Source: a virus
Taxonomy: Duplodnaviria > Caudoviricetes
Reading direction: 5' to 3' (one strand)
IMG/VR virus record: IMGVR_UViG_2823732373_000001
Location: 1-64,000 of that record
Length of the DNA stretch: 64,000 bases
Shown here: one piece after another, positions 1 to 64,000 of the stretch
Numbering within the stretch: position 1 is the first letter of the stretch
Layout: each line of letters opens with the position of its first letter
Notes under the pieces: model-generated
The model's input: only the letters and a program-made list of their open reading frames with translations
Databases searched by the model: none
Told to the model about the DNA's origin: nothing
Program-made: the position numbers and the translations under genes

Positions 1-189
1 CTACTCCACATCGGTGATCGGCTTCAACCAATCCACCGCCGCCTCGTCGGGTTGCATCGCTCGCAAGCGCTCGTCGCGCCACAAATCCCATGCAACGTCC
101 TCCAGCACCAGCGGGTCGATCGTGTGCCACTGCTGCTGTAGCCGGTGCGCGCAGGCGGCGATCCAGAGGTTGACTGGCATGCTGTCCAT
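1..189 (-). CDS. Small hypothetical protein
   Basis: ORF MDSMPVNLWIAACAHRL...WLKPITDVE, divergent from 246..509 across the SOS box; start uncertain. Confidence 0.6.
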   Translation of the reverse strand: MDSMPVNLWIAACAHRLQQQWHTIDPLVLEDVAWDLWRDERLRAMQPDEAAVDWLKPITDVE

Positions 190-211
190 GGCTTGCATCC
201 TACCAAAATAA

Positions 212-227
212 CTGTATATTTATCCAG
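212..227. promoter_or_regulatory. LexA (SOS) box
   Basis: CTGTATATTTATCCAG fits CTG-N10-CAG with an AT-rich spacer, between divergent genes. Confidence 0.8.
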
Positions 228-245
228 TACTTTTAAGGAGCTGTT

Positions 246-509
246 ATGCCAAAGAGGACCGTGAAGCCCGAGCAATCGTGGCAATCGAAGTTCGTTCGTG
301 AGTGGCACACCTTAGCCAATGGCGAGGCGGACGTTGAAGAACTCTACGAACGAGCCGCCGCACTCGAACCGAAAAACAGTCACCGAGATCCGGCCATGGT
401 GGCGGCAGAGGACTTCGCCGAAGCCGTCCGCCCGAAGCGCGAGGTGATTCCGGGCTGGACGCCGCCAGCGGCCATGAAGAAGAGTGCCGAGCGCAGACCC
501 GGAAGATGA
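246..509 (+). CDS. Hypothetical protein, probably SOS-regulated
   Basis: AAGGAG RBS before ATG, directly after the SOS box. Confidence 0.7.
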   Translation: MPKRTVKPEQSWQSKFVREWHTLANGEADVEELYERAAALEPKNSHRDPAMVAAEDFAEAVRPKREVIPGWTPPAAMKKSAERRPGR

Positions 510-726
510 AATCGCCGAGCTGGCACGTCAAGCGGGCGAACTCGCTGCAGGTGAGCCCCTCCGTTCGACGCTACTGGTCTTTGCCGAACTGGTGGTTGCT
601 CGGTGTGCACGCATCGGCGACCGCTACGGCGATTGGGGCCAGAACGCCGGCGACCACATCCGCGCGGTGATGTACGGCATCCCCGATCTGCTCCCCAAGA
701 TTCCTGCCGATCGTGAACAGCCATGA
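484..726 (+). CDS. Hypothetical protein
   Basis: Overlapping operon-like ORF; stop overlaps next start (ATGA). Confidence 0.55.
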   Translation: MPSADPEDEIAELARQAGELAAGEPLRSTLLVFAELVVARCARIGDRYGDWGQNAGDHIRAVMYGIPDLLPKIPADREQP

Positions 727-1070
727 GAGTGAAGATGCGCCGTCGGTACCGTGGCGGCACCCAACTGAGTACGCGAGAGTTCGTCGATCAGGCGTGGGCC
801 TGCGGGATGTTGACTCTGCGGGATGTCGAGGGCCGGCCTCAACTCGGTTTGTGGGAAGCGTGCCCGGGCCATAAAGCACCGCCATTGGGCATTCTCTGGC
901 GCCCCGAGGTGGTCGCATGCGCCTACGACACCATCAGCTTCGCGGGGACTGAACAGATTGCCGGGCGATGGTGCTACCAGGTCTGGTTCTGCGAGGTGCG
1001 CGATCTGCCGCAGTCACTCTCCCTGCAAATTCTTCAGATAGCCGTGGACGCAAACCATGAACCAAACTGA
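723..1070 (+). CDS. Hypothetical protein (YQVWFC motif)
   Basis: ATGA coupling, protein-like composition. Confidence 0.6.
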   Translation: MRVKMRRRYRGGTQLSTREFVDQAWACGMLTLRDVEGRPQLGLWEACPGHKAPPLGILWRPEVVACAYDTISFAGTEQIAGRWCYQVWFCEVRDLPQSLSLQILQIAVDANHEPN

Positions 1071-1458
1071 ACTTTTCTTTCCGCAGCCGGTGCCGCAATC
1101 GCAGTTGGTCGCCGCGGCGCAAGAGCAGTCCGAAGACGACGCCCCCTTCGTCTTCGAGAACACCGCGCCAGAACCACAAGTCGCCTACATCACGCGCCTC
1201 GTCGACTACCCGGCAGTCGATGACGCCAGAGTCGCGGAGCAGCGCTTCCGGCGCGAGCTCGACCGGCAGCTTGGTGCCGACGTGGTACCAGCACTGCGTG
1301 CTTTCCAGAACGCAAGTGAATCGGGCGAGAGCGACCTCACAAAAGCCGAGATCGTGCTTGCTCTGCGCTGGGCCAAGGCATATGACGCGGCCAGGACCGC
1401 GGGGTTTCGTGATCTTGGCGACGTCCAAGAGGCTTACTTTGAAGTGCGGCTGATCTGA
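1057..1458 (+). CDS. Hypothetical protein
   Basis: 133-aa ORF with host-like codon usage, overlapping previous gene. Confidence 0.7.
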   Translation: MNQTELFFPQPVPQSQLVAAAQEQSEDDAPFVFENTAPEPQVAYITRLVDYPAVDDARVAEQRFRRELDRQLGADVVPALRAFQNASESGESDLTKAEIVLALRWAKAYDAARTAGFRDLGDVQEAYFEVRLI

Positions 1459-1566
1459 AGGCCAGAGATATCGCTGGAAACTTTTCGGATGGTGATTAAC
1501 AAGTCTCAGCGAGGAGCTCGGTCGGCCAGTAAGCATCGCGCAACCACAGCCATCAATCGAATCCAG

Positions 1567-2121
1567 CTAGTTCGCTGAAGCACACGCCGACGATATTTGA
1601 TTGCGCTTACTCAAGCGTCGGTCTGCTTGCAGGGACTTCTTTCGCACGGGATTTACCGCGCCAAAGCCAAATTCACGCTCCGAAGTGTATGGCACCACTT
1701 GACCATCAACCTCCAAATTAAACCCAAGTAATCCAAATGACGGCGAAAACATGAATTCAAGTTTTCGATCATTCTGAGTGCTTGATATTTTGTACACTTC
1801 ACGGCAAATCCCAAATACACGAACTACCGAGAAACTAGCAATCCTATACACAGAACCTTCGGAACTCCACTCCATCAAATCATCAGGACGGTTTTTTGGA
1901 ATTGAAAAAGAAAACCAATCGCTTTTGAAACAGGAAAAATCACCTCCCCTGCAAAAAGTTGCATCAATGGCTCGATCATTGGAAGCTACTAGCGGAGGAT
2001 CAGTTTGAATCGTGATGAGCGGCCTGTTTCCCAAAAAGCTGCTGTACTCGAAGGAATCTGCATAAACAGACTGAGCTATCAGCCCGAAAACAACTGCAAA
2101 ACAACACCGGATATTTAGCAT
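1567..2121 (-). CDS. Putative Rhs immunity protein with signal peptide
   Basis: ATG overlaps Rhs stop (ATGCTAA); low GC; N-terminus MLNIRCCFAVVFGLIAQSVYA. Confidence 0.7.
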   Translation of the reverse strand: MLNIRCCFAVVFGLIAQSVYADSFEYSSFLGNRPLITIQTDPPLVASNDRAIDATFCRGGDFSCFKSDWFSFSIPKNRPDDLMEWSSEGSVYRIASFSVVRVFGICREVYKISSTQNDRKLEFMFSPSFGLLGFNLEVDGQVVPYTSEREFGFGAVNPVRKKSLQADRRLSKRNQISSACASAN

Positions 2122-5100
2122 TCGCATTCGCCTTTCCAAAACTGTTCGGCCCATCTGTCTGCATCAATCTCCCCTTCCACTTTTGCGGGATCTCTTGCTT
2201 CGTCCCCTGGGCGATGTAGGCGATTATTACCCTCCATCAAGTGACGAAATTCGTGAGCAAATACGTCGCCTTGAGATGGATTTCGGCCTCGACCTGTATC
2301 AAAAAATAGCTTGTTAAATTGTGAAAATTGGCCATTGAAATTTGTAATGGCATACGTTCCTCTCGAACGTTTTAGTGGATCGTTTATATTCGGATCCAAA
2401 AAAATCCGCCAGCGATCAAATTTCTCCAAAAGCTTGGGGCAAGTCTTAGCGAGTTTCTCCCTCATAGCCGAGTTTGCATCGAGCAGATCTTTATATTTTT
2501 TGGCGGCCGCCATACGTTCCCCAAAAGTTGCTCCAGGCAAATCAATTTGCGCCAATCCAAGTGGATCAAATCCACGTAAGGCATTGCTCCCCACGTACCC
2601 GAACCGATTTCCCCCTCCATTTAACCCAATCGGATCTGGCTGGCTATATCTCCCCGTCCTTGCGTCGTAGCTTCTCCAGTAGTTGTAGAACAATCCCGAT
2701 TCCTCATCCGCGTACTGCCCCGGATACCTCAGGTTGAACTTCACCTCCGAGATGCCGGTCGTCCCCGGATTCGGCGTCCCTTCCAGATTCGCAAACCGGT
2801 TCTTTGCAATCGTCGGCTTGTCTTCTCCGAATGCGCTGTAGCTCCACTGCCAGACCGCTTGCCCGTTTGCGTTCGTGAGCCTGCGCGGCGTGTTCAGGTG
2901 ATCGCTGTGCACTGCATACATGGCGCCGTCGATCACCGCCGCAATCGGCATCGGCCCGTTGGCCGTGGGCAGGTAGATGTACTGCGCTTGGCCCGCGCTG
3001 TTCGCTCCACCGCTGCCCGCCTCCGCGATGAGGGTGCCCTGCGCGTCGTAGACATATGCGTAGCCCAGCTGCTCGGCCGGCGTGGTCGACGGGCTCCACA
3101 GCTTGGTGAAGAACGCGATCAGGCTCTGCATGAAGCCCGGGTCGGCCTCGTCGCCCTGGCTGGGCGGGTACAGCGGCTCGGTCTTGAAGACACGCTGGCC
3201 CAGCGCGTTGTGCGCGTAGCGCGTGGTCGGACTGGTGTCGGTAGAGCCGGTGGTGGAGGCAGCCAAGCGCCCCTCGGCGTCGTAGGCGAAGCTGCGCAGG
3301 CCATCGCTGAGCAGATCGCCGTTCGCGTTGTAGCCGTAGGTCACGCTGGTGCTACTCGCGCCGTTGATGCTCTGGGTGAAGCCCGCTAGGCGGTTACCAT
3401 TCGCGGCGGATGTGTAGTTGCGTGTGGTCGTCTGACCATTGGCCACCTTGTCGCTGACGGTGCGGTTGTCATTGGCGTCGTATCCAAAGGTGCTGCTGGT
3501 ACTTCCACCGACCACGCCGCCACTCGTGACATCGAATCTGGCAATGCGCCCTGCCTTGTCATAGCTCACGCCCCAGGTCGTATTAACGCTCGCAATGGTG
3601 CCGTGTGAAGGGTCAACATCGGCTGGACCATAGAGGAACTGTGTGAGGCTCGTGACGCGGCCTGCAACATCGTAAACGTAGCTGCCGATCTCCGAAGTCG
3701 TCAAGCGTCCAGCCGTGTCATAGTTGCGACTGGCCGCAAGTTTCGGGCTCCCACTGGTGAACGCCCAAGTCCAGCCCGTGGGCTGCCCCAGTGGGTTCCA
3801 CGTGATGTTGCTGACTAGTGGCGTGCCGTTCCAGTTCAGGCCTATCAGACGGCCGGTAGCGTCATAGACATGCGTCAGTACCACCCCGTTTGGATAGCCG
3901 ATGCTCGCCAGCGTGCCATTGACGTTGTAGGTATAACTCACCTGCTGCATCACGCCGTTGGCTAATGTCTGTTTTTTGAGCGTCACACGGCCGAAGGTGT
4001 CGCGCGTGTACTCGGTGGTACCGCTGCGGTCGACGATCTCTGAAAGGTAGCCCTTGCTATTGGCCGTAAGGTCGTAGCGCAGCGTGGTGGTCTTGCCATC
4101 AGCGAAGACAAGGCTTGTGGGTCGCCCCAAGGCATCGCGCGTGATGGTCGTCGCTTGGCCAAGGGCGTCGACGATTTGGCTGGGCAGGCCTAAATTGTCA
4201 TATTGCGTGGTTGCTCCTCCTGTATCAACGCTGCCCTCTGTGAGGGCATTGCCCTGGGCATCGCGAGCATAAGTAGTAGTGACTCCTTTAAAGTCTGTGG
4301 CTTCAGTAATGCCGTCGAGGGAGTTGTACTTCAAGCTCGCGGTCCTATACGAACCGGTGTTAATCGACGCAATGCGACGAAGGTTGTCTCGCCCAAAGTT
4401 CGTCGATTCTCTCTCCCCACTGGTGGAATCGATCACGGTAAACCATCCACTGAAATCCCCATTCGGGTCATAGCTAAAATTTCGACGTTGATCAGCTCCT
4501 TCAATCTGCGTCGCGAGGCGGTTGACGTCGTTAAAGTAGCGCGCAATATTGAGGGCGATTGCGCCGGAGCCGTCCTTGATCTGCTCGGCAATTCGGTTAC
4601 CCATCCCGTCAAGGGTGAAACTGCCACTTTCGCCCCGATTGCTACTCCAACCAATGAGACGATGAGCCGCATCGTAGGCATAAGTCAAAACGAGACCTGA
4701 GGGCATTGCAATCGTCTCGACGCTGCCGAAAGGTTTATAGGTCAGCGTGGTGGTTTCGCCGCCGATTGTCTGAGTCAGCAAATGATCGCGAGCGTCATAG
4801 GTGTAGGTAGTGACAAGGCCGCTGGGTTCGGTCTGACTCACCACGCGATTGGCGAGGTCGTAGGTGTAGCTCGTAACGTGGCCAAGCGTGTTAGTGCTGC
4901 TAAGGACGTTTCCTCGAAGATCGTAGGTGTAGCTCGTGATGGCACCGTTGGGCTCGGTGGCGGTCTCGACCAATTGCTGAGCGTTGTAGGTCCACTTCCA
5001 ATTCAGCACCTTGTTGGTAGCGGTATCGGTGACGGTGCGAGTCAGGACATTACCGACGGCATCGTGAGTGAAGGCGTTCGCGCGGCCCGATTCGGTAACC

Positions 5101-6734
5101 AGTACGGGAAGATTGAAAATGGGGTGCCATTGCGTCACGGTGGTCTGAGCTTCGGGCTTTCCGGAAGCTCGGGTCACGGTAAGTGGGAGGCGACGCCCAA
5201 CGTCCCACGTAGTGGTTGTGACAACGTAGTTAAAGTCGGTCTCGGAAGTAGTAAGGCCATTGTTGTCCAACACGCGCCTCATCGCATCCGGCTCTCCTCC
5301 ACCCGACATACGACTAGCGGCCGTGACCGCCAGTCGATCGTTTTTGTTGGTATAGGTATAGTCGCGACCGGGACCGATAGGATCGGTGACGTATGCACCA
5401 GTCAGGGTGGGGTAGCTGACCGTATAGCGGTTAACGCCACCGGCTAATTCAGTGGAAATTGCGCGGCCCTGACTGTCGTATGTAAAAGTACCCCATCGAA
5501 CGCCGCTTTCGTCCGTGATGCCGGTCAGCGCCTGAGGGAAACTCGTATTCTCATAATGAAACAGGCGTGTTTTACCGTCGGCATATCCGACAACCGCAAG
5601 CCGCTTTTGCGCATCGTAGCCATAGGTAATGGTGCGACCATCTGGCGTTGCGATTCCAACCAAAAGGTCATCGGCACCGTAACTAAAATTAAGTTGCCGG
5701 CCAAAAGGATTGGTTACGCTCGAAATCCGTCCTGAGGCGTCGTAAGCATAGGTTGTAACCCAACCACTGCGCAAAGCAATCGACTTCAGTCGGCCATTGC
5801 CTCTATCGAAGCTATAAGTGGTTTCGTTTTCCGCGCGTCGCCAAATCCAAACGGTCCCGTCGTCACTAAGACTGTCATTGCTATAGGCGGTTCGCCAGCC
5901 ACCTTCCATCGAACCTTTAACAAATACTTTCTGATATCCCTCCGGCGAATCAATGACCATAGCGCCGGGATTAAAGTCAGACTCCGGGTGTATTTTCCAA
6001 GCATGATTGTGAGTCCACGAATCGCCCAGATTGCCCCACTGACGTTCCCCATTTCGCCCCCAATTACTCCTGTAAGTCCTGGAAAACTGAAGTGCAGCGG
6101 GAGCCTTGTCGATCCAATCCGTTTCTGAACGGTACTTCTCCGCACTCGCTGGCAATATTGGTTGTCCAACAAGAGACCCCGCCCCTATAAGACACATCTG
6201 CGAATTTTTTGCTTCGGGACGTGCCGAGTAGTCGAGACAATCTGCGTAAACCGAAAATACGGCCGCATCTTCAACGATTTTCTCGCGAAGCTGTCCCGCA
6301 CAACTCCACCCCAAATGTAGCTGCGTGCCGCCTCGCCCAGAGGTAACAGTATGATTACCATTTGGAGATCCGCCGCTCGGGGGGTAATAGGTTTCTGTTA
6401 CTTGCCAAAAGTCCACTGTTCCTGGAAGCCCATTAAAAAAACTAACTTTGGTGCTATATGGGCCCACTGCCGGCTGCGGATTGCTAATTTGCGAATTCAC
6501 GCATACTTCGCTGCTAGAAACCTGGGTGTGCCTAACCATGCATTCGTCAAAACTTTGTTGCTGCCCCACGTTTATCGTTGACATGTGCGTCTCTATCGAG
6601 GGCACTTTAAGACCCTGGTAGAATCCGTAAGAATAAGTAATGGGTTTAATTTTTTGGCCCGCAGCGGGGAAACTCCAATAGAAAAACGATATGGCCAATA
6701 AGGCCAGCGCCCTCCGCATATATATTTTCTTCAT
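2115..6734 (-). CDS. rhs: Rhs/YD-repeat polymorphic toxin with signal peptide and C-terminal HEXXH metallopeptidase-like domain
   Basis: Many YD repeats, HSDHLNTPR, LRYPGQY, PDPIGL...DPLGL core end; tip contains HEFRH and EIDAD. Confidence 0.93.
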   Translation of the reverse strand: MKKIYMRRALALLAISFFYWSFPAAGQKIKPITYSYGFYQGLKVPSIETHMSTINVGQQQSFDECMVRHTQVSSSEVCVNSQISNPQPAVGPYSTKVSFFNGLPGTVDFWQVTETYYPPSGGSPNGNHTVTSGRGGTQLHLGWSCAGQLREKIVEDAAVFSVYADCLDYSARPEAKNSQMCLIGAGSLVGQPILPASAEKYRSETDWIDKAPAALQFSRTYRSNWGRNGERQWGNLGDSWTHNHAWKIHPESDFNPGAMVIDSPEGYQKVFVKGSMEGGWRTAYSNDSLSDDGTVWIWRRAENETTYSFDRGNGRLKSIALRSGWVTTYAYDASGRISSVTNPFGRQLNFSYGADDLLVGIATPDGRTITYGYDAQKRLAVVGYADGKTRLFHYENTSFPQALTGITDESGVRWGTFTYDSQGRAISTELAGGVNRYTVSYPTLTGAYVTDPIGPGRDYTYTNKNDRLAVTAASRMSGGGEPDAMRRVLDNNGLTTSETDFNYVVTTTTWDVGRRLPLTVTRASGKPEAQTTVTQWHPIFNLPVLVTESGRANAFTHDAVGNVLTRTVTDTATNKVLNWKWTYNAQQLVETATEPNGAITSYTYDLRGNVLSSTNTLGHVTSYTYDLANRVVSQTEPSGLVTTYTYDARDHLLTQTIGGETTTLTYKPFGSVETIAMPSGLVLTYAYDAAHRLIGWSSNRGESGSFTLDGMGNRIAEQIKDGSGAIALNIARYFNDVNRLATQIEGADQRRNFSYDPNGDFSGWFTVIDSTSGERESTNFGRDNLRRIASINTGSYRTASLKYNSLDGITEATDFKGVTTTYARDAQGNALTEGSVDTGGATTQYDNLGLPSQIVDALGQATTITRDALGRPTSLVFADGKTTTLRYDLTANSKGYLSEIVDRSGTTEYTRDTFGRVTLKKQTLANGVMQQVSYTYNVNGTLASIGYPNGVVLTHVYDATGRLIGLNWNGTPLVSNITWNPLGQPTGWTWAFTSGSPKLAASRNYDTAGRLTTSEIGSYVYDVAGRVTSLTQFLYGPADVDPSHGTIASVNTTWGVSYDKAGRIARFDVTSGGVVGGSTSSTFGYDANDNRTVSDKVANGQTTTRNYTSAANGNRLAGFTQSINGASSTSVTYGYNANGDLLSDGLRSFAYDAEGRLAASTTGSTDTSPTTRYAHNALGQRVFKTEPLYPPSQGDEADPGFMQSLIAFFTKLWSPSTTPAEQLGYAYVYDAQGTLIAEAGSGGANSAGQAQYIYLPTANGPMPIAAVIDGAMYAVHSDHLNTPRRLTNANGQAVWQWSYSAFGEDKPTIAKNRFANLEGTPNPGTTGISEVKFNLRYPGQYADEESGLFYNYWRSYDARTGRYSQPDPIGLNGGGNRFGYVGSNALRGFDPLGLAQIDLPGATFGERMAAAKKYKDLLDANSAMREKLAKTCPKLLEKFDRWRIFLDPNINDPLKRSRGTYAITNFNGQFSQFNKLFFDTGRGRNPSQGDVFAHEFRHLMEGNNRLHRPGDEARDPAKVEGEIDADRWAEQFWKGECEC

Positions 6735-7019
6735 GCCAACATCAAATAATTAATTTCTATAAACTGTTCACGACCGTTGAGAACCTCAAGTCGAATCTCC
6801 TCAATCGATCAAATCGAGCACGGAAACGCGAAGTAACTGAAAATATCATTTTTGATAAGCTGAAGCAAAGTGAATTCCGATTGAATAGCAATTGGTAGAA
6901 CCAAAGATATCTAGGCCCACGAGCATTTCGTCGCTTCAAAGAGACAATGCGCACTTATGGATTAACGATCAACGCGAATAAAAGCATCACTCGCGTTGAA
7001 TAGTCCGCGCGCCTCGGGG

Positions 7020-7574
7020 CTACGGCTCCATCGATGCCCTGTCAACGTCGATCTGCGCCCTCAGGGCTTTGACTTCAGAGTCGCGGCGAGTGACGATGCT
7101 GCGAGCTTCTTCCTGAAGGTCTGCAGATCGAGCAAGTAGTTCTCCTGCCTCGCCAAAAAGGCTGTCGACGGTGTCGGGTCGATCTCCAGGATTTCCTGCG
7201 CCAGCGGCGTCGGTTTCGGCCGCTGTGCGATCACGGGCGGTGAAGGCCGCGAAGGCATCGCGCAGCCCATCAGCGAGCTGGCCATTGAGGCGCTCAGCAG
7301 CGCGGCGAGCCGCAGTCTCTTTCGCAAGTACATGGGTGAGTCCTTGTTGTGCGGCCGCGTGCGCAGCCATCTTCTCGGAAGTACGCAGCGCATCGGTGAG
7401 TGCCACCCGATTGCGATCGGCCTCCAGCCGTGCTGCTGCAGCGCGCGTGTCGGCGAGATCCCTGCCTGAGTCGGTCAGACGCAGCGTCTGAACCACAGTC
7501 GCGCCCGCGAGCACGACGATGAGACCCCCGGCAAGGTAAACCTTGGCCGCGTCGAACCAGGCAAGCGGGCTCAT
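7020..7574 (-). CDS. Inner-membrane spanin (Rz-like)
   Basis: N-terminal TM helix then Ala/Arg-rich coiled coil; downstream of endolysin. Confidence 0.8.
   Translation of the reverse strand: MSPLAWFDAAKVYLAGGLIVVLAGATVVQTLRLTDSGRDLADTRAAAARLEADRNRVALTDALRTSEKMAAHAAAQQGLTHVLAKETAARRAAERLNGQLADGLRDAFAAFTARDRTAAETDAAGAGNPGDRPDTVDSLFGEAGELLARSADLQEEARSIVTRRDSEVKALRAQIDVDRASMEP
7061..7333 (-). CDS. Outer-membrane spanin lipoprotein (Rz1-like), embedded in the Rz-like gene
   Basis: AAGGA RBS, signal with lipobox LMG-C, Pro-rich mature part, alternate frame. Confidence 0.8.
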   Translation of the reverse strand: MYLRKRLRLAALLSASMASSLMGCAMPSRPSPPVIAQRPKPTPLAQEILEIDPTPSTAFLARQENYLLDLQTFRKKLAASSLAATLKSKP

Positions 7575-7614
7575 CTCGTACCGCCCCGGCGCCCACTGCT
7601 TGGATTTGCTCTTT

Positions 7615-7998
7615 TCATTCTTCTTGTGGCTCTGTTGTTGGATGGGCGCGCAGCCTAGAGTCGTCGAATCGCGAGGGGAATCCCAGGGCGCACATGAGCT
7701 CGGCGAACTCAAGCGCTGGAAGATCGCCGCGCGCTCGATTGGCAAAGTTGCTGGCCCAGACAACGTTGTCGACCGTGTAGCCACAATCGACTCGCAAGCG
7801 ATCGACAGACGGGCGCATCGGATGACGCGGGACCGGCTGGTCGAAGCTGATGGGAAGGCCAGTCCAGAAGCAAAGACCGCCCTGCTCCAACCAGAGCCGT
7901 CCGAGCAAGGCCGCGCTCAGTTCGAAAGGAATGTCACGGTCCCGCGCCCGCCGACGCGCGTAGCGAGCAAAGTCAGTGAACTGCCTGCTGCTGGCCAA
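7615..7998 (-). CDS. HNH-like endonuclease
   Basis: CFWTG...SVDR...GYTVDNV......N pattern of beta-beta-alpha-Me nucleases. Confidence 0.6.
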   Translation of the reverse strand: MASSRQFTDFARYARRRARDRDIPFELSAALLGRLWLEQGGLCFWTGLPISFDQPVPRHPMRPSVDRLRVDCGYTVDNVVWASNFANRARGDLPALEFAELMCALGFPSRFDDSRLRAHPTTEPQEE

Positions 7999-8002
7999 CG
8001 CC

Positions 8003-8614
8003 TCAACTACTTTTCTCGAACGAGGCCTTGAGACGCTTGTCGTAGGCGTGGACTGATTGCGCAGAGCCGTTGTAGAACTCAGCGAACGGTGTCCAGTTGC
8101 CTGTTGTCACGGCAGCCTTCAACGCCTTCCAGCCCTTGCCGCCACGGTCGTACATGACGAACTCGACGAACGCCTTTAGATGCGCTGGCTCGCCCGAGTA
8201 CATCGCATTGATGAAGTCCTGCAGGCTCGAAAACCCCGCGGCCGCATAGTTCTCACCCATGATCTGAAAGCCGCCCCAGCTTGCGCTCATCAGCGCAGCC
8301 GAGCGGGACAACGCGACTGCGGCAGCAAGCCGGGCGTGCTCGCGCTCGTTGCGCTGGTTGTCGTCTTTGCCCTTGGCGTAGAACTCTCGTGTCCACCTCG
8401 GATAGCTCAGGGAAGGATTTGACTTGTCGTACTTGCCGCCAGTCAGCCGATGGAATACGTGACCCTCAAACAGGATTCGGGGGAAGCCTTGCGCATCGAA
8501 GCTCCCTGACGGAGTCTCGACCTCGAGCACCGCGCGCACTGCGGCAACGGGAATTCCGAGAGTGGCAGCCGCTGCCTTCAGGTGGTCAGGGGTGATCTGT
8601 TCTCGAGTGCTCAC
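8003..8614 (-). CDS. Endolysin, N-acetylmuramidase (DUF3380-type)
   Basis: AVLEVE, ILFEGHVF, ASWGGFQIMGEN, FYNG motifs; GTG start overlapping upstream stop. Confidence 0.88.
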   Translation of the reverse strand: MSTREQITPDHLKAAAATLGIPVAAVRAVLEVETPSGSFDAQGFPRILFEGHVFHRLTGGKYDKSNPSLSYPRWTREFYAKGKDDNQRNEREHARLAAAVALSRSAALMSASWGGFQIMGENYAAAGFSSLQDFINAMYSGEPAHLKAFVEFVMYDRGGKGWKALKAAVTTGNWTPFAEFYNGSAQSVHAYDKRLKASFEKSS

Positions 8615-8868
8615 GATTTTCTCCGTTGTTGCCAATGCTTCAACATCGAGCCGAGGCCATAGATGGCGCAGCCGAGCACGAGCAAGAGGTGCGCCCTGGG
8701 GGCGCCGTTGTGTGTGAGGTAGAGGTTTGCAGCTTCTGCGGCCCCGCCGACCGCGATGAGGCCAAGGCCGGCGCACTGAGTCATCGAGTCATGGAAGTTC
8801 GGCGTCAACGCAGCTGCGACCGCAAGCGCTACCAAAAGCGAGATCGCGATGAGGTAGAGCTGGCTCAT
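8611..8868 (-). CDS. Small 3-TM lysis membrane protein (holin/antiholin)
   Basis: Three hydrophobic segments, basic C-terminus, between holin and endolysin. Confidence 0.7.
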   Translation of the reverse strand: MSQLYLIAISLLVALAVAAALTPNFHDSMTQCAGLGLIAVGGAAEAANLYLTHNGAPRAHLLLVLGCAIYGLGSMLKHWQQRRKS

Positions 8869-8869
8869 A

Positions 8870-9193
8870 TCAGGCCTTCCATTTGCGAGATACCCATTTG
8901 CGCAGGTCCGCCGCGATCTGCTTCGAGTCCAGCATCTGGATGACCTCGTATGCCTTGGCCACCAGCGCCATTCCGAAGAGACCCACGAGATAGCCAACGA
9001 GACCCTCGTTGCGGGGAGTGTTCAGCCAGGTAGACAGGGGTGTAGCAGCGAAATAGGAGAAGGCGGCACCGCCTGCAGCCATGGTGAGCTTCTCAGGCCA
9101 GGTCCCTTTCAGGAATCTGGTGGAAGTAAGCGCTCCAGCAACCCCGGCTGCTAGCTTGGCGATGCTGATGTCGCTGAGTTGGTCGGGCGGCAT
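8870..9193 (-). CDS. Holin
   Basis: Small multi-TM protein with GYLVGLFGM and basic tail, first gene of the lysis cassette. Confidence 0.75.
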   Translation of the reverse strand: MPPDQLSDISIAKLAAGVAGALTSTRFLKGTWPEKLTMAAGGAAFSYFAATPLSTWLNTPRNEGLVGYLVGLFGMALVAKAYEVIQMLDSKQIAADLRKWVSRKWKA

Positions 9194-9322
9194 GCGCGGG
9201 TTCCTGCGTGTTCGGAGTTCCAAACGACCCCGTATTGCGACGCATACTGGAAGTGACAATCGACGAACTCAATCCCCGCCCGCATTGATAAGCTCAGCCC
9301 TCAAACTCCCTGGAATGAAACG

Positions 9323-10357
9323 ATGCAAAGCGATGTCTGGCAGCAACTTCTCGCCCTCGAAAGTGTTGATCTCGTCTCCAGCTGGCACAGTCGAATCCAT
9401 AGCCGTACCTTGAATCTGAAGCGCGCCACTGAAATCACTGCCTCCGCCAGACAGGCTCGAGAGTTCTTCAGAAATGCATCCAATTCAGATGACACCGTTC
9501 GCCCACTGCTTACTTTTTACGGGGTTGCCTCTTTAGCTCGATCGACCGTTCTCCTGCTGAAGCGTGATAACGGCGAGGAGAGCCTTGCTCCGGGGCATGG
9601 ACTTGAGGCCTGCGGATGGAAGAACACGATATCGGGGGAGCACTCGGAAGCCCTTCGGAACTTGGGCGAACTTCGCGTAGAGACACGCGCTGGCCTATAC
9701 ACCGACTTCTTGAGTGAAACAAGCAACCGCATATGCCTTCATGTGAACTCGTCAGCTGTTGATGGTCGATACCAATACCCTGATCCACCCTTCGGCGCTG
9801 GCTTCACGCTGCAAGACTTGCTGATACGGCTGCCGGATATCTCGCGGGAGATGTCTCAAGCAGGTATTCAGTCTCAAGTCGCCAACGTACAAACTGTCAA
9901 TTCCTCGGGCGAAAGCATCGTCATTGACGTATCTCGTTCTTCATTCGAACAGTTTGCCAATGAATACGCCGATCACGAGTGCGACGTTGTATGGCACTCT
10001 CCAGTTACGGCATCGATCAAGTTTCCCAATTCGGGCAACGACAGCTTTCAGCCGCAGTTCGCACACTCGTACCTAAGCAAGTCCTTTGGGTCGATACCGA
10101 ACTTGCACATCGTCAAACCCTTCGATGCTGAAACGCGACTTTCCCAACTCGCGATGACGTATTTGCTCGGTTATTACCTTGGAATGCTCACACGATATTT
10201 CCCCACTCACTGGATCGCGTTGCAACAGGGCACCCGAGGCGATGCACTGTGGCCTGCAATTCACGCCGCCCAGAAATACGTCGAACTCGTCTTCCCAGAA
10301 TTGGTGATTGAGCTTGTACTGGACATCGTGGACGGCAATTGGCAGAGGCTTGAATAA
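9323..10357 (+). CDS. YaaC-like protein (antisense moron)
   Basis: QAREFF...RPLLTFYG...HGL and LGMLTRYFP..W motifs; lower GC; opposite to late operon. Confidence 0.6.
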   Translation: MQSDVWQQLLALESVDLVSSWHSRIHSRTLNLKRATEITASARQAREFFRNASNSDDTVRPLLTFYGVASLARSTVLLLKRDNGEESLAPGHGLEACGWKNTISGEHSEALRNLGELRVETRAGLYTDFLSETSNRICLHVNSSAVDGRYQYPDPPFGAGFTLQDLLIRLPDISREMSQAGIQSQVANVQTVNSSGESIVIDVSRSSFEQFANEYADHECDVVWHSPVTASIKFPNSGNDSFQPQFAHSYLSKSFGSIPNLHIVKPFDAETRLSQLAMTYLLGYYLGMLTRYFPTHWIALQQGTRGDALWPAIHAAQKYVELVFPELVIELVLDIVDGNWQRLE

Positions 10358-10420
10358 GTGCTGACCGTGCAAGGGAGTCGGCCTACTTGGCAAACGTCCG
10401 CGCCCTCCCCCATCGCACAC

Positions 10421-12970
10421 CTACATTGTGAGCGCGACAACTTCAGCATCGCCGAGCTTCTGGGGGAAGTACTTCACGTCGCGGATGTGGAAGCACGGCT
10501 GATTGCTGCCCGAGCTGAGGCAGCCGAGGCCCAGGTGCGTAATGGTTGGAACCTTGGGGAGCGCCACTTTCAGGAGCGCGGAGTTGTCGCAAACGAAGCG
10601 CAGGCCGTCGACACCAAAACTCATCGCAACCTTGGCGTTCGGGCCAACCGGCAGTCTCGATCCTGTGCTCGCTCCCGAGACTCCGTCGACATTCGAGTAG
10701 GCGTAGACCCCGCCAGTGGCTTGGTACCCAAGGCCCACTCGGTTTGGAATCGACTGATTCCCAAACTCCAGCAGATTGCGCGTGGTGGTGTCGCCCATCT
10801 TCCCGACCCGAAACTCCATGCTGATGGTGCCTTCAGCGGGGTTGCACCAGCCCTTGCCAGCGTCGACGCGAACAGCGTCACCGCTACGGGTCACGGCTGC
10901 AGAGGTCGAGGCATCGGCAGACCGGGTCGTCGCTGCCGAAGTCGAGGTATCTGCAACCCGGGTCACCTGCGCCGTTGTGGTCGGGATGTAGCTGGTTGCC
11001 ACGGCCCCCTCTTCGATCTGGCCCTTGCAGACCCACACTGTCAAATCGCTGGTGAGAGCGCTGATCGGGTGAACCACTGGGTAAATGCTCCCGGACACCG
11101 CCGGAGTAATGTTCGGAGTGACCGTCCGGGAAAATCGGTCCACGTACCGGGGAGAGTTCGCGGCGTTGATGGTGAAGCCGCCCATCCCTGAGGAGCCGGT
11201 GTAGTACACGTTGATGGACTCGCTTCCGGTCAACGGCCTGCTCAGCTTCACATAGGCGCTTGTCGAATAGGCGGTCCCTGCGGTGACGTTCGCGCCCACG
11301 CCAGGACCGCCTTGCACACGGCTGCCCGAATACCCCACGGTGCTGGCCGATGTGAACGTCGCGGCCACACACGCTTCTCCGTCGATAGTCGCGCTCGCAA
11401 CCACAGGTGGCGTGGTTCCTCCTGCTGTGCCGACCGCGATCTGGCTGTTCAGCAGCAGGTTCGTGCTCTGCCCCTCCAGCAGCAGCCACGGTGCAATGGT
11501 CAAATCTGCTGGGTTGTAGGTCATTCGCGCAAAACCGGCAGCAGCGGTTTTCATCGCGCCGGTCGAGTCGAAGTAGGTGCCGATGGAGGCTCGGCTGGTG
11601 AAGGTCTCGGTGCTCGGGATGTAGCTGCTCGCGAAGGCACCTGCTTCGAGCTGGGCGCCCCAAACCTGGAAGGCTCCGCTATCAGCTCCGGCACCGAGGA
11701 TGCCTGCATAGACGGTCAACTGATCCCCGACTGTGATGCCAGACGCTTGCGTGTACGTGCAACGGAACCAGCCATTGCCGACGGGGCGCATTTCCCACCC
11801 AGCACCCGCGATAGAGGGATTGGCATCTGCCAACGTGCAAGCTCCGCCTACAAAGTTTGTTGCAGTGGTCGTGTTCCGCAGGAGGAGCGTGATCGGGGCA
11901 GTCCTCGACACGTTCTTCACGTAGATCGAGTACGTCATCACTGTCGCCGTCGCAATCTGATTCTGGGTGAACGGGCTTGTCGAGGCGCCCGAGATCTCGA
12001 CCGCCCGAAGCGTCCCATCGGGGGCCAACCTTCCTTGCGTTCGAACTGCCCCGCTCCAGGTCCAGGGAGCCAAATGCATGTCGCTGCTCTTCTGGAGAAT
12101 GTTCGTGCGCTGCTCTTCCAGCAGGAGCACCGGTGCGAGGGTCAAGCTCGACGGCTCGCGGCTGTTACGCGCCGCGCCGGCCGCTGCGTAGCGCATGACG
12201 CCATCGGCGTCGTAGTAGCTGCCGATGGAAGCTCGCCCCGTGAATGTCTCGGCGCTCGGGATGTGCGACGTGGAAAACGGCCCGATTTCGAGCTGTGCGC
12301 CCCAGATGTAAAGACCCGCCTCGCCGTCGCCCGGCCCAGACCCTGCAGCCGAGCCCGGAAAGATATGAACGATGAGCGAGGTGGACGCATCGCTCGTGAA
12401 AACGATCTCGACCCTGCGCCAGTCGTTGCCGACGTCGGTCACGCTCTTAGAGACAAGTACGAAGGCGCTGGTGCCTCCCACACTGCCGCCTGCGGTCAAC
12501 GTTGCCAAGCTGAAGGGGATGCTGACGACGTCGGCAGCCGCTGCGCCGCGCGCGAAGATCCACCCATTCGACGAACCGGCCGCCTTCGCATAGAACGAGT
12601 ATGCATAGGTCAACGCGGCTGCCGTTTTGGTGAGCGTCTGGACGACGCTTGCGTTACCAGCAGTCGCCCCACTATTGAGGAGCAACTTGCAGGCGTCCCA
12701 GCGACCGTTTGGCGCCCGTGCAGCGCCTGGCACAACGGTGACGCTTGCCTTGTTCCAGACAGGGTTCTCGAAGCGCGACGAGTACAGCAGCAGGTTGCTT
12801 CGCTGACCTTCGATCAGCAGGCCCTTCGCTGCCTTCGTCACGGGGTCGAAGTCAAAGCGCGGCGTGGCAGTCGGCTGAATCCAGCCTTGGGCGTTGACGG
12901 CGGTGCCGCCTGTGCCACCCGCATAGGCGAACAGTTCGGCAAAGGTCTTTTCGGTAAGCGTGGTGGACAT
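10421..12970 (-). CDS. Fibre/spike protein with three carbohydrate-binding-like modules and a LamG-like C-terminus
   Basis: Three LL.E.Q..N.L ... G(A)Q.E.G...S.IP units; position at end of tail operon. Confidence 0.8.
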   Translation of the reverse strand: MSTTLTEKTFAELFAYAGGTGGTAVNAQGWIQPTATPRFDFDPVTKAAKGLLIEGQRSNLLLYSSRFENPVWNKASVTVVPGAARAPNGRWDACKLLLNSGATAGNASVVQTLTKTAAALTYAYSFYAKAAGSSNGWIFARGAAAADVVSIPFSLATLTAGGSVGGTSAFVLVSKSVTDVGNDWRRVEIVFTSDASTSLIVHIFPGSAAGSGPGDGEAGLYIWGAQLEIGPFSTSHIPSAETFTGRASIGSYYDADGVMRYAAAGAARNSREPSSLTLAPVLLLEEQRTNILQKSSDMHLAPWTWSGAVRTQGRLAPDGTLRAVEISGASTSPFTQNQIATATVMTYSIYVKNVSRTAPITLLLRNTTTATNFVGGACTLADANPSIAGAGWEMRPVGNGWFRCTYTQASGITVGDQLTVYAGILGAGADSGAFQVWGAQLEAGAFASSYIPSTETFTSRASIGTYFDSTGAMKTAAAGFARMTYNPADLTIAPWLLLEGQSTNLLLNSQIAVGTAGGTTPPVVASATIDGEACVAATFTSASTVGYSGSRVQGGPGVGANVTAGTAYSTSAYVKLSRPLTGSESINVYYTGSSGMGGFTINAANSPRYVDRFSRTVTPNITPAVSGSIYPVVHPISALTSDLTVWVCKGQIEEGAVATSYIPTTTAQVTRVADTSTSAATTRSADASTSAAVTRSGDAVRVDAGKGWCNPAEGTISMEFRVGKMGDTTTRNLLEFGNQSIPNRVGLGYQATGGVYAYSNVDGVSGASTGSRLPVGPNAKVAMSFGVDGLRFVCDNSALLKVALPKVPTITHLGLGCLSSGSNQPCFHIRDVKYFPQKLGDAEVVALTM

Positions 12971-12981
12971 TTTTCTTCTTT

Positions 12982-13599
12982 TTATGGTCGCGGCACCATG
13001 CTGGTCTCTGGCCAACCCTGTGACATATCGTAGGCATCGACTTCCTCGATGGATCCAAGCAAGGCAATGGCTTCGTGGTGCGCTCTTTCAGCACTGAAAC
13101 ACGCCTGGACATGCAGAGCAATCCCCCGGGCTAGATCGCGAAGTGCCTCAAGATTCAGGCGAACCCAACCGCTGTCAGCCTTGAAGTCCACAGCATCGAT
13201 CCCTGCCGCGCTCGCATTGACGATCACCGAAGTAATGCGGTCCTGGTCGGCCTTGCCCGTCAGCACACGCACGCCGCCAAGCAGCGTGATGCCTCCGGTC
13301 TCGATCTCCCAGCGGCGGTGCGTGATCAGGTCGCGCAGGCCCTGGCGCCGATCCCCCAGCGTGCGCGGATCGGTCCAGGCGTGCGCGTCCCAGTCGAAGA
13401 CGTGGTGCTCGCTGGGCTGCGCGCCCATCGCGACCGCCTGCTGCGTGACCAGGTCAACATAGTGCCCATCGGGGATGGTGCCGATCAGGATGCATTCGTG
13501 GTTGCCAGCCGACTGAGCCTGGCAGCTTGCCTCGGTAGGCGCGGTGCCGCGCGCGATCACGCGGCCGGTCAATCTGTCGAAGGCGGTGTATTCGGGCAT
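12982..13599 (-). CDS. Tail fibre assembly-associated protein (DUF4376-like)
   Basis: RRWEIETGGI, FKADSGWV, HVQACFSAE motifs. Confidence 0.8.
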   Translation of the reverse strand: MPEYTAFDRLTGRVIARGTAPTEASCQAQSAGNHECILIGTIPDGHYVDLVTQQAVAMGAQPSEHHVFDWDAHAWTDPRTLGDRRQGLRDLITHRRWEIETGGITLLGGVRVLTGKADQDRITSVIVNASAAGIDAVDFKADSGWVRLNLEALRDLARGIALHVQACFSAERAHHEAIALLGSIEEVDAYDMSQGWPETSMVPRP

Positions 13600-13602
13600 G
13601 GA

Positions 13603-16600
13603 TTACCTCTGGCAGCTGAGAGCAAAAATGGAAGTGTTCGAACCAAGGAGCGTTCCAACAGCCGTGATGCTGTGTCCTCCCGGTGCGAGGTCCACAACCA
13701 CCGATCCGGTGACGGTTGACCCCGGCACGCCGCCGCCGATCCAGCGATTGACGCCGTCCACGCTGATCACCAGAAAGCCGCCACCGCCGCCACCCGCGCC
13801 TGGCGGAATGAACGTCGAGGCGGTGATGTACGTCGTGACCCAGGCGTTGTTGTTGTTGGGCACGTCGTGGTTGATGCCGGCAGTCGGCCCGCTCTCCGAA
13901 CGCGCCGTGGGCACCGTGATCGAGCGCCCCCGGACGTTGAGCGTGCCGATCACGTTGACCTGATCAATCGTCAAGCCGGTGTGATCGAGGACGAAGCCCG
14001 GCCCCCACAGACGGAATCTCCCGAACTGGGTCGCCGCGTGGTGCATGGTCAGACCGCACCCGGCGATGTTGAAGTTCACGAACATGGAGCCGTCCGGGTG
14101 CTGCGCCAGAATCCAGCCCCACTGCTCATCGAGCCACTTGTTTGCGCTGCGGACGTAACCCCAGTTGTCGCCAGCCATGTTCCCGTTGATGTTGATCTGG
14201 CCTGCGGTGATGTAGTTCAGCTTGGAGATCGTCGCGGTGAGCTGCTCGACGTCCAGCGAACGCGCCTTGATGGATCCGTCGATGAACATGTTGCCGTTCA
14301 CGCCGATGGAACTCACCCCGCCGATGCTGCCGACGATGAAGGGGTACTTGGTCTCCCCGTTCTCCCCCGGCTGCGCAATGGCGAAGCGATCCACCAGCGC
14401 TACGAAGTTGCTGGTCTGCCCGTTGCTGTCCAGCAGCAGGCCGGTGATCTTGCCGTTCGTATCCAGCGTCAGCTTCCAGGTGGCCTTGACCTTGCCGTCC
14501 AGCGCGGTCAAGGCCTGGGCGGTCGTGGTGATCGACGTCGTGTGACCGTCCACGGTGGCGCTCACACTGTTGATCGCGTCCGCATTGGCCGTGTCGGCCG
14601 TCGCGCGGGCCGTCCGCTCGTCCGTGATCGCGGCATTCAGCGTGGTGTGGTTGCTCGTGACCGTGGCGGCAAGCTGCTGCCGCGCGGCCACTTCCGCGGA
14701 GTCCGCCGTGGTGCGCGCCTGGCGCTCTTCGAACAGGATGCCGCTCGTGAGATTGGCCAGCGAGGCATTCGCCGGATCTGCGACGCCCAGGATCTTGGAC
14801 GACAGCGTCTGGCGTGCCGTGACCTCGGCCGCGTCCGCATTGGCGCGGGCCGTCTGTTCCGTGGCCATCGCAGCATCGGTGACCGTCTTGTTGCCTGCCA
14901 CGGTGGCTGCGAGTTGTTGCCGCGCCGTCACCTCGGCGGCATCTGCCGTGATGCGCGCCTGGCGCTCGTTGAACAACAGGCCCGAGGTAACAGAGGCAAT
15001 GTCGGTGCCGGTATACGTGCCCCGCATCTGCGTCTGGAAGGTCTCGCGGGCCGTCACCTCGGCGCTGTCGGCCGTGGCGCGGGCCGTCTGCTCTGCGGTG
15101 AGCGCAGCCGAGGCCTGTGCCTTGTTCGCGTTGACCACGGCTTCCAGCGCCTGACGGGCCGTCACCTCGACCGTGTCGGCCGTGATGCGCGCCTGGCGCT
15201 CCTCGTAGATCAGCCCGCTGGCCAGCGTGGGGCCGGTGGGTTTCTCCCAGACCTTGAACTGCTTGCTCACGAAGTTCAGGGCCAACGAGAGGCCGACCAC
15301 CGTGTCCAGGCTGCCCGAGGTGTCGGGCACGCCGGTCAGGGCAACGGACAGGCCCTGGCGCTGGATGGCTTCGGCATCGTCGGCCGTGGCACGCGCGGTG
15401 GCTTCGTTCTGTAGTGCTGCAGCGCCGGTCGTGGCGTTGTTGGTGACGGTCGCCTGCAGCGCCGTGATGGCGTTCGCATTGGCCGTGTCGGCAGTCGCAC
15501 GCAGGGTCTGCTCATTGACCAGCGCGGCATCGGAGGCGTTCTTGTTGTTGGTGACCGTCGCGGCCAGGGCCGTGCGTGCCGTGATCTCGGCGTTGTCGGC
15601 CGTGATGCGCGCCTGGCGTTCGCTGTAAATCAGGCCCGAAGTTACAGCGGCCACATCGGTGCCGGTGTAGTTGCCGCGCATCTGCGTCTGGAACGTCTCG
15701 CGCGCCGTCACCTCGGCGGTGTCGGCATTGGCGCGAGCGGTCTGCTCGGCCGTCAGCGCGGCATTGAGCGTAGCCTGATTGTTGGCCACCGTTGCGGCCA
15801 GGGCCTGGCGCGCCGTCACCTCGGCCGCGTCCGCATTGGCGCGAGTGGTCGCCTCGGTCTGCAAGGCAGCGTCCGAGGTGGTCTTGTTGGTGACCACCGT
15901 CGCGGCCAATTGCTGCCGTGCAGTGACTTCCGCCGCGTCGGCGCTCACCCGCGCATTGCGTTCGGATGCCAGCAGGCCGGAGGTCAGGCTCGCGATGTCG
16001 CCGCCGGCGTAGGTGCCGCGCAGCTGTGTGGCCAAGTTCTCGCGCGCCGTGATCTCGGCCGAGTCGGCGTTCGCGCGTGCTGCGACCTCGGCCGACAGCG
16101 CGGCGTTGGACGCACCCGGAGAGGGCCGGCCAATGGCGAGCCAATCGATCTCGAAGTAATCCGTGGCCGTCTGTGCCGCCGACAGGTCGATGCGGATCTG
16201 ATCGACAGAGACGAGCCAGCCGGGATTGACGGTCACCATGCCGATGCCCGCGCCGTCGTAGGTCGGCTCGGTCAGGGCGGCACTGCGGCCTGCAGCGAAT
16301 CCGGCATCGGCCGCTTCGCGCCAGAAGATGGTGCCGGCCCAGGCTGGCGCACCGACCTTGCGGATGCGCAGGCGCACCTGGCTGTAGGTCGACCCATTGA
16401 CGGCCACGCCGACCGGCGACACCGCATAGGGGTCAGTTGCGTGGTTCGCGGGGCGTAGCCACCCTGCCGTCGCCGTGGGTGCGCCGTTGCCGGTCCAGGC
16501 CTCCAGGCCGGAATCGAAGTACCAGATCTTGGCCGGATCGAACTGCTCGCCCACGCCGGCCGAGATCAGCGTGATCTGCTGGGCCAGCGCTTCGTCATTC

Positions 16601-19600
16601 GTGGCGCGTGCGGTGCGTTCTTGATAGAGCAGACCGCTGACGACCTGAGACAGATCCGAGCCGGTGTACCCGCCCGTCATCTGGGCCTGCAGCGTCTCGC
16701 GGGCCGAGACCTCGGCCGCGACAGCCGAGATCCGCGCCTGGCGCTCCTGGGCGATCAGGCCGCTGCCCAGTTGATTCAGTGACAGCGGCTCCCAGACGCG
16801 ATAGCTCGGGTCCGTGAAACTCGCCGTCAACGATGGCCCGTCGACGTAGGAGAGATCCGCCGCGACATCCTTGGTGCCGACCAGCGCGGCCGTGAGCGAC
16901 TCGCGGGTGCGCGCCTCGGCGGCATCGGCCGTGCTGCGAGCCGTGGCCTCGTTGCCGATGGCAGCGGTCAAGGTAGCGTCCGCCGCCTGCAGCTGCGTGG
17001 CCAACTGCTGGCGCGCCGTGACCTCTGCCGCATCCGCCGTGGCACGGGTGGTCGCTTCTGTCTGCAGGGCCGCATTCGTCACGCCCAGCGAGGCGTTGAG
17101 CGTGGTGATCTGAGTCGACAGGGACGTGTCGGCCTGCTGGCGCGTCGTGGCCTCTGCAGTGATCGCAGCATTGCGGTTGTTGGTCTCCGCCAGGAGTGCT
17201 GTCGCGCGCGCGTTCTGCTCGGCGGTGATTGCGGCTGCGCGGGTAGTTGCCTCGGCCGTCACGGCCGCCTGGCGGTCGGTCACTTCCTGCGAGACGGCCG
17301 CGATGCGCGCGTTGGTCTCCACCAGGTCTGCCGCCGCACGCGCCGTGGCCTCGGCGGTGATCGAGTTCGTCACCTGCGTGATCTGTTGCGTGCGAGTCTG
17401 CGCCTCGGACACCAGCGCCGCCGAGCGGGTGGATGCTTCTGTGTTGATCGCGGTGATCCGCGCCTGCGATTCGGCGGCCAGCGCCGCCACGCGGTCCTGG
17501 ACCTCCTTGGCAATGGCCTGGCCGGTGGCCTGGTCGACCTGCTTGAGTTCTTCGACCTGCTCGTTCAGTCCCTGCTCCAGCTCCTCCAGCGCCTCGTCGA
17601 TGCTGGGCAGCACCGTGAGCTGCACGTAGCCTGGTGCGCTGGTGTTGCCGCCCGCGTCGACCGCGCGCACCCAGTAGAGGTAGGTACCCGGCGCCTCTGT
17701 GCGGGTGAGCTGCCGGTCGGTGGGACGCGCGACCTCCACCGACTCCGCGAGGATTGGTCCACGGCTCACCAGGTAGAACGAGAGCGGTTGCGTGGTCCTG
17801 CAGTCCTGCCAGGCCAGCTCAGCCTCGTTGCGCCACACCATGCCGGTGACCACCGGCTGTGCGGGCGGCAAGATATCGATGGAAGCGGAGACCGGCACCG
17901 ACCATTCGTTCGAGGTGCTGCTATGCGAGGCCCATACGCGCACCGTGCCCGCCTGCAGCCATCCCAGCGGGGCCGAAGTGGCCTTGCCCGAGAAGACCTC
18001 GTTGGCAAGCTCCCAGGTAGCTCCGACGCGGATGCTGGTCGTGCTCCAGTCGAGCAGGTCCAGCCCGACCGGCTGGTCCCAACTGGCCACGATTCCGGTC
18101 GGTGTGATCGCCAGCGACAGACCTGACACGTCCTCGGGGCGCTCGCCCTTGCCGGTGACGGTGTGTTCCACCGTGACCCAGTTGCTGGACACGTAAGGCG
18201 TCTGGAAACGCACGCGCACCTGGTACTCGGTGCGTACGCCCAGTCCGAGGATGTAGGCCTCGACGGCATCGCCAGGCAGATCCGTGGTCTGCCATTCGCC
18301 CACGGGCACCACGGTGCGCCATTGAACGCGCACGGTGCCGCCCATGCGGACAGCGGCCGAGTTAGACAGGCCCCAGGTGACATGCACGCGCACGACGGCG
18401 GTGCCGCCCTGGACGACGATCTCGTCGGCACCCGAACGCACCGAGACGTCGAAGGGCGCATCTGGTACCAGGAACGGACTGGGCAGATTCGTATTCGGCG
18501 CCGGATCAGCGCGCACCTCGTCGGCCGTGTCGTAGAAGCTCGGCTCGTCCTCGATGATCTGGAACGCAAGCGGCGAAGTGGTTGAGTAAGTCCACTCCTG
18601 GATCCGGAAGGGCTTGTTGGTGAACCCGTAGAGCGCACTCGACAGAGTGATCCGATCGCCTGGCTGCAAGTGCCATGCCGACATCTTCGGGTTGATCTGC
18701 AGGACGAAGCCGCCACGGCTCTGCTCCACCAGCGTCCGAGCAATCTGGTGCGTGCGCGCGTGCGAGCCGGTGAACGTCAGTGCCAAGTCGAGGAACTTGT
18801 CCTTCGCGTCCGCGGCACGGAAGACGGGATTTTGGTACGGGGCGTAGTCTTCGGTGACGCCGTGTCGTGCCTGGTTGACGTAGCTGCCGCGTGCGCCGTT
18901 GTAACGCTGCGTGCCAGGGTTGCAGGTCTGCGCTACCACCACGGGGCCAAGCAGATCTGTGTCGGTGAGGGCCATGACCGGAGTGGTCCATGCACCGGCA
19001 AGGATGCGCCAGACACCACCCGACTCAAGGCTGTAGCCGGCCATCGCATCTTCGATCTGTTGACGCGTCGTGTCCCGGTCTTGGTCCGTGCGGAAGATGC
19101 CGTCGCAGGTGTAAAGGCGAGCATCGTTGCCGTACGTCGGGCCGTCACTCCAAGCCTCGCTCCCATACACGACCTGGTCGCAGGCGTTCGCGGCCGCGAT
19201 CAGGGAGTTCTGGTCTACCTGCTCGGGTAGCGCCATGTAGCCGGCCTCAGAGCGCAGGAAGTCGGCGAGGCAGATCGCAGGGTTGCGGGTGAACGCAACC
19301 GCGCCCGTGCGGGGGTCGTAGCAACGCTTGCCCTTCACCTTGGCGGTGAAGGTCGGCATGCCACTCTGGAAGCGTTCCAGCAACAGGTTGATGGTGATGA
19401 CCAGATAGGTGAAGCCAGTCAGCTTGTGGTTCGCTGTCCAGAGCGTGGGCTGGGAGCCCATGATGAAGGGGTCCGCGAAGTCCACGCCGCCGCGCGCCAA
19501 ATGCTCGCTTACGTGCACCGCGCTGCCGCCGCCGTCGACGCGGATAGTGACGTTGCCCGTCAGGCCCAGGTGGCTTTGATCGCCCATGAGAACGAAGCCT

Positions 19601-20337
19601 GGGAAGCCAATCGCTCCAGGAACGTTGATCGACGATCCAAGGCCGAGGACACTGGTGATGTCGCCGCCGTCCGACTTCTTGATGTTGACGATCTGCGGGT
19701 TGTAGAACTGCCCGTCTGCGCCGGTGTTCACCAGGGCGGCGTAGATGGTCTCGCTCGACGTGCCGTCGACCCCCTGCGGAATGGAAAACGACTTGACTTC
19801 GAAGGGATAGGTGATGTCGCGCGGAATGCCGTATTCGAGCTGATATGCCGGATGCTGGGCCGAGCCATAGTCGTTGAGCTGCAGGCTCTCGCCATCGATC
19901 AAAACGTCGTCGACAGCTTCGCACTCGTGGGAGGCCAGCACCAGGACGATGTGCTTGTACTGCGCCTTGTCGCCGCTGGTGAGAACGGCCTTGACGGAGC
20001 CTCCGATCGGAGCTGGCTGCCCGTAGATCACCGTCCACGGGTCATCGCCGGCAATGATCGTGGTGGTCCGATCCTGTAGGTTGGCGACGTCCTGTTGGAA
20101 CTTGCGCTCTGCCGCGCGGCGCGCCTGCTTCTTGGCTTGCATCGAGCCGTAGACGCTCGAGGCGACAGAGGCGACAGTGACGATCGCGCTGATGACCGCG
20201 CCGTACGAGACGGCTACACCAGCGGCGGTGGTGAAGGCGGTCGACGCCAGGAAAGCAGTGATTGGCTCGGCGCTTGCGCTCGCGCACAGCGTGGCCAGCG
20301 CCGCGAAAACCAGCGCACCGCGAATCAGACGCGCCAT
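13603..20337 (-). CDS. Tail tip / host-specificity protein (gpJ-like) with long repetitive coiled coil
   Basis: VIYG, VKGKRCYDPR, NPAICLADFL; FN3-like region; E..AR..AD.AE repeats; DUF1983-like FAI/PFIV/MFIDG. Confidence 0.9.
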   Translation of the reverse strand: MARLIRGALVFAALATLCASASAEPITAFLASTAFTTAAGVAVSYGAVISAIVTVASVASSVYGSMQAKKQARRAAERKFQQDVANLQDRTTTIIAGDDPWTVIYGQPAPIGGSVKAVLTSGDKAQYKHIVLVLASHECEAVDDVLIDGESLQLNDYGSAQHPAYQLEYGIPRDITYPFEVKSFSIPQGVDGTSSETIYAALVNTGADGQFYNPQIVNIKKSDGGDITSVLGLGSSINVPGAIGFPGFVLMGDQSHLGLTGNVTIRVDGGGSAVHVSEHLARGGVDFADPFIMGSQPTLWTANHKLTGFTYLVITINLLLERFQSGMPTFTAKVKGKRCYDPRTGAVAFTRNPAICLADFLRSEAGYMALPEQVDQNSLIAAANACDQVVYGSEAWSDGPTYGNDARLYTCDGIFRTDQDRDTTRQQIEDAMAGYSLESGGVWRILAGAWTTPVMALTDTDLLGPVVVAQTCNPGTQRYNGARGSYVNQARHGVTEDYAPYQNPVFRAADAKDKFLDLALTFTGSHARTHQIARTLVEQSRGGFVLQINPKMSAWHLQPGDRITLSSALYGFTNKPFRIQEWTYSTTSPLAFQIIEDEPSFYDTADEVRADPAPNTNLPSPFLVPDAPFDVSVRSGADEIVVQGGTAVVRVHVTWGLSNSAAVRMGGTVRVQWRTVVPVGEWQTTDLPGDAVEAYILGLGVRTEYQVRVRFQTPYVSSNWVTVEHTVTGKGERPEDVSGLSLAITPTGIVASWDQPVGLDLLDWSTTSIRVGATWELANEVFSGKATSAPLGWLQAGTVRVWASHSSTSNEWSVPVSASIDILPPAQPVVTGMVWRNEAELAWQDCRTTQPLSFYLVSRGPILAESVEVARPTDRQLTRTEAPGTYLYWVRAVDAGGNTSAPGYVQLTVLPSIDEALEELEQGLNEQVEELKQVDQATGQAIAKEVQDRVAALAAESQARITAINTEASTRSAALVSEAQTRTQQITQVTNSITAEATARAAADLVETNARIAAVSQEVTDRQAAVTAEATTRAAAITAEQNARATALLAETNNRNAAITAEATTRQQADTSLSTQITTLNASLGVTNAALQTEATTRATADAAEVTARQQLATQLQAADATLTAAIGNEATARSTADAAEARTRESLTAALVGTKDVAADLSYVDGPSLTASFTDPSYRVWEPLSLNQLGSGLIAQERQARISAVAAEVSARETLQAQMTGGYTGSDLSQVVSGLLYQERTARATNDEALAQQITLISAGVGEQFDPAKIWYFDSGLEAWTGNGAPTATAGWLRPANHATDPYAVSPVGVAVNGSTYSQVRLRIRKVGAPAWAGTIFWREAADAGFAAGRSAALTEPTYDGAGIGMVTVNPGWLVSVDQIRIDLSAAQTATDYFEIDWLAIGRPSPGASNAALSAEVAARANADSAEITARENLATQLRGTYAGGDIASLTSGLLASERNARVSADAAEVTARQQLAATVVTNKTTSDAALQTEATTRANADAAEVTARQALAATVANNQATLNAALTAEQTARANADTAEVTARETFQTQMRGNYTGTDVAAVTSGLIYSERQARITADNAEITARTALAATVTNNKNASDAALVNEQTLRATADTANANAITALQATVTNNATTGAAALQNEATARATADDAEAIQRQGLSVALTGVPDTSGSLDTVVGLSLALNFVSKQFKVWEKPTGPTLASGLIYEERQARITADTVEVTARQALEAVVNANKAQASAALTAEQTARATADSAEVTARETFQTQMRGTYTGTDIASVTSGLLFNERQARITADAAEVTARQQLAATVAGNKTVTDAAMATEQTARANADAAEVTARQTLSSKILGVADPANASLANLTSGILFEERQARTTADSAEVAARQQLAATVTSNHTTLNAAITDERTARATADTANADAINSVSATVDGHTTSITTTAQALTALDGKVKATWKLTLDTNGKITGLLLDSNGQTSNFVALVDRFAIAQPGENGETKYPFIVGSIGGVSSIGVNGNMFIDGSIKARSLDVEQLTATISKLNYITAGQININGNMAGDNWGYVRSANKWLDEQWGWILAQHPDGSMFVNFNIAGCGLTMHHAATQFGRFRLWGPGFVLDHTGLTIDQVNVIGTLNVRGRSITVPTARSESGPTAGINHDVPNNNNAWVTTYITASTFIPPGAGGGGGGFLVISVDGVNRWIGGGVPGSTVTGSVVVDLAPGGHSITAVGTLLGSNTSIFALSCQR

Positions 20338-20741
20338 GCTGCGACTCCTTGGTCAAGTGCGAGGAACTCGAGCTGCTCGTTCCCTGGGCACACGATGTGC
20401 GAGCCCGTGCAGATGCCGAAGCTGTAGCCGGACACTCGACCGATCCTCCCGCCGCTCAGCGCCAACACGACGTCGCCGCGCTGTGCCATCAGCCCGGGCA
20501 AGAAGGGGCCGAGGCGCTGCGACGCTGCCGCGATGAAGCCGCCGGCCCGCCGGATGATTCGCAGGGACGCCAGCAGACTCTTTCGGCCAAGTGCTGAGGA
20601 TTCAGCGCGCAGATCGGCAAGCGGATCTTTGCCCGTCTTCTCTATCACCCAGTCAGCGGCTATATGCACGCAGTCGTGGCTGAAGTACTCAAACTGCTCG
20701 CTGCGGCGGGCTTGGATGAAGGAATCGAGGTCCGCTTTCAT
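20325..20741 (-). CDS. Tail assembly NlpC/P60-like protein (DUF6950-like)
   Basis: FEYFSHDC, TGKDP, AQRGDVV, AAWRV motifs. Confidence 0.75.
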   Translation of the reverse strand: MKADLDSFIQARRSEQFEYFSHDCVHIAADWVIEKTGKDPLADLRAESSALGRKSLLASLRIIRRAGGFIAAASQRLGPFLPGLMAQRGDVVLALSGGRIGRVSGYSFGICTGSHIVCPGNEQLEFLALDQGVAAWRV

Positions 20742-21364
20742 CGACCTTGCGCTGCCTTCACGGTTGCGGTGTGTTGCAGGTTGGCCTGCAGCCACTTGCT
20801 GATCCAGATCGCGGGATTGCCGATGATCGAAGTGAGGTACTCAAAGCCGCGCTCCCCCGGATGGCGTGCGATGTGTTGAGCGTGGTTCATTCGCAGGCCT
20901 GCGGGGTTCGCGCGCATGTCGTACGAGGCAGTCCGGCACTCCATCTGCACGGTGGCGGATGTACCGTCACGATCGATGCGCAGCTGATCCATCACACCGG
21001 CAAAGCGCAGAACCGGAGCCCCGCTGATCTGCAGCGTCTGAGCATTGAGCAGTGCGACCCAGACGCGCACCGGGCGGTCCTGATAGTCAGCGGGGTCTCC
21101 AAGCGCCAGCGCGCGGGTGCCGATGTCCACGGCGGACAGGCCGAGAGTCAGCTTTTCGGCGCCGCCGTCCTCGCTTTCGTGCAAGTCGCTGATGGAACCG
21201 AGGTTGCCCATGCCCTGCCAGGTCTGACCCATGACATCCACGGTCATCGGCCAGTTCGTGTAGCGGACCGTGCCGAAACGAAGCTGAAGCTCGACAAGCG
21301 CGAGCTGACCATAGGAGTCGGCTCCTGCTGCGGCGTGGAAGCCTGAGTTTGTTGGGAGGGACAT
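20738..21364 (-). CDS. Minor tail (hub) protein
   Basis: WQGMGNLGSI, FAGVMD, HPGERGFEY; synteny. Confidence 0.75.
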   Translation of the reverse strand: MSLPTNSGFHAAAGADSYGQLALVELQLRFGTVRYTNWPMTVDVMGQTWQGMGNLGSISDLHESEDGGAEKLTLGLSAVDIGTRALALGDPADYQDRPVRVWVALLNAQTLQISGAPVLRFAGVMDQLRIDRDGTSATVQMECRTASYDMRANPAGLRMNHAQHIARHPGERGFEYLTSIIGNPAIWISKWLQANLQHTATVKAAQGR

Positions 21365-21437
21365 TTCCAGCTCTGCGGTTTGGGGTCCGCGGATACTGGA
21401 TGGCGCTCTCAGGGGAGGAAATCCCCCACCATATGGA

Positions 21438-22061
21438 TCAAAACCAGTGCTCCATGAGCTCGAGGCTGAAGCCCCCCTGCACTGCGCCCTCACTCGCCCA
21501 ACTGCCCGACTGCTCGTTGCGTCGCATCAGGCACGTCGGCCGGTCCCAGACCACTGCGCTGCCCGCTGATACAGCCACGCGCAGCACCGGCTCGAAGCTG
21601 ACCGTGATCATTCCGTTCGCAGTGACGACTGCATCCTGCTGAACATGCAAGAGTTGGCGGTTGGAGCTGCCCTGGTTGACGCCGATCCAGTCACCGAGCC
21701 GAAGCGTCCGCCCCACTTGCCCCGTACCCGCAAGGATCTGGACTGTTCCCGCGCCTGCGGCGGTCGCCACAGCTGCGGTGAGGTTGCCTCGAAGGGTGCC
21801 CCGCGGCTGCGAGTTCAGCAGGTCCGAAACCGCGAGAAAGTTGACGCGCCCCTTCATCGAAAGGACAAGGGCGCGCCATGCCGCAGCCTGATCGAGGTCG
21901 AGCAGTTCGTTCGACACCAAGCTGCAGGTCCATCGCGGCGGGCCGTTCACTGCGACCTGTGACGACCCCGAGTCGCCTCCAGAGAACTCAAGGTCGAAGT
22001 TCTGGTGCCCAAATTGCTGCCTCTTCCAGAGGATGTTCGTCGGTAGTGTGATGATGGTCAT
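21438..22061 (-). CDS. Distal tail protein
   Basis: Directly after tape measure; PRW, GDWI, FEPVLR motifs. Confidence 0.75.
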   Translation of the reverse strand: MTIITLPTNILWKRQQFGHQNFDLEFSGGDSGSSQVAVNGPPRWTCSLVSNELLDLDQAAAWRALVLSMKGRVNFLAVSDLLNSQPRGTLRGNLTAAVATAAGAGTVQILAGTGQVGRTLRLGDWIGVNQGSSNRQLLHVQQDAVVTANGMITVSFEPVLRVAVSAGSAVVWDRPTCLMRRNEQSGSWASEGAVQGGFSLELMEHWF

Positions 22062-25000
22062 GCCGGCAGCACCTTCAGGCGCTTTAGTTGTTCGGTGTAC
22101 TGGCGCTGGTTCTCGGTAACGACGCGCTGGACGTCCTGGATCACAGCGGCGCGATCGCTCCGCGAGTCAACCTGGATGGAGGTCTGCGGCGAGAACACAA
22201 TCGACGGACCGGCAGCGGCGGACACGCGGCCTGCCGGATTGCTGGTCATCGAAGGGCCGGCCGTGAGCGGCACGAAGCCGCCCTCGGCGTACTGGTTGAG
22301 GCTATTCAGGAAGCCGAGGCCCAGCTTGCTGGTCGACTCCTTGTTGATTACGAACTCGCCGCCGTGCACAACGCCCTTCGGCGCGTACTTCCCGCCCACA
22401 CCGGTGAAACCTCCCCCATCGAAGGGCGGTAGGAGGCTCGCGATGTTTGCAACACCTGCGCCGTAGCCGCCGATCGCCGAAGCGGCGGCCGCGCCAGTGC
22501 CAATACCAATCGTCGAGGTGATGCTGGAACCGCCCCCAAAGAACCCGGCCACAAGGCTGCCAATGGTTCCAAGGCTGCCAAGGAGCCCGCCCCCGCCCGA
22601 ATTGGAGCCACCACCGCCGGCGGCGCTCCTCAGGGAGTTCATCAGATCTCGCGCAAGTCCCTTGACCGCATCTCCCACGAAGGCGTCATAGAAGGCATCA
22701 ACCAGTGCACCCATCACCGTCTTCTGCAAGGTCTTGCCGAAGTTGGTCAGAGCGGTCGCGTCCCCGGTCAGACCTGCCGTCAAGGCGTCCTTGATCGACC
22801 CCTCCATCGTGCTGGCAAGCCGCTTGGCGGTGTCCTGCCATTTCTTACCGTCGAACTCGTCCCCAAGCGCGCCGCGCAACTGGCCACTTGAGGCGTCGAA
22901 GAACAAGCGGCCTCCGGCGATCTGGTCTTCCAGCTTGGCACGCAGCGGTGCCGTTCCCGGGCTGTCGAACGCCCCGGCGGCGATCTGCTCACGCAGCAGT
23001 CGCTCCTTGTCAGCCAGCTTTCGCTCCTGTTCGCCAAGGATCCGCAGCGTCTCGGTCTGGATGAATAGCTCGCGCTCGCTGAGCTCGATGCCCGAGCCCT
23101 TCACCCGTGCCTTTTCGATCTCCTGACGAATGCGCTCCTGCGCGATCGCGCCCTCCTTCTCCTCGTTCTTCAGCGTCTCGCTGGTCGGCTTAACGAGATC
23201 GGTCAGCGCCTTGGCACGAGCAATGGCCTGGTCAGCAAGGAGTTTGGAGACCTGCAGGTCCGCCTTCTGCAGGTCCTGCTCCGAGGATGTGATGTCGTTC
23301 TTCAGCGCGTCGCCGGTGTCGGGGAGCCCGGCCTTCGATCGCGCCGCAGCCTTCGCGCGGAGGTCCGACAGGCCCTGTGCAACGACGTCCCGCTCAGCCT
23401 GAGCAACCTTCAGGCGGGCTGCGGACTGCTCGCCCTGAATCGCAGTCATCTGGGCCTGGTAGCTCTTGAAGTCGGTGAGCCCGCGGTCATAGCTGGTCTC
23501 CAGCGCGGAGAGCCGCACGCGAGTGGACTCGTCCACAGCGTCTGCCTCTAGCCGCTGGCCGGCCAACTTCAAATCGAGCGCCTTCTTCTCGTTCTTGTAG
23601 TCCTCGTTGGCAGCTCGGCGCGCAGCCGCATCGGCGCCACGGTCCGCGCCGGATTTGTAGTCGCGCGTACCAGTAGCAAGGCTGGCCTGGATTGCCCGCG
23701 CGTGCTGGGACGCCTGATCGACCTGAAGCTGCCGCTGGCGCTTCTGCTCCTGCTCGGTCGCGTACTCGAGGCCAATGGACTTGGTCGCCTTCTGGCGCAC
23801 CATCTCAAGGTTCTGGGTGGCCTCGTCGTAACGCTTGACTTGACCGTCCAGGTTGTTGAAGCCCTTTTGCACGAAGCCGGGTTGTCCGCGCGCGGCGGAG
23901 AGGCGCGAGCGCGCATCGACGATGTCGAAGGCTCCCCAGTCCTTGTCGTACTTGGCGCGGGCGTCGGAGTAGTTGCTCTTGGCCGAGTTGTCGCCAGCTT
24001 TGTCCACACTCTGCAGGCCGAGCTGCTTCGCAAGCTCGTTGTTGCTCTTCACCAGAGTGACGTAGTAGGACTCTTGCTTCTTGATGATCGTGTCGATGTT
24101 CGCCGCTGCCGTGTCGTAGGTCCCTTTGTTCGTCAGGGCGCCGTACAGCACATACAGCGCAGTGCCCGCGGCTGCCACCGTCAGGCCCACCGCGCCGAAG
24201 CGAGCGAGAGTGCCAAGCAGGGTCGCCGCCCCCCCTGCGGCGCCGCCGGCGGCCATTCCGATAGTTCCCAGCGCGGTAGCTGCTTGGGTCGCGATCGGGA
24301 AGATCTTGCCGACCACACTCAGCACCGGGCCGGCGGTGGCGCCCAGCGACAGGATGCCTGCCGCGTAGCCCGCTGGGCCAGTCAGAAGGTCGATGGCCTT
24401 GACGGCGATGGTGACCAGCGATGTGAACCCCTGCACCAAAGTCGAGACAGCGCCGATGAACTCCGGCGATGCAACGACATCCTTGAGTTCCTGCAGCGCC
24501 CCGCGCAGTTGGGCGGACCCCGCAGCACCCGCCTCGGCGAGCGACGAGTCAAGGGTCGCGCGCAGCCGCTTGAGGTCGCCCTCGACGCTGTCCATGAGCT
24601 CCTCGTTGGCCTTCGTGACGAACCCCTTGGAATCGCCGAGCTTCTGCTTGATCTCAGCCAGGTCCTGGTCGGTCGTGCCAAGCAGGGCCGCCAGCAGTTT
24701 CTCGCCGCGGTTGTTGGTCAGGTCAGCGATCAGTTGCTTTTGCGCCTTGGGCGCGAAGTCGGCCAGCTTCGCACGCAGCTCGGGGAGGATCTGCGCGAAG
24801 AGGTCCTTGGTTTGCCCGGTGTTCGTGTCGAAGGCATCGAACTTGATGGAGTCCGCTGCCTTTTTTGCACGGCCGTGCGGGTTCGCAAGGTCGCGCATCA
24901 TGTTCGTCAGCGACGTACCAGCCGCCGAGCCGACGATGTTGCGCTTCGCAAGCACGACCATGGCCGTGGAGGCGTCCTCGATGCTGAGGTGGAACTGCTC

Positions 25001-26662
25001 GGCCACCGTCGATGCCTGCTTCATCGACTCGGCCATGCGGTCGACACTGGTGTTGGAGATCGCGCCTGCCTTGGCCAGCACGTCACCTACACGTTCCATG
25101 TCCGAAAGCTCAAGGCCGAAGGCGTGTACAGCGCCAGTCAGCGTCTCGGTCGCGTTGGCCACGCCGAGTTCGCCCACTGTTGCAACCTTCAGCACGGTGG
25201 GCAGGGCCGTGAGCGCCTCGCGCGCATCAAGACCGCTCTGCGCCAGCAACCGCATGCCCTTGGCGGCCTCGAGCGGGTCGTAGCCGGCATTCGCCGCGGT
25301 TGCGCCCAGTTGGCCCCGCACCGACGCCTCGGACATTCCCATGCCCCCCTCTTCGAGAGCCTTCACGAACTTGATCTGGTACTCCAGATCCTTGTAGTCC
25401 TTGATGGCCTCCTTCACAGACGACGCTGCCAGGAAGGCCGTGGTGAGAGGAATCAGGGATCCGTAGGTGAGGAACAGTGCGTTCGCCGCGCCGGCGACAC
25501 CACGCATTGCGGAGTGCACTTCGCGCTGGTTGGCCGCGAGCAGCTTGGACTCGGCCGCCAGCTGCGCAGCCGAGCCACGCGCTGCCAGCTGCTTGGCATT
25601 GAGCTGGTCGTGGGCGTCGCGAAGGCGGCCGAGGTCCGCGCTCGCGGCCACGGCCGCAGCGCCGTAGCGCCGCACTGCCTCCTCTGAGCCCATCCCGCCG
25701 TCCAGCGCATTCGAGACGATCGTTGCGCGCCGCAGTTGGGTGACCCGACTGGCAGCCTGAAACCGCGCGTCTTGGTCGGTGCCGCGATTGCGCGCTGACT
25801 CGACGGCAGCGCGCTGGGCTTGCTCCGACTTCATCATGCGTGTTCGGAACGCGTAGGTACGATTGGCGTCGACCTGCTCCTGCGCGGCGGAGCGGCGCTG
25901 CTCGGCCTGGCTGCTGCGGTAGTAGTTCTGTCCCAGCTGGTATGTGCGATTGGCGTCGGCCTGCTCCGCGCGCGCGGCAGTGCGCTGTTCGGTCGCGAGG
26001 GAGCGGGCGTAGCTGACGCGGCTGCGGTAGGTCTCGTTGGATTGCTTTTGCGCTTGGGCAAGGTCTGCCGCCTGCGCCTTCGCTCCGTCGCTGGACGCCT
26101 TGTCAATCGACTTCTGCCAGGCCAGGCGACTACGGTAGGTGTCGTTCGCGACCTTTTGCGCCTCGCGCATTGCAGCCTGCTCGACTTGGATCTGGGAGGT
26201 CATGCGCGCGCCGGTCGCGCTCATCACGCGCGACGTCTCGGCCAGCACATCTTGGATCGAATCCAGACCCTTGCCGCTCACAGCACCGCTGAGTCCATTC
26301 GCAAAGGACAGGCGCGGTGCGGAGATTCGGATCTTCGCCTTCGACACCTCCTCTTCCACGCTCACGGCAAACTGCTTGCCGATCGCATTGCCGGCGACCT
26401 TGGCTTTACCGGTGGCCTCCTTGCCCGCGCGATCCACAGCACTCGTGACGCCCGTCACGAACTTCTGCATGTCGCTCGAGGTCGACGACGCAAGGGTCTT
26501 CAGCGTGGTGATGAGGCCGCGCGTCTCCTTGTTCAGGCGGTCAAGGTTCGCTTCGTCCAGCCGATCGACCGCGGCCCGCAGCTGCTTCAGCGCGTCGAGG
26601 GCGGGCTTCGCTGCTTCCTGCAGCGGCCCGCCATCCAGTCCAATCTTGATGTCGTCGCTCAT
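22058..26662 (-). CDS. Tape measure protein
   Basis: 1534 aa, Ala-rich; LAQSGL, GS.AGTSL; C-terminal GGFTG...GVVHGGEFV. Confidence 0.95.
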   Translation of the reverse strand: MSDDIKIGLDGGPLQEAAKPALDALKQLRAAVDRLDEANLDRLNKETRGLITTLKTLASSTSSDMQKFVTGVTSAVDRAGKEATGKAKVAGNAIGKQFAVSVEEEVSKAKIRISAPRLSFANGLSGAVSGKGLDSIQDVLAETSRVMSATGARMTSQIQVEQAAMREAQKVANDTYRSRLAWQKSIDKASSDGAKAQAADLAQAQKQSNETYRSRVSYARSLATEQRTAARAEQADANRTYQLGQNYYRSSQAEQRRSAAQEQVDANRTYAFRTRMMKSEQAQRAAVESARNRGTDQDARFQAASRVTQLRRATIVSNALDGGMGSEEAVRRYGAAAVAASADLGRLRDAHDQLNAKQLAARGSAAQLAAESKLLAANQREVHSAMRGVAGAANALFLTYGSLIPLTTAFLAASSVKEAIKDYKDLEYQIKFVKALEEGGMGMSEASVRGQLGATAANAGYDPLEAAKGMRLLAQSGLDAREALTALPTVLKVATVGELGVANATETLTGAVHAFGLELSDMERVGDVLAKAGAISNTSVDRMAESMKQASTVAEQFHLSIEDASTAMVVLAKRNIVGSAAGTSLTNMMRDLANPHGRAKKAADSIKFDAFDTNTGQTKDLFAQILPELRAKLADFAPKAQKQLIADLTNNRGEKLLAALLGTTDQDLAEIKQKLGDSKGFVTKANEELMDSVEGDLKRLRATLDSSLAEAGAAGSAQLRGALQELKDVVASPEFIGAVSTLVQGFTSLVTIAVKAIDLLTGPAGYAAGILSLGATAGPVLSVVGKIFPIATQAATALGTIGMAAGGAAGGAATLLGTLARFGAVGLTVAAAGTALYVLYGALTNKGTYDTAAANIDTIIKKQESYYVTLVKSNNELAKQLGLQSVDKAGDNSAKSNYSDARAKYDKDWGAFDIVDARSRLSAARGQPGFVQKGFNNLDGQVKRYDEATQNLEMVRQKATKSIGLEYATEQEQKRQRQLQVDQASQHARAIQASLATGTRDYKSGADRGADAAARRAANEDYKNEKKALDLKLAGQRLEADAVDESTRVRLSALETSYDRGLTDFKSYQAQMTAIQGEQSAARLKVAQAERDVVAQGLSDLRAKAAARSKAGLPDTGDALKNDITSSEQDLQKADLQVSKLLADQAIARAKALTDLVKPTSETLKNEEKEGAIAQERIRQEIEKARVKGSGIELSERELFIQTETLRILGEQERKLADKERLLREQIAAGAFDSPGTAPLRAKLEDQIAGGRLFFDASSGQLRGALGDEFDGKKWQDTAKRLASTMEGSIKDALTAGLTGDATALTNFGKTLQKTVMGALVDAFYDAFVGDAVKGLARDLMNSLRSAAGGGGSNSGGGGLLGSLGTIGSLVAGFFGGGSSITSTIGIGTGAAAASAIGGYGAGVANIASLLPPFDGGGFTGVGGKYAPKGVVHGGEFVINKESTSKLGLGFLNSLNQYAEGGFVPLTAGPSMTSNPAGRVSAAAGPSIVFSPQTSIQVDSRSDRAAVIQDVQRVVTENQRQYTEQLKRLKVLPA

Positions 26663-26670
26663 CGCGTCGG

Positions 26671-27054
26671 TCAGCTCTTGTTGTTGTTCTTGCTGCCCTT
26701 GCCGGGCGAGCTGCTCGAGGGGTTCTTGTCAGCCCAATGGCCGAGGTACACCTGGTCAAGCAGTTGAATCAGGCGCAGATACTTGGACCTGTCGGCTTGC
26801 GACGCAATCCCCTGGAACGAAACGAAAGCCCAGATCTCCGCAATGGAGATCGGGTTGGGAGCTGCAGTACCGAAAGTGCGTGCTGCGTGGAGCGAATAGA
26901 AGGCGTCCGCGAATGGGACGTCTGTGACCCTGAGCTTGGGCCGGCTGAGGAGCGCCGGAGGCTTAAAACCTGTCCTCCGCGCGCGCTCCTCAAGAACCTT
27001 GACGTGGCCGCCCCACTTGAGTTGCCACGTCAGGTGCGCGCTTAGGCGTTTCCC
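26671..27054 (-). CDS. Tail assembly chaperone gpGT-like extension via -1 frameshift
   Basis: G-GGA-AAC at 27054-27048; -1 frame open for 127 codons (…NPISIAEIWAF…IQLLDQVYL) to TGA at 26671. Confidence 0.8.
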   Translation of the reverse strand, partial: GKRLSAHLTWQLKWGGHVKVLEERARRTGFKPPALLSRPKLRVTDVPFADAFYSLHAARTFGTAAPNPISIAEIWAFVSFQGIASQADRSKYLRLIQLLDQVYLGHWADKNPSSSSPGKGSKNNNKS

Positions 27055-27437
27055 AGGTCTTTCTCGGCCTTGGCCTTGAAGGCTTCGAAGTTGTCGGCGA
27101 AGCCCGACACCTTCTTGCGGAAGTCTTTGACGGCAAGCAGCTTGCGCGCGTTCTCGATCGAGTACGGCAGCGGCTCGCCCTTGAAAGTCAGTCCTTCCCA
27201 GCCCAGCAGGATGGTGTTGGCCATCACATCGACGAACACAATCTCGGCGGCCTGCTCGTCTTCCTTGGTCGTACCGCCCAGGTCGATGCCCGAGGCCTCG
27301 AGCTTCTTGCGGAGCACATGCACGTAGTTCTCGTTGCCCGCGCGCGCGATAAGGACCCTGGCGGACTTACTCAAAGGGAACCAGGCGCCCTCGAGTTCCT
27401 TTTTCTCGTCGGTGGCAAAGTTGTCGAAGATATCCAT
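27042..27437 (-). CDS. Tail assembly chaperone gpG-like
   Basis: EGAW, ILLGWEG, YSIENARKLL; between tail tube and tape measure. Confidence 0.85.
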   Translation of the reverse strand: MDIFDNFATDEKKELEGAWFPLSKSARVLIARAGNENYVHVLRKKLEASGIDLGGTTKEDEQAAEIVFVDVMANTILLGWEGLTFKGEPLPYSIENARKLLAVKDFRKKVSGFADNFEAFKAKAEKDLGNA

Positions 27438-27521
27438 TTTGTTTTCTTTTTGCGAGAGATGAAAAAGCCCAACAGGGCTTGAGGTCCTTGGGGCAGCTCA
27501 AAGGCTGCCCCAGCGGATTGA

Positions 27522-28754
27522 TTACGGCGCTGCGAGCGCTCGGGTGATGCGGATGCCCCGCTGAGTCGCCGCGTCGTAGAAGGCGTCGAACGGTAGGTCG
27601 AGCATCACGTCTTCACTGTTGCTTCCAGGGTTCAGGCCGCCGTCTCGGAACATGACCTTGTCCAGTTCAATCAGGTAGCCGTTGCCGGCCGCGTCGCAGA
27701 AACCCACGGTGAGGCTCGTGCGAACGCCGTCGAGCCACTTCTTGTAGTAGCTGGTGTCCTGGAAGTAAACCTGCATCGAACCCGTGATCTCGAGCTCGCC
27801 CAGGCCGACGCCAGCGTTGCCGTATACGCCAACAGCTTTCTGGCCGCGCGCGTTGTTGTTCACGCTCAACGACAGGCTCTTGATGAACGATCCATTGGCA
27901 AGCAGGTTCGTGCCGTTCTCGTAGACAGTGCCTACGTCCGTCACGGCATTCATCACCTCGTTCGCCTTGGAGGGCACCGGCACGCCAGGCAGGTAGGTCG
28001 CACCGTCACGAGCATCGTGGCTCGAACCGATGAACCCGAAGGAGCCCGTGATGATGGAACCCACCTCGACGCTGAGCTCAAGGGTGTTCGGCTCCATTCC
28101 GGTGTACAGCAGGCGGGAGTTCACGTCGGTCAAGGAATGCTCGAATGAGAACGTCTTGCGCGCGGCTCCATTGACGACGATCGACTGGGCGATGGACGAA
28201 CCAGCTAGGTCAGCGGCGAGCAGGCCGGGTGCGACGATCGGTGTCGCCGGGTCCACCGCAAGGCTCGTCGCAGTCGACCCCGCACCCACCTTGAACCAGG
28301 CGTCGGCGAAGTACGCCTTGACGGTGGCACTCGCGGTCGGGCCGGGCAGCACCTTGAACCAGCTGCCCACGGTCAGCGCGCTGAAGGCCGAGCTGGCTGT
28401 CGGCGCAACAGCTGCTTTCACCGAGTTCGCCGTGGTCTGCATCGCGAAGGCGGAGCCGAGGCCTGATGCGCCGTAGTGGGCGAAGGTGCCGCCGACGATG
28501 GACTCCAGGAACGGGTCGTACTCGGCTGCCGACAGCTCGAAGTTGAATCCGCCGTCGACGTTCTGGTCGACTCGAGTACTGCCCGTCGACATGCGATTAA
28601 CGTTTACCTCGCTCGACTTGACGGTTTCCACCGTCGCCTTCATGGTGGGCTCCATCATGCGCAGGTTGACGGCGTTGCCGGCAGTCGGGACTTTGCCGCG
28701 TACGGTCTCTGGGATATAGCGCAGCTGGCCAAACGATCCAGAAGCAAAAGTCAT
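27522..28754 (-). CDS. Major tail tube protein
   Basis: LRYIPET.RG, GGFNFELS, ITGSMQVYF motifs; synteny. Confidence 0.85.
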   Translation of the reverse strand: MTFASGSFGQLRYIPETVRGKVPTAGNAVNLRMMEPTMKATVETVKSSEVNVNRMSTGSTRVDQNVDGGFNFELSAAEYDPFLESIVGGTFAHYGASGLGSAFAMQTTANSVKAAVAPTASSAFSALTVGSWFKVLPGPTASATVKAYFADAWFKVGAGSTATSLAVDPATPIVAPGLLAADLAGSSIAQSIVVNGAARKTFSFEHSLTDVNSRLLYTGMEPNTLELSVEVGSIITGSFGFIGSSHDARDGATYLPGVPVPSKANEVMNAVTDVGTVYENGTNLLANGSFIKSLSLSVNNNARGQKAVGVYGNAGVGLGELEITGSMQVYFQDTSYYKKWLDGVRTSLTVGFCDAAGNGYLIELDKVMFRDGGLNPGSNSEDVMLDLPFDAFYDAATQRGIRITRALAAP

Positions 28755-28831
28755 TGAGTGCTCCGCGAAATTCTTGTTCTTGTGCGGAGCAGACTAGGGA
28801 GGGGATTTCCAAAACGGAATCCCCCTGTGCA

Positions 28832-29239
28832 TTAAGCGTCGTCGAGCGTGAACGGCGTGATCAGGCCGGCCTTGTACCAGCCATCAACATCGGTCGGAAT
28901 GGTGCGCTGGGGCATATAGAGAACAGCGGCGCCAAGCCTGCGCGAGCGCATGAGTTCCTTGATCGAATCAAGCACCTCGTCGGGCTGCGCTGTCCCCTCC
29001 CCCTGCCGGTAGAAGACGTTGGTGGCAACGACGCCCGTGTGCCTGCCGCGCGGGCGCTCGCCCACCGTGACGAACTTCGATCCGTACCAGCGGATGGAGC
29101 AGTCGATCCAGATCGGGCCCACCGTCTGCTCGTCGGGCACGGGCCCGTTCTCGTAGAACGCATTGATGCGCGGGAAATTGTTGACGCGCCAGGCCTCGAG
29201 TGCTTCCTGCGCATCCTTCCGAAACTGCTCGGTGGCCAT
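28832..29239 (-). CDS. Tail terminator protein
   Basis: YEN, GEGT motifs; size and position. Confidence 0.65.
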   Translation of the reverse strand: MATEQFRKDAQEALEAWRVNNFPRINAFYENGPVPDEQTVGPIWIDCSIRWYGSKFVTVGERPRGRHTGVVATNVFYRQGEGTAQPDEVLDSIKELMRSRRLGAAVLYMPQRTIPTDVDGWYKAGLITPFTLDDA

Positions 29240-29247
29240 GTGTTTTC

Positions 29248-29799
29248 CTAGAAATTCGAGTTGATCTCGCCGATCGGCATGGACCCGGCTTCAAGCAGGC
29301 CCTCGGCGATCAGCACAGCACTCTCCATCGCCGTCTCATAGGGCCTGTTCTGCCAGCGCAGCTTGGACGCCCAGTAGCCCGGTTCCTGGAGATCTGCGAG
29401 GTAGGCCGGGCTCGATTTACCGCCGTCTTTGTCGCCGCGGGTGGAATTGGTTATGAAGACTTTGTCTCCCCGCCGGATCTTGCGCAGCACATAGCGGGCG
29501 CGCATGAGCGCTTCGGAAGCCCACTTCATGTCGCCCTTCTCGCGTGCGAGCTTGTTGTTGACGTAGCCCGCGCCGGTGAGCTCGAGTTCGTCACCCATGC
29601 CGGCGTCGAATGAGAGGTCGGGCGCGTTGATGCCGAGATTCCAGTTCGCCACGGCGCGGCCAGAGTACTGGGGCGTCTGCATGACGATGCGCTCGAAGAT
29701 CTGCCAAACGACTTGGCGGAAGAGGGCCACTGGCGCGTCTTCCACGCGCTGGATGGCAGCCTGAAGGCTTCGCTGCACGCCCACGCGGTTCTTCACCAT
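29248..29799 (-). CDS. Neck/tail completion protein
   Basis: TPQYSGRAVANW motif. Confidence 0.7.
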   Translation of the reverse strand: MVKNRVGVQRSLQAAIQRVEDAPVALFRQVVWQIFERIVMQTPQYSGRAVANWNLGINAPDLSFDAGMGDELELTGAGYVNNKLAREKGDMKWASEALMRARYVLRKIRRGDKVFITNSTRGDKDGGKSSPAYLADLQEPGYWASKLRWQNRPYETAMESAVLIAEGLLEAGSMPIGEINSNF

Positions 29800-29806
29800 C
29801 CCCACG

Positions 29807-30643
29807 TCAGCTCCTGCGCACGTGGGCGGTGACGGCGCCCTCGATCTCATTCACCGCAAGCACGCTGAGGCTGGCCCCTTCGAACTTAATGCGCGAAGAG
29901 GTATCGACCTCCACTCCCTCCGGCAGCGCCAGCGTGAAGTCCCCCTCCTTGTGCCGCGCATCAAGTTGCGCGTCGTAGCGGAATAGGTTCTGCCAACGGA
30001 CGCGCAACGCCCTCGCGTTGGTCGCGGGTCCGAGCGAATACGCGCCAACAGCCGGACTGTAGGTTCGGCTCTGCAACGTGACCTCGAGCGGCTCGACCTG
30101 GTCAAGCCTCGTGGCGGTGACGCCCACGAAGTCAGACGGGAGCCGGCGCGCTGAGGTCGTGATGTACGCGACTCCCTGGCGCCAGAGCACTCGGTGGGGC
30201 GCGATTGCGGTGCCGAGCGGCAGGATTACCTCGAAGACGTTGGCCACGTCCGATGATTCGCCCTCCTCTTTTGCATCCTTGGCCCAGGAAGCGAAGCCGT
30301 AGACCGTCTCCTGTGGGCTGCCGTCCAGGAACTGGGAGATCGTGCCAACGTTGAACTGGCCGTCCGCGCTCTGCAGCACGTACTTGACGCGATGAGCCTC
30401 GTTCAGACCGTCGATCGAAGGCTCCCCGGCCACGACGTAAGTTGCACCGAAAACGCGGATGCATCGGTGGGCCGGAATGGCCGTGCCGGGGGCAACGGAA
30501 AGCACCCGGCGGTAGGCGACCATCGCGTCGCGCTTGCTGTCGTCATAGGGGTCGACCTGGGCAAGGAAGAGGAACGCGCCCGTGTAGGCGTCGAGCACCT
30601 CGGTCCGATCGAAGTAAGAGGAGGCGGCGGCAAGGCTCATCAT
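29807..30643 (-). CDS. Head closure / virion structural protein
   Basis: Synteny; coding-like ORF. Confidence 0.55.
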   Translation of the reverse strand: MMSLAAASSYFDRTEVLDAYTGAFLFLAQVDPYDDSKRDAMVAYRRVLSVAPGTAIPAHRCIRVFGATYVVAGEPSIDGLNEAHRVKYVLQSADGQFNVGTISQFLDGSPQETVYGFASWAKDAKEEGESSDVANVFEVILPLGTAIAPHRVLWRQGVAYITTSARRLPSDFVGVTATRLDQVEPLEVTLQSRTYSPAVGAYSLGPATNARALRVRWQNLFRYDAQLDARHKEGDFTLALPEGVEVDTSSRIKFEGASLSVLAVNEIEGAVTAHVRRS

Positions 30644-30648
30644 GGCGG

Positions 30649-31143
30649 TCAGCCCGTGACCGGGTCGTAGGACCGCGTGGCTGCAATAAAGGCAAGCGGC
30701 GCGCGCGGGGCCGCCGCGGGCGTCTGCGTCAGCGCGGCGAGAGAGGCAAGCAGGCTCGAGCGCGAGGCGAGGTACATGGCCTCCACGCGCGCGAGCGTCT
30801 CTTTGTAGGGTGCGTCTGCGAAACGGGACACGGATGCTTTCCCGTCGCCCACGTCTTTGGGCATCATGCTGGCGAGCGAAACGCCGACCTGGCGCGCGCT
30901 GGCGTAGGCGCTGAAGAGCTTTGTGGCGTCGAGCACGCCTTTCTCGAATTCGGTGCGCTGATCCGCAGGTTTGCTCGCGATGAGAGAAAAAGAGGCAGGC
31001 AAAGACGTCGCGACCTTCGTCAATTCGCGTACCAGTCCGAACTCGTAGATCGGCAGGTTCAGGACCGCGTCAGGCAGTTCTATCGCGTTGACCCCAAGGG
31101 TCGCGCGAACCTCTGCGTTTTCACAGTAAGGCGTCAGTGCCAT
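30649..31143 (-). CDS. Head-tail adaptor
   Basis: YC...EVRATLG start, DPVTG end; synteny. Confidence 0.65.
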   Translation of the reverse strand: MALTPYCENAEVRATLGVNAIELPDAVLNLPIYEFGLVRELTKVATSLPASFSLIASKPADQRTEFEKGVLDATKLFSAYASARQVGVSLASMMPKDVGDGKASVSRFADAPYKETLARVEAMYLASRSSLLASLAALTQTPAAAPRAPLAFIAATRSYDPVTG

Positions 31144-31164
31144 GCCAAAAGCTCCCGCAAAGGA

Positions 31165-31563
31165 TCAGGTTTCGCTTGGCACGATGGCCAGCTTGCCAGC
31201 CAACAGCTGGAGGGAAATGAACGCATCGATTTCGGCCGTGACAGGCGCTGCGCCGAACACATCGCTGTTGTGCAGGTGATGGAGCGGGCCGTGTACGGAC
31301 ACGAGTGCGACGACGTCGCCGATTCCCCAGCCGATCAGCTGGCCAATGCTTTCGGCTGCAGGGACTGCGGGCTTGTCGCCCTGATTTGCCTCTGCTGAAG
31401 CAGCGGCTTGTTCGTCGGCGCCAGGTGCGGCGCGCAGTTCGGTGGACGCGATCGGCAAGGTCGTGCTGATGCCGTCGCTTTGGGCGGAAAGGGCCGAAGC
31501 TTCGACAGTTGCTGTCGCTGGGGTCGCGGCGAGCGCTGGGGCGGAGGTGTTCTTTCGGGACAT
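31165..31563 (-). CDS. Hypothetical virion-associated protein
   Basis: AGGAG RBS; follows capsid gene. Confidence 0.6.
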   Translation of the reverse strand: MSRKNTSAPALAATPATATVEASALSAQSDGISTTLPIASTELRAAPGADEQAAASAEANQGDKPAVPAAESIGQLIGWGIGDVVALVSVHGPLHHLHNSDVFGAAPVTAEIDAFISLQLLAGKLAIVPSET

Positions 31564-31640
31564 CGGAGTACTCCTGTTACGGATGGAGAAAGGCGCCGGC
31601 CAGCGAACCGACCGGCGCCCTACTGTTGAGCCTGAACTGT

Positions 31641-32822
31641 TTAGGTGAGCGTCAGGACTTCGAACGCCTCATCGAACAGGCGGTACAGGAGCTCGCCCTT
31701 GTCGACGCGCATCGCGGTCGAGCGCTTGAGCACGAACTGCTCGATGGCGCTGTACTCAGCGGTCAGCGACTTGACGCGGTGCACGGCGTAGCGCGTGTCC
31801 AGGCCCATGATCGTGCCGGCCGGCCAGTTGGGGTCATTCGTCAGGAAGATCTTGACGGTCGAGGTCCAGCTCGGGTTGATCACCTGCATCAGGGTGTCGA
31901 TGCGAGGGCTGTTCGGGTTGTCGTTCTGATTGGTCGGCTTGCCTTCGCGCTTCTCGATCGCCATAGCGCCGTCCAGGTCGGTCACGACCAGGTTGATCGT
32001 GCGCTTGTGGGCATTGCGAGCCAGCCACTTGATCCATGCGGTCTGGGTCAGCTTGCCGGCCGTCGCGGCAGCATCCAGCGAGCTGGCGGCAACGACCTTG
32101 CCGGCGATCGACGACAAGGCGGCGATGGCGTAGTCGGAGTCGCCGTTCAGGAACGACAGGATGTAGCCGTAGGCCTTCTCGTTCGACTCGACGGCGGCTT
32201 GGCGACCAACCGCCAGGCCCACCAGGTCAAGCGTGGTGCTTCGCTGCGCTTGCTCCGAGATCTCCATGCCAATAGCCCAACTGGGGATCTTGCGCGAAAC
32301 GTCGGACGCGGTGATCGTCAGCATGGACTGCGGCAGGGCCAGCTGACCAACCGGCGCGCTACGTGCGGCTTCGGGGTTGCTGAAGTTCAGCACCGGGCGC
32401 TCGAACTTATCGCTCGAGATGCTGTCGTCCACTGCGATCATCAGATCCAAGCCGGTGACGCTGGTCTTCAGGTCGGTGGCCAGCTTGTCCTCGATCACGC
32501 CCAGGATCACGGCCGGGAACAGGATGCGAGAGGCCGGCACACCTTCCTTGGTGATTGCGGCAGCGTCCTGCTTGGGGTTCAGCACTTCGCCAACTGTAGA
32601 AGGGCGGATGCCGAATTCCTTGTTGCCCTTCACAAAGATCCCGGTCTGCTCGCACAACTGCTCGAAGGGGCTGCCGTGCTTGGCGGCGTCGGTCGGGAAC
32701 TGCGTGGCGAGGTATTGCGGCACGGTCTGACCTGCATCGGCCGCGGCCTTGTAAGTGTGAAGGCCGATGTCGATCGCCTGGTTCTTTCCAGCTGCGTCGA
32801 TGAAAACGAGTTCTTTGCCCAC
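31641..32822 (-). CDS. Major capsid protein
   Basis: 393 aa, AAGGAG RBS + GTG, strong codon bias, follows protease and decoration genes, hairpin downstream. Confidence 0.85.
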   Translation of the reverse strand: MGKELVFIDAAGKNQAIDIGLHTYKAAADAGQTVPQYLATQFPTDAAKHGSPFEQLCEQTGIFVKGNKEFGIRPSTVGEVLNPKQDAAAITKEGVPASRILFPAVILGVIEDKLATDLKTSVTGLDLMIAVDDSISSDKFERPVLNFSNPEAARSAPVGQLALPQSMLTITASDVSRKIPSWAIGMEISEQAQRSTTLDLVGLAVGRQAAVESNEKAYGYILSFLNGDSDYAIAALSSIAGKVVAASSLDAAATAGKLTQTAWIKWLARNAHKRTINLVVTDLDGAMAIEKREGKPTNQNDNPNSPRIDTLMQVINPSWTSTVKIFLTNDPNWPAGTIMGLDTRYAVHRVKSLTAEYSAIEQFVLKRSTAMRVDKGELLYRLFDEAFEVLTLT

Positions 32823-32851
32823 TTTTTTCTCCTTGTTCTGTGGGTTGTTGA

Positions 32852-33334
32852 TCAGACGCGTTCGATGACCGCGACCTGGCCAGGTGCGCCGGAGCCCTTC
32901 AGCGCGACGACGCGCCAGAGGAACGACAGGGTTTCCTTCCCGCCGGTTGCCTTGCAGACACGAGGGTGGCCCGTCAGCTTGGTGCCGCGTGCGGTGACGG
33001 TACCGGCGACCACGAAGTCGTTGATCGCGATGGCGCCGGTGCCCGGGGTGGCTTGCAAGCCGTCCAGCGTCACGGTCTTGCGGCCTTCGTCCTGGATGGT
33101 GCCCAGCTTGAAGCCGTCGTACAGCGCGCCACCGGCTTCATCGGCCGAAACCAGAAAGCCTTCGATCTCGTCGCCTGCGGCGCAGAGGCCGTACTGGCTG
33201 TCGCCCTTCAGTTTGACGAACTTGTTGACGTCGGCGTCGGACAGCTGATTGGCCGTACCGGTGCCGTCGGCGGTACGAACGGTCTTGTTCGTGTCGTACG
33301 GACGGATCAGCTCGTTGAGTTGGAACTTCGCCAT
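32852..33334 (-). CDS. Capsid decoration protein
   Basis: DVNKFVKL, GDEIEGF, WRVV; AAGGAG RBS; position. Confidence 0.7.
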   Translation of the reverse strand: MAKFQLNELIRPYDTNKTVRTADGTGTANQLSDADVNKFVKLKGDSQYGLCAAGDEIEGFLVSADEAGGALYDGFKLGTIQDEGRKTVTLDGLQATPGTGAIAINDFVVAGTVTARGTKLTGHPRVCKATGGKETLSFLWRVVALKGSGAPGQVAVIERV

Positions 33335-33344
33335 GTTTTTCTCC

Positions 33345-34874
33345 TTATTTGAGGCGAGTGGCTTCGATGCGGGCCATGCGCGCCGGATCGGCCGGAGCGC
33401 TATTGCCCTCTTTGTCGGATGGAGGGACTGCGGAGACCGCAGCCACACCACCCGCCTTGAACTTCTGTTCGAACTGCGCACGCAACGTGTCGTGTGCGGT
33501 GAGCAGTTCGGTGTCGCTCATCGCCTCAGCGCTGCCGGCGGCGTGGCCCAGGGCGACGCGCATGCGCCCCACCGAAGCGACGGTGATGGCGCGCATGGCG
33601 GTGGTCGAGGCCGAAAGCGAGTCACTCGCAGCCTTGGCGTCGCGCGCTTGGATCGTGAGGTCGGTGATTTGGGTCTGGGCCGTCGCCAGTTGACCCTGCA
33701 GATAGGCCACCACCGCGTCTTGCGAAGGAACAGCGGCGACAGCAGCGATCACTGCGGTTGCGTCGGCCGGAACTCCACCACCTTCAGCACCAGTTCCTGG
33801 TGCGCCGCCCCCGGCAGCAGGGGCGCCGGCGGGTGCGCCGGTAGCGTCGACGCTCGCGGCTGCGGCGCCTTCAGCTGCAACGGCGCCTTCGGCGATTGCA
33901 GCGATCTGAGCTTCGGTGAGTGCGTTTTTCAAGGTGGTTCCTTCTGAATGCGCGCCATACTGGGAAGGCTTCAAATCGGTGGCAATCCCTCCCCCAATGT
34001 TTTCCTTCGCATTGGCTTTTTCGGCCTTGCCGATCACAGAGTCGAAGGTGCCAATAGCGTCGACAAGACCCACCTCCTTCGCGCGCTCGCCGGGGAACAC
34101 ACGGCCCTGAGCCATCTTGGTGTCGGCAAGCTGGTAGGCCACGCCGCGGTGGTCCGCGACGTGCTGGACGAAGAGCGAGTAGCTGTGGTCGACGCTCGCC
34201 TGCAGCTCGTCCTTCGCAAGCTCGCTGAGCGCCTCGTAGGGGTTGCCGAGGGCCTTGTATTTGCCCGCGCGGATGACGGTCGGCTTGATGCCGGCGATTT
34301 CCATCATCTTGCTCATCTCCTGGTGCACGACGAGCACGCCGACCGAACCGGCCTCGGCGGACTTGGAGATGGTGATGTGGCGCGCGCTCGCGCCGAGCGC
34401 ATAGGCCGCCGACATCATTGCGCTGTCGCTGAATGCGGTCACGGGCTTGAGCTTCTTGTCGATGCTGGCGATCAGGTCGGCCGTGTCGAACATGCCCGAA
34501 ACCGCGCCACCACCAGAAGCGATGTCCAGCACGATGCTTTTGATCGATTGGTCGTTCGCCGCGTGGACAAGTGCCTGGCGAATCTCCGGGTAGCCGCAGA
34601 AGCCGAGATACGCGTTGATCCAGCTCGCGCTGTTGTTCAGCGGTCCGGCGATGCGGATGGTCGCCACGCCATCGGACACGCGCAGCAGACGCGGCAACTC
34701 CTCGGCGGATTGGCTGTGCGGAGCGTAAGCGCCCTTCTCCGGACGCTGGCCGGCATTGGCCATGATCTCGCTGAGGGACGCGTCCATCGCAATCTTGCGC
34801 AACTGCAACAGGTAAGTCGCGAGCGAGTCCTCGGTGCCGGCCCAGAGCTTCAGGTCAAAAATATCCATGGTCAC
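33345..34874 (-). CDS. S49 family prohead protease with C-terminal scaffold
   Basis: LDIASGGG, SAAYALG, GSVGV, AGKYK, GLVD motifs. Confidence 0.92.
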   Translation of the reverse strand: MTMDIFDLKLWAGTEDSLATYLLQLRKIAMDASLSEIMANAGQRPEKGAYAPHSQSAEELPRLLRVSDGVATIRIAGPLNNSASWINAYLGFCGYPEIRQALVHAANDQSIKSIVLDIASGGGAVSGMFDTADLIASIDKKLKPVTAFSDSAMMSAAYALGASARHITISKSAEAGSVGVLVVHQEMSKMMEIAGIKPTVIRAGKYKALGNPYEALSELAKDELQASVDHSYSLFVQHVADHRGVAYQLADTKMAQGRVFPGERAKEVGLVDAIGTFDSVIGKAEKANAKENIGGGIATDLKPSQYGAHSEGTTLKNALTEAQIAAIAEGAVAAEGAAAASVDATGAPAGAPAAGGGAPGTGAEGGGVPADATAVIAAVAAVPSQDAVVAYLQGQLATAQTQITDLTIQARDAKAASDSLSASTTAMRAITVASVGRMRVALGHAAGSAEAMSDTELLTAHDTLRAQFEQKFKAGGVAAVSAVPPSDKEGNSAPADPARMARIEATRLK

Positions 34875-36448
34875 TTCACCCTCTTGGCGGCGGGCGCCTT
34901 GTTGTTGGAGTTGTCGGACTGCTTGCCCTTGTTGTTCTTCGGGGTGTCGGGCTCAAGGTCTTGGCCAAGCGCGCCCGTGTTGCTGGTCGGCGCAGCAATC
35001 GGGTCGGTGGAGCCAGCCTTGAAGAAGGTGCCACTGAGCTTTGGCGCGCCCGCGGGCGGCAGCTGTCCGGTGAGACGGATCGAGGCTTCCTCATCGGAAA
35101 TCATTCCGATGGACAGCTGCTCGAGCACGCGCGATTGCTTCATAGCGCGGAAGGCCTCGAGCTCGCTGTCGGGCCGCAGATCCACGCGGTCGAAGCCGAA
35201 GACGACGTAGACGTCGTGGCCGAGTAGGCGCACGCCCAGCGTGAGGGCGCGAGAAATGATCGAGTTCACCTTGTTCTGCACGCCCTCGCAGTAGCGAGCG
35301 AAGAGCGCACTCTCGGTCGAGGCGACGTTTTGCGAGCCGGAGCCGTGGCCTAACACGGCCGGCGGCGCCTTGGCGCCCGTGGCCATCTTGGCGTTGTTGA
35401 TCGCCTGAATGACCTCGTACTCCTTGTTCAACGTGACGTTTCCGTTGTTCAGGTAGTCGAATTCGACCGAGTCGAAGTGCACCAGCGCGTCATCCGGCTC
35501 GAGGCCGTTGACTGTGTCCGAGACCGCCTGGATGAAGGCGTCTGTCCACTCCTGCATCTTGTCGGCATCGCCAGTTATCTCCGGCGGCATCGAGTCCCTG
35601 AACTTCTCGAAATCGATCTTGGCGTCGAGGCGTGGGTGCAACGACCTCTTGATCACGCGGCGAACGTCATTCTGGAACTCGGTGTCGGCAAGTACCGCCT
35701 GCAGCGCCGCCTCCATCGGAGAGTCCGAATACGCCTGCAGCAGGTCCTGGTCGAGTGCTTCGTAGAAGAACGTGGCGATGTCCAGAGAGATGTCACCCAC
35801 CGTCGCCTTCTGCACCGGGTAGGTGTATCCGGTGTTGTCCTCCATGAACTCGATCTGCGTCGTTGACACTGGCACGAGGCGGTTCGGCAGGCGCGCCTTG
35901 TCGAGCACCAGCTCGAGGGAGCACGAGCCGTACAGGCGCAGCTCCTTGGTCAGGGACTCCGCAATCGAATGGATCGAAGACACGCCGCTGAATCCGTCGA
36001 CGTAGTCGGTCAGGTAGTTGAAGCGGGCGAGGAGCTGCTGAACGGCGGACGTCGCCTCAGGGTTCGGCGTGCCGTCCTGATTGCGCGCCACCGCCGTGAA
36101 CTCGCGTGTAACGACCATGCGCTGATAGGCCCAGACGCTCGCCGACAGGTCGGGCGAGACCTGAGCTAGGTCGTGGATGGTCGACTTGGTGCTGGTACCG
36201 TTGCGCAGCGTCAGCAGGTCGAGGTTGGCAGTGCGTCGGTCGGTTGCGGTTAGCCGCTGATCACCATTGGACGTGCGCGAGCGTTTCGAGAAGCTCTGCT
36301 GCGCCTGCGGCTTTGTCGGGACCTTCGGCTCAACGATCGGTGGCAGCTGGCCGGCGCCCATCTGCTCGAGAGTGGGCTCGGCGCGCAGGGTGGCCGGCTG
36401 TACGCGGCCGAACATGCCAGAGACGATTTTTTTGAGGCCGAAAAGCAT
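34871..36448 (-). CDS. Portal protein
   Basis: 525 aa between terminase and protease; ELRLYG...ELV, PAVLG. Confidence 0.85.
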   Translation of the reverse strand: MLFGLKKIVSGMFGRVQPATLRAEPTLEQMGAGQLPPIVEPKVPTKPQAQQSFSKRSRTSNGDQRLTATDRRTANLDLLTLRNGTSTKSTIHDLAQVSPDLSASVWAYQRMVVTREFTAVARNQDGTPNPEATSAVQQLLARFNYLTDYVDGFSGVSSIHSIAESLTKELRLYGSCSLELVLDKARLPNRLVPVSTTQIEFMEDNTGYTYPVQKATVGDISLDIATFFYEALDQDLLQAYSDSPMEAALQAVLADTEFQNDVRRVIKRSLHPRLDAKIDFEKFRDSMPPEITGDADKMQEWTDAFIQAVSDTVNGLEPDDALVHFDSVEFDYLNNGNVTLNKEYEVIQAINNAKMATGAKAPPAVLGHGSGSQNVASTESALFARYCEGVQNKVNSIISRALTLGVRLLGHDVYVVFGFDRVDLRPDSELEAFRAMKQSRVLEQLSIGMISDEEASIRLTGQLPPAGAPKLSGTFFKAGSTDPIAAPTSNTGALGQDLEPDTPKNNKGKQSDNSNNKAPAAKRVK

Positions 36449-36515
36449 GGCCGGCAGACTGGAGGCCTACCGCTTCGAAATCTATCCCCGGGTGGATCGC
36501 CCGTATCATCTTCGG

Positions 36516-36986
36516 ATGACTGACATCGACCAGAGTCTCTCGACCAATACTTATGCGGCACTGCAGCGCCTCACCGTAGTCTCAGCCTCGCTCTGCGACG
36601 CTGTGAAAGGGGCGCCTTCCGCTGAGCACGATTTAGACGCTCAACCCTTTATCGTTGAGAACGGTGAAATCCGCATCCCTATTGCCCGCGCGATGCTGCT
36701 CACTCGGCAAAGGCCAATCTCTTGGCGCGCGGGCAATCCGATTCCGTCAGCGCTTGAGTGGAACTTCTATCTGCCAGACGATGAAGATCCTTCGCACTTG
36801 AAGCGCATCGGTCATCTTTATGTAGTTCCCAGCGGACCAACCTCTTTCGATATCCGAAAGGGCACGGCCCCTGCCGACGCCCACCAATTGACGACGCCAC
36901 TTCATCCAGATTTTCTGATGGATCTAAGGGCGTGGATTGCCTGCCGCCTGCACGAGATCGGTCACTTCTTGCCCAGCTCAACCTAG
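36516..36986 (+). CDS. Hypothetical antisense moron between terminase and portal
   Basis: Fills the terL-portal gap on the opposite strand; lower GC. Confidence 0.6.
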   Translation: MTDIDQSLSTNTYAALQRLTVVSASLCDAVKGAPSAEHDLDAQPFIVENGEIRIPIARAMLLTRQRPISWRAGNPIPSALEWNFYLPDDEDPSHLKRIGHLYVVPSGPTSFDIRKGTAPADAHQLTTPLHPDFLMDLRAWIACRLHEIGHFLPSST

Positions 36987-38693
36987 ACCTGTCCCCTGCT
37001 TCGCACCAGCCGGCGCCTTCAGCTTGAAGGTGCCCACCATCGGCGCCATGCCGAAACCGCGCGACGCCGCCACACGGATCTGCGCGGCTAGCCAGGTGTA
37101 GAGCAGCGCGTAGTGGAAGTGATCGTCGCCGTTGCTCGGCTTGTTCCACACCGACAGCTGCCCGTCTTCCGTCACCTTCTTTGAGCGCTTCGAGGCCGTC
37201 AACTGCGCCTTGATGTCCGGCAGGTCCGCCGTCTTGCGGATCAGGATCTTGCCGGCGCGCAGTTCATCCAGGAGCAGGTCAAGGGCTGCGTGCTTGTTGA
37301 CCGAGATCTGGCGTAGCGCCGTCTTGCCCTCCTTCTCGTTCTGCTCGCGCGACACCGTGTCGTAGATCGCGATGCCCTTCTTCGTGACGAAATAGGCCGC
37401 GAACAGGTTGCGATCGGTCTGCTGCAGGTTCAGCAGCGTCTCGACGTACGGCTGGGCATCGAGCACCTTCGAGGTGACCCGGTACTGCCGCGACAGCTCC
37501 GCATAGCGGCGGCGGAAGTCTCCGATGGGGATCTGCTCCGTGTGCACGATCACCAGCTCTTCCTTCGAGGTGATCCCCGCAACGAAGATCCGACAGATCA
37601 ACCCCATGTCGCCGCCGATGACGTGCGTCGAGAACGGCGACGTGTCCATCTCGATCAGTGCGTTGTCAACGTCCTGAGGCGTGATGCCCGAGTCGGCGTC
37701 CTCGGCTGTCAGGCCCAGGTTGAAATTTACGAAGTCGGCCCAGCGCGCGTAGCTTGTGCTCGCCTGCACCAGGTAGGAGATCGGGATCACGTTCGGCGCA
37801 TCGAAGGGCTGCACCTGGTAGCCGGCCGCAAGGTGTCGCTCCAGCGAGTTTTCCACTACCCACTCACGGTTCTCCGGCTGCAGGCTCGGCGCTTTGCCGC
37901 AGTGCGGGCACAGCAGCACAGCCTCTTCCCAACGGATGCGAGCTAACGTGGCCTTCGTGATCTTGCGCAGCTCGTCGTCGTAGCCGGGGATCTTGACGTG
38001 GTCGAGGTAGCTCGGGCAGAACTGGTGACCGCAGTGATGGCACTTCACGAAGTTCCAGTGCCGGCGGCTATCCTGGAACGCCGCGTCGATCGGGTCGCCT
38101 GGGTATGTCGGCGTCGACAGGTAGATGCGAATTTTGTGCGGCGAGTGCGTCAAGCGCGACTGAAACTGGCCCGCGATTTCCTGGTTGGCAAAGCTGTACT
38201 CGTCGAAGATCACCGCGTCGGCAGCCACCGAGATCGCAGCGGTGTCAGAGCTGGCGCCGCGGAAGTACAGGAAACCGCCGGCGCCGAGTTGCTTCACCTC
38301 GGCCGAGTCCGCCCCATCGCTGTTGCGCACGGCGGACCGAAGGAACGGCGACCCGTTGATGATCGGGTTCAGCCGCGTCTTCACGTACATCTGGCTGAAC
38401 GACGCCGTGGGGAAGACATAGATCAGGCTGAAGTTCTGCATGATCGACACCAACCCGAGCGCCAGGCGCAGCGAGGTCTCAGACATGCCCACCTGCGAGC
38501 ACTTGCGGATCACGATGATCTGCGACTCGTCGCTGAGGATTCGCTCCTGGAACTCGTGATCTTTGAAGCTGTACGGCTTGCCGTTGATGAAGGTCTCCGT
38601 CTCGACCCACTTGGCGAGATCCTTGCGCGTTAGCTTCCCGGACGTCGCCATCCGGATGCGTTGAACATGGCGTTTCCAGAGCTCGTCACTCAC
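36978..38693 (-). CDS. terL: Terminase large subunit, gpA-like
   Basis: KCSQVGMSE Walker A variant, IFDE Walker B, STPT, CxxC pairs, GGDMG, DDHFH. Confidence 0.93.
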   Translation of the reverse strand: MSDELWKRHVQRIRMATSGKLTRKDLAKWVETETFINGKPYSFKDHEFQERILSDESQIIVIRKCSQVGMSETSLRLALGLVSIMQNFSLIYVFPTASFSQMYVKTRLNPIINGSPFLRSAVRNSDGADSAEVKQLGAGGFLYFRGASSDTAAISVAADAVIFDEYSFANQEIAGQFQSRLTHSPHKIRIYLSTPTYPGDPIDAAFQDSRRHWNFVKCHHCGHQFCPSYLDHVKIPGYDDELRKITKATLARIRWEEAVLLCPHCGKAPSLQPENREWVVENSLERHLAAGYQVQPFDAPNVIPISYLVQASTSYARWADFVNFNLGLTAEDADSGITPQDVDNALIEMDTSPFSTHVIGGDMGLICRIFVAGITSKEELVIVHTEQIPIGDFRRRYAELSRQYRVTSKVLDAQPYVETLLNLQQTDRNLFAAYFVTKKGIAIYDTVSREQNEKEGKTALRQISVNKHAALDLLLDELRAGKILIRKTADLPDIKAQLTASKRSKKVTEDGQLSVWNKPSNGDDHFHYALLYTWLAAQIRVAASRGFGMAPMVGTFKLKAPAGAKQGTGLG

Positions 38694-39136
38694 CGCGGCG
38701 CCCGGCCCTCGCCGGCCTCGTACAGCTCCAGGAACTTCGCTTGGGCAACGGTCGGTAGCTGCTGCAGCGACTCGATGAGGTAGCCCTCGATCCGCTTGAG
38801 GCGCTCGCTGGTGTAGACCTCAGTCTGCAGCTTCGCCAGTTGCGAAATGATTGCAGCAACCGCGTTTGCTACCTGCGCCCGTTGATTCGGTGGGACGTCA
38901 TCGTCCTTCAGCACGTCAGACTGCAGGCGCTGCGTCTGCAGCATCTGCAGCACGAGCTCGCGGTTCAGGTCGACGTCGGCGAGATCCTTGACGGGGAGCT
39001 TCTCGTCGATCTGGGCCCGCAGCTCGAGCAACTCAGCCACCGGCATGCCCGTCAGTTTGACCTGGAGGCTATGCGTGGCGGCGCGCGGCTGGTTTTGTCC
39101 ACCGCCTGATTGCGGTGGGAGGCTAGGGAGGCCCAT
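38690..39136 (-). CDS. Putative terminase small subunit
   Basis: Helical 148 aa, GTGA overlap with terL. Confidence 0.6.
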   Translation of the reverse strand: MGLPSLPPQSGGGQNQPRAATHSLQVKLTGMPVAELLELRAQIDEKLPVKDLADVDLNRELVLQMLQTQRLQSDVLKDDDVPPNQRAQVANAVAAIISQLAKLQTEVYTSERLKRIEGYLIESLQQLPTVAQAKFLELYEAGEGRAPR

Positions 39137-39255
39137 CTCGTTCGCGTTGATCGCGGCTTCTTGTTGTTCTGTACCTCGAAACTAGCTGCTCGAAGCTGCG
39201 GAACGCAATTCCCCCCTACATTGGAGGCAGGACTCACCAGGGAACCAGATTCGCA

Positions 39256-39867
39256 ATGAAATCCACACCGCAAACCGATACCAGCGTTGAGCAGCCCTCC
39301 ACCGAAATGCCCCTCCGGGCCAAGATTCGACGCTTCTTTCTGAGCGATTTCGACGCGGACAAAGTGCTCGGCGTCTATGTTCGTCTGTCGTTGCTTCTCA
39401 TCCCGCTCGCCATCTTGGGGTATTTCATTTTCTCGAACTACCTCTACCGTCGCTTCCAGTCAGCGGTCCGAAGGGGTGATGTGGATATGGCGGCCTGGGG
39501 CCAGCTTGGGGACTTTCTTGGCGGCCTCCTCAACCCTTCGCTCGCGTTCATAACCATCATTGGCCTATTTGTGACCATCAGCGTTCAGATGTGGACCTTG
39601 AGACTGAGCATTCAGGCAAACAGAAAGGCGGACGAGCTGTCGAGGCTCCAGACCGAGCACTCGTACTACGCAGCGCGCCTGAATGCGCTTACGACCATGA
39701 TCCAGGCGGCGAAACATGAGATTGAGACCATGAAACAACTCGGGTGGAGCGCCAACACGACCAAGATTAATGAGGTCGAGGGGAAGATCTCGAAATGGAA
39801 TCGTCAGCTTGAGGAAACTTCCGCCAAACTCGAGGAAGCCGCCCCCTCAAATGCGCCGTTGAAATGA
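39256..39867 (+). CDS. Membrane protein with WGQxGDF motif and coiled coil
   Basis: Two TM helices; WGQLGDFLGGLLNP. Confidence 0.75.
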   Translation: MKSTPQTDTSVEQPSTEMPLRAKIRRFFLSDFDADKVLGVYVRLSLLLIPLAILGYFIFSNYLYRRFQSAVRRGDVDMAAWGQLGDFLGGLLNPSLAFITIIGLFVTISVQMWTLRLSIQANRKADELSRLQTEHSYYAARLNALTTMIQAAKHEIETMKQLGWSANTTKINEVEGKISKWNRQLEETSAKLEEAAPSNAPLK

Positions 39868-40035
39868 AGAACCCCCTGCACATCTCAAGTAACTCTTGCG
39901 GAGGAGCCTCGCCGGCGGCAGCGTGCAGGGTTCGGGCATTGTGGCTACTCGAAGCATGAGATCCCCTAGCCCTCGGCGACAACGATGACCCCGCCTATAT
40001 TCTCTCTGCCGCGAAGTGCGGCGAGGAGAAGGAAG

Positions 40036-40668
40036 ATGGCGAAAAAGGAACAACCTCAGATCATCTATCGGGTGACGATCGGCAAGCCCACTGGCTATGA
40101 ACCAGTGGCGCTCATTGGGCTGGCACTAGGTGTGCTCGTCATGGGAGCCCACTATTTGGTGGGTAGATTTCGGACCGCGCTGCGTGACGGCAACGTAGAC
40201 ATGTCCGTTTGGGGCCAATTTGGAGATTTCATCGGCGGGCTAATGAATCCAGCCATAGGATTCTTAACCATTGCAGGTCTTTTGGTGACGATTCACATCC
40301 AGCTTCGAACGCTTCAAGCGAGCAGAATTGAGGCCGCAGAAGCCGCAAAATCGGCTGCGGACCAAGCGCTTATGAACTTCTTGACGACGAAGTTGGCAGC
40401 CCTTGGAACGATGATCTCGACGATCGACTCTCAATTGCCGCCTGCGGCAACATTAAGCCAAATGAGGCTCCAGATGGGGGTGAGCGAAGAATTGGAGCGA
40501 CTCGTCGATCGCCGCGAGGAGCTTCAGAGTGAGCTCGAGGGCATCTACGCGAAAATTCGGGCATTCGAATCGTCAGATCCGCGGTTCCCTGCGGCCCCGC
40601 CCTTATCTGAGACGATCAATGAGCTGTATCGCGCACAGGAGGCTGCCCAAAGGTCGGCCAAAGACTAG
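40036..40668 (+). CDS. Membrane protein, paralogue of 39256..39867
   Basis: WGQFGDFIGGLMNP; purine-rich RBS. Confidence 0.75.
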   Translation: MAKKEQPQIIYRVTIGKPTGYEPVALIGLALGVLVMGAHYLVGRFRTALRDGNVDMSVWGQFGDFIGGLMNPAIGFLTIAGLLVTIHIQLRTLQASRIEAAEAAKSAADQALMNFLTTKLAALGTMISTIDSQLPPAATLSQMRLQMGVSEELERLVDRREELQSELEGIYAKIRAFESSDPRFPAAPPLSETINELYRAQEAAQRSAKD

Positions 40669-40726
40669 ACCGCCGTTTTCGAGGATTGGAAGCTCCTCCA
40701 CTGACTGGAGGCTAGCTTGCAGGCGG

Positions 40727-41638
40727 CTACAGGATGTGGGTCCCAGCCGCCTTGAGCACTTCGTACTCGATCTGTGCTTGCACGAGGCAATGTCGAAATC
40801 TCGCTAGGTTGTCTGGCACTTCGTTCACGGCAAAGTACAGATCAAACATCTCTCTGACCACCTGAGCGTGGAGGGTCCTAAAGATACTGAGCAACTCCGT
40901 TCGCTGAGGTGGCACCACCCCGTCATTGCGAAGCCGAATCACAGTCTCGTTAACTCGCGCATCAACCGCCTCGGGGGTACATTGGTTCTGGAAATAGCCT
41001 TGCACTGCTCGGCTAAACCACCATTCGGCCGGCATGCAAAACCATCGGCCTTCCAGCAACTTCCTCTGGTTGAGGGCGCGAATGGCGGGCCCCAGATCGG
41101 CTTCTTGAAGAAACTCCCTGTAAAAATCTTTAAGTCCTTCTCGAAGCTCATAGGGCACTGCTTGGGAGGTTGGGGACACCAGCAGGTAGCACGGTGAGGG
41201 TCCTGCTGGGTAGAGCTGACGCACAAACTCTGCGCCGTAGCAGGCAGAAAAGACGGCCATCAAATTGAACTCTGAAGCGATGTTCAATCGCCTCAGTCCT
41301 TCCCCGAGGTCGTCCCAACTCAACTCGCTGCCGTTCGCAAACTCCAGGCCATATGCGGGGTCTCCGTGGCACTCGACCTGGAGAATCGGCCTTGCTCCAG
41401 TTCTTATTTCATGTTCGATAGCGGTGAGGAGCTTTAGAAATTCCGGCTTACTTTCGCATTCGATATAACGAATAGGCGCGGATCGGCCCGTACGCTTGGT
41501 TTCTTCCCGCAGAAAGGCGGCGATATCAGCCCCCGTCTGGCTTTCGTGAGACTCAAGAGATTGGACAATGACAATCTGGTTGAATCTGAAACCGGCCAGT
41601 TCCGTCGCCCCCTCCAAACTCTGGGCATCCACAGCCAT
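40727..41638 (-). CDS. Caspase/CHAT-fold-like cysteine protease
   Basis: ILQVECHG and AVFSACYG: His-Gly and Ala-Cys each after a hydrophobic strand. Confidence 0.6.
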   Translation of the reverse strand: MAVDAQSLEGATELAGFRFNQIVIVQSLESHESQTGADIAAFLREETKRTGRSAPIRYIECESKPEFLKLLTAIEHEIRTGARPILQVECHGDPAYGLEFANGSELSWDDLGEGLRRLNIASEFNLMAVFSACYGAEFVRQLYPAGPSPCYLLVSPTSQAVPYELREGLKDFYREFLQEADLGPAIRALNQRKLLEGRWFCMPAEWWFSRAVQGYFQNQCTPEAVDARVNETVIRLRNDGVVPPQRTELLSIFRTLHAQVVREMFDLYFAVNEVPDNLARFRHCLVQAQIEYEVLKAAGTHIL

Positions 41639-41676
41639 AGGCGTGGACACTCGATCAGGTTGCTTCACTGTGCCCC

Positions 41677-42132
41677 TCACACCCTTCCCAACTGAAGCAG
41701 TGAAGGAATCGCGTCCTTCAGGCCAGCAACCATGACTATCAGAAAGATCACGACATATCCAGCGACTGTGATAACACGCCCCCCTCGCCCCTTGAGCAGA
41801 AGTAGCCCAAGAAGAGTCCAAAGTGAGAGAGCAAACGTATACCCAGAGTAGACAAACACTGCGTACACGCTCTTCTGGTTGTCCATCGGCAATTTCAGCG
41901 AAGACACGAAGAAATTGTCGATGGCGCACTGCATTTGAAATGTTTGGCAGCTGTAGTGTGCATTGGCAGCCACGAACGTCAGAGCGAAGATTGGCATCAC
42001 AAGAAGCATCGAGATGCCCGCCCCATGCATCACCTCATTCCTGTTGGTTTCGGTGATACCCAATAGGATTGCTACGACCGCACCAAGAAGAATGATGATG
42101 AAGTTGACCTGATCAAACGACGCGTCGTACAT
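41677..42132 (-). CDS. Four-TM membrane protein downstream of repressor
   Basis: Four hydrophobic segments; starts 3 bp after the repressor stop. Confidence 0.75.
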   Translation of the reverse strand: MYDASFDQVNFIIILLGAVVAILLGITETNRNEVMHGAGISMLLVMPIFALTFVAANAHYSCQTFQMQCAIDNFFVSSLKLPMDNQKSVYAVFVYSGYTFALSLWTLLGLLLLKGRGGRVITVAGYVVIFLIVMVAGLKDAIPSLLQLGRV

Positions 42133-42135
42133 GGG

Positions 42136-42972
42136 TCAGTCCACCCACATGCCAATGACGGTCCCAAGCACCTTAAACTCCTCGCGGATGGGTTCGTGCT
42201 GTGGGTTCAGAGGCATCAGCCACTGCCGGCCATCCTCGTTCTTATAGATCTTGAACGTGACCTCGTCGCTGCCCTCCAGCTTCGCGATGATGCGATCGCC
42301 ATTGACCGGTCCACGCTTCTCTGGATCCACGTATATGAGACTCCCTTCCGGATAGCTTCGCTTGGCGCCGCCCGGTGCGGTCATGCTGTCACCGCGCACG
42401 CGAAGCACATAGGAGCTTGCGCTCATCGGTTTCGGGCTTGCGTACCAGCCCTCTGCATCCCCAGGCTCCAGATAGTCGTGGGCCGCATCCCACTTACCAG
42501 CTCTCACCCAAGAAATTAGTGGGAGAAGGCCCTTTGTTTCTGGGCCGGCTGAGACGTTCGAATGCGCCCCTTCCGCAAGCGGTGGAGTTCCCGGAAGCAC
42601 CGCCGTGGGGCCGGTACGCCTACGGACCATCGAGGGGTAGGCCTTTCTCACGTGATAGCTGACCGTGGCTTCAGCCATCCCAAATTGCATCGCGACGTCC
42701 GTGAGACTTAGCCCGTCACGAATTACCGCCATCACGTGAGGCGCTGTACGCAACTGTTCAGGGTCCAGTCTCGGTCGCTGCTCAATTTTTCCAGCCGCAA
42801 CAGCGTCCCGATAACGTGGATCCTTGTGAATGAGCCGTCGCAGTTGCGTCGGATCCACCTTCGGCGCGCCTATTCGCTCAGCCTCCTCCGAAGCTGCCCG
42901 TGCTTGGCTACTCACGGTCTCACCATTCAAGATGACCGCGTTAATATAAGGAGTCATGTCCAATGTGCGCAT
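42136..42972 (-). CDS. CI/LexA-like repressor with S24 autocleavage domain
   Basis: PLISWVRAG, LRVRGDSM, TFK; HTH LTDVAMQFGMAEATVSYHV; start may be 42957. Confidence 0.9.
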   Translation of the reverse strand: MRTLDMTPYINAVILNGETVSSQARAASEEAERIGAPKVDPTQLRRLIHKDPRYRDAVAAGKIEQRPRLDPEQLRTAPHVMAVIRDGLSLTDVAMQFGMAEATVSYHVRKAYPSMVRRRTGPTAVLPGTPPLAEGAHSNVSAGPETKGLLPLISWVRAGKWDAAHDYLEPGDAEGWYASPKPMSASSYVLRVRGDSMTAPGGAKRSYPEGSLIYVDPEKRGPVNGDRIIAKLEGSDEVTFKIYKNEDGRQWLMPLNPQHEPIREEFKVLGTVIGMWVD

Positions 42973-43154
42973 GCGCGCCATCATACACGAATTAGACACA
43001 ACAAAGACAAAGTTTGTGGATTTTTTCGCGGTTTGGACAGCCTCTGGAGCCTGACATCGCATGCAGTAGCACAAAAATCGGTACCCGTCAACAATAAGGA
43101 CGAGATCCACCAAATAAAACAGTCGGCGGAGAGCGTCTTTTTTATTTGTCTTAC

Positions 43155-43183
43155 TTGCTAAGCATGTCTTTTCCGTGCATAAT
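43155..43183 (+). promoter_or_regulatory. Sigma70-type early promoter
   Basis: TTGCTA-17bp-CATAAT in AT-rich region divergent from repressor. Confidence 0.6.
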
Positions 43184-43387
43184 CTAGGCATGGGTTCAGT
43201 GATCGCACCGCCCTAGCCCTAGTGGCTCTGCTCTTCCTTCAGGCTATGCGGACAACACCGTCCGCATGCGCTCTCCCCTTGTCCAAGCCATTGTCATGGC
43301 CCAAGGGCGGAGCTTTGCCTAGAGCGTTTTGCTCACGTACCGCAGGTACTTATCTCCAAGATAAGTAAGCAGCAAAGGAAAAGAGAA

Positions 43388-44263
43388 ATGACCAAAGCAA
43401 TTGTCGCAGCGCCGGCGCAAAAGGCGATCAGCGCGACCCGCGCAGAACTCGAAAGCGCCACCCTTGCCACCATCGCAGCCGCCTGCGGCGCAGCTGGTGC
43501 CAATCTCTCCGCCTTGAGCGGTGCAGCCAAGGCCTTGTCGGGGAGCGTCACCAAAGCAGTCCTGCGCGTCATCGCAAAGGAACGCATCGGCGACGTCATC
43601 GCCCCCCTTCGCGAAGCCATCGGCAACGCTGGCAAGGGTGTTAGCAACCTCTCCACCATCCGCACGGCCGTGCTCAAGATGCACGTTGCCTATGGTGACG
43701 GCATGGCCCCTGCCGCAGGCGGCGACAGTGCGACGGGCGACGTGAGCGACAAGGCACCCGAAGGCGCGCCGGTCGGCGCCAGCGAAAAGACCGGCCCCGC
43801 CCTCCCCGTGTGGGAGACCGTGAGCGAAGCCAAGGAAAGCGGCGATGCTGCAGTGACTGCGGCCGTGAGCGCCTGCATTTCTTACGCCGGCAAAACGGAT
43901 GCGGGCATCCCGATTGACCCGCGCATCGACACGACGGCGCGCGATGCACTCATGGCGCGCATCAATGCGGCGTGCGCTGCATTTGGCCTGTCTGAAGACA
44001 GCGCGGGCAAGGTTCGCGGCCTGTACTTCAGCGCACTGCAAACCATCGTCGCCGATGCAGAACTGGCGAGCGAGACGGCCGCCGCCAACGCTGAACAGGC
44101 ACAGCAGCAGGCCGACGATGCCGCGATCGTGGCCGACGCTCACGCTCAATTGCTGGCCGAAGTCGAAACCCTGCGCCAGATCGCGGCCGAAGCGAAGCGC
44201 ATTTTCGGAATCAAAACCGACGTCGATCTGCTGACGGAAATGAAGATCACGGACGCGGCTTGA
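43388..44263 (+). CDS. First early gene, Ala-rich hypothetical
   Basis: Purine-rich RBS, 291 aa, hairpin 44282-44306 downstream. Confidence 0.8.
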   Translation: MTKAIVAAPAQKAISATRAELESATLATIAAACGAAGANLSALSGAAKALSGSVTKAVLRVIAKERIGDVIAPLREAIGNAGKGVSNLSTIRTAVLKMHVAYGDGMAPAAGGDSATGDVSDKAPEGAPVGASEKTGPALPVWETVSEAKESGDAAVTAAVSACISYAGKTDAGIPIDPRIDTTARDALMARINAACAAFGLSEDSAGKVRGLYFSALQTIVADAELASETAAANAEQAQQQADDAAIVADAHAQLLAEVETLRQIAAEAKRIFGIKTDVDLLTEMKITDAA

Positions 44264-44375
44264 ACGCCCGCGACGACGACACCGACAAGGCCGAAACCCT
44301 TGTCGGGGTTGCCGCCTGCGCTCGCTGAGCGCAGACGACAGCCCTTCCCTTTTGGACGCGCACGGAGACCTGCGA

Positions 44376-44917
44376 TGAAGCAACCACGCTTATTGACCGC
44401 CAACGGTAAGGCCAAGGCCGTCAGCCCCAACGGGGGACCGCGCAGCGGCTTTGAGGTGGTGGACCGGAACGGTTTCGTGCGCCTGGTCGGCAGCATGGCC
44501 ACCGCTCCGCAGAACGATGCCGGCGTCTCGGACTTATCTCCGAGGTATGAGGAACTGGTCGACGGGGTGTGGCAGTCGGCTTCGTGGGCGACGCTGAGCC
44601 AGATCCGCCACCTACGCACGGACCGGGCCCGGCGCGCCTACTTCGCTGTGCGGGTTGGCCTGCTGCGTGAGCTGCCCGGGGATGCATACGGCGTCGTTGA
44701 CGGGGAGGCATGGTGCTGTCCCCGCGGGTATGACCGCGACCTCGACCGAGAGAAGTTTCTCGCCAAGGCGTTGAAGGTGGGATTGCTCTCGCTGCGCGGG
44801 CGCACCTACAAGGTCCGGGAAATCCGACCCGACACGATTCAGCTGACCCGCGCCTCGGGCAGCGTCAACTACACCCGTGAGGCGCTGCTGGAGAGCATCG
44901 CCAGCGGCACTGTCTAG
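44376..44917 (+). CDS. Hypothetical phage protein
   Basis: GGAG before ATG (MKQPR). Confidence 0.6.
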
Positions 44918-44938
44918 AACCACAACAAGGACATTGAC

Positions 44939-45223
44939 TTGGACGACAACTACGACTCGCGCCCCGTCAACGTCATCAGACTCGCGCTTGCCTGTGCGCA
45001 AGAGCGTCTGGGCATGTTTGACCCCGAGACCTGCCGCGATGATCACGACTTCTTCGTGGCCTACAACCGTGTGCAGACCTTGGAGGACGAGCTATTCACC
45101 GCCGAGGACCGCGCCCAGCGCATGGCCGAGCGTGTCGCCCAGAAATGGATGCATCGCTATGGCCCCCGACAACGTCGAGGCGGATTGGCGCTGATTCAGG
45201 AATTGATTCACGACTGGAACTGA
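44939..45223 (+). CDS. Hypothetical phage protein
   Basis: AAGGA RBS + TTG. Confidence 0.6.
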   Translation: MDDNYDSRPVNVIRLALACAQERLGMFDPETCRDDHDFFVAYNRVQTLEDELFTAEDRAQRMAERVAQKWMHRYGPRQRRGGLALIQELIHDWN

Positions 45224-45340
45224 GTCGTTGACGGTGATGTGAGCCGGCGGCACGCCCGGCGAGAGCGGCGCGCAGCGCCGCGGCCCTTGTCCTTGACGGG
45301 GCGATAACGCAGGCGCTGTGCGCCGACGTTGTCATTGGCA

Positions 45341-45365
45341 CTTGCCGCTTGCCGCTTGCCGCTTG
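45341..45365 (+). repeat. Short tandem repeat (CTTGCCG)x3.5
   Basis: cttgccg cttgccg cttgccg cttg. Confidence 0.8.
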
Positions 45366-45475
45366 ATGCCGACGTTGTCGGGGAACGAGCCCGCGCAGCG
45401 GGCGAGGGCCCTGGGCGAAAACCAATCCGAATTGCTTTTTGTTAGTGCCCATCAACTGGGCGCGGGGGAGAAGCC

Positions 45476-45730
45476 GTGTCCACAAAAACTGATCTACAGC
45501 GGCGCGTGAGCCAGCTCGAGGCAAAGGCGCGCGCCGACGCGCGACTCATCGAGTCGATGCGCACCGAGAACTACGACCTCCGCTGGCAGCTTGGACTGAC
45601 CGGCCAAGCGCAGGACGACCCCAACAAACCCTTCGAGCCCAACGGGCTGATGGGAGTGCCTGGCTACGTGCAGGACCTGAAGGTCCGCCTGAAGGCCGAA
45701 CTGAAATCCAAAGGAAGACGATATGCGTGA
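45476..45730 (+). CDS. Hypothetical phage protein
   Basis: GGAG + GTG; coiled coil. Confidence 0.65.
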   Translation: MSTKTDLQRRVSQLEAKARADARLIESMRTENYDLRWQLGLTGQAQDDPNKPFEPNGLMGVPGYVQDLKVRLKAELKSKGRRYA

Positions 45731-45998
45731 AATGCGTGACCGCGCGGCAGTCCTGTACGTGACCGTCGGCCCGTCGCCTCTGGGCATCCCCGTCAACGTC
45801 GGGGCCGGCGTGCCCCACTACGTCCCGACAACGCCAAAGGCATTGGCCCGGCGCCCGGCCGGCAAGCCAATCAGCCAGCTGTCGTCCATCGACCGCTTCC
45901 GCGAGGTCTTCCGCCCTGCCCCGGCGCGCCAGGCACCGACAACGTCGATGGGTCGGGCCTTGCGCTCGATCGAGAACTGGGTCGCCGACTGGCTTTGA
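45723..45998 (+). CDS. Hypothetical phage protein
   Basis: AAGGA RBS; overlaps previous gene. Confidence 0.55.
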   Translation: MREMRDRAAVLYVTVGPSPLGIPVNVGAGVPHYVPTTPKALARRPAGKPISQLSSIDRFREVFRPAPARQAPTTSMGRALRSIENWVADWL

Positions 45999-46369
45999 AT
46001 TTCGTCCGGGTTTAAAAGCCCCGACAAGGTCGAAAACGCCGGTTCAAGTGGCACTCAAGGTGTGCTGGTCGGCCAGGGGTGAGCAAGCCCTACCTTGTTG
46101 ATTTCAAAAGACATTCACTGAGATTAAAGAGAAAAAAAGAAAATCTATAAGTGCCGCGGGGTCGGGGTGCTCTCAAGAAAAACTTCAACTTCTCAGCCCC
46201 TCACACCCTTCATCGGTACCCCTCGCAGAACTGCACCCCAAGTGCCACTTTTTAGGCTCTTCCAGCCCAATAAATTCTCTGCACGGACAGGGACTTAGAT
46301 CCGGAATCGAACTCTGCGCAAACAGGTTTCAAGTGCCAATCGCCTCGCGCCTCTGGACTGACCTCGATC

Positions 46370-46774
46370 ATGAGCACCGCCCCGAACAAGAATCACCAAT
46401 GGGTCGCAGCCTTCGGGTATCCCCGGCGACTCGTCCTGCTTGCGCCGGGTCAGACGGGGTTGTTCCACGTGCGCCCAGTGCATGGGGCGTCCCTTGCGCA
46501 GGCCCGAAACACCCTTGGCGGCGTCTGCAAGGCTTGGGTGGCCCACAACACCGACTGGCACAAAGACTTCGGGCGCGGCGCAGTGCCGGCTGACTGCCTC
46601 ATCCACCGACCACACCCCGACGGCTTGCTCGTCGGCCGGAGACCGCTCATCACGGAACCGCCGCTGGACTTCGACAGGGCTCCCGACTACGTCTGGGACT
46701 TCACGCCGCCACCGCGTCGGCTCTCGTTCGCCGAGCGTCTCGAACAGATGCGCAAAGAGCGCGGCCTGGACTAG
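46370..46774 (+). CDS. Hypothetical phage protein
   Basis: 134-aa ORF in the early direction. Confidence 0.5.
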   Translation: MSTAPNKNHQWVAAFGYPRRLVLLAPGQTGLFHVRPVHGASLAQARNTLGGVCKAWVAHNTDWHKDFGRGAVPADCLIHRPHPDGLLVGRRPLITEPPLDFDRAPDYVWDFTPPPRRLSFAERLEQMRKERGLD

Positions 46775-47155
46775 CTCCGGCCCACAAACAGAACTGCTGT
46801 CACGCAGCGCGCCGGGCGCCCCGACAACGACGACCGTACGGACCATGACCGCGAGCACCGGAACCAACCGGGGCCCGGCTTGAGTCGCGACCTTCGCCGT
46901 TGAGGGGATCCCGCCCGGCGCACCCGGCTGCGCATGACCTTGACCACCCCGCCCTTGCTGGCGGCCTCGTCGCCTCTGAGCGCCGACGTCGAACCCGGCG
47001 CAGAGCGATCTGCATAACAGGAGGAGCTGCCATGCACACCTTACCCGCATGACCTGCCACGACAGTTAGAGATCTATTCGCTTCGGCAGGAGTTCTCCGC
47101 CGACTGCGCGGTGGAGCGCCCAAGGGCGCAAGCGCGACGTTCGGCAAAGCCGATC

Positions 47156-47740
47156 TCAGGCAAAAACTTCGAAGAGATATTTGATAAGTGCGCCAGCGGC
47201 TGCACCAGCAACCGCTATTCCGAGCTTGCGCGGCGTCGAATTCGCCTTACTCAGCTCGTCACGCATCTCGTCGATACGCTCTGCTTGCCTGGCTGAATTA
47301 GCCGATAGCTCGGACAAAGATTTTTCAATAGAAGCATTAGAAACGCGGCTTGATCGTATTTCGTCCGCACTTAGCGGGCGAATAGATGTGCCGTACCTTG
47401 CGTAGTACCCGCCAGAGGACGTTACCAACGAGGGTGACTTTTGCACCTCCACATAGGTCACGTCAACGTTTCCGTGCTTCACCACTCCTGATTGCACGGA
47501 GATTTTCGGATGAAGCTTTTCCAGTGCGGCGGAAATTGCCTGCTCCGCCCTTTTGGAATTTACTCCAACTACTGTCGACGGCTCCTTAACTCCGATAAGG
47601 AGAATGCCGCCTTTGGTATTTGCAAACGCAGCCAAATGGCTCGCGATCACGTCTGGGTTTGGCACAGACGTCTTTAGCTCAAGAGTCGGGCTCTCGCCCG
47701 CGGCCACAAGTCGATCTATATCGATTTTCTCTAACGCCAT
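47156..47740 (-). CDS. Schlafen/AlbA_2 domain protein with coiled coil and C-terminal TM helix
   Basis: GESPTLELK, AAFANTKGG.LLIGV, YARYG; low GC; antisense. Confidence 0.88.
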   Translation of the reverse strand: MALEKIDIDRLVAAGESPTLELKTSVPNPDVIASHLAAFANTKGGILLIGVKEPSTVVGVNSKRAEQAISAALEKLHPKISVQSGVVKHGNVDVTYVEVQKSPSLVTSSGGYYARYGTSIRPLSADEIRSSRVSNASIEKSLSELSANSARQAERIDEMRDELSKANSTPRKLGIAVAGAAAGALIKYLFEVFA

Positions 47741-47828
47741 AACTTCCCCTCCAATTTTTTTTTAAAGCTTTTGGCTGAAGGAATGTAACGCAGAAATCAC
47801 ACAGCCTTCGCGATCTGAGCACGTATCA

Positions 47829-48188
47829 ATGACACTCCACCCCGACAAGATCAATCCCATCATCCTGGCCATGTTCGTCTGGCAAGGCTTCATGGAAGCC
47901 GAGCCGTGGGGCGACGAGGCTGCGGACCAGCACGGTGGCCAGATCGGCGCGGCCTGTAACCTGGCCCCCTACGTCGAGATCCTCGCCGATTCGATCAACG
48001 CGTTTCTGGCGACCGACCCCGACACCGACTTCCCGGGCGTGCTGGACTACGAGGTCACCGAACGCTTCGGCGCCTGGCTGCGCCTCAACCCAACAGCCAG
48101 TACCCGCGGCGCGCGCGCCGAGGCAGACAAGCTGGTCGAGTCGTTCTTTGCGGCTCGCAACAGTTGCGCGATCGGGGTCTCGTCGTAA
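47829..48188 (+). CDS. Hypothetical phage protein
   Basis: Phage-like codon usage; FPGVLDYEV. Confidence 0.7.
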   Translation: MTLHPDKINPIILAMFVWQGFMEAEPWGDEAADQHGGQIGAACNLAPYVEILADSINAFLATDPDTDFPGVLDYEVTERFGAWLRLNPTASTRGARAEADKLVESFFAARNSCAIGVSS

Positions 48189-48300
48189 TCGCAATGCACA
48201 TGCACCAGTTCAAGGTGTGCTTCGTACCGCGCCAACTCGTGATCGGACTCGGAAGCGTCGAGGTTTGGCGGGTTGCCGGCCTCGAGCGCCACGAGTGGGC

Positions 48301-48582
48301 CTACCCTGCCATGGGTAGTAGCGACTGAAGGCCCCGCTTCTTCCGGCTCTCGTCAATCTCTTCGATGAGAGTCTGAAGTTCGTCCAGCCGATCGCAGCGA
48401 CGTTTGATATCACCGTCTTTCGCGTGGATGACCAGAGCACCACCACGACGAATGCCCTCTGCGGCGCCTACCAGCACGCTCGCAACAGGGATGACTGATT
48501 GGCTGTTGGACATGTCATCCCACGTCTGTTCAACCACCCAGATTTTTCCGTCATCGAAATGGACCATGCTTCTGATTGACAT
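48301..48582 (-). CDS. Small antisense hypothetical protein
   Basis: Lower GC ORF MSIRSMVHFDDG…. Confidence 0.6.
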   Translation of the reverse strand: MSIRSMVHFDDGKIWVVEQTWDDMSNSQSVIPVASVLVGAAEGIRRGGALVIHAKDGDIKRRCDRLDELQTLIEEIDESRKKRGLQSLLPMAG

Positions 48583-48780
48583 TGTTTGCTCGGGCTTGAA
48601 TTGATACGTTAAAGCCGCAGCCAAGAGTGGCATCGGTCTCACGGAATTGAAGCATAGCTACAGCTGAAAAGGCCCCGAGCTAACCCCATTCGCCCGTCAC
48701 CGCCAACCGGCCCCGACAACGTCGACGGTCGCGTTGCGGCGTGGTGGTCCCCGGCAACTTCAACACACCAAGGAAACAAC

Positions 48781-49239
48781 ATGCACACCTTCAAAGTCAC
48801 CCCCCTTCAACGCGCCAACGCCCTGCACGCCCTCAACGACTTCTGGCCAACCATCAAACCCGAGCAGGTCTCCGGGCGGCTCAACTACTGGCGCACCGAA
48901 AGGGATTGCGAAGGCGAGCCCGAATTCGTCGACTTCGATGCGCCGCCCACCTGCGGCACCGTTGCATGCTTCGGCGGGTGGGTCGAATGGCATGCCCCAT
49001 TCCGCCGGCAGATGGGTCTGAACCCCGACAAGGGCGAGGCGGACATCGAGGCCCTGCACGGGTTGTTCGGCACGGACAGTGATTCACACACGCTAAACAT
49101 CTTCGCCGAGCGCAATTGGGGTTTCGACGGGGACATCGGTTTCGAAGGCTCCGACCACGAACTCGTCTCACACCGCCTGCGCTGGCTGATCGACCACAGC
49201 GAGATGTCTGCTTGCGCTGTTGGCACGAGTGCAGATTGA
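48781..49239 (+). CDS. Hypothetical phage protein, CGTxACxGGW motif
   Basis: AAGGA RBS; CGTVACFGGW. Confidence 0.8.
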   Translation: MHTFKVTPLQRANALHALNDFWPTIKPEQVSGRLNYWRTERDCEGEPEFVDFDAPPTCGTVACFGGWVEWHAPFRRQMGLNPDKGEADIEALHGLFGTDSDSHTLNIFAERNWGFDGDIGFEGSDHELVSHRLRWLIDHSEMSACAVGTSAD

Positions 49240-49392
49240 ATCGAATTTACCGCCATCGTTGGAGAGGTCGACTTGCTTGGCCCGATTGGCATCGGGCACG
49301 CCGCGCAATGCGGGAAGCCCCATCATCAATGACTACGTTGCCGCTGCCAAGCGGACACTAGTGCCAATGTGGCCTCGGCAACACTGCTGCCG

Positions 49393-51864
49393 TCACACTC
49401 GCGCTATTCCCAGACAACATTTTTTGAACTTCTTGCCTGAGCCGCAGGGACATGGCTCGTTTCGACCAACCTTCGACGTTTTCAGAAGCGCAGTTTCAAC
49501 CCTGGCCTCTCGAAGCGAGGCTGCCAATGCTTCAAGTTCGGGGCGCTCGCAAAATGGGATCTCTTCGAGCCGAAGCCACTGCCACCTCGCGTCAATCACG
49601 TCTCGATTTTCATCAAACCTCAGTTCGAGGAGCACTCTGTCCGGCTCCTTATGCATGACCAACAACGCCTTCGCATGTTTGACCATATCCGCCCACTGGG
49701 ACTCACCCCAGGTTTGGGCGACCGGGAAGGCTGTCAAGCGCACCTCACCATGACTGGAGAAGGGACGTGGCTGCGCATCAGGAGAACGTCCGATCTCTTG
49801 CTGCAACGTGTTGAAAAACCTGTCGCGCCACTCGCCACTCATATCGAGTACATAAGCTGCAATCGCAGATCGATGCGCCTCAGCGCCGTTCTGAAGTATC
49901 TCGAGGAGCTTTGCCATGCCCGCCGGCATCTTTTGCCGCAGGGGGGTCGGCACTTCTTCGCCCAGCAGCCGCGCGCCAAAGAACTTGTCAATCTCCTCTC
50001 GATATCCGAGAAATTGCAGATCAGTCCGCCCGCCTCCCGCGAGCTCCTCGGCATGCTGGGCGTAATGGTTATGTCGCAGATATAACCCTAGATGGTCTAA
50101 CTCATCATCCAGTTGTAACCGTGTTGATTTGTAGGCCTCTTTCCGCTGCTGAACGAAGTGCAGAAACTCGAGGGGGTTGGTAAAGATATCTGCGTACACG
50201 CGCAAGTCGTCCAAAGAGAGCGACCAGATTGGATTTACCCCCACCTCCACGCCGATGGTGGACAGACGCTGAGCTTGGGCCGCCAGTTCCGTAAAGGGAT
50301 CAAGCGTGATGGCGCACACGGTGACCTCGCGGAAGTCCTTGAGGCGGACTCTAAGCAGCTCACTTCCGTCGGCATGAAAAATTGGGACTTCCTCTGCCGA
50401 TTGCAAATACCTTAAAAAGCGATGTCCTTGCTGCGCGGGTGCAGCGACCAGGGCCTTCAACGATTTCACATGGGCGTCCACATCAGTGGCAGGTGACGTG
50501 TGGGTGAACGCACCAGCCTTGACCTCGATGATGAGCAGGTGGTCGTCGAACATCAGTATTCCGTCAGTCTCATAGCGACTCGCCGGTTTTCCGTGCTCGC
50601 TCATCCAGTAGTACACCGCTTTGAAGCAGATCGCTCCGGGCAGCAGACGATCAAGATAAGAAAAAGGAAGTGACTCGGTTACTTCCTTTCGTGCATCTAT
50701 CCATCGTTGCTTCTGATCTTTCCCTATCGCAAAGATCTTCTTCTCAAGGTGCCGATAGAAGTGGTCAAACAATGTAGTTTGATCAAAGCAGTAGTAGCGT
50801 TTGTCGATCTTGATAAATGGCCGCTTGAAGGTTGGCCATACCCTTAGGGGCCAACCACTGAAATCACCTTCGCCGAAAAATTCTGTGTCCTGCCCCGGGC
50901 CCCAAGAAAAATCCTCCAGAAATGCCGGGGGCAGATTTGTCACTTTCTGCAGATCGAACAAATCAAACCCCAGAAATAGTCCCGCCGCGCGCTCCTGCTC
51001 CTCCCTGAGGCCGTGACGCGCAATCGAATCTTGCAACTTCTGTTTGATATCGCTTCCTACTGCGAGTCCGGCCTTCAGATCGGCATCAAGGCAAGCCAAC
51101 GACTTAGTTCTGAACGCGTCCATTGCTTCAACTGCATCCCCTATTCCCGTGGTGTGCGCATTCCAGACTTTTTGCAGTTCATCACACAGACCTCTGGCAC
51201 TCAATCCATAGAGTTCGAAGATCAGATCGCTTTTGGGGTCTAGTAGCTCTCGCAGCGCTTGAATCTGATGGTTCTGGTACTGCTCTCCAGTTACGTTGCA
51301 CCAGTAAAGCTGAGCGCGGAAGTGAAACTCCTCGAATGCAGCATCAACACTAGCCGCATTTTTCCGACGCGAAGCAGTCGCGCAGACAAAATACGTTAGG
51401 TTGAGCTTCTCAAAGATCTCTTTCACCAGGCCACGGAGCTCATACCACTGGTCATCTGTGGGCTGTTCGAAAGACGGATTCACTGGCACGACGCTTACGA
51501 CCAGGCTCTGAACGTAATCAATCATTCTGGTCGCGATCACCTGCTCCGCTTGGATCTCGATTTCACTCGATATACCCATCAAGGCTGCACTCCTTTCCCA
51601 CCAAGCTCGATGAAGTAACAAGAGTGGATTCAAGGAGGCCGTTAACGAAGCGGCCTTCGCGATGCTCGCGTCAATCTCTCTGACGACATCGTGCAGCCCT
51701 GCGGCTAGCCGCTCCTGCATCTTCTGGAATTCTTCTGGTTGCCAATGAACTTGGCTAACCATGTGCCGTCCGTACCTAGCCATCTGCAGTGGGCCTGCAC
51801 TGAACACCTCATCCGGCTCACGCATCTGCCGGAAGGCGCTAGACCTTTTACGCTTTTTTCTCAT
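49393..51864 (-). CDS. NERD/PD-(D/E)xK nuclease-like protein with C-terminal SEC-C zinc motif
   Basis: ETDGI...IIEVKAG; GRNEPCPCGSGKKFKKCC; antisense. Confidence 0.85.
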   Translation of the reverse strand: MRKKRKRSSAFRQMREPDEVFSAGPLQMARYGRHMVSQVHWQPEEFQKMQERLAAGLHDVVREIDASIAKAASLTASLNPLLLLHRAWWERSAALMGISSEIEIQAEQVIATRMIDYVQSLVVSVVPVNPSFEQPTDDQWYELRGLVKEIFEKLNLTYFVCATASRRKNAASVDAAFEEFHFRAQLYWCNVTGEQYQNHQIQALRELLDPKSDLIFELYGLSARGLCDELQKVWNAHTTGIGDAVEAMDAFRTKSLACLDADLKAGLAVGSDIKQKLQDSIARHGLREEQERAAGLFLGFDLFDLQKVTNLPPAFLEDFSWGPGQDTEFFGEGDFSGWPLRVWPTFKRPFIKIDKRYYCFDQTTLFDHFYRHLEKKIFAIGKDQKQRWIDARKEVTESLPFSYLDRLLPGAICFKAVYYWMSEHGKPASRYETDGILMFDDHLLIIEVKAGAFTHTSPATDVDAHVKSLKALVAAPAQQGHRFLRYLQSAEEVPIFHADGSELLRVRLKDFREVTVCAITLDPFTELAAQAQRLSTIGVEVGVNPIWSLSLDDLRVYADIFTNPLEFLHFVQQRKEAYKSTRLQLDDELDHLGLYLRHNHYAQHAEELAGGGRTDLQFLGYREEIDKFFGARLLGEEVPTPLRQKMPAGMAKLLEILQNGAEAHRSAIAAYVLDMSGEWRDRFFNTLQQEIGRSPDAQPRPFSSHGEVRLTAFPVAQTWGESQWADMVKHAKALLVMHKEPDRVLLELRFDENRDVIDARWQWLRLEEIPFCERPELEALAASLREARVETALLKTSKVGRNEPCPCGSGKKFKKCCLGIARV

Positions 51865-52248
51865 CGCCTGATGGTGCCAGTGATCGGCAAACGATGCATC
51901 AGGACCGATACGTGTAAGTCGGGGCATGAACCGCTTGGCGGCCAACAGCGAGACCGAATTGCACACCTACCGGAACACACCACGTACATCCAACGGAATA
52001 AAAACATACGAGGGGTTCATGACTGCGCGAACCAACCCTTGCACGTGAGGACTTTCGCGATGGGCGGTGGGCGCCCCTCGACGTGCTGACGACCCGCCCC
52101 CGCCCTCCTTTGAACAGTGCCGCTGGCCACCTCAACGTGCAACGCCAGCACCCCGCCCCGACAACGTCATAGACCACAAAGGCCGACCTGGCTGCAACCA
52201 GGAAAGCTGGCCGGCGGCGTTGGTCGGGGCACCTATTCACCACCCGAG

Positions 52249-52275
52249 GGGCTGTCTCTAGAGACAGCCCTTTTT
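52249..52275 (+). terminator. Intrinsic terminator
   Basis: GGGCTGTCTC-TA-GAGACAGCCC-TTTTT. Confidence 0.75.
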
Positions 52276-52374
52276 CGTTTCGGAGACTCAAATGAAATTC
52301 GCATACCTCGCGGCCTGCAAAGGCCACCTCGTGCCCGTGTTCCGCCGCCTCCACCGTCACCCGGTGCGCTGAAC

Positions 52375-52746
52375 ATGGACAACCAGCAGTTCTTCGACAA
52401 GACCGTCGCCTTCCTCCGTACACAGGGCGAGGCCGCCGTCACTGCCAACGGCGCATGCCGCTACCGCACTTCACCGTCCGAGGACAGAGTTCTCATGTGC
52501 GCTGTCGGCTGCCACATCCCCGACAACGTCTACAGCTCGGGTTTCGAGGGCGTCTCTGCGAGCGAGCTGCTTCGCGTCAGCAATGACGTGTGCGCGCTGT
52601 TCGGCGGCGTCGACAGGGCCCTGATCGAAGCAATGCAGCTCGCACACGACGACGGCCTCGCCGTACACGGCTTGCACGCATTCGAGGATCAGGTCGAGAA
52701 CATCGCCTTCGACTACGGCCTCAAGTACATCACGCCAGAGGCCTGA
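52375..52746 (+). CDS. Hypothetical phage protein
   Basis: QG...CRYR...CAVGCHI...LAHD pattern. Confidence 0.75.
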   Translation: MDNQQFFDKTVAFLRTQGEAAVTANGACRYRTSPSEDRVLMCAVGCHIPDNVYSSGFEGVSASELLRVSNDVCALFGGVDRALIEAMQLAHDDGLAVHGLHAFEDQVENIAFDYGLKYITPEA

Positions 52747-52747
52747 C

Positions 52748-53161
52748 GTGGCAATCAAACTCGAGGCCCTCACCGAACACGAGCGCGATGCGTTCTGGTC
52801 CGCCAACTTGCAGCACGCACTCAAGCTGCTGGCTACCGTGAAGGACAGGCAGGTGGACCTGAATCTCTGGTGCGCAGACACCGAGTGTGGAACGATCGCA
52901 TGTTTCGGCGGCTGGTGCGCGATCGATCCGTACTTTCAATCTCTCGGCGTCAGCCTTCACAAGGCAGGTCGGTATCCGGTGATCGAAGACCTCTACTTGT
53001 ACGACTTCGAGGTCTCTAACTACCTGTTCGGCGAGGAAGAGCTGTTCCAACCGCGTCACGCGTATACCGAATTTACCGATAGCACGCGAGACATGTCCGA
53101 TCGCGAGATCGCTATTCGCCGTGTTACGCAGCGGCTGCGCGAACTAGGCGCCGAGGCTTGA
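52748..53161 (+). CDS. Hypothetical phage protein, CGTxACxGGW motif
   Basis: CGTIACFGGW; GAGG + GTG. Confidence 0.75.
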   Translation: MAIKLEALTEHERDAFWSANLQHALKLLATVKDRQVDLNLWCADTECGTIACFGGWCAIDPYFQSLGVSLHKAGRYPVIEDLYLYDFEVSNYLFGEEELFQPRHAYTEFTDSTRDMSDREIAIRRVTQRLRELGAEA

Positions 53162-53200
53162 CGAGCCACAGCCTTACAACAATGGCCGCTTGGAGCCCAA

Positions 53201-53788
53201 TCAAACTTCGATTGCTGACTTGGTAGGGGGCAATAGGGCCAACTTCATCTTCTCGTAGTTGTCCCGAATATTTTTGATGTGACGATGAATGTTGTCGCAC
53301 CAGACTTTGTCACGCGCCAGCGAGTCACCCTCCGCGCGGTCTGAGTCCGTTCTCTTGCCCTTACCCGAATCCCAGTCGTGAACTGCATTGCGCAAGAAGA
53401 CCAACTGGTCGCGCAGATCAAGCAGAGCTGCAGCCGCCTCCGCAGATCCCACTTCATGCGCAGGAATTGCACTCACCGCTGCGACGCGGCTCTCGATCAC
53501 TGAAGGGTGATATTCATCGAAGAATTTGGCCCTGGAAATCGGCTGTGTAGAGAAGATCTGCCCTACCGCCTCTGCCCTATCTGCACACATGCGGGCAATC
53601 TCCAGGATTGCCGCGCGCCGGCCCCGCTCAGCATCCTCCGCGAGCAACCGGGAGTTGCTCAAGGCGGCCGAGGACTGTGACCTCCCAATCCAGAAGGCCG
53701 CAAATATGGTCGCAATCGCACCGAGCGTCTGCATCCACGACGCCAAACCTGGATGCCCTTCGATCCAGCACAAAAAGCCATCGCACAT
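53201..53788 (-). CDS. Antisense N-terminally membrane-anchored protein
   Basis: AAGGAG RBS; ASWMQTLGAIATIFAAFWI. Confidence 0.75.
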   Translation of the reverse strand: MCDGFLCWIEGHPGLASWMQTLGAIATIFAAFWIGRSQSSAALSNSRLLAEDAERGRRAAILEIARMCADRAEAVGQIFSTQPISRAKFFDEYHPSVIESRVAAVSAIPAHEVGSAEAAAALLDLRDQLVFLRNAVHDWDSGKGKRTDSDRAEGDSLARDKVWCDNIHRHIKNIRDNYEKMKLALLPPTKSAIEV

Positions 53789-53862
53789 GGTCGCTCCTTA
53801 AACCCGCCCGCGAGATTGGGCGCTAGGTCGAAGTATGCCGACACCCCGACAACGACAACCCC

Positions 53863-53887
53863 AAAGCCCGCCTCGAGCGGGCTTTTT
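53863..53887 (+). terminator. Intrinsic terminator
   Basis: AAAGCCCGC-CTCGA-GCGGGCTTTTT. Confidence 0.8.
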
Positions 53888-53906
53888 CATGCCTGAAAGG
53901 ATTTCG

Positions 53907-54623
53907 ATGCACCACATCAAACTCGCCCCCCTGCTGATCGCCAGCTGCCTCGCTGCGTGCGGCGGCGGTGGAGGCGGCTCCCCGAGCATGCCGCTCCTCC
54001 CGTTTGCTGCCGCACCGATCGAAGAAGCCCCTGCGCCCACACCTGCTAAACCGGACTGCTCGGTTGCCCTGTACGGCGATTCGATCTTGCATGGGGCCTA
54101 CAACGACGCAGTTGGAGAGCAACGACTGGCCGAGCCGCCGGCGGCCGCCCTGAAGCGGCTGCGCCCGGCGTACGCCGTCTTCGACTACACACTGTCCGGC
54201 CAGTCGGCGCGCGCGCTGTCGGCCACCTTCAACAGCTTGACCCGCACCGCGAAGGTCGTCGTGATCGAGAGCGGCGTGATCGACGCCTGGCGTAACGACC
54301 CGCCGATCGACACCGTCAAGGCGATGGCCGAGTACGCCCGGGCCGAGGGCCGCATCGTGATCATCACGGGCTTCTCGCATACGCTGGTCTCGACCCGCAT
54401 GGGCATCACTGCGGAAGGCATCGCGCGTCGCGACGAAACGAATCGAGCCATGCGGGCAATGGCGTCGGCCGCGGGCTTCGGATTCGCCGACTTTGGTGCG
54501 GCCGCATTCGATGCGGGCTCCGTAGCGGACCTGATCCACCCAGGCCAGGCCTACTCGCTGCGTCTGGTTGAGCAACTCATCGCTGCGCTGGACAAAGCCG
54601 CACCGGAGTGCCGCCAAAGCTGA
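53907..54623 (+). CDS. SGNH/GDSL hydrolase lipoprotein
   Basis: Lipobox LAA-C, YGDS, SGQ, DLIHP. Confidence 0.85.
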   Translation: MHHIKLAPLLIASCLAACGGGGGGSPSMPLLPFAAAPIEEAPAPTPAKPDCSVALYGDSILHGAYNDAVGEQRLAEPPAAALKRLRPAYAVFDYTLSGQSARALSATFNSLTRTAKVVVIESGVIDAWRNDPPIDTVKAMAEYARAEGRIVIITGFSHTLVSTRMGITAEGIARRDETNRAMRAMASAAGFGFADFGAAAFDAGSVADLIHPGQAYSLRLVEQLIAALDKAAPECRQS

Positions 54624-54637
54624 TCGGCGCCGATAAA

Positions 54638-55423
54638 TTACGACTCAACAACAGGTGTCACATCGGGCCAAGCGAGGTCAACTCTCAGGCATTTGGTATC
54701 CCCGCCGCGGAGAAACAGTGATGGAGGATGAAAATTTGCATTGGCCTTCAGACAGTCATACGGATCGAGGTAGCTCGTGCCGTCGGGCCGAAGAAAATAG
54801 TCATCGATTGGAAACGGTCCGCCCAAAGAAAACAAGAACGGTAGGCCGTGAAGCGCAATGAAGGCTCCAACGACACGTGGCTGCCCTGCTGGATCAACCA
54901 CATCGAGTTCGCGAAAAAGGAACTCCTTGGTGATTGTTGAGTGGCGCTCCACGCCTGCCATAGAGTACATGCCGATCGGTGCGGACATTGGGATAAGCCC
55001 GTACAGAGCAGCCACGATTTCTGGTCTAGCTGGATACCGCTTGCCCAGACGCGTCATGCCAGCGGCAAGATGACCCACGGTGACTTTGAGAAGCCAGCGC
55101 TCAAACACAAGGCCGTCCAAAAGGACGTGAAAGTCGCCTGCCTTCGCAGCGTGAAATTCATCCAACGCATCGCTCAACCGTTTTGCCTCGCTGTCGAGAC
55201 CAGACAACGCAGAATTGTGATCGACGCAAAGGACATTCGCGGTGGCGCTGCGCAAGCCGATGAAGGTGTGATCCGGAATCTTCGGCCATCCCACAACCCC
55301 TATTGCGCCCTCCCCCATCACTGACTTGGTAAAGAGGTGCTCTCCAGACATTCCGCCCGAACAACCACCCAGCTTGTGGGCATAGCACTTCGGGGCCCCA
55401 TCGACATACAACTCAAAAAACAT
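54638..55423 (-). CDS. HNH-like endonuclease domain protein (antisense)
   Basis: CY...C...SGEH...LCVDHNSALSGLD. Confidence 0.65.
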   Translation of the reverse strand: MFFELYVDGAPKCYAHKLGGCSGGMSGEHLFTKSVMGEGAIGVVGWPKIPDHTFIGLRSATANVLCVDHNSALSGLDSEAKRLSDALDEFHAAKAGDFHVLLDGLVFERWLLKVTVGHLAAGMTRLGKRYPARPEIVAALYGLIPMSAPIGMYSMAGVERHSTITKEFLFRELDVVDPAGQPRVVGAFIALHGLPFLFSLGGPFPIDDYFLRPDGTSYLDPYDCLKANANFHPPSLFLRGGDTKCLRVDLAWPDVTPVVES

Positions 55424-55464
55424 CGGTAGATCTTCTTCAGTTTTTCTACCATGTGTTTTAACCC

Positions 55465-55488
55465 AAGCCCGCCGCGCGCGGGCTTTTT
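55465..55488 (+). terminator. Intrinsic terminator
   Basis: AAGCCCGC-CGCGC-GCGGGCTTTTT. Confidence 0.8.
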
Positions 55489-55500
55489 CACGTCTGAAAC

Positions 55501-55899
55501 ATGATCAAGACCGTCTATACGTGCAACTACTGCGGAAGCGACGACCTGCTGCAGGATGCATACGTCCCGCTCAACGCCCCCGACGAGGTCCAGACCTACG
55601 ACACGATCGCCTGCAGCTGCTGCGGCAGCGACAAGGTGAGGCCCATCGAGACGGACATCGAGGCCGAAGAAGAGCTTGGGAGACCGGCCACCAATACCGA
55701 GTTCGTCACGAACCTGATGGAGATCTCACGCCACGGCCCGCTGATTCAGGCATTCGTGATCCAGGCCCTCGACCAGTTCTCGAAGACAGTGGCCGCATCG
55801 ACCCCGGACGCTCTCGACACGCCTCTCGTCAGCGGCTACGCCTGGCATGGCTGCGCGGTGGAGATCCAAGAAAAACTCAAGGCGAGGCCCGGCGCCTGA
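55501..55899 (+). CDS. Zinc-ribbon-containing hypothetical protein
   Basis: CNYCGS and CSCCGS. Confidence 0.7.
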   Translation: MIKTVYTCNYCGSDDLLQDAYVPLNAPDEVQTYDTIACSCCGSDKVRPIETDIEAEEELGRPATNTEFVTNLMEISRHGPLIQAFVIQALDQFSKTVAASTPDALDTPLVSGYAWHGCAVEIQEKLKARPGA

Positions 55900-56450
55900 T
55901 GGTCATGGCAAGAACCGCCCCGCCGCTCGCCGTCATCAGCCTACCGCTCGAAGGCCAGAGCCTGCAGGTGCACAAAGCGCTTGTCGAAATGGGCATCGAC
56001 TACACCGTCACCTACCAGGGCGAGCACACCGACAACAGTGGCTGGCAGCACGACGAGTGGATGTTCAAGCTCACTCGCTACGAAGGGGCCGTTCGCAAGG
56101 AAGCCGCTTCGATGCGCCACGCCTACCGCACCGGCACCGGCCACCGCAAGCCGAAACCCGGCACGCGGCCCTTCGACGGCCGGAAGAACACCCTGTACCA
56201 CGAGGACTGGGTGAAAGCCCACATGCGCGCGGTGGAGCCGCTCGTCGCCGGCCTCATCTACAGCCTGCTGTCCGACGCCGAGGGTGCTACGGACACCTTC
56301 GGGAACTGGTGCGCAGAGCTTGGCTACGACGACGACTCGATCAAAGCTCTGAACACCTATCGAGCCTGCCAGGAGATCCGAGACCAGCTACATCGATTTT
56401 TCGCGGCGGGCCAGCTCGACACATTGCGCGCGCTGCTGGAGGACTACTGA
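55899..56450 (+). CDS. Hypothetical phage protein
   Basis: TGATG coupling; TFGNWCAELGYDDDSIKA. Confidence 0.75.
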   Translation: MVMARTAPPLAVISLPLEGQSLQVHKALVEMGIDYTVTYQGEHTDNSGWQHDEWMFKLTRYEGAVRKEAASMRHAYRTGTGHRKPKPGTRPFDGRKNTLYHEDWVKAHMRAVEPLVAGLIYSLLSDAEGATDTFGNWCAELGYDDDSIKALNTYRACQEIRDQLHRFFAAGQLDTLRALLEDY

Positions 56451-56495
56451 TATTCGCGGCCACCCAGAAGGCGAAAAGCCTCACAGAGGAAATGA

Positions 56496-57242
56496 ATGCA
56501 TGCAATCAAGGAGCGGGCGCGCAAGACGCCCTTCGACCCGGCGCCTGAGCCGGCCACCTTCCGCTACCACTTCACCCGCGTCAGCGGAAATCAGAAGACC
56601 GGCCCGATGCCTGTCACGACGACAAGCAGCAACTCGTGCCCGCCCACCTGCAGTTTCAAGAAGAACGGCTGCTACGCCGAGCACGGCCCGCTTGCCATTC
56701 ACTGGCGACAGATCGATTCAGGCAAGCGCGGCACCACCTTCGAGGAGCTACTCGCTGACGTCGAGACCATCCGCCGCAACGCACTCTGGCGTCACAACCA
56801 AGCGGGGGACCTGACCCCCTCAACGCCGGGGAACATCGATGGCCAGCTTCTCACGCGGCTTGCCATCGCGAACAAGGGGCGACGCGGCTTCACATACACG
56901 CACTACAAGCCGACGCCGCACAACCGTGCTGCGATTCGGACCGCGAACCTGATGGGGTTCACGGTCAACCTCAGTGCCGAGACGTTCGACCAGGCCGACG
57001 AGTACGCGGAGATCGGCATCGCGCCCGTCGTCGTCGTGCTGCCGGCCGACGCTACTAAAGCGGCGAAGACTCCCGCAGGCCGACACGTCATCGTCTGTCC
57101 CGCCGCCACCGGCAACACCGACTGCCTGAACTGCGGAATCTGCCAAGACCGCGACCGCAAGTCGATCGTCGGATTCCCCGCGCACGGCAGCGGCCTGAAG
57201 AGGGCCCAGGCCGTGTTCTTCCTCAAGAAAGAGCGAGCATGA
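56496..57242 (+). CDS. Cys-rich phage protein (Gp88/DUF7227-like, possible Fe-S enzyme)
   Basis: NQKTG, CPPTC......CYA, RHNQAGD, FTYTH, NLS, CP......CxxCxxC. Confidence 0.65.
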   Translation: MHAIKERARKTPFDPAPEPATFRYHFTRVSGNQKTGPMPVTTTSSNSCPPTCSFKKNGCYAEHGPLAIHWRQIDSGKRGTTFEELLADVETIRRNALWRHNQAGDLTPSTPGNIDGQLLTRLAIANKGRRGFTYTHYKPTPHNRAAIRTANLMGFTVNLSAETFDQADEYAEIGIAPVVVVLPADATKAAKTPAGRHVIVCPAATGNTDCLNCGICQDRDRKSIVGFPAHGSGLKRAQAVFFLKKERA

Positions 57243-57754
57243 CCACCATTTGCACTTCATCCGACTTCATCGACGGCCACGCCGTCGAAGCCCGCATCCG
57301 CGAGCTCGAGGATGAACTCTCCGAGTTCGAGAGCACCGCGGTCGAAGCCGGCTGGACTTTCACGAAGTCCGAGACCGACGAGTGGGTCGCCATCGGCCCT
57401 AAGTGGGCTGACGGCAGCGCAGGGACCGTCTACACCGATGAGTCGCGCGACGTCGTTGTCCTCTCTGCCGCCGAGGAGGCCGGCGCAACCCTGACCCACC
57501 TGGCCGACGTCGAGGAACTCGATGATCTCCGCGAACTCCGCGACGAGGCTCAGGGCTACGGGGGTTGGCCGCAGTGCACGCTCATCAACGAAGACAAGTG
57601 GGTCGACTACGCCCAGCAGACGGCCGACGATCTAGGAGGCGTGACCGACAGCTGGCCGCACCGCCACATCGACTGGGACGCCGCAGCCGACGAGCTGCGC
57701 CTGGACTACACCGAGGTGCGATTCCGCGGCAACTCGTTCCTGGTGAGGACCTGA
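57239..57754 (+). CDS. Acidic protein resembling the ArdA antirestriction C-terminus
   Basis: Very acidic; IDWDAAADELRLDY...F.G..F. Confidence 0.5.
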   Translation: MTTICTSSDFIDGHAVEARIRELEDELSEFESTAVEAGWTFTKSETDEWVAIGPKWADGSAGTVYTDESRDVVVLSAAEEAGATLTHLADVEELDDLRELRDEAQGYGGWPQCTLINEDKWVDYAQQTADDLGGVTDSWPHRHIDWDAAADELRLDYTEVRFRGNSFLVRT

Positions 57755-57933
57755 TGGAAGTTCTCGAAGCCGCACGCGCGACAACTGCCCCTACCAACGA
57801 ACTCGACGAAGCCTTCCTGGCCAACGCCGACCGCGCCGTGCTCGTGAGCAAGGTGCTCGACCCTCTGCGCCTTGACCAGGTGCACCGCGCCGCCGAGTAC
57901 GAGCTGCGCATGAACAGAAACGGAGCCGACTGA
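57754..57933 (+). CDS. Small hypothetical phage protein
   Basis: TGATG coupling, GAGG RBS. Confidence 0.55.
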   Translation: MEVLEAARATTAPTNELDEAFLANADRAVLVSKVLDPLRLDQVHRAAEYELRMNRNGAD

Positions 57934-57934
57934 A

Positions 57935-58231
57935 TTGGGAAAATTGATCGCAACGAGGGCCTTCGAGGCTGAGCTGATCCTCGAAGGCAGCTGGGGTACG
58001 CGCCAGCTCGGCAAGCACCCCTCCTCCATGGAGCTGTGGGAGCGCGACGACCCAGGCTGCTATTTCATCGAGTGGGACATCCCGCACATGGATCGCACCG
58101 AGGAGATCGGCATCTGGGTCGACCGCGGCTCTAAGGAACTCATCGACTACGACGGCGTGTTCTCCCTGCCGATCCAGGCCATCGCACTGCTCGAAGAGAA
58201 CGGCATCAAGGTGGGGGCCGACTTCCATTGA
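57935..58231 (+). CDS. Hypothetical phage protein
   Basis: GGAG + TTG; DYDGVFSLP. Confidence 0.7.
   Translation: MGKLIATRAFEAELILEGSWGTRQLGKHPSSMELWERDDPGCYFIEWDIPHMDRTEEIGIWVDRGSKELIDYDGVFSLPIQAIALLEENGIKVGADFH

Positions 58232-64000: not shown

Follow-up and report, generated by a model that had tools for sequence, protein, structure and literature searches.

What does a 13-bp word that recurs along the early genes of a temperate siphovirus do there, and what reads it? The first-pass annotation of the window, a 64,000-nt stretch of an 86-kb provirus, had described this word as concentrated between 44.7 and 53.9 kb and suggested that it is bound by a phage protein that silences or organizes the early region.

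The Word Is Enriched, Polar, and Restricted to the Early Arm

We defined the word as CCCCGWCAASGnC, with 12 specified positions, and its 10-base core as CCCCGWCAAS. The window contains 12 matches to CCCCGWCAASGWC, all within 44693–53856, compared to 0.02 expected, and none of 100 shuffles reached 12 (0/100). The coordinates and strands of all 12 sites first listed proved correct, as did the claims that five are exact CCCCGACAACGTC copies (45164, 48711, 52156, and 52518 on the plus strand; 45371 on the minus strand) and that no perfect match occurs in the first 44 kb; indeed, the 13-bp pattern has zero exact matches in 1–44692. A weight matrix applied to the 86-kb record gave 13 strong sites (≥19.9 bits), with all else at ≤16.5 bits. 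The near copies at 45224, 45823, 45934, 47840, 48017, and 49023 scored 12.6–15.9 bits, and that at 59554 reads TCCCGACGACGTC, with two mismatches. The full copies in the window are the following.

44693–44705, minus strand: copy CCCCGTCAACGAC inside gene 2 (44375–44917), 22.4 bits, using the rare Val codon GTT (7% of Val codons); counterparts lie at the matching place in G1 and the ISL-3 prophage
44962–44974, plus strand: copy CCCCGTCAACGTC, 23 nt into the 94-aa gene 3, read P-V-N-V; orthologous copy in G1
45164–45176, plus strand: exact copy near the gene 3 3′ end, facing the weak copy at 45224 (minus) as a convergent pair; the ISL-3 prophage has one at the same place despite a different reading frame there
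45289–45301, minus strand: copy CCCCGTCAAGGAC within the conserved noncoding element
45371–45383, minus strand: exact copy in the noncoding element, 5 nt before the conserved hairpin GAGCCCGCGCAGCGGGC
45788–45800, plus strand: copy CCCCGTCAACGTC in gene 5 (45723–45998), extending, as first described, to a 17-nt pseudo-palindrome that reads CCCCGTCAACGTCGGGG
46019–46031, plus strand: copy CCCCGACAAGGTC, intergenic, 21 nt past the gene 5 stop; a hairpin plus T-run, read by eye, follows the G1 counterpart
46819–46831, plus strand: intergenic copy preceded by a conserved CTGCTGTCACGCA hairpin, an arrangement present in 5/5 phages
48711–48723, plus strand: exact intergenic copy, 58 nt upstream of ATG 48781 and directly after a low-GC block with a leftward gene
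52156–52168, plus strand: exact intergenic copy after a leftward 857-aa gene, 77 nt before a strong terminator-like hairpin (52246–52273)
52518–52530, plus strand: exact copy inside a rightward ORF, read P-D-N-V
53844–53856, plus strand: copy CCCCGACAACGAC, probably intergenic, with a terminator-like hairpin after it at about 53860–53884

The GDSL-lipase lipoprotein gene near 53844 probably starts at a later ATG, because its translation has a lipoprotein-like signal after the later Met.

The core matched 17 times in the window compared to 0.65 expected, and 22 times in the whole record, where the matches beyond the window lie at 64630, 67861, 73901, 76657 (minus), and 78128. It thus spans the whole rightward early/replication arm, about 43.5–78 kb of the 86-kb provirus. 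The enrichment therefore stands, whereas confinement to 44.7–53.9 kb does not; the apparent concentration arose in part because of the strict pattern and the edge of the window. Core-only copies, and the conserved noncoding element near the start of the arm, are located as follows.

43531–43543, minus strand: core-only copy CCCCGACAAGGCC inside gene 1, 14.9 bits
44296–44308, minus strand: core-only copy between genes 1 and 2, forming a 9-bp inverted repeat with CACCGACAAGGCC at 44280 (plus)
47840–47852, plus strand: core-only copy CCCCGACAAGATC
49023–49035, plus strand: core-only copy CCCCGACAAGGGC
45224–45475, no strand assigned: conserved noncoding element, from a four-phage alignment, with three reversed copies (45224, weak; 45289; 45371)

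Between the reversed copies, the noncoding element carries two GC hairpins with GCA loops, and a conserved TTGTTAGTGCC..CAAC block precedes the gene 4 start. The element (45224–45475) matched no Rfam family.

Four related prophages carry the identical word in the same arrangement, so that five phages could be compared. Across their early arms, 207,651 bp in total, the 13-mer occurs 54 times on the plus and 17 times on the minus strand (0.30 expected), and the core 90 and 29 times, respectively (3.95 expected). Their late arms, 136,903 bp in total, lack the 13-mer altogether and contain the core twice, both times on the minus strand (1.75 expected). The arm limits, like the early promoter and many of the gene calls, are predictions of this analysis. 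In Variovorax paradoxus ISL-3, the two prophage contigs account for 16 of the 23 matches, and the other ∼6.5 Mb for 7. The counts listed for 148 Variovorax genomes are mostly about 2–10 per genome, similar to a reversed-word control, and the highest totals among them, in G006 (23) and G539 (27), are due to a prophage. The word is not a host word; the comparison with the host chromosome, which the first-pass annotation had singled out along with late genes and related prophages, gave only background levels. Its carriers appear to be a rare family of Variovorax-type prophages with about 20–30 copies per genome.

The copies had been described as lying mostly along the direction of transcription, and this is the case: 76% of full copies over the early arms are in sense orientation, and beyond the first ∼2.6 kb of the arm ∼88% of sites point with transcription. 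The minus copies, however, are not scattered but clustered in those first ∼2.6 kb. Specifically, 8 plus and 13 minus sites lie in the first 2.6 kb, compared to 64 plus and 9 minus sites farther along the arm. Among the listed sites, full copies occur only in rightward-transcribed DNA or in the intergenic DNA of the arm. Intergenic sites number 30 of 119, compared to an intergenic share of 15.4% of the sequence, and comprise 19 plus and 11 minus copies, the minus ones mostly in the conserved noncoding element. Spacing is irregular and the sites extend over about 37 kb, a poor fit to the iteron or parS cluster suggested earlier.

Selection Acts at the Nucleotide Level While Positions Turn Over

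All 30 P[DV]N[VGADE] peptides in the early proteins (30/30) are encoded by CCCCGWCAASG even though CCC accounts for only 33% of Pro codons; thus, selection acts at the nucleotide level. The late proteins contain one such peptide, encoded without the motif. Among plus-strand sites inside rightward genes, 40 of 58 are in the P-D-N-V frame and, because this frame uses common codons, codon cost could be a partial source of the within-gene strand bias. At orthologous positions the full motif is kept in 35.6% of 180 site pairs compared to 13.7% of 4,091 control windows, yet turnover is fast, with 64% of orthologous pairs not fully kept. When the 125 sites were reduced to 95 context clusters (independent sites), no conserved −10 was found at a fixed distance from them.

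Such fast turnover would be more typical of density-type polar words (Chi, KOPS) than of fixed operators. The word might accordingly be a polarity signal for replication or recombination, with the 45.2–45.5 kb cluster as an origin bound by a phage initiator (e.g., the 957-aa primase-like protein) and the co-oriented copies acting on forks, on priming, on SbcCD/exonuclease recombination, or as microhomology for module exchange. Beyond the turnover of positions at maintained density, the change of orientation near the conserved noncoding element, with its hairpins and an A/T-richer stretch, would suit this role, and the phage encodes PolA, an SNF2 helicase, the primase-like protein, and SbcCD. 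Ends of homology blocks lie ≤30 nt from a site in 38 of 448 cases (8.5% compared to 3.3% for random positions, a 2.6-fold excess of ends that are not independent), which lends slight support to the recombination sites also suggested in the first-pass annotation; however, 91% of the block ends are not near a site, and gene boundaries could account for the modest excess. Moreover, a word tied to forks or strands would be expected on one strand or the other of the late arm as well, whose 136.9 kb contain none. Nor does the orientation switch cleanly, given that two plus copies (44962 and 45164) are found to the left of the reversed cluster, and primase or Chi-type words are usually shorter than 13 bases. 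We regard this explanation as unlikely.

The strand bias would also be expected of strand marks, either localized nicks, for which T5-, phiKMV-, and tf-type phages have consensus words, or sites at which a phage enzyme modifies the DNA. T5 has a replication module similar to the one here (PolA, SNF2 helicase, SbcCD, dNMP kinase), but the proteins scanned yielded no match to a nickase, HNH, or methyltransferase family, the sites are confined to one half of the genome, and a quarter of them lie on the opposite strand, making strand marks highly improbable.

Degeneracy of the Word Suggests Recognition of Duplex DNA

When each position was relaxed in turn, positions 1–11 and 13 gave 108 consensus matches and ≤14 for any other base. 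The tallies at the two degenerate positions were 89 A, 19 T, 3 G, and 1 C (position 6) and 90 C, 18 G, and 1 A (position 10). In the minor groove of duplex DNA, A/T swaps are hard to distinguish, as are C/G swaps. As the tolerated variants are such swaps, transversions rather than wobble-compatible transitions, the degeneracy seems to fit protein recognition of double-stranded DNA better than RNA pairing, an earlier suggestion that is thereby disfavored. Positions 6 and 12 show no covariation, so the motif forms no hairpin.

These data bear on a cotranscriptional signal, read on nascent RNA or the nontemplate strand, that would serve nut-, put-, or ops-like antitermination, allowing RNA polymerase to traverse a 37-kb operon despite its terminators and inserted accessory genes, or would mark mRNA for processing or stability. 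The context of the full copies described above, with their 76% sense orientation, would agree with such a signal. Several intergenic copies lie shortly upstream of terminator-like hairpins (52156 before 52246–52273; 53844 before ∼53860–53884), a G539 prophage copy at 72775 precedes two hairpin-plus-T-run stretches (read by eye), and copies resume directly after leftward inserts (48711, 52156). Reading of RNA or of a single strand, however, offers no rationale for the A/T and C/G swaps, nor is there a hairpin in the motif, and downstream folding energy was only marginally lower than the control (−18.0 compared to −17.0 kcal/mol, p = 0.03). Reversed copies at the arm start could, speculatively, belong to a leftward PRE-like transcript toward the repressor gene, but a leftward promoter near 45.4 kb is not predicted. 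Copies in reverse orientation are nevertheless conserved, and rare codons are used to encode them. Finally, the proteins scanned included no antiterminator, whether NusG/KOW-like or of another family, and known nut/put/ops-type systems use one or a few sites, not 20–30. We therefore give a cotranscriptional signal a small probability.

The CI-Like Repressor Is Probably Not the Reader

Two candidate readers had been put forward, the repressor at 42136–42972 and the protein encoded at 43388–44263. Nothing was found connecting the latter to DNA. The immunity region includes the following features.

42136–42972, minus strand: CI-like cleavable repressor, with two N-terminal helical domains and a lambda CI-like C-terminal domain
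43082–43094, plus strand: (T)ACCCGTCAAC(A/G), a word resembling the motif, some 100 nt before the predicted start of the early promoter
43155–43183, plus strand: predicted rightward early promoter (TTGCTA-17-CATAAT), with the −10 aligned and conserved in 5/5 phages

If the sites were true stoperators, the immunity repressor would bind the 13-mer, for example via N-terminal domain 1, while domain 2 would read class-specific promoter repeats, and bound repressor would block early-arm elongation in the lysogen. The length, asymmetry, copy number, and orientation of the sites are as in L5 stoperators, and the two N-terminal helical domains, confidently modeled (pLDDT about 80–90), recall the Cluster A repressor, which is described as two-domain and monomeric (PMC9283540). 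Domain 1 is better conserved than domain 2 (28/54 compared to 17/52, G0 versus ISL-3), which keeps reading via domain 1 conceivable. In addition, the other four phages retain TACCCGTCAACG in their immunity intergenic region, amid otherwise divergent DNA, and this phage has a two-mismatch form, although the kinship of the 43082–43094 word to the motif is uncertain.

Against this, the CI-like repressors are only 40% identical among phages that share an identical word, and the promoter-proximal repeats switch type, from TAGAC/GTCTA (6 times each in G1 and G2rc) to GCACAG/CTGTGC (7 times in the ISL-3 prophage, 6 times in the G539 prophage). For these reasons the repressor is probably not the reader. 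Moreover, if the repressors of all relatives cross-stopped, divergence of the promoter operators would presumably not alter immunity. The C-terminal domain is 43–49% identical to that of lambda CI, a dimerizing, cooperative domain, and thus does not suggest a monomer on asymmetric sites. No full motif overlaps the predicted early promoter. That the repressor itself reads the word is, in our judgment, doubtful. The early proteins scanned contained no DNA-binding family, the predicted fold of gene 2 was too poor to use (pLDDT 49), and an Atlas look-up returned nothing for genes 1 and 2.

We tentatively favor polar, stoperator-like protein sites that act on early-arm transcription. The word would be a double-stranded DNA site for a sequence-specific protein conserved across the prophage lineage, with about 20–30 sites per genome forming a polar array along the rightward early/replication arm and a mixed-orientation cluster around the conserved noncoding element near its start. 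We infer that the bound protein, distinct from the specificity-determining part of the CI-like repressor, would act directionally on RNA polymerase crossing the arm, serving, in the manner of a stoperator, as a roadblock or insulator through which early genes stay off or are shut off and are set apart from leftward accessory genes. Protein sites that silence or organize the early region thus remain the best reading, the word being phage-specific, kept in relatives, polar, and degenerate in the manner of a duplex site; the readers first proposed are not supported. Counting against a stoperator-like role are the lack of a full site at the predicted promoter, unlike L5, the few intergenic sites, and the empty late arm.

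Comparison with Known Systems

P1 C1 operators are likewise asymmetric and dispersed over a temperate phage genome, but the immunity repressor binds them at the promoters of individual operons, whereas the sites here are mostly intragenic and not promoter-linked. Chi and KOPS, short oriented 8-mers read host-wide by host motors, share the property that density is kept while positions turn over; the present word, by contrast, occurs in the host chromosome no more often than chance predicts, and in the phage it is limited to one half of the genome. The ops/RfaH and nut/N signals also act on the sense strand inside long operons, upstream of terminators, but in one or few copies, compared to 20–30 copies here with duplex-DNA degeneracy and no NusG-like or N-like gene found.

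T1 and Citrobacter phage Stevie, also phages of Gram-negative hosts, carry 16–20 asymmetric, transcription-oriented repeats whose role is given as unknown (PMC4319613); theirs are 22 bp, mostly intergenic, unrelated in sequence, and found in virulent phages. Cluster A stoperators of the L5 gp71 type are asymmetric 13-mers of a temperate siphovirus, present in >20 copies per genome, oriented with transcription, and active in one orientation only (PMC9283540). The putative binding sites here share the length, asymmetry, number, and orientation. They differ in that L5 sites are described as occurring throughout the genome (PMC9283540) and these lie only in the early arm; in that three quarters lie inside genes, imprinting P-D-N-V, whereas Cluster A sites are mainly intergenic; in that none overlaps the predicted early promoter; and in that the repressor is lambda-CI-like and cleavable. 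A further difference is that the word does not vary between relatives whose repressors belong to different classes.

Layout of the Provirus

The IMG/VR provirus record (G0), of which the window forms the first 64 kb, is 86,351 bp long and falls into a leftward late-gene half, the late arm, and a rightward early/replication half, the early arm, with the following features.

~10.4 to 39.1 kb, minus strand: late genes
36978-38693, within the minus-strand late genes: gpA-type large terminase
42136-42972, minus strand: cleavable CI-like repressor with an S24 peptidase domain
43388 to ~80 kb, plus strand: early/replication genes
Within this plus-strand run: primase-like protein (957 aa), exonuclease, dNMP kinase, family-A DNA polymerase and SbcCD-like proteins
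62228-63859, within the plus-strand run: SNF2 helicase
82501-84042: integrase, adjoining a host relA/spoT gene
2115-6734, minus strand: RHS-repeat protein (1539 aa) and small downstream ORFs, in the left flank and outside the region shared with relatives
47156-47740, minus strand: Schlafen/AlbA_2-domain protein, a lower-GC insert in the early arm with no motif copy
49393-51966, minus strand: 857-aa protein with a terminal SEC-C motif, a lower-GC insert with no motif copy
53835-54623, plus strand: GDSL-lipase with a lipoprotein-like signal peptide, a lower-GC insert in the early arm

The three lower-GC accessory genes of the early arm look like defence or lysogenic-conversion cargo, and the RHS-repeat genes probably represent a polymorphic-toxin locus of the host or cargo of the prophage end.

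A 13-bp Word Marks the Early Arm

All 12 sites listed for the motif CCCCGACAACGTC in the first-pass annotation were recovered exactly where they had been placed, against 0.02 matches expected. A weight matrix built from these 12 sites and run over the whole record gave a bimodal score distribution, in which 13 sites scored at least 19.9 bits and all others at most 16.5; the thirteenth strong site lies at 76657 on the minus strand. When each position was freed in turn across the five phages now available (this provirus and the four relatives described below), positions 1 to 11 and 13 were held, with 108 consensus matches versus no more than 14 for any alternative, and position 12 was T-biased only. 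The flanks are not conserved, and the motif is not palindromic. By k-mer counting, an 11-base core is more frequent than the 13-mer, and the 10-base core CCCCGWCAAS matches 17 times in the window (0.65 expected) and 22 times in the whole record, with 15 of the 22 on the plus strand and all between 43.5 and 78 kb except one late-arm site at 38984.

The motif had been described as concentrated in the early region. The stretch singled out is indeed the densest part, but it is only the first quarter of a ~37-kb arm that the motif marks throughout. Using arm expectations from a third-order Markov model, we counted 54 plus-strand and 17 minus-strand 13-mers on the five early arms (207,651 bp; 0.30 expected) and 90 plus-strand and 29 minus-strand 10-base cores (3.95 expected), which corresponds to 10 to 21 copies of the 13-mer and 20 to 31 copies of the core per arm. 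On the late arms (136,903 bp) there were no 13-mers, and the cores numbered zero on the plus strand and two on the minus strand (1.75 expected). A similar density in late genes, named at the outset as an observation that would count against the motif, was thus not found.

The Word Belongs to a Rare Prophage Lineage

Searches with gene 1 (43388-44263, plus strand) and the terminase identified two IMG/VR relatives, G1 (82 kb) and G2 (73.5 kb), and, through the terminase alignment, a prophage of Variovorax paradoxus ISL-3 that is split over two contigs. The fifth phage was exposed by counting the motif over 148 Variovorax genomes; it resides in genome G539, whose source is Variovorax sp. PBS-H4 according to a protein match. 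The five phages are syntenic, with nucleotide identities of 65-90%, and all bear the same word in the same arrangement; a lack of conservation in relatives, also named at the outset as counting against the motif, was not seen. Proteins shared by all five phages include the products of genes 1, 2 and 4, four proteins of 98, 85, 100 and 201 aa (at 57935, 58709, 59762 and 61622), a DUF7227 protein and the primase-like protein. Two of the best-conserved early genes in this lineage encode the DUF7227 protein (56496-57242 in the window; E value 2e-97), with 83-87% nucleotide identity within the lineage, and a DUF7220 protein (G000 70439-70693).

Host chromosomes do not share this density. The 6.6-Mb ISL-3 genome has 23 matches, 16 of them on the two contigs of the prophage and seven elsewhere. 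Among the counts listed for the 148 genomes, most were ~2-10, level with a reversed-word control, and a prophage accounts for both of the top totals, in G006 (23) and G539 (27). The motif is therefore not over-represented across the host chromosome, and a host-wide polar or uptake word of the Chi, KOPS or DUS kind was rejected.

Further relatives were scarce. The terminase alignment added one record with a 21.7-kb stretch 100% identical to G1 and two short contigs that were 47% identical and lacked an early arm; gene-1 alignment against viral, genome and metagenome contig collections gave no further relatives; and a protein search for the gene-1 family in a 401-genome family-level sample returned only G006. 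The gene-2 family (gene 2, 44375-44917) has 11 members among 5.8 billion proteins. No close DNA relative was found among cultured phages by megablast of the 42-54 kb region or by tblastn with gene 1, and the terminase and primase-like protein gave only distant matches at 23-30% identity (Vibrio SHOU24-like phages, Pseudomonas UAntarctica and PMBT3). One of these distant cultured relatives, UAntarctica (81 kb), has no comparable oriented word, its best 11-mer occurring six times versus zero on the opposite strand. Among the papers listed in a literature search of main texts, the 13-mers and their complements were not found as biology; one reverse-complement string occurs in two unrelated papers (flounder qPCR and a cytomegalovirus vaccine), and the 10-mers occur in unrelated papers. 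No report on the motif was found among the papers listed for Variovorax prophages and repressors. We conclude that the motif is real and highly non-random and that it is confined to a rare lineage of prophages from Variovorax-type hosts, a lineage that is almost unsampled and represented by the five genomes here. The word is also a compact marker for this lineage, as it exposed the G539 prophage where the 401-genome protein search gave G006 only.

Selection on the Word at the Nucleotide Level

Across the five phages, the 125 core sites represent 95 distinct sequence contexts, and most are therefore not inherited copies within one conserved gene. The sequence 3' of the motif shows three-base periodicity, and the favored frame, xxC-CCC-GAC-AAC-GTC, which encodes P-D-N-V, is used by 40 of the 58 plus-strand sites in rightward genes. 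We asked how the corresponding peptides are encoded. All 30 P[DV]N[VGADE] peptides in the early proteins (51,648 codons) are encoded by CCCCGWCAASG although CCC accounts for only 33% of proline codons, which rules out a peptide origin of the motif; the late proteins (40,018 codons) contain a single such peptide, encoded without the motif. One copy in gene 3 (94 aa) is retained in the ISL-3 prophage despite a different reading frame, and reversed intragenic copies are written with GTT, a rare codon (7% of valine codons). At orthologous positions the site was fully retained in 35.6% of 180 site pairs versus 13.7% of 4,091 control windows. Orthologous sites thus combine extra conservation with rapid turnover, and their number per genome is stable at 20-31. 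Together, these sequence comparisons indicate that the motif is under nucleotide-level selection, and the 30 of 30 tetrapeptides would illustrate the extent to which a DNA signal can shape protein sequence.

As a separate observation, the G539 prophage carries three tandem motif copies with 18-bp spacing (L052, reverse strand; P5rc 78283-78331, in the reverse-complemented prophage). The repeated unit is caccgc followed by the motif and, if translated, would give a repeated T-A-P-D-N-V hexapeptide.

Polarity and Placement of the Copies

The copies had been said to run mostly along transcription. With transcription direction taken from gene orientation, this is borne out by the 90 plus versus 29 minus cores of the early arms (binomial p = 1.9e-8). 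The bias is not uniform: in four phages, the first 2.6 kb of the arm holds 8 plus and 13 minus copies and the remainder 64 plus and 9 minus. A conserved noncoding element at 45224-45475, upstream of gene 4, holds three minus copies with two GC hairpins between them; the element aligns in four phages, and the fifth has a similar cluster of copies between genes 1 and 2. Copies occur both in ORFs and between genes, as first noted, with 30 of 119 intergenic where intergenic DNA makes up 15.4% of the arms. Several intergenic plus copies lie directly 3' of stop codons or 5' of starts. The clearly leftward low-GC accessory genes contain none, and copies reappear straight after these genes, at 48711 and 52156.

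Several copies, among them those at 52156 (hairpin 52246-52273) and 53844, lie shortly 5' of terminator-like hairpins, and the folding energy 3' of sites is marginally lower than control across all sites, so that a general link of the motif to downstream hairpins is weak. An Rfam scan over the motif copies gave only a sub-threshold Trp-leader/isrK match at 53804-53890 (27.3 and 22.9 bits versus gathering scores of 41 and 50). A hairpin or other structured RNA was rejected as the identity of the motif itself, since positions 6 and 12 do not covary (T/T and A/A occur as well as A/T). A sigma-70-type or phage-specific promoter, in either direction, was likewise rejected, as the motif has no partner element at constant spacing; flanks to 45 nt of 95 independent sites show codon periodicity only, with no A/T-rich hexamer on either side, and no single-subunit RNA polymerase family was present among the proteins scanned.

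The comparison with an iteron origin or parS cluster, also offered in the first-pass annotation, did not hold. The copies are neither packed nor regularly spaced (269, 202, 125, 82, 417, 231 and 800 bp in the densest part), they spread over about 35 kb, and neither a ParB nor a Rep family turned up. A word that gives polarity to replication or recombination appears unlikely.

Two further elements contain motif copies. Just 3' of the gene 1 stop codon, at 44280-44308, a weak plus copy, CCGACAAGG, and a core minus copy, CCTTGTCGG, form a perfect 9-bp inverted repeat, so that paired copies are able to double as a stem-loop. At 46780-46900, a noncoding stretch kept in all five phages comprises, in order, a small hairpin, CTGCTGTCACGCAG, a motif copy and a conserved segment of ~70 nt that includes a CCGG..CCGG stem. 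The stretch has no Rfam match and could encode a small RNA or be bound by another protein.

Duplex DNA as the Candidate Form Read

The only tolerated variants of the motif are found at position 6 (89 A, 19 T, 3 G and 1 C) and position 10 (90 C, 18 G and 1 A). Turning a base pair end for end leaves the minor groove of a DNA duplex largely unaltered, and A/T and C/G swaps are not wobble-compatible for RNA pairing. We regard these tolerated A/T and C/G swaps as the strongest evidence at hand that a putative protein reads the motif as double-stranded DNA. A co-transcriptional signal, acting through the nascent transcript or the non-template strand, would suit the orientation of most copies along transcription, but it sits poorly with this pattern of variation and we regard it as improbable. 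That the sites are nick or modification marks on the DNA is more doubtful still. If the motif is read as duplex DNA, the strand bias must reflect polar action, which would be comparable to that of stoperators or Ter sites, and within genes the bias may be increased by codon cost.

Immunity Classes and the Candidate Reader

The C-terminal domain of the repressor shares 43-49% identity with the lambda CI C-terminal domain in a fold search. Its N terminus was modeled as two small helical domains, for which fold matches were weak (E values above 0.07), and the first of these is more conserved than the second. The repressors of the five phages form two classes, those of the four relatives being 72%, 72%, 40% and 40% identical to that of G0. 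In the intergenic region separating the repressor gene from gene 1, TAGAC/GTCTA occurs 6 times each in G1 and G2, and GCACAG/CTGTGC occurs 7 times in the ISL-3 prophage and 6 times in the G539 prophage, where 0.2-0.4 occurrences of each are expected. These two repeat classes, which track the two repressor classes, suggest heteroimmune groups. As they surround a predicted promoter (43155-43183) whose -10 element is aligned and kept in the five phages, the repeats are likely operators. The window's own region (42973-43387) has one TAGAC only, and its promoter repeats seem to be of a third type, AGACA/TGTCT.

The motif behaves differently. No full copy overlaps the predicted promoter; a motif-like TACCCGTCAACG lies ~100 nt upstream of it in the other four phages and is present in a two-mismatch form in the window. 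Moreover, the motif stays constant while repressor identity falls to 40% and the promoter repeats switch class. Were the sites true stoperators, bound by the repressor itself, diverging promoter operators would be pointless, because any relative's repressor would block every relative's early arm; despite the two N-terminal domains of the modeled repressor, we consider this reading a poor candidate. Given its constancy across repressor classes and the lack of a full copy at the promoter, the reader of the motif is probably a conserved factor other than the immunity repressor, with two reservations, namely the better conservation of the first N-terminal domain and the motif-like word near the promoter. 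Scans of ~55 ORFs with Pfam and PHROGs assigned no early-arm protein to a DNA-binding family. For gene 2, a profile search against the PDB gave no match, the Atlas gave no usable match and the fold prediction had a pLDDT of 49; for gene 1, the first Atlas match scored 0.88 and none reached 0.9, and these are leads only.

The predicted 5' leader of gene 1 shows two other features. A hairpin at 43286-43320 has a stem with paired substitutions between phages (GCCAT/ATGGC, GCCAC/GTGGC and GCCC/GGGC), is followed by an invariant AAGGGCGGAGCTTTGCC and is a candidate RNA element in the leader of the early operon. At 43345-43365, just 5' of the gene 1 ribosome site, lies an 8-bp inverted repeat, ACTTATCT..AGATAAGT; two relatives have another palindrome, CTGTCTTGCAAGACAG, at the equivalent position, and the palindrome type follows the gene 1 type.

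Possible Function and Significance

Our tentative preference, held at somewhat less than even confidence, is that the copies are putative polar sites at which a protein, other than the immunity specificity domain, would bind duplex DNA and affect transcription of the early arm. A more specific version is possible but rather doubtful: a strand-polar address word across one genome half would be read by a conserved lytic-cycle or accessory protein that is not the repressor, and the reversed copies at a noncoding hub would set a polarity switch. Such a word would be embedded in more than 30 unrelated coding sequences, imposing the P-D-N-V tetrapeptide on them, and the system would be independent of immunity and therefore common to heteroimmune relatives. 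If true, a temperate phage infecting Gram-negative bacteria would use a new kind of control to direct transcription, or the traffic of transcription and replication, along an entire arm; were the reader a second silencer or traffic controller, independent of immunity, the stoperator idea would extend beyond repressors. The sharp 12-position word, its presence on one arm and absence from the other, the reversed-copy hub and the apparently heteroimmune natural relatives that share the word make these ideas easy to test.

Comparison with Known Systems

Oriented multicopy words are known in a few phage groups. To our knowledge, only the mycobacteriophage stoperators have a known mechanism, and the repeats of T1-like phages are unexplained. 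In Cluster A, the stoperator motif reportedly coevolves with immune specificity. Cluster A mycobacteriophages carry more than 20 asymmetric 13-mer stoperators that are oriented with transcription and function in one orientation only; the repressor that binds them is a monomer with two domains for DNA binding (PMC9283540). T1-like phages carry 16 to 20 asymmetric 22-bp repeats, likewise oriented and for the most part intergenic, whose role is unknown (PMC4319613). On these descriptions, the Cluster A stoperators are the closest system, sharing length, asymmetry, number and polarity with the array found here. The array differs from them in having no full site at the predicted promoter and none in the late arm, and the repressor as reader also probably fails. 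What it adds, in features that we have not seen described, is restriction to one arm, heavy embedding in coding sequences with an amino acid imprint, a hub of reversed copies and constancy across immunity classes.
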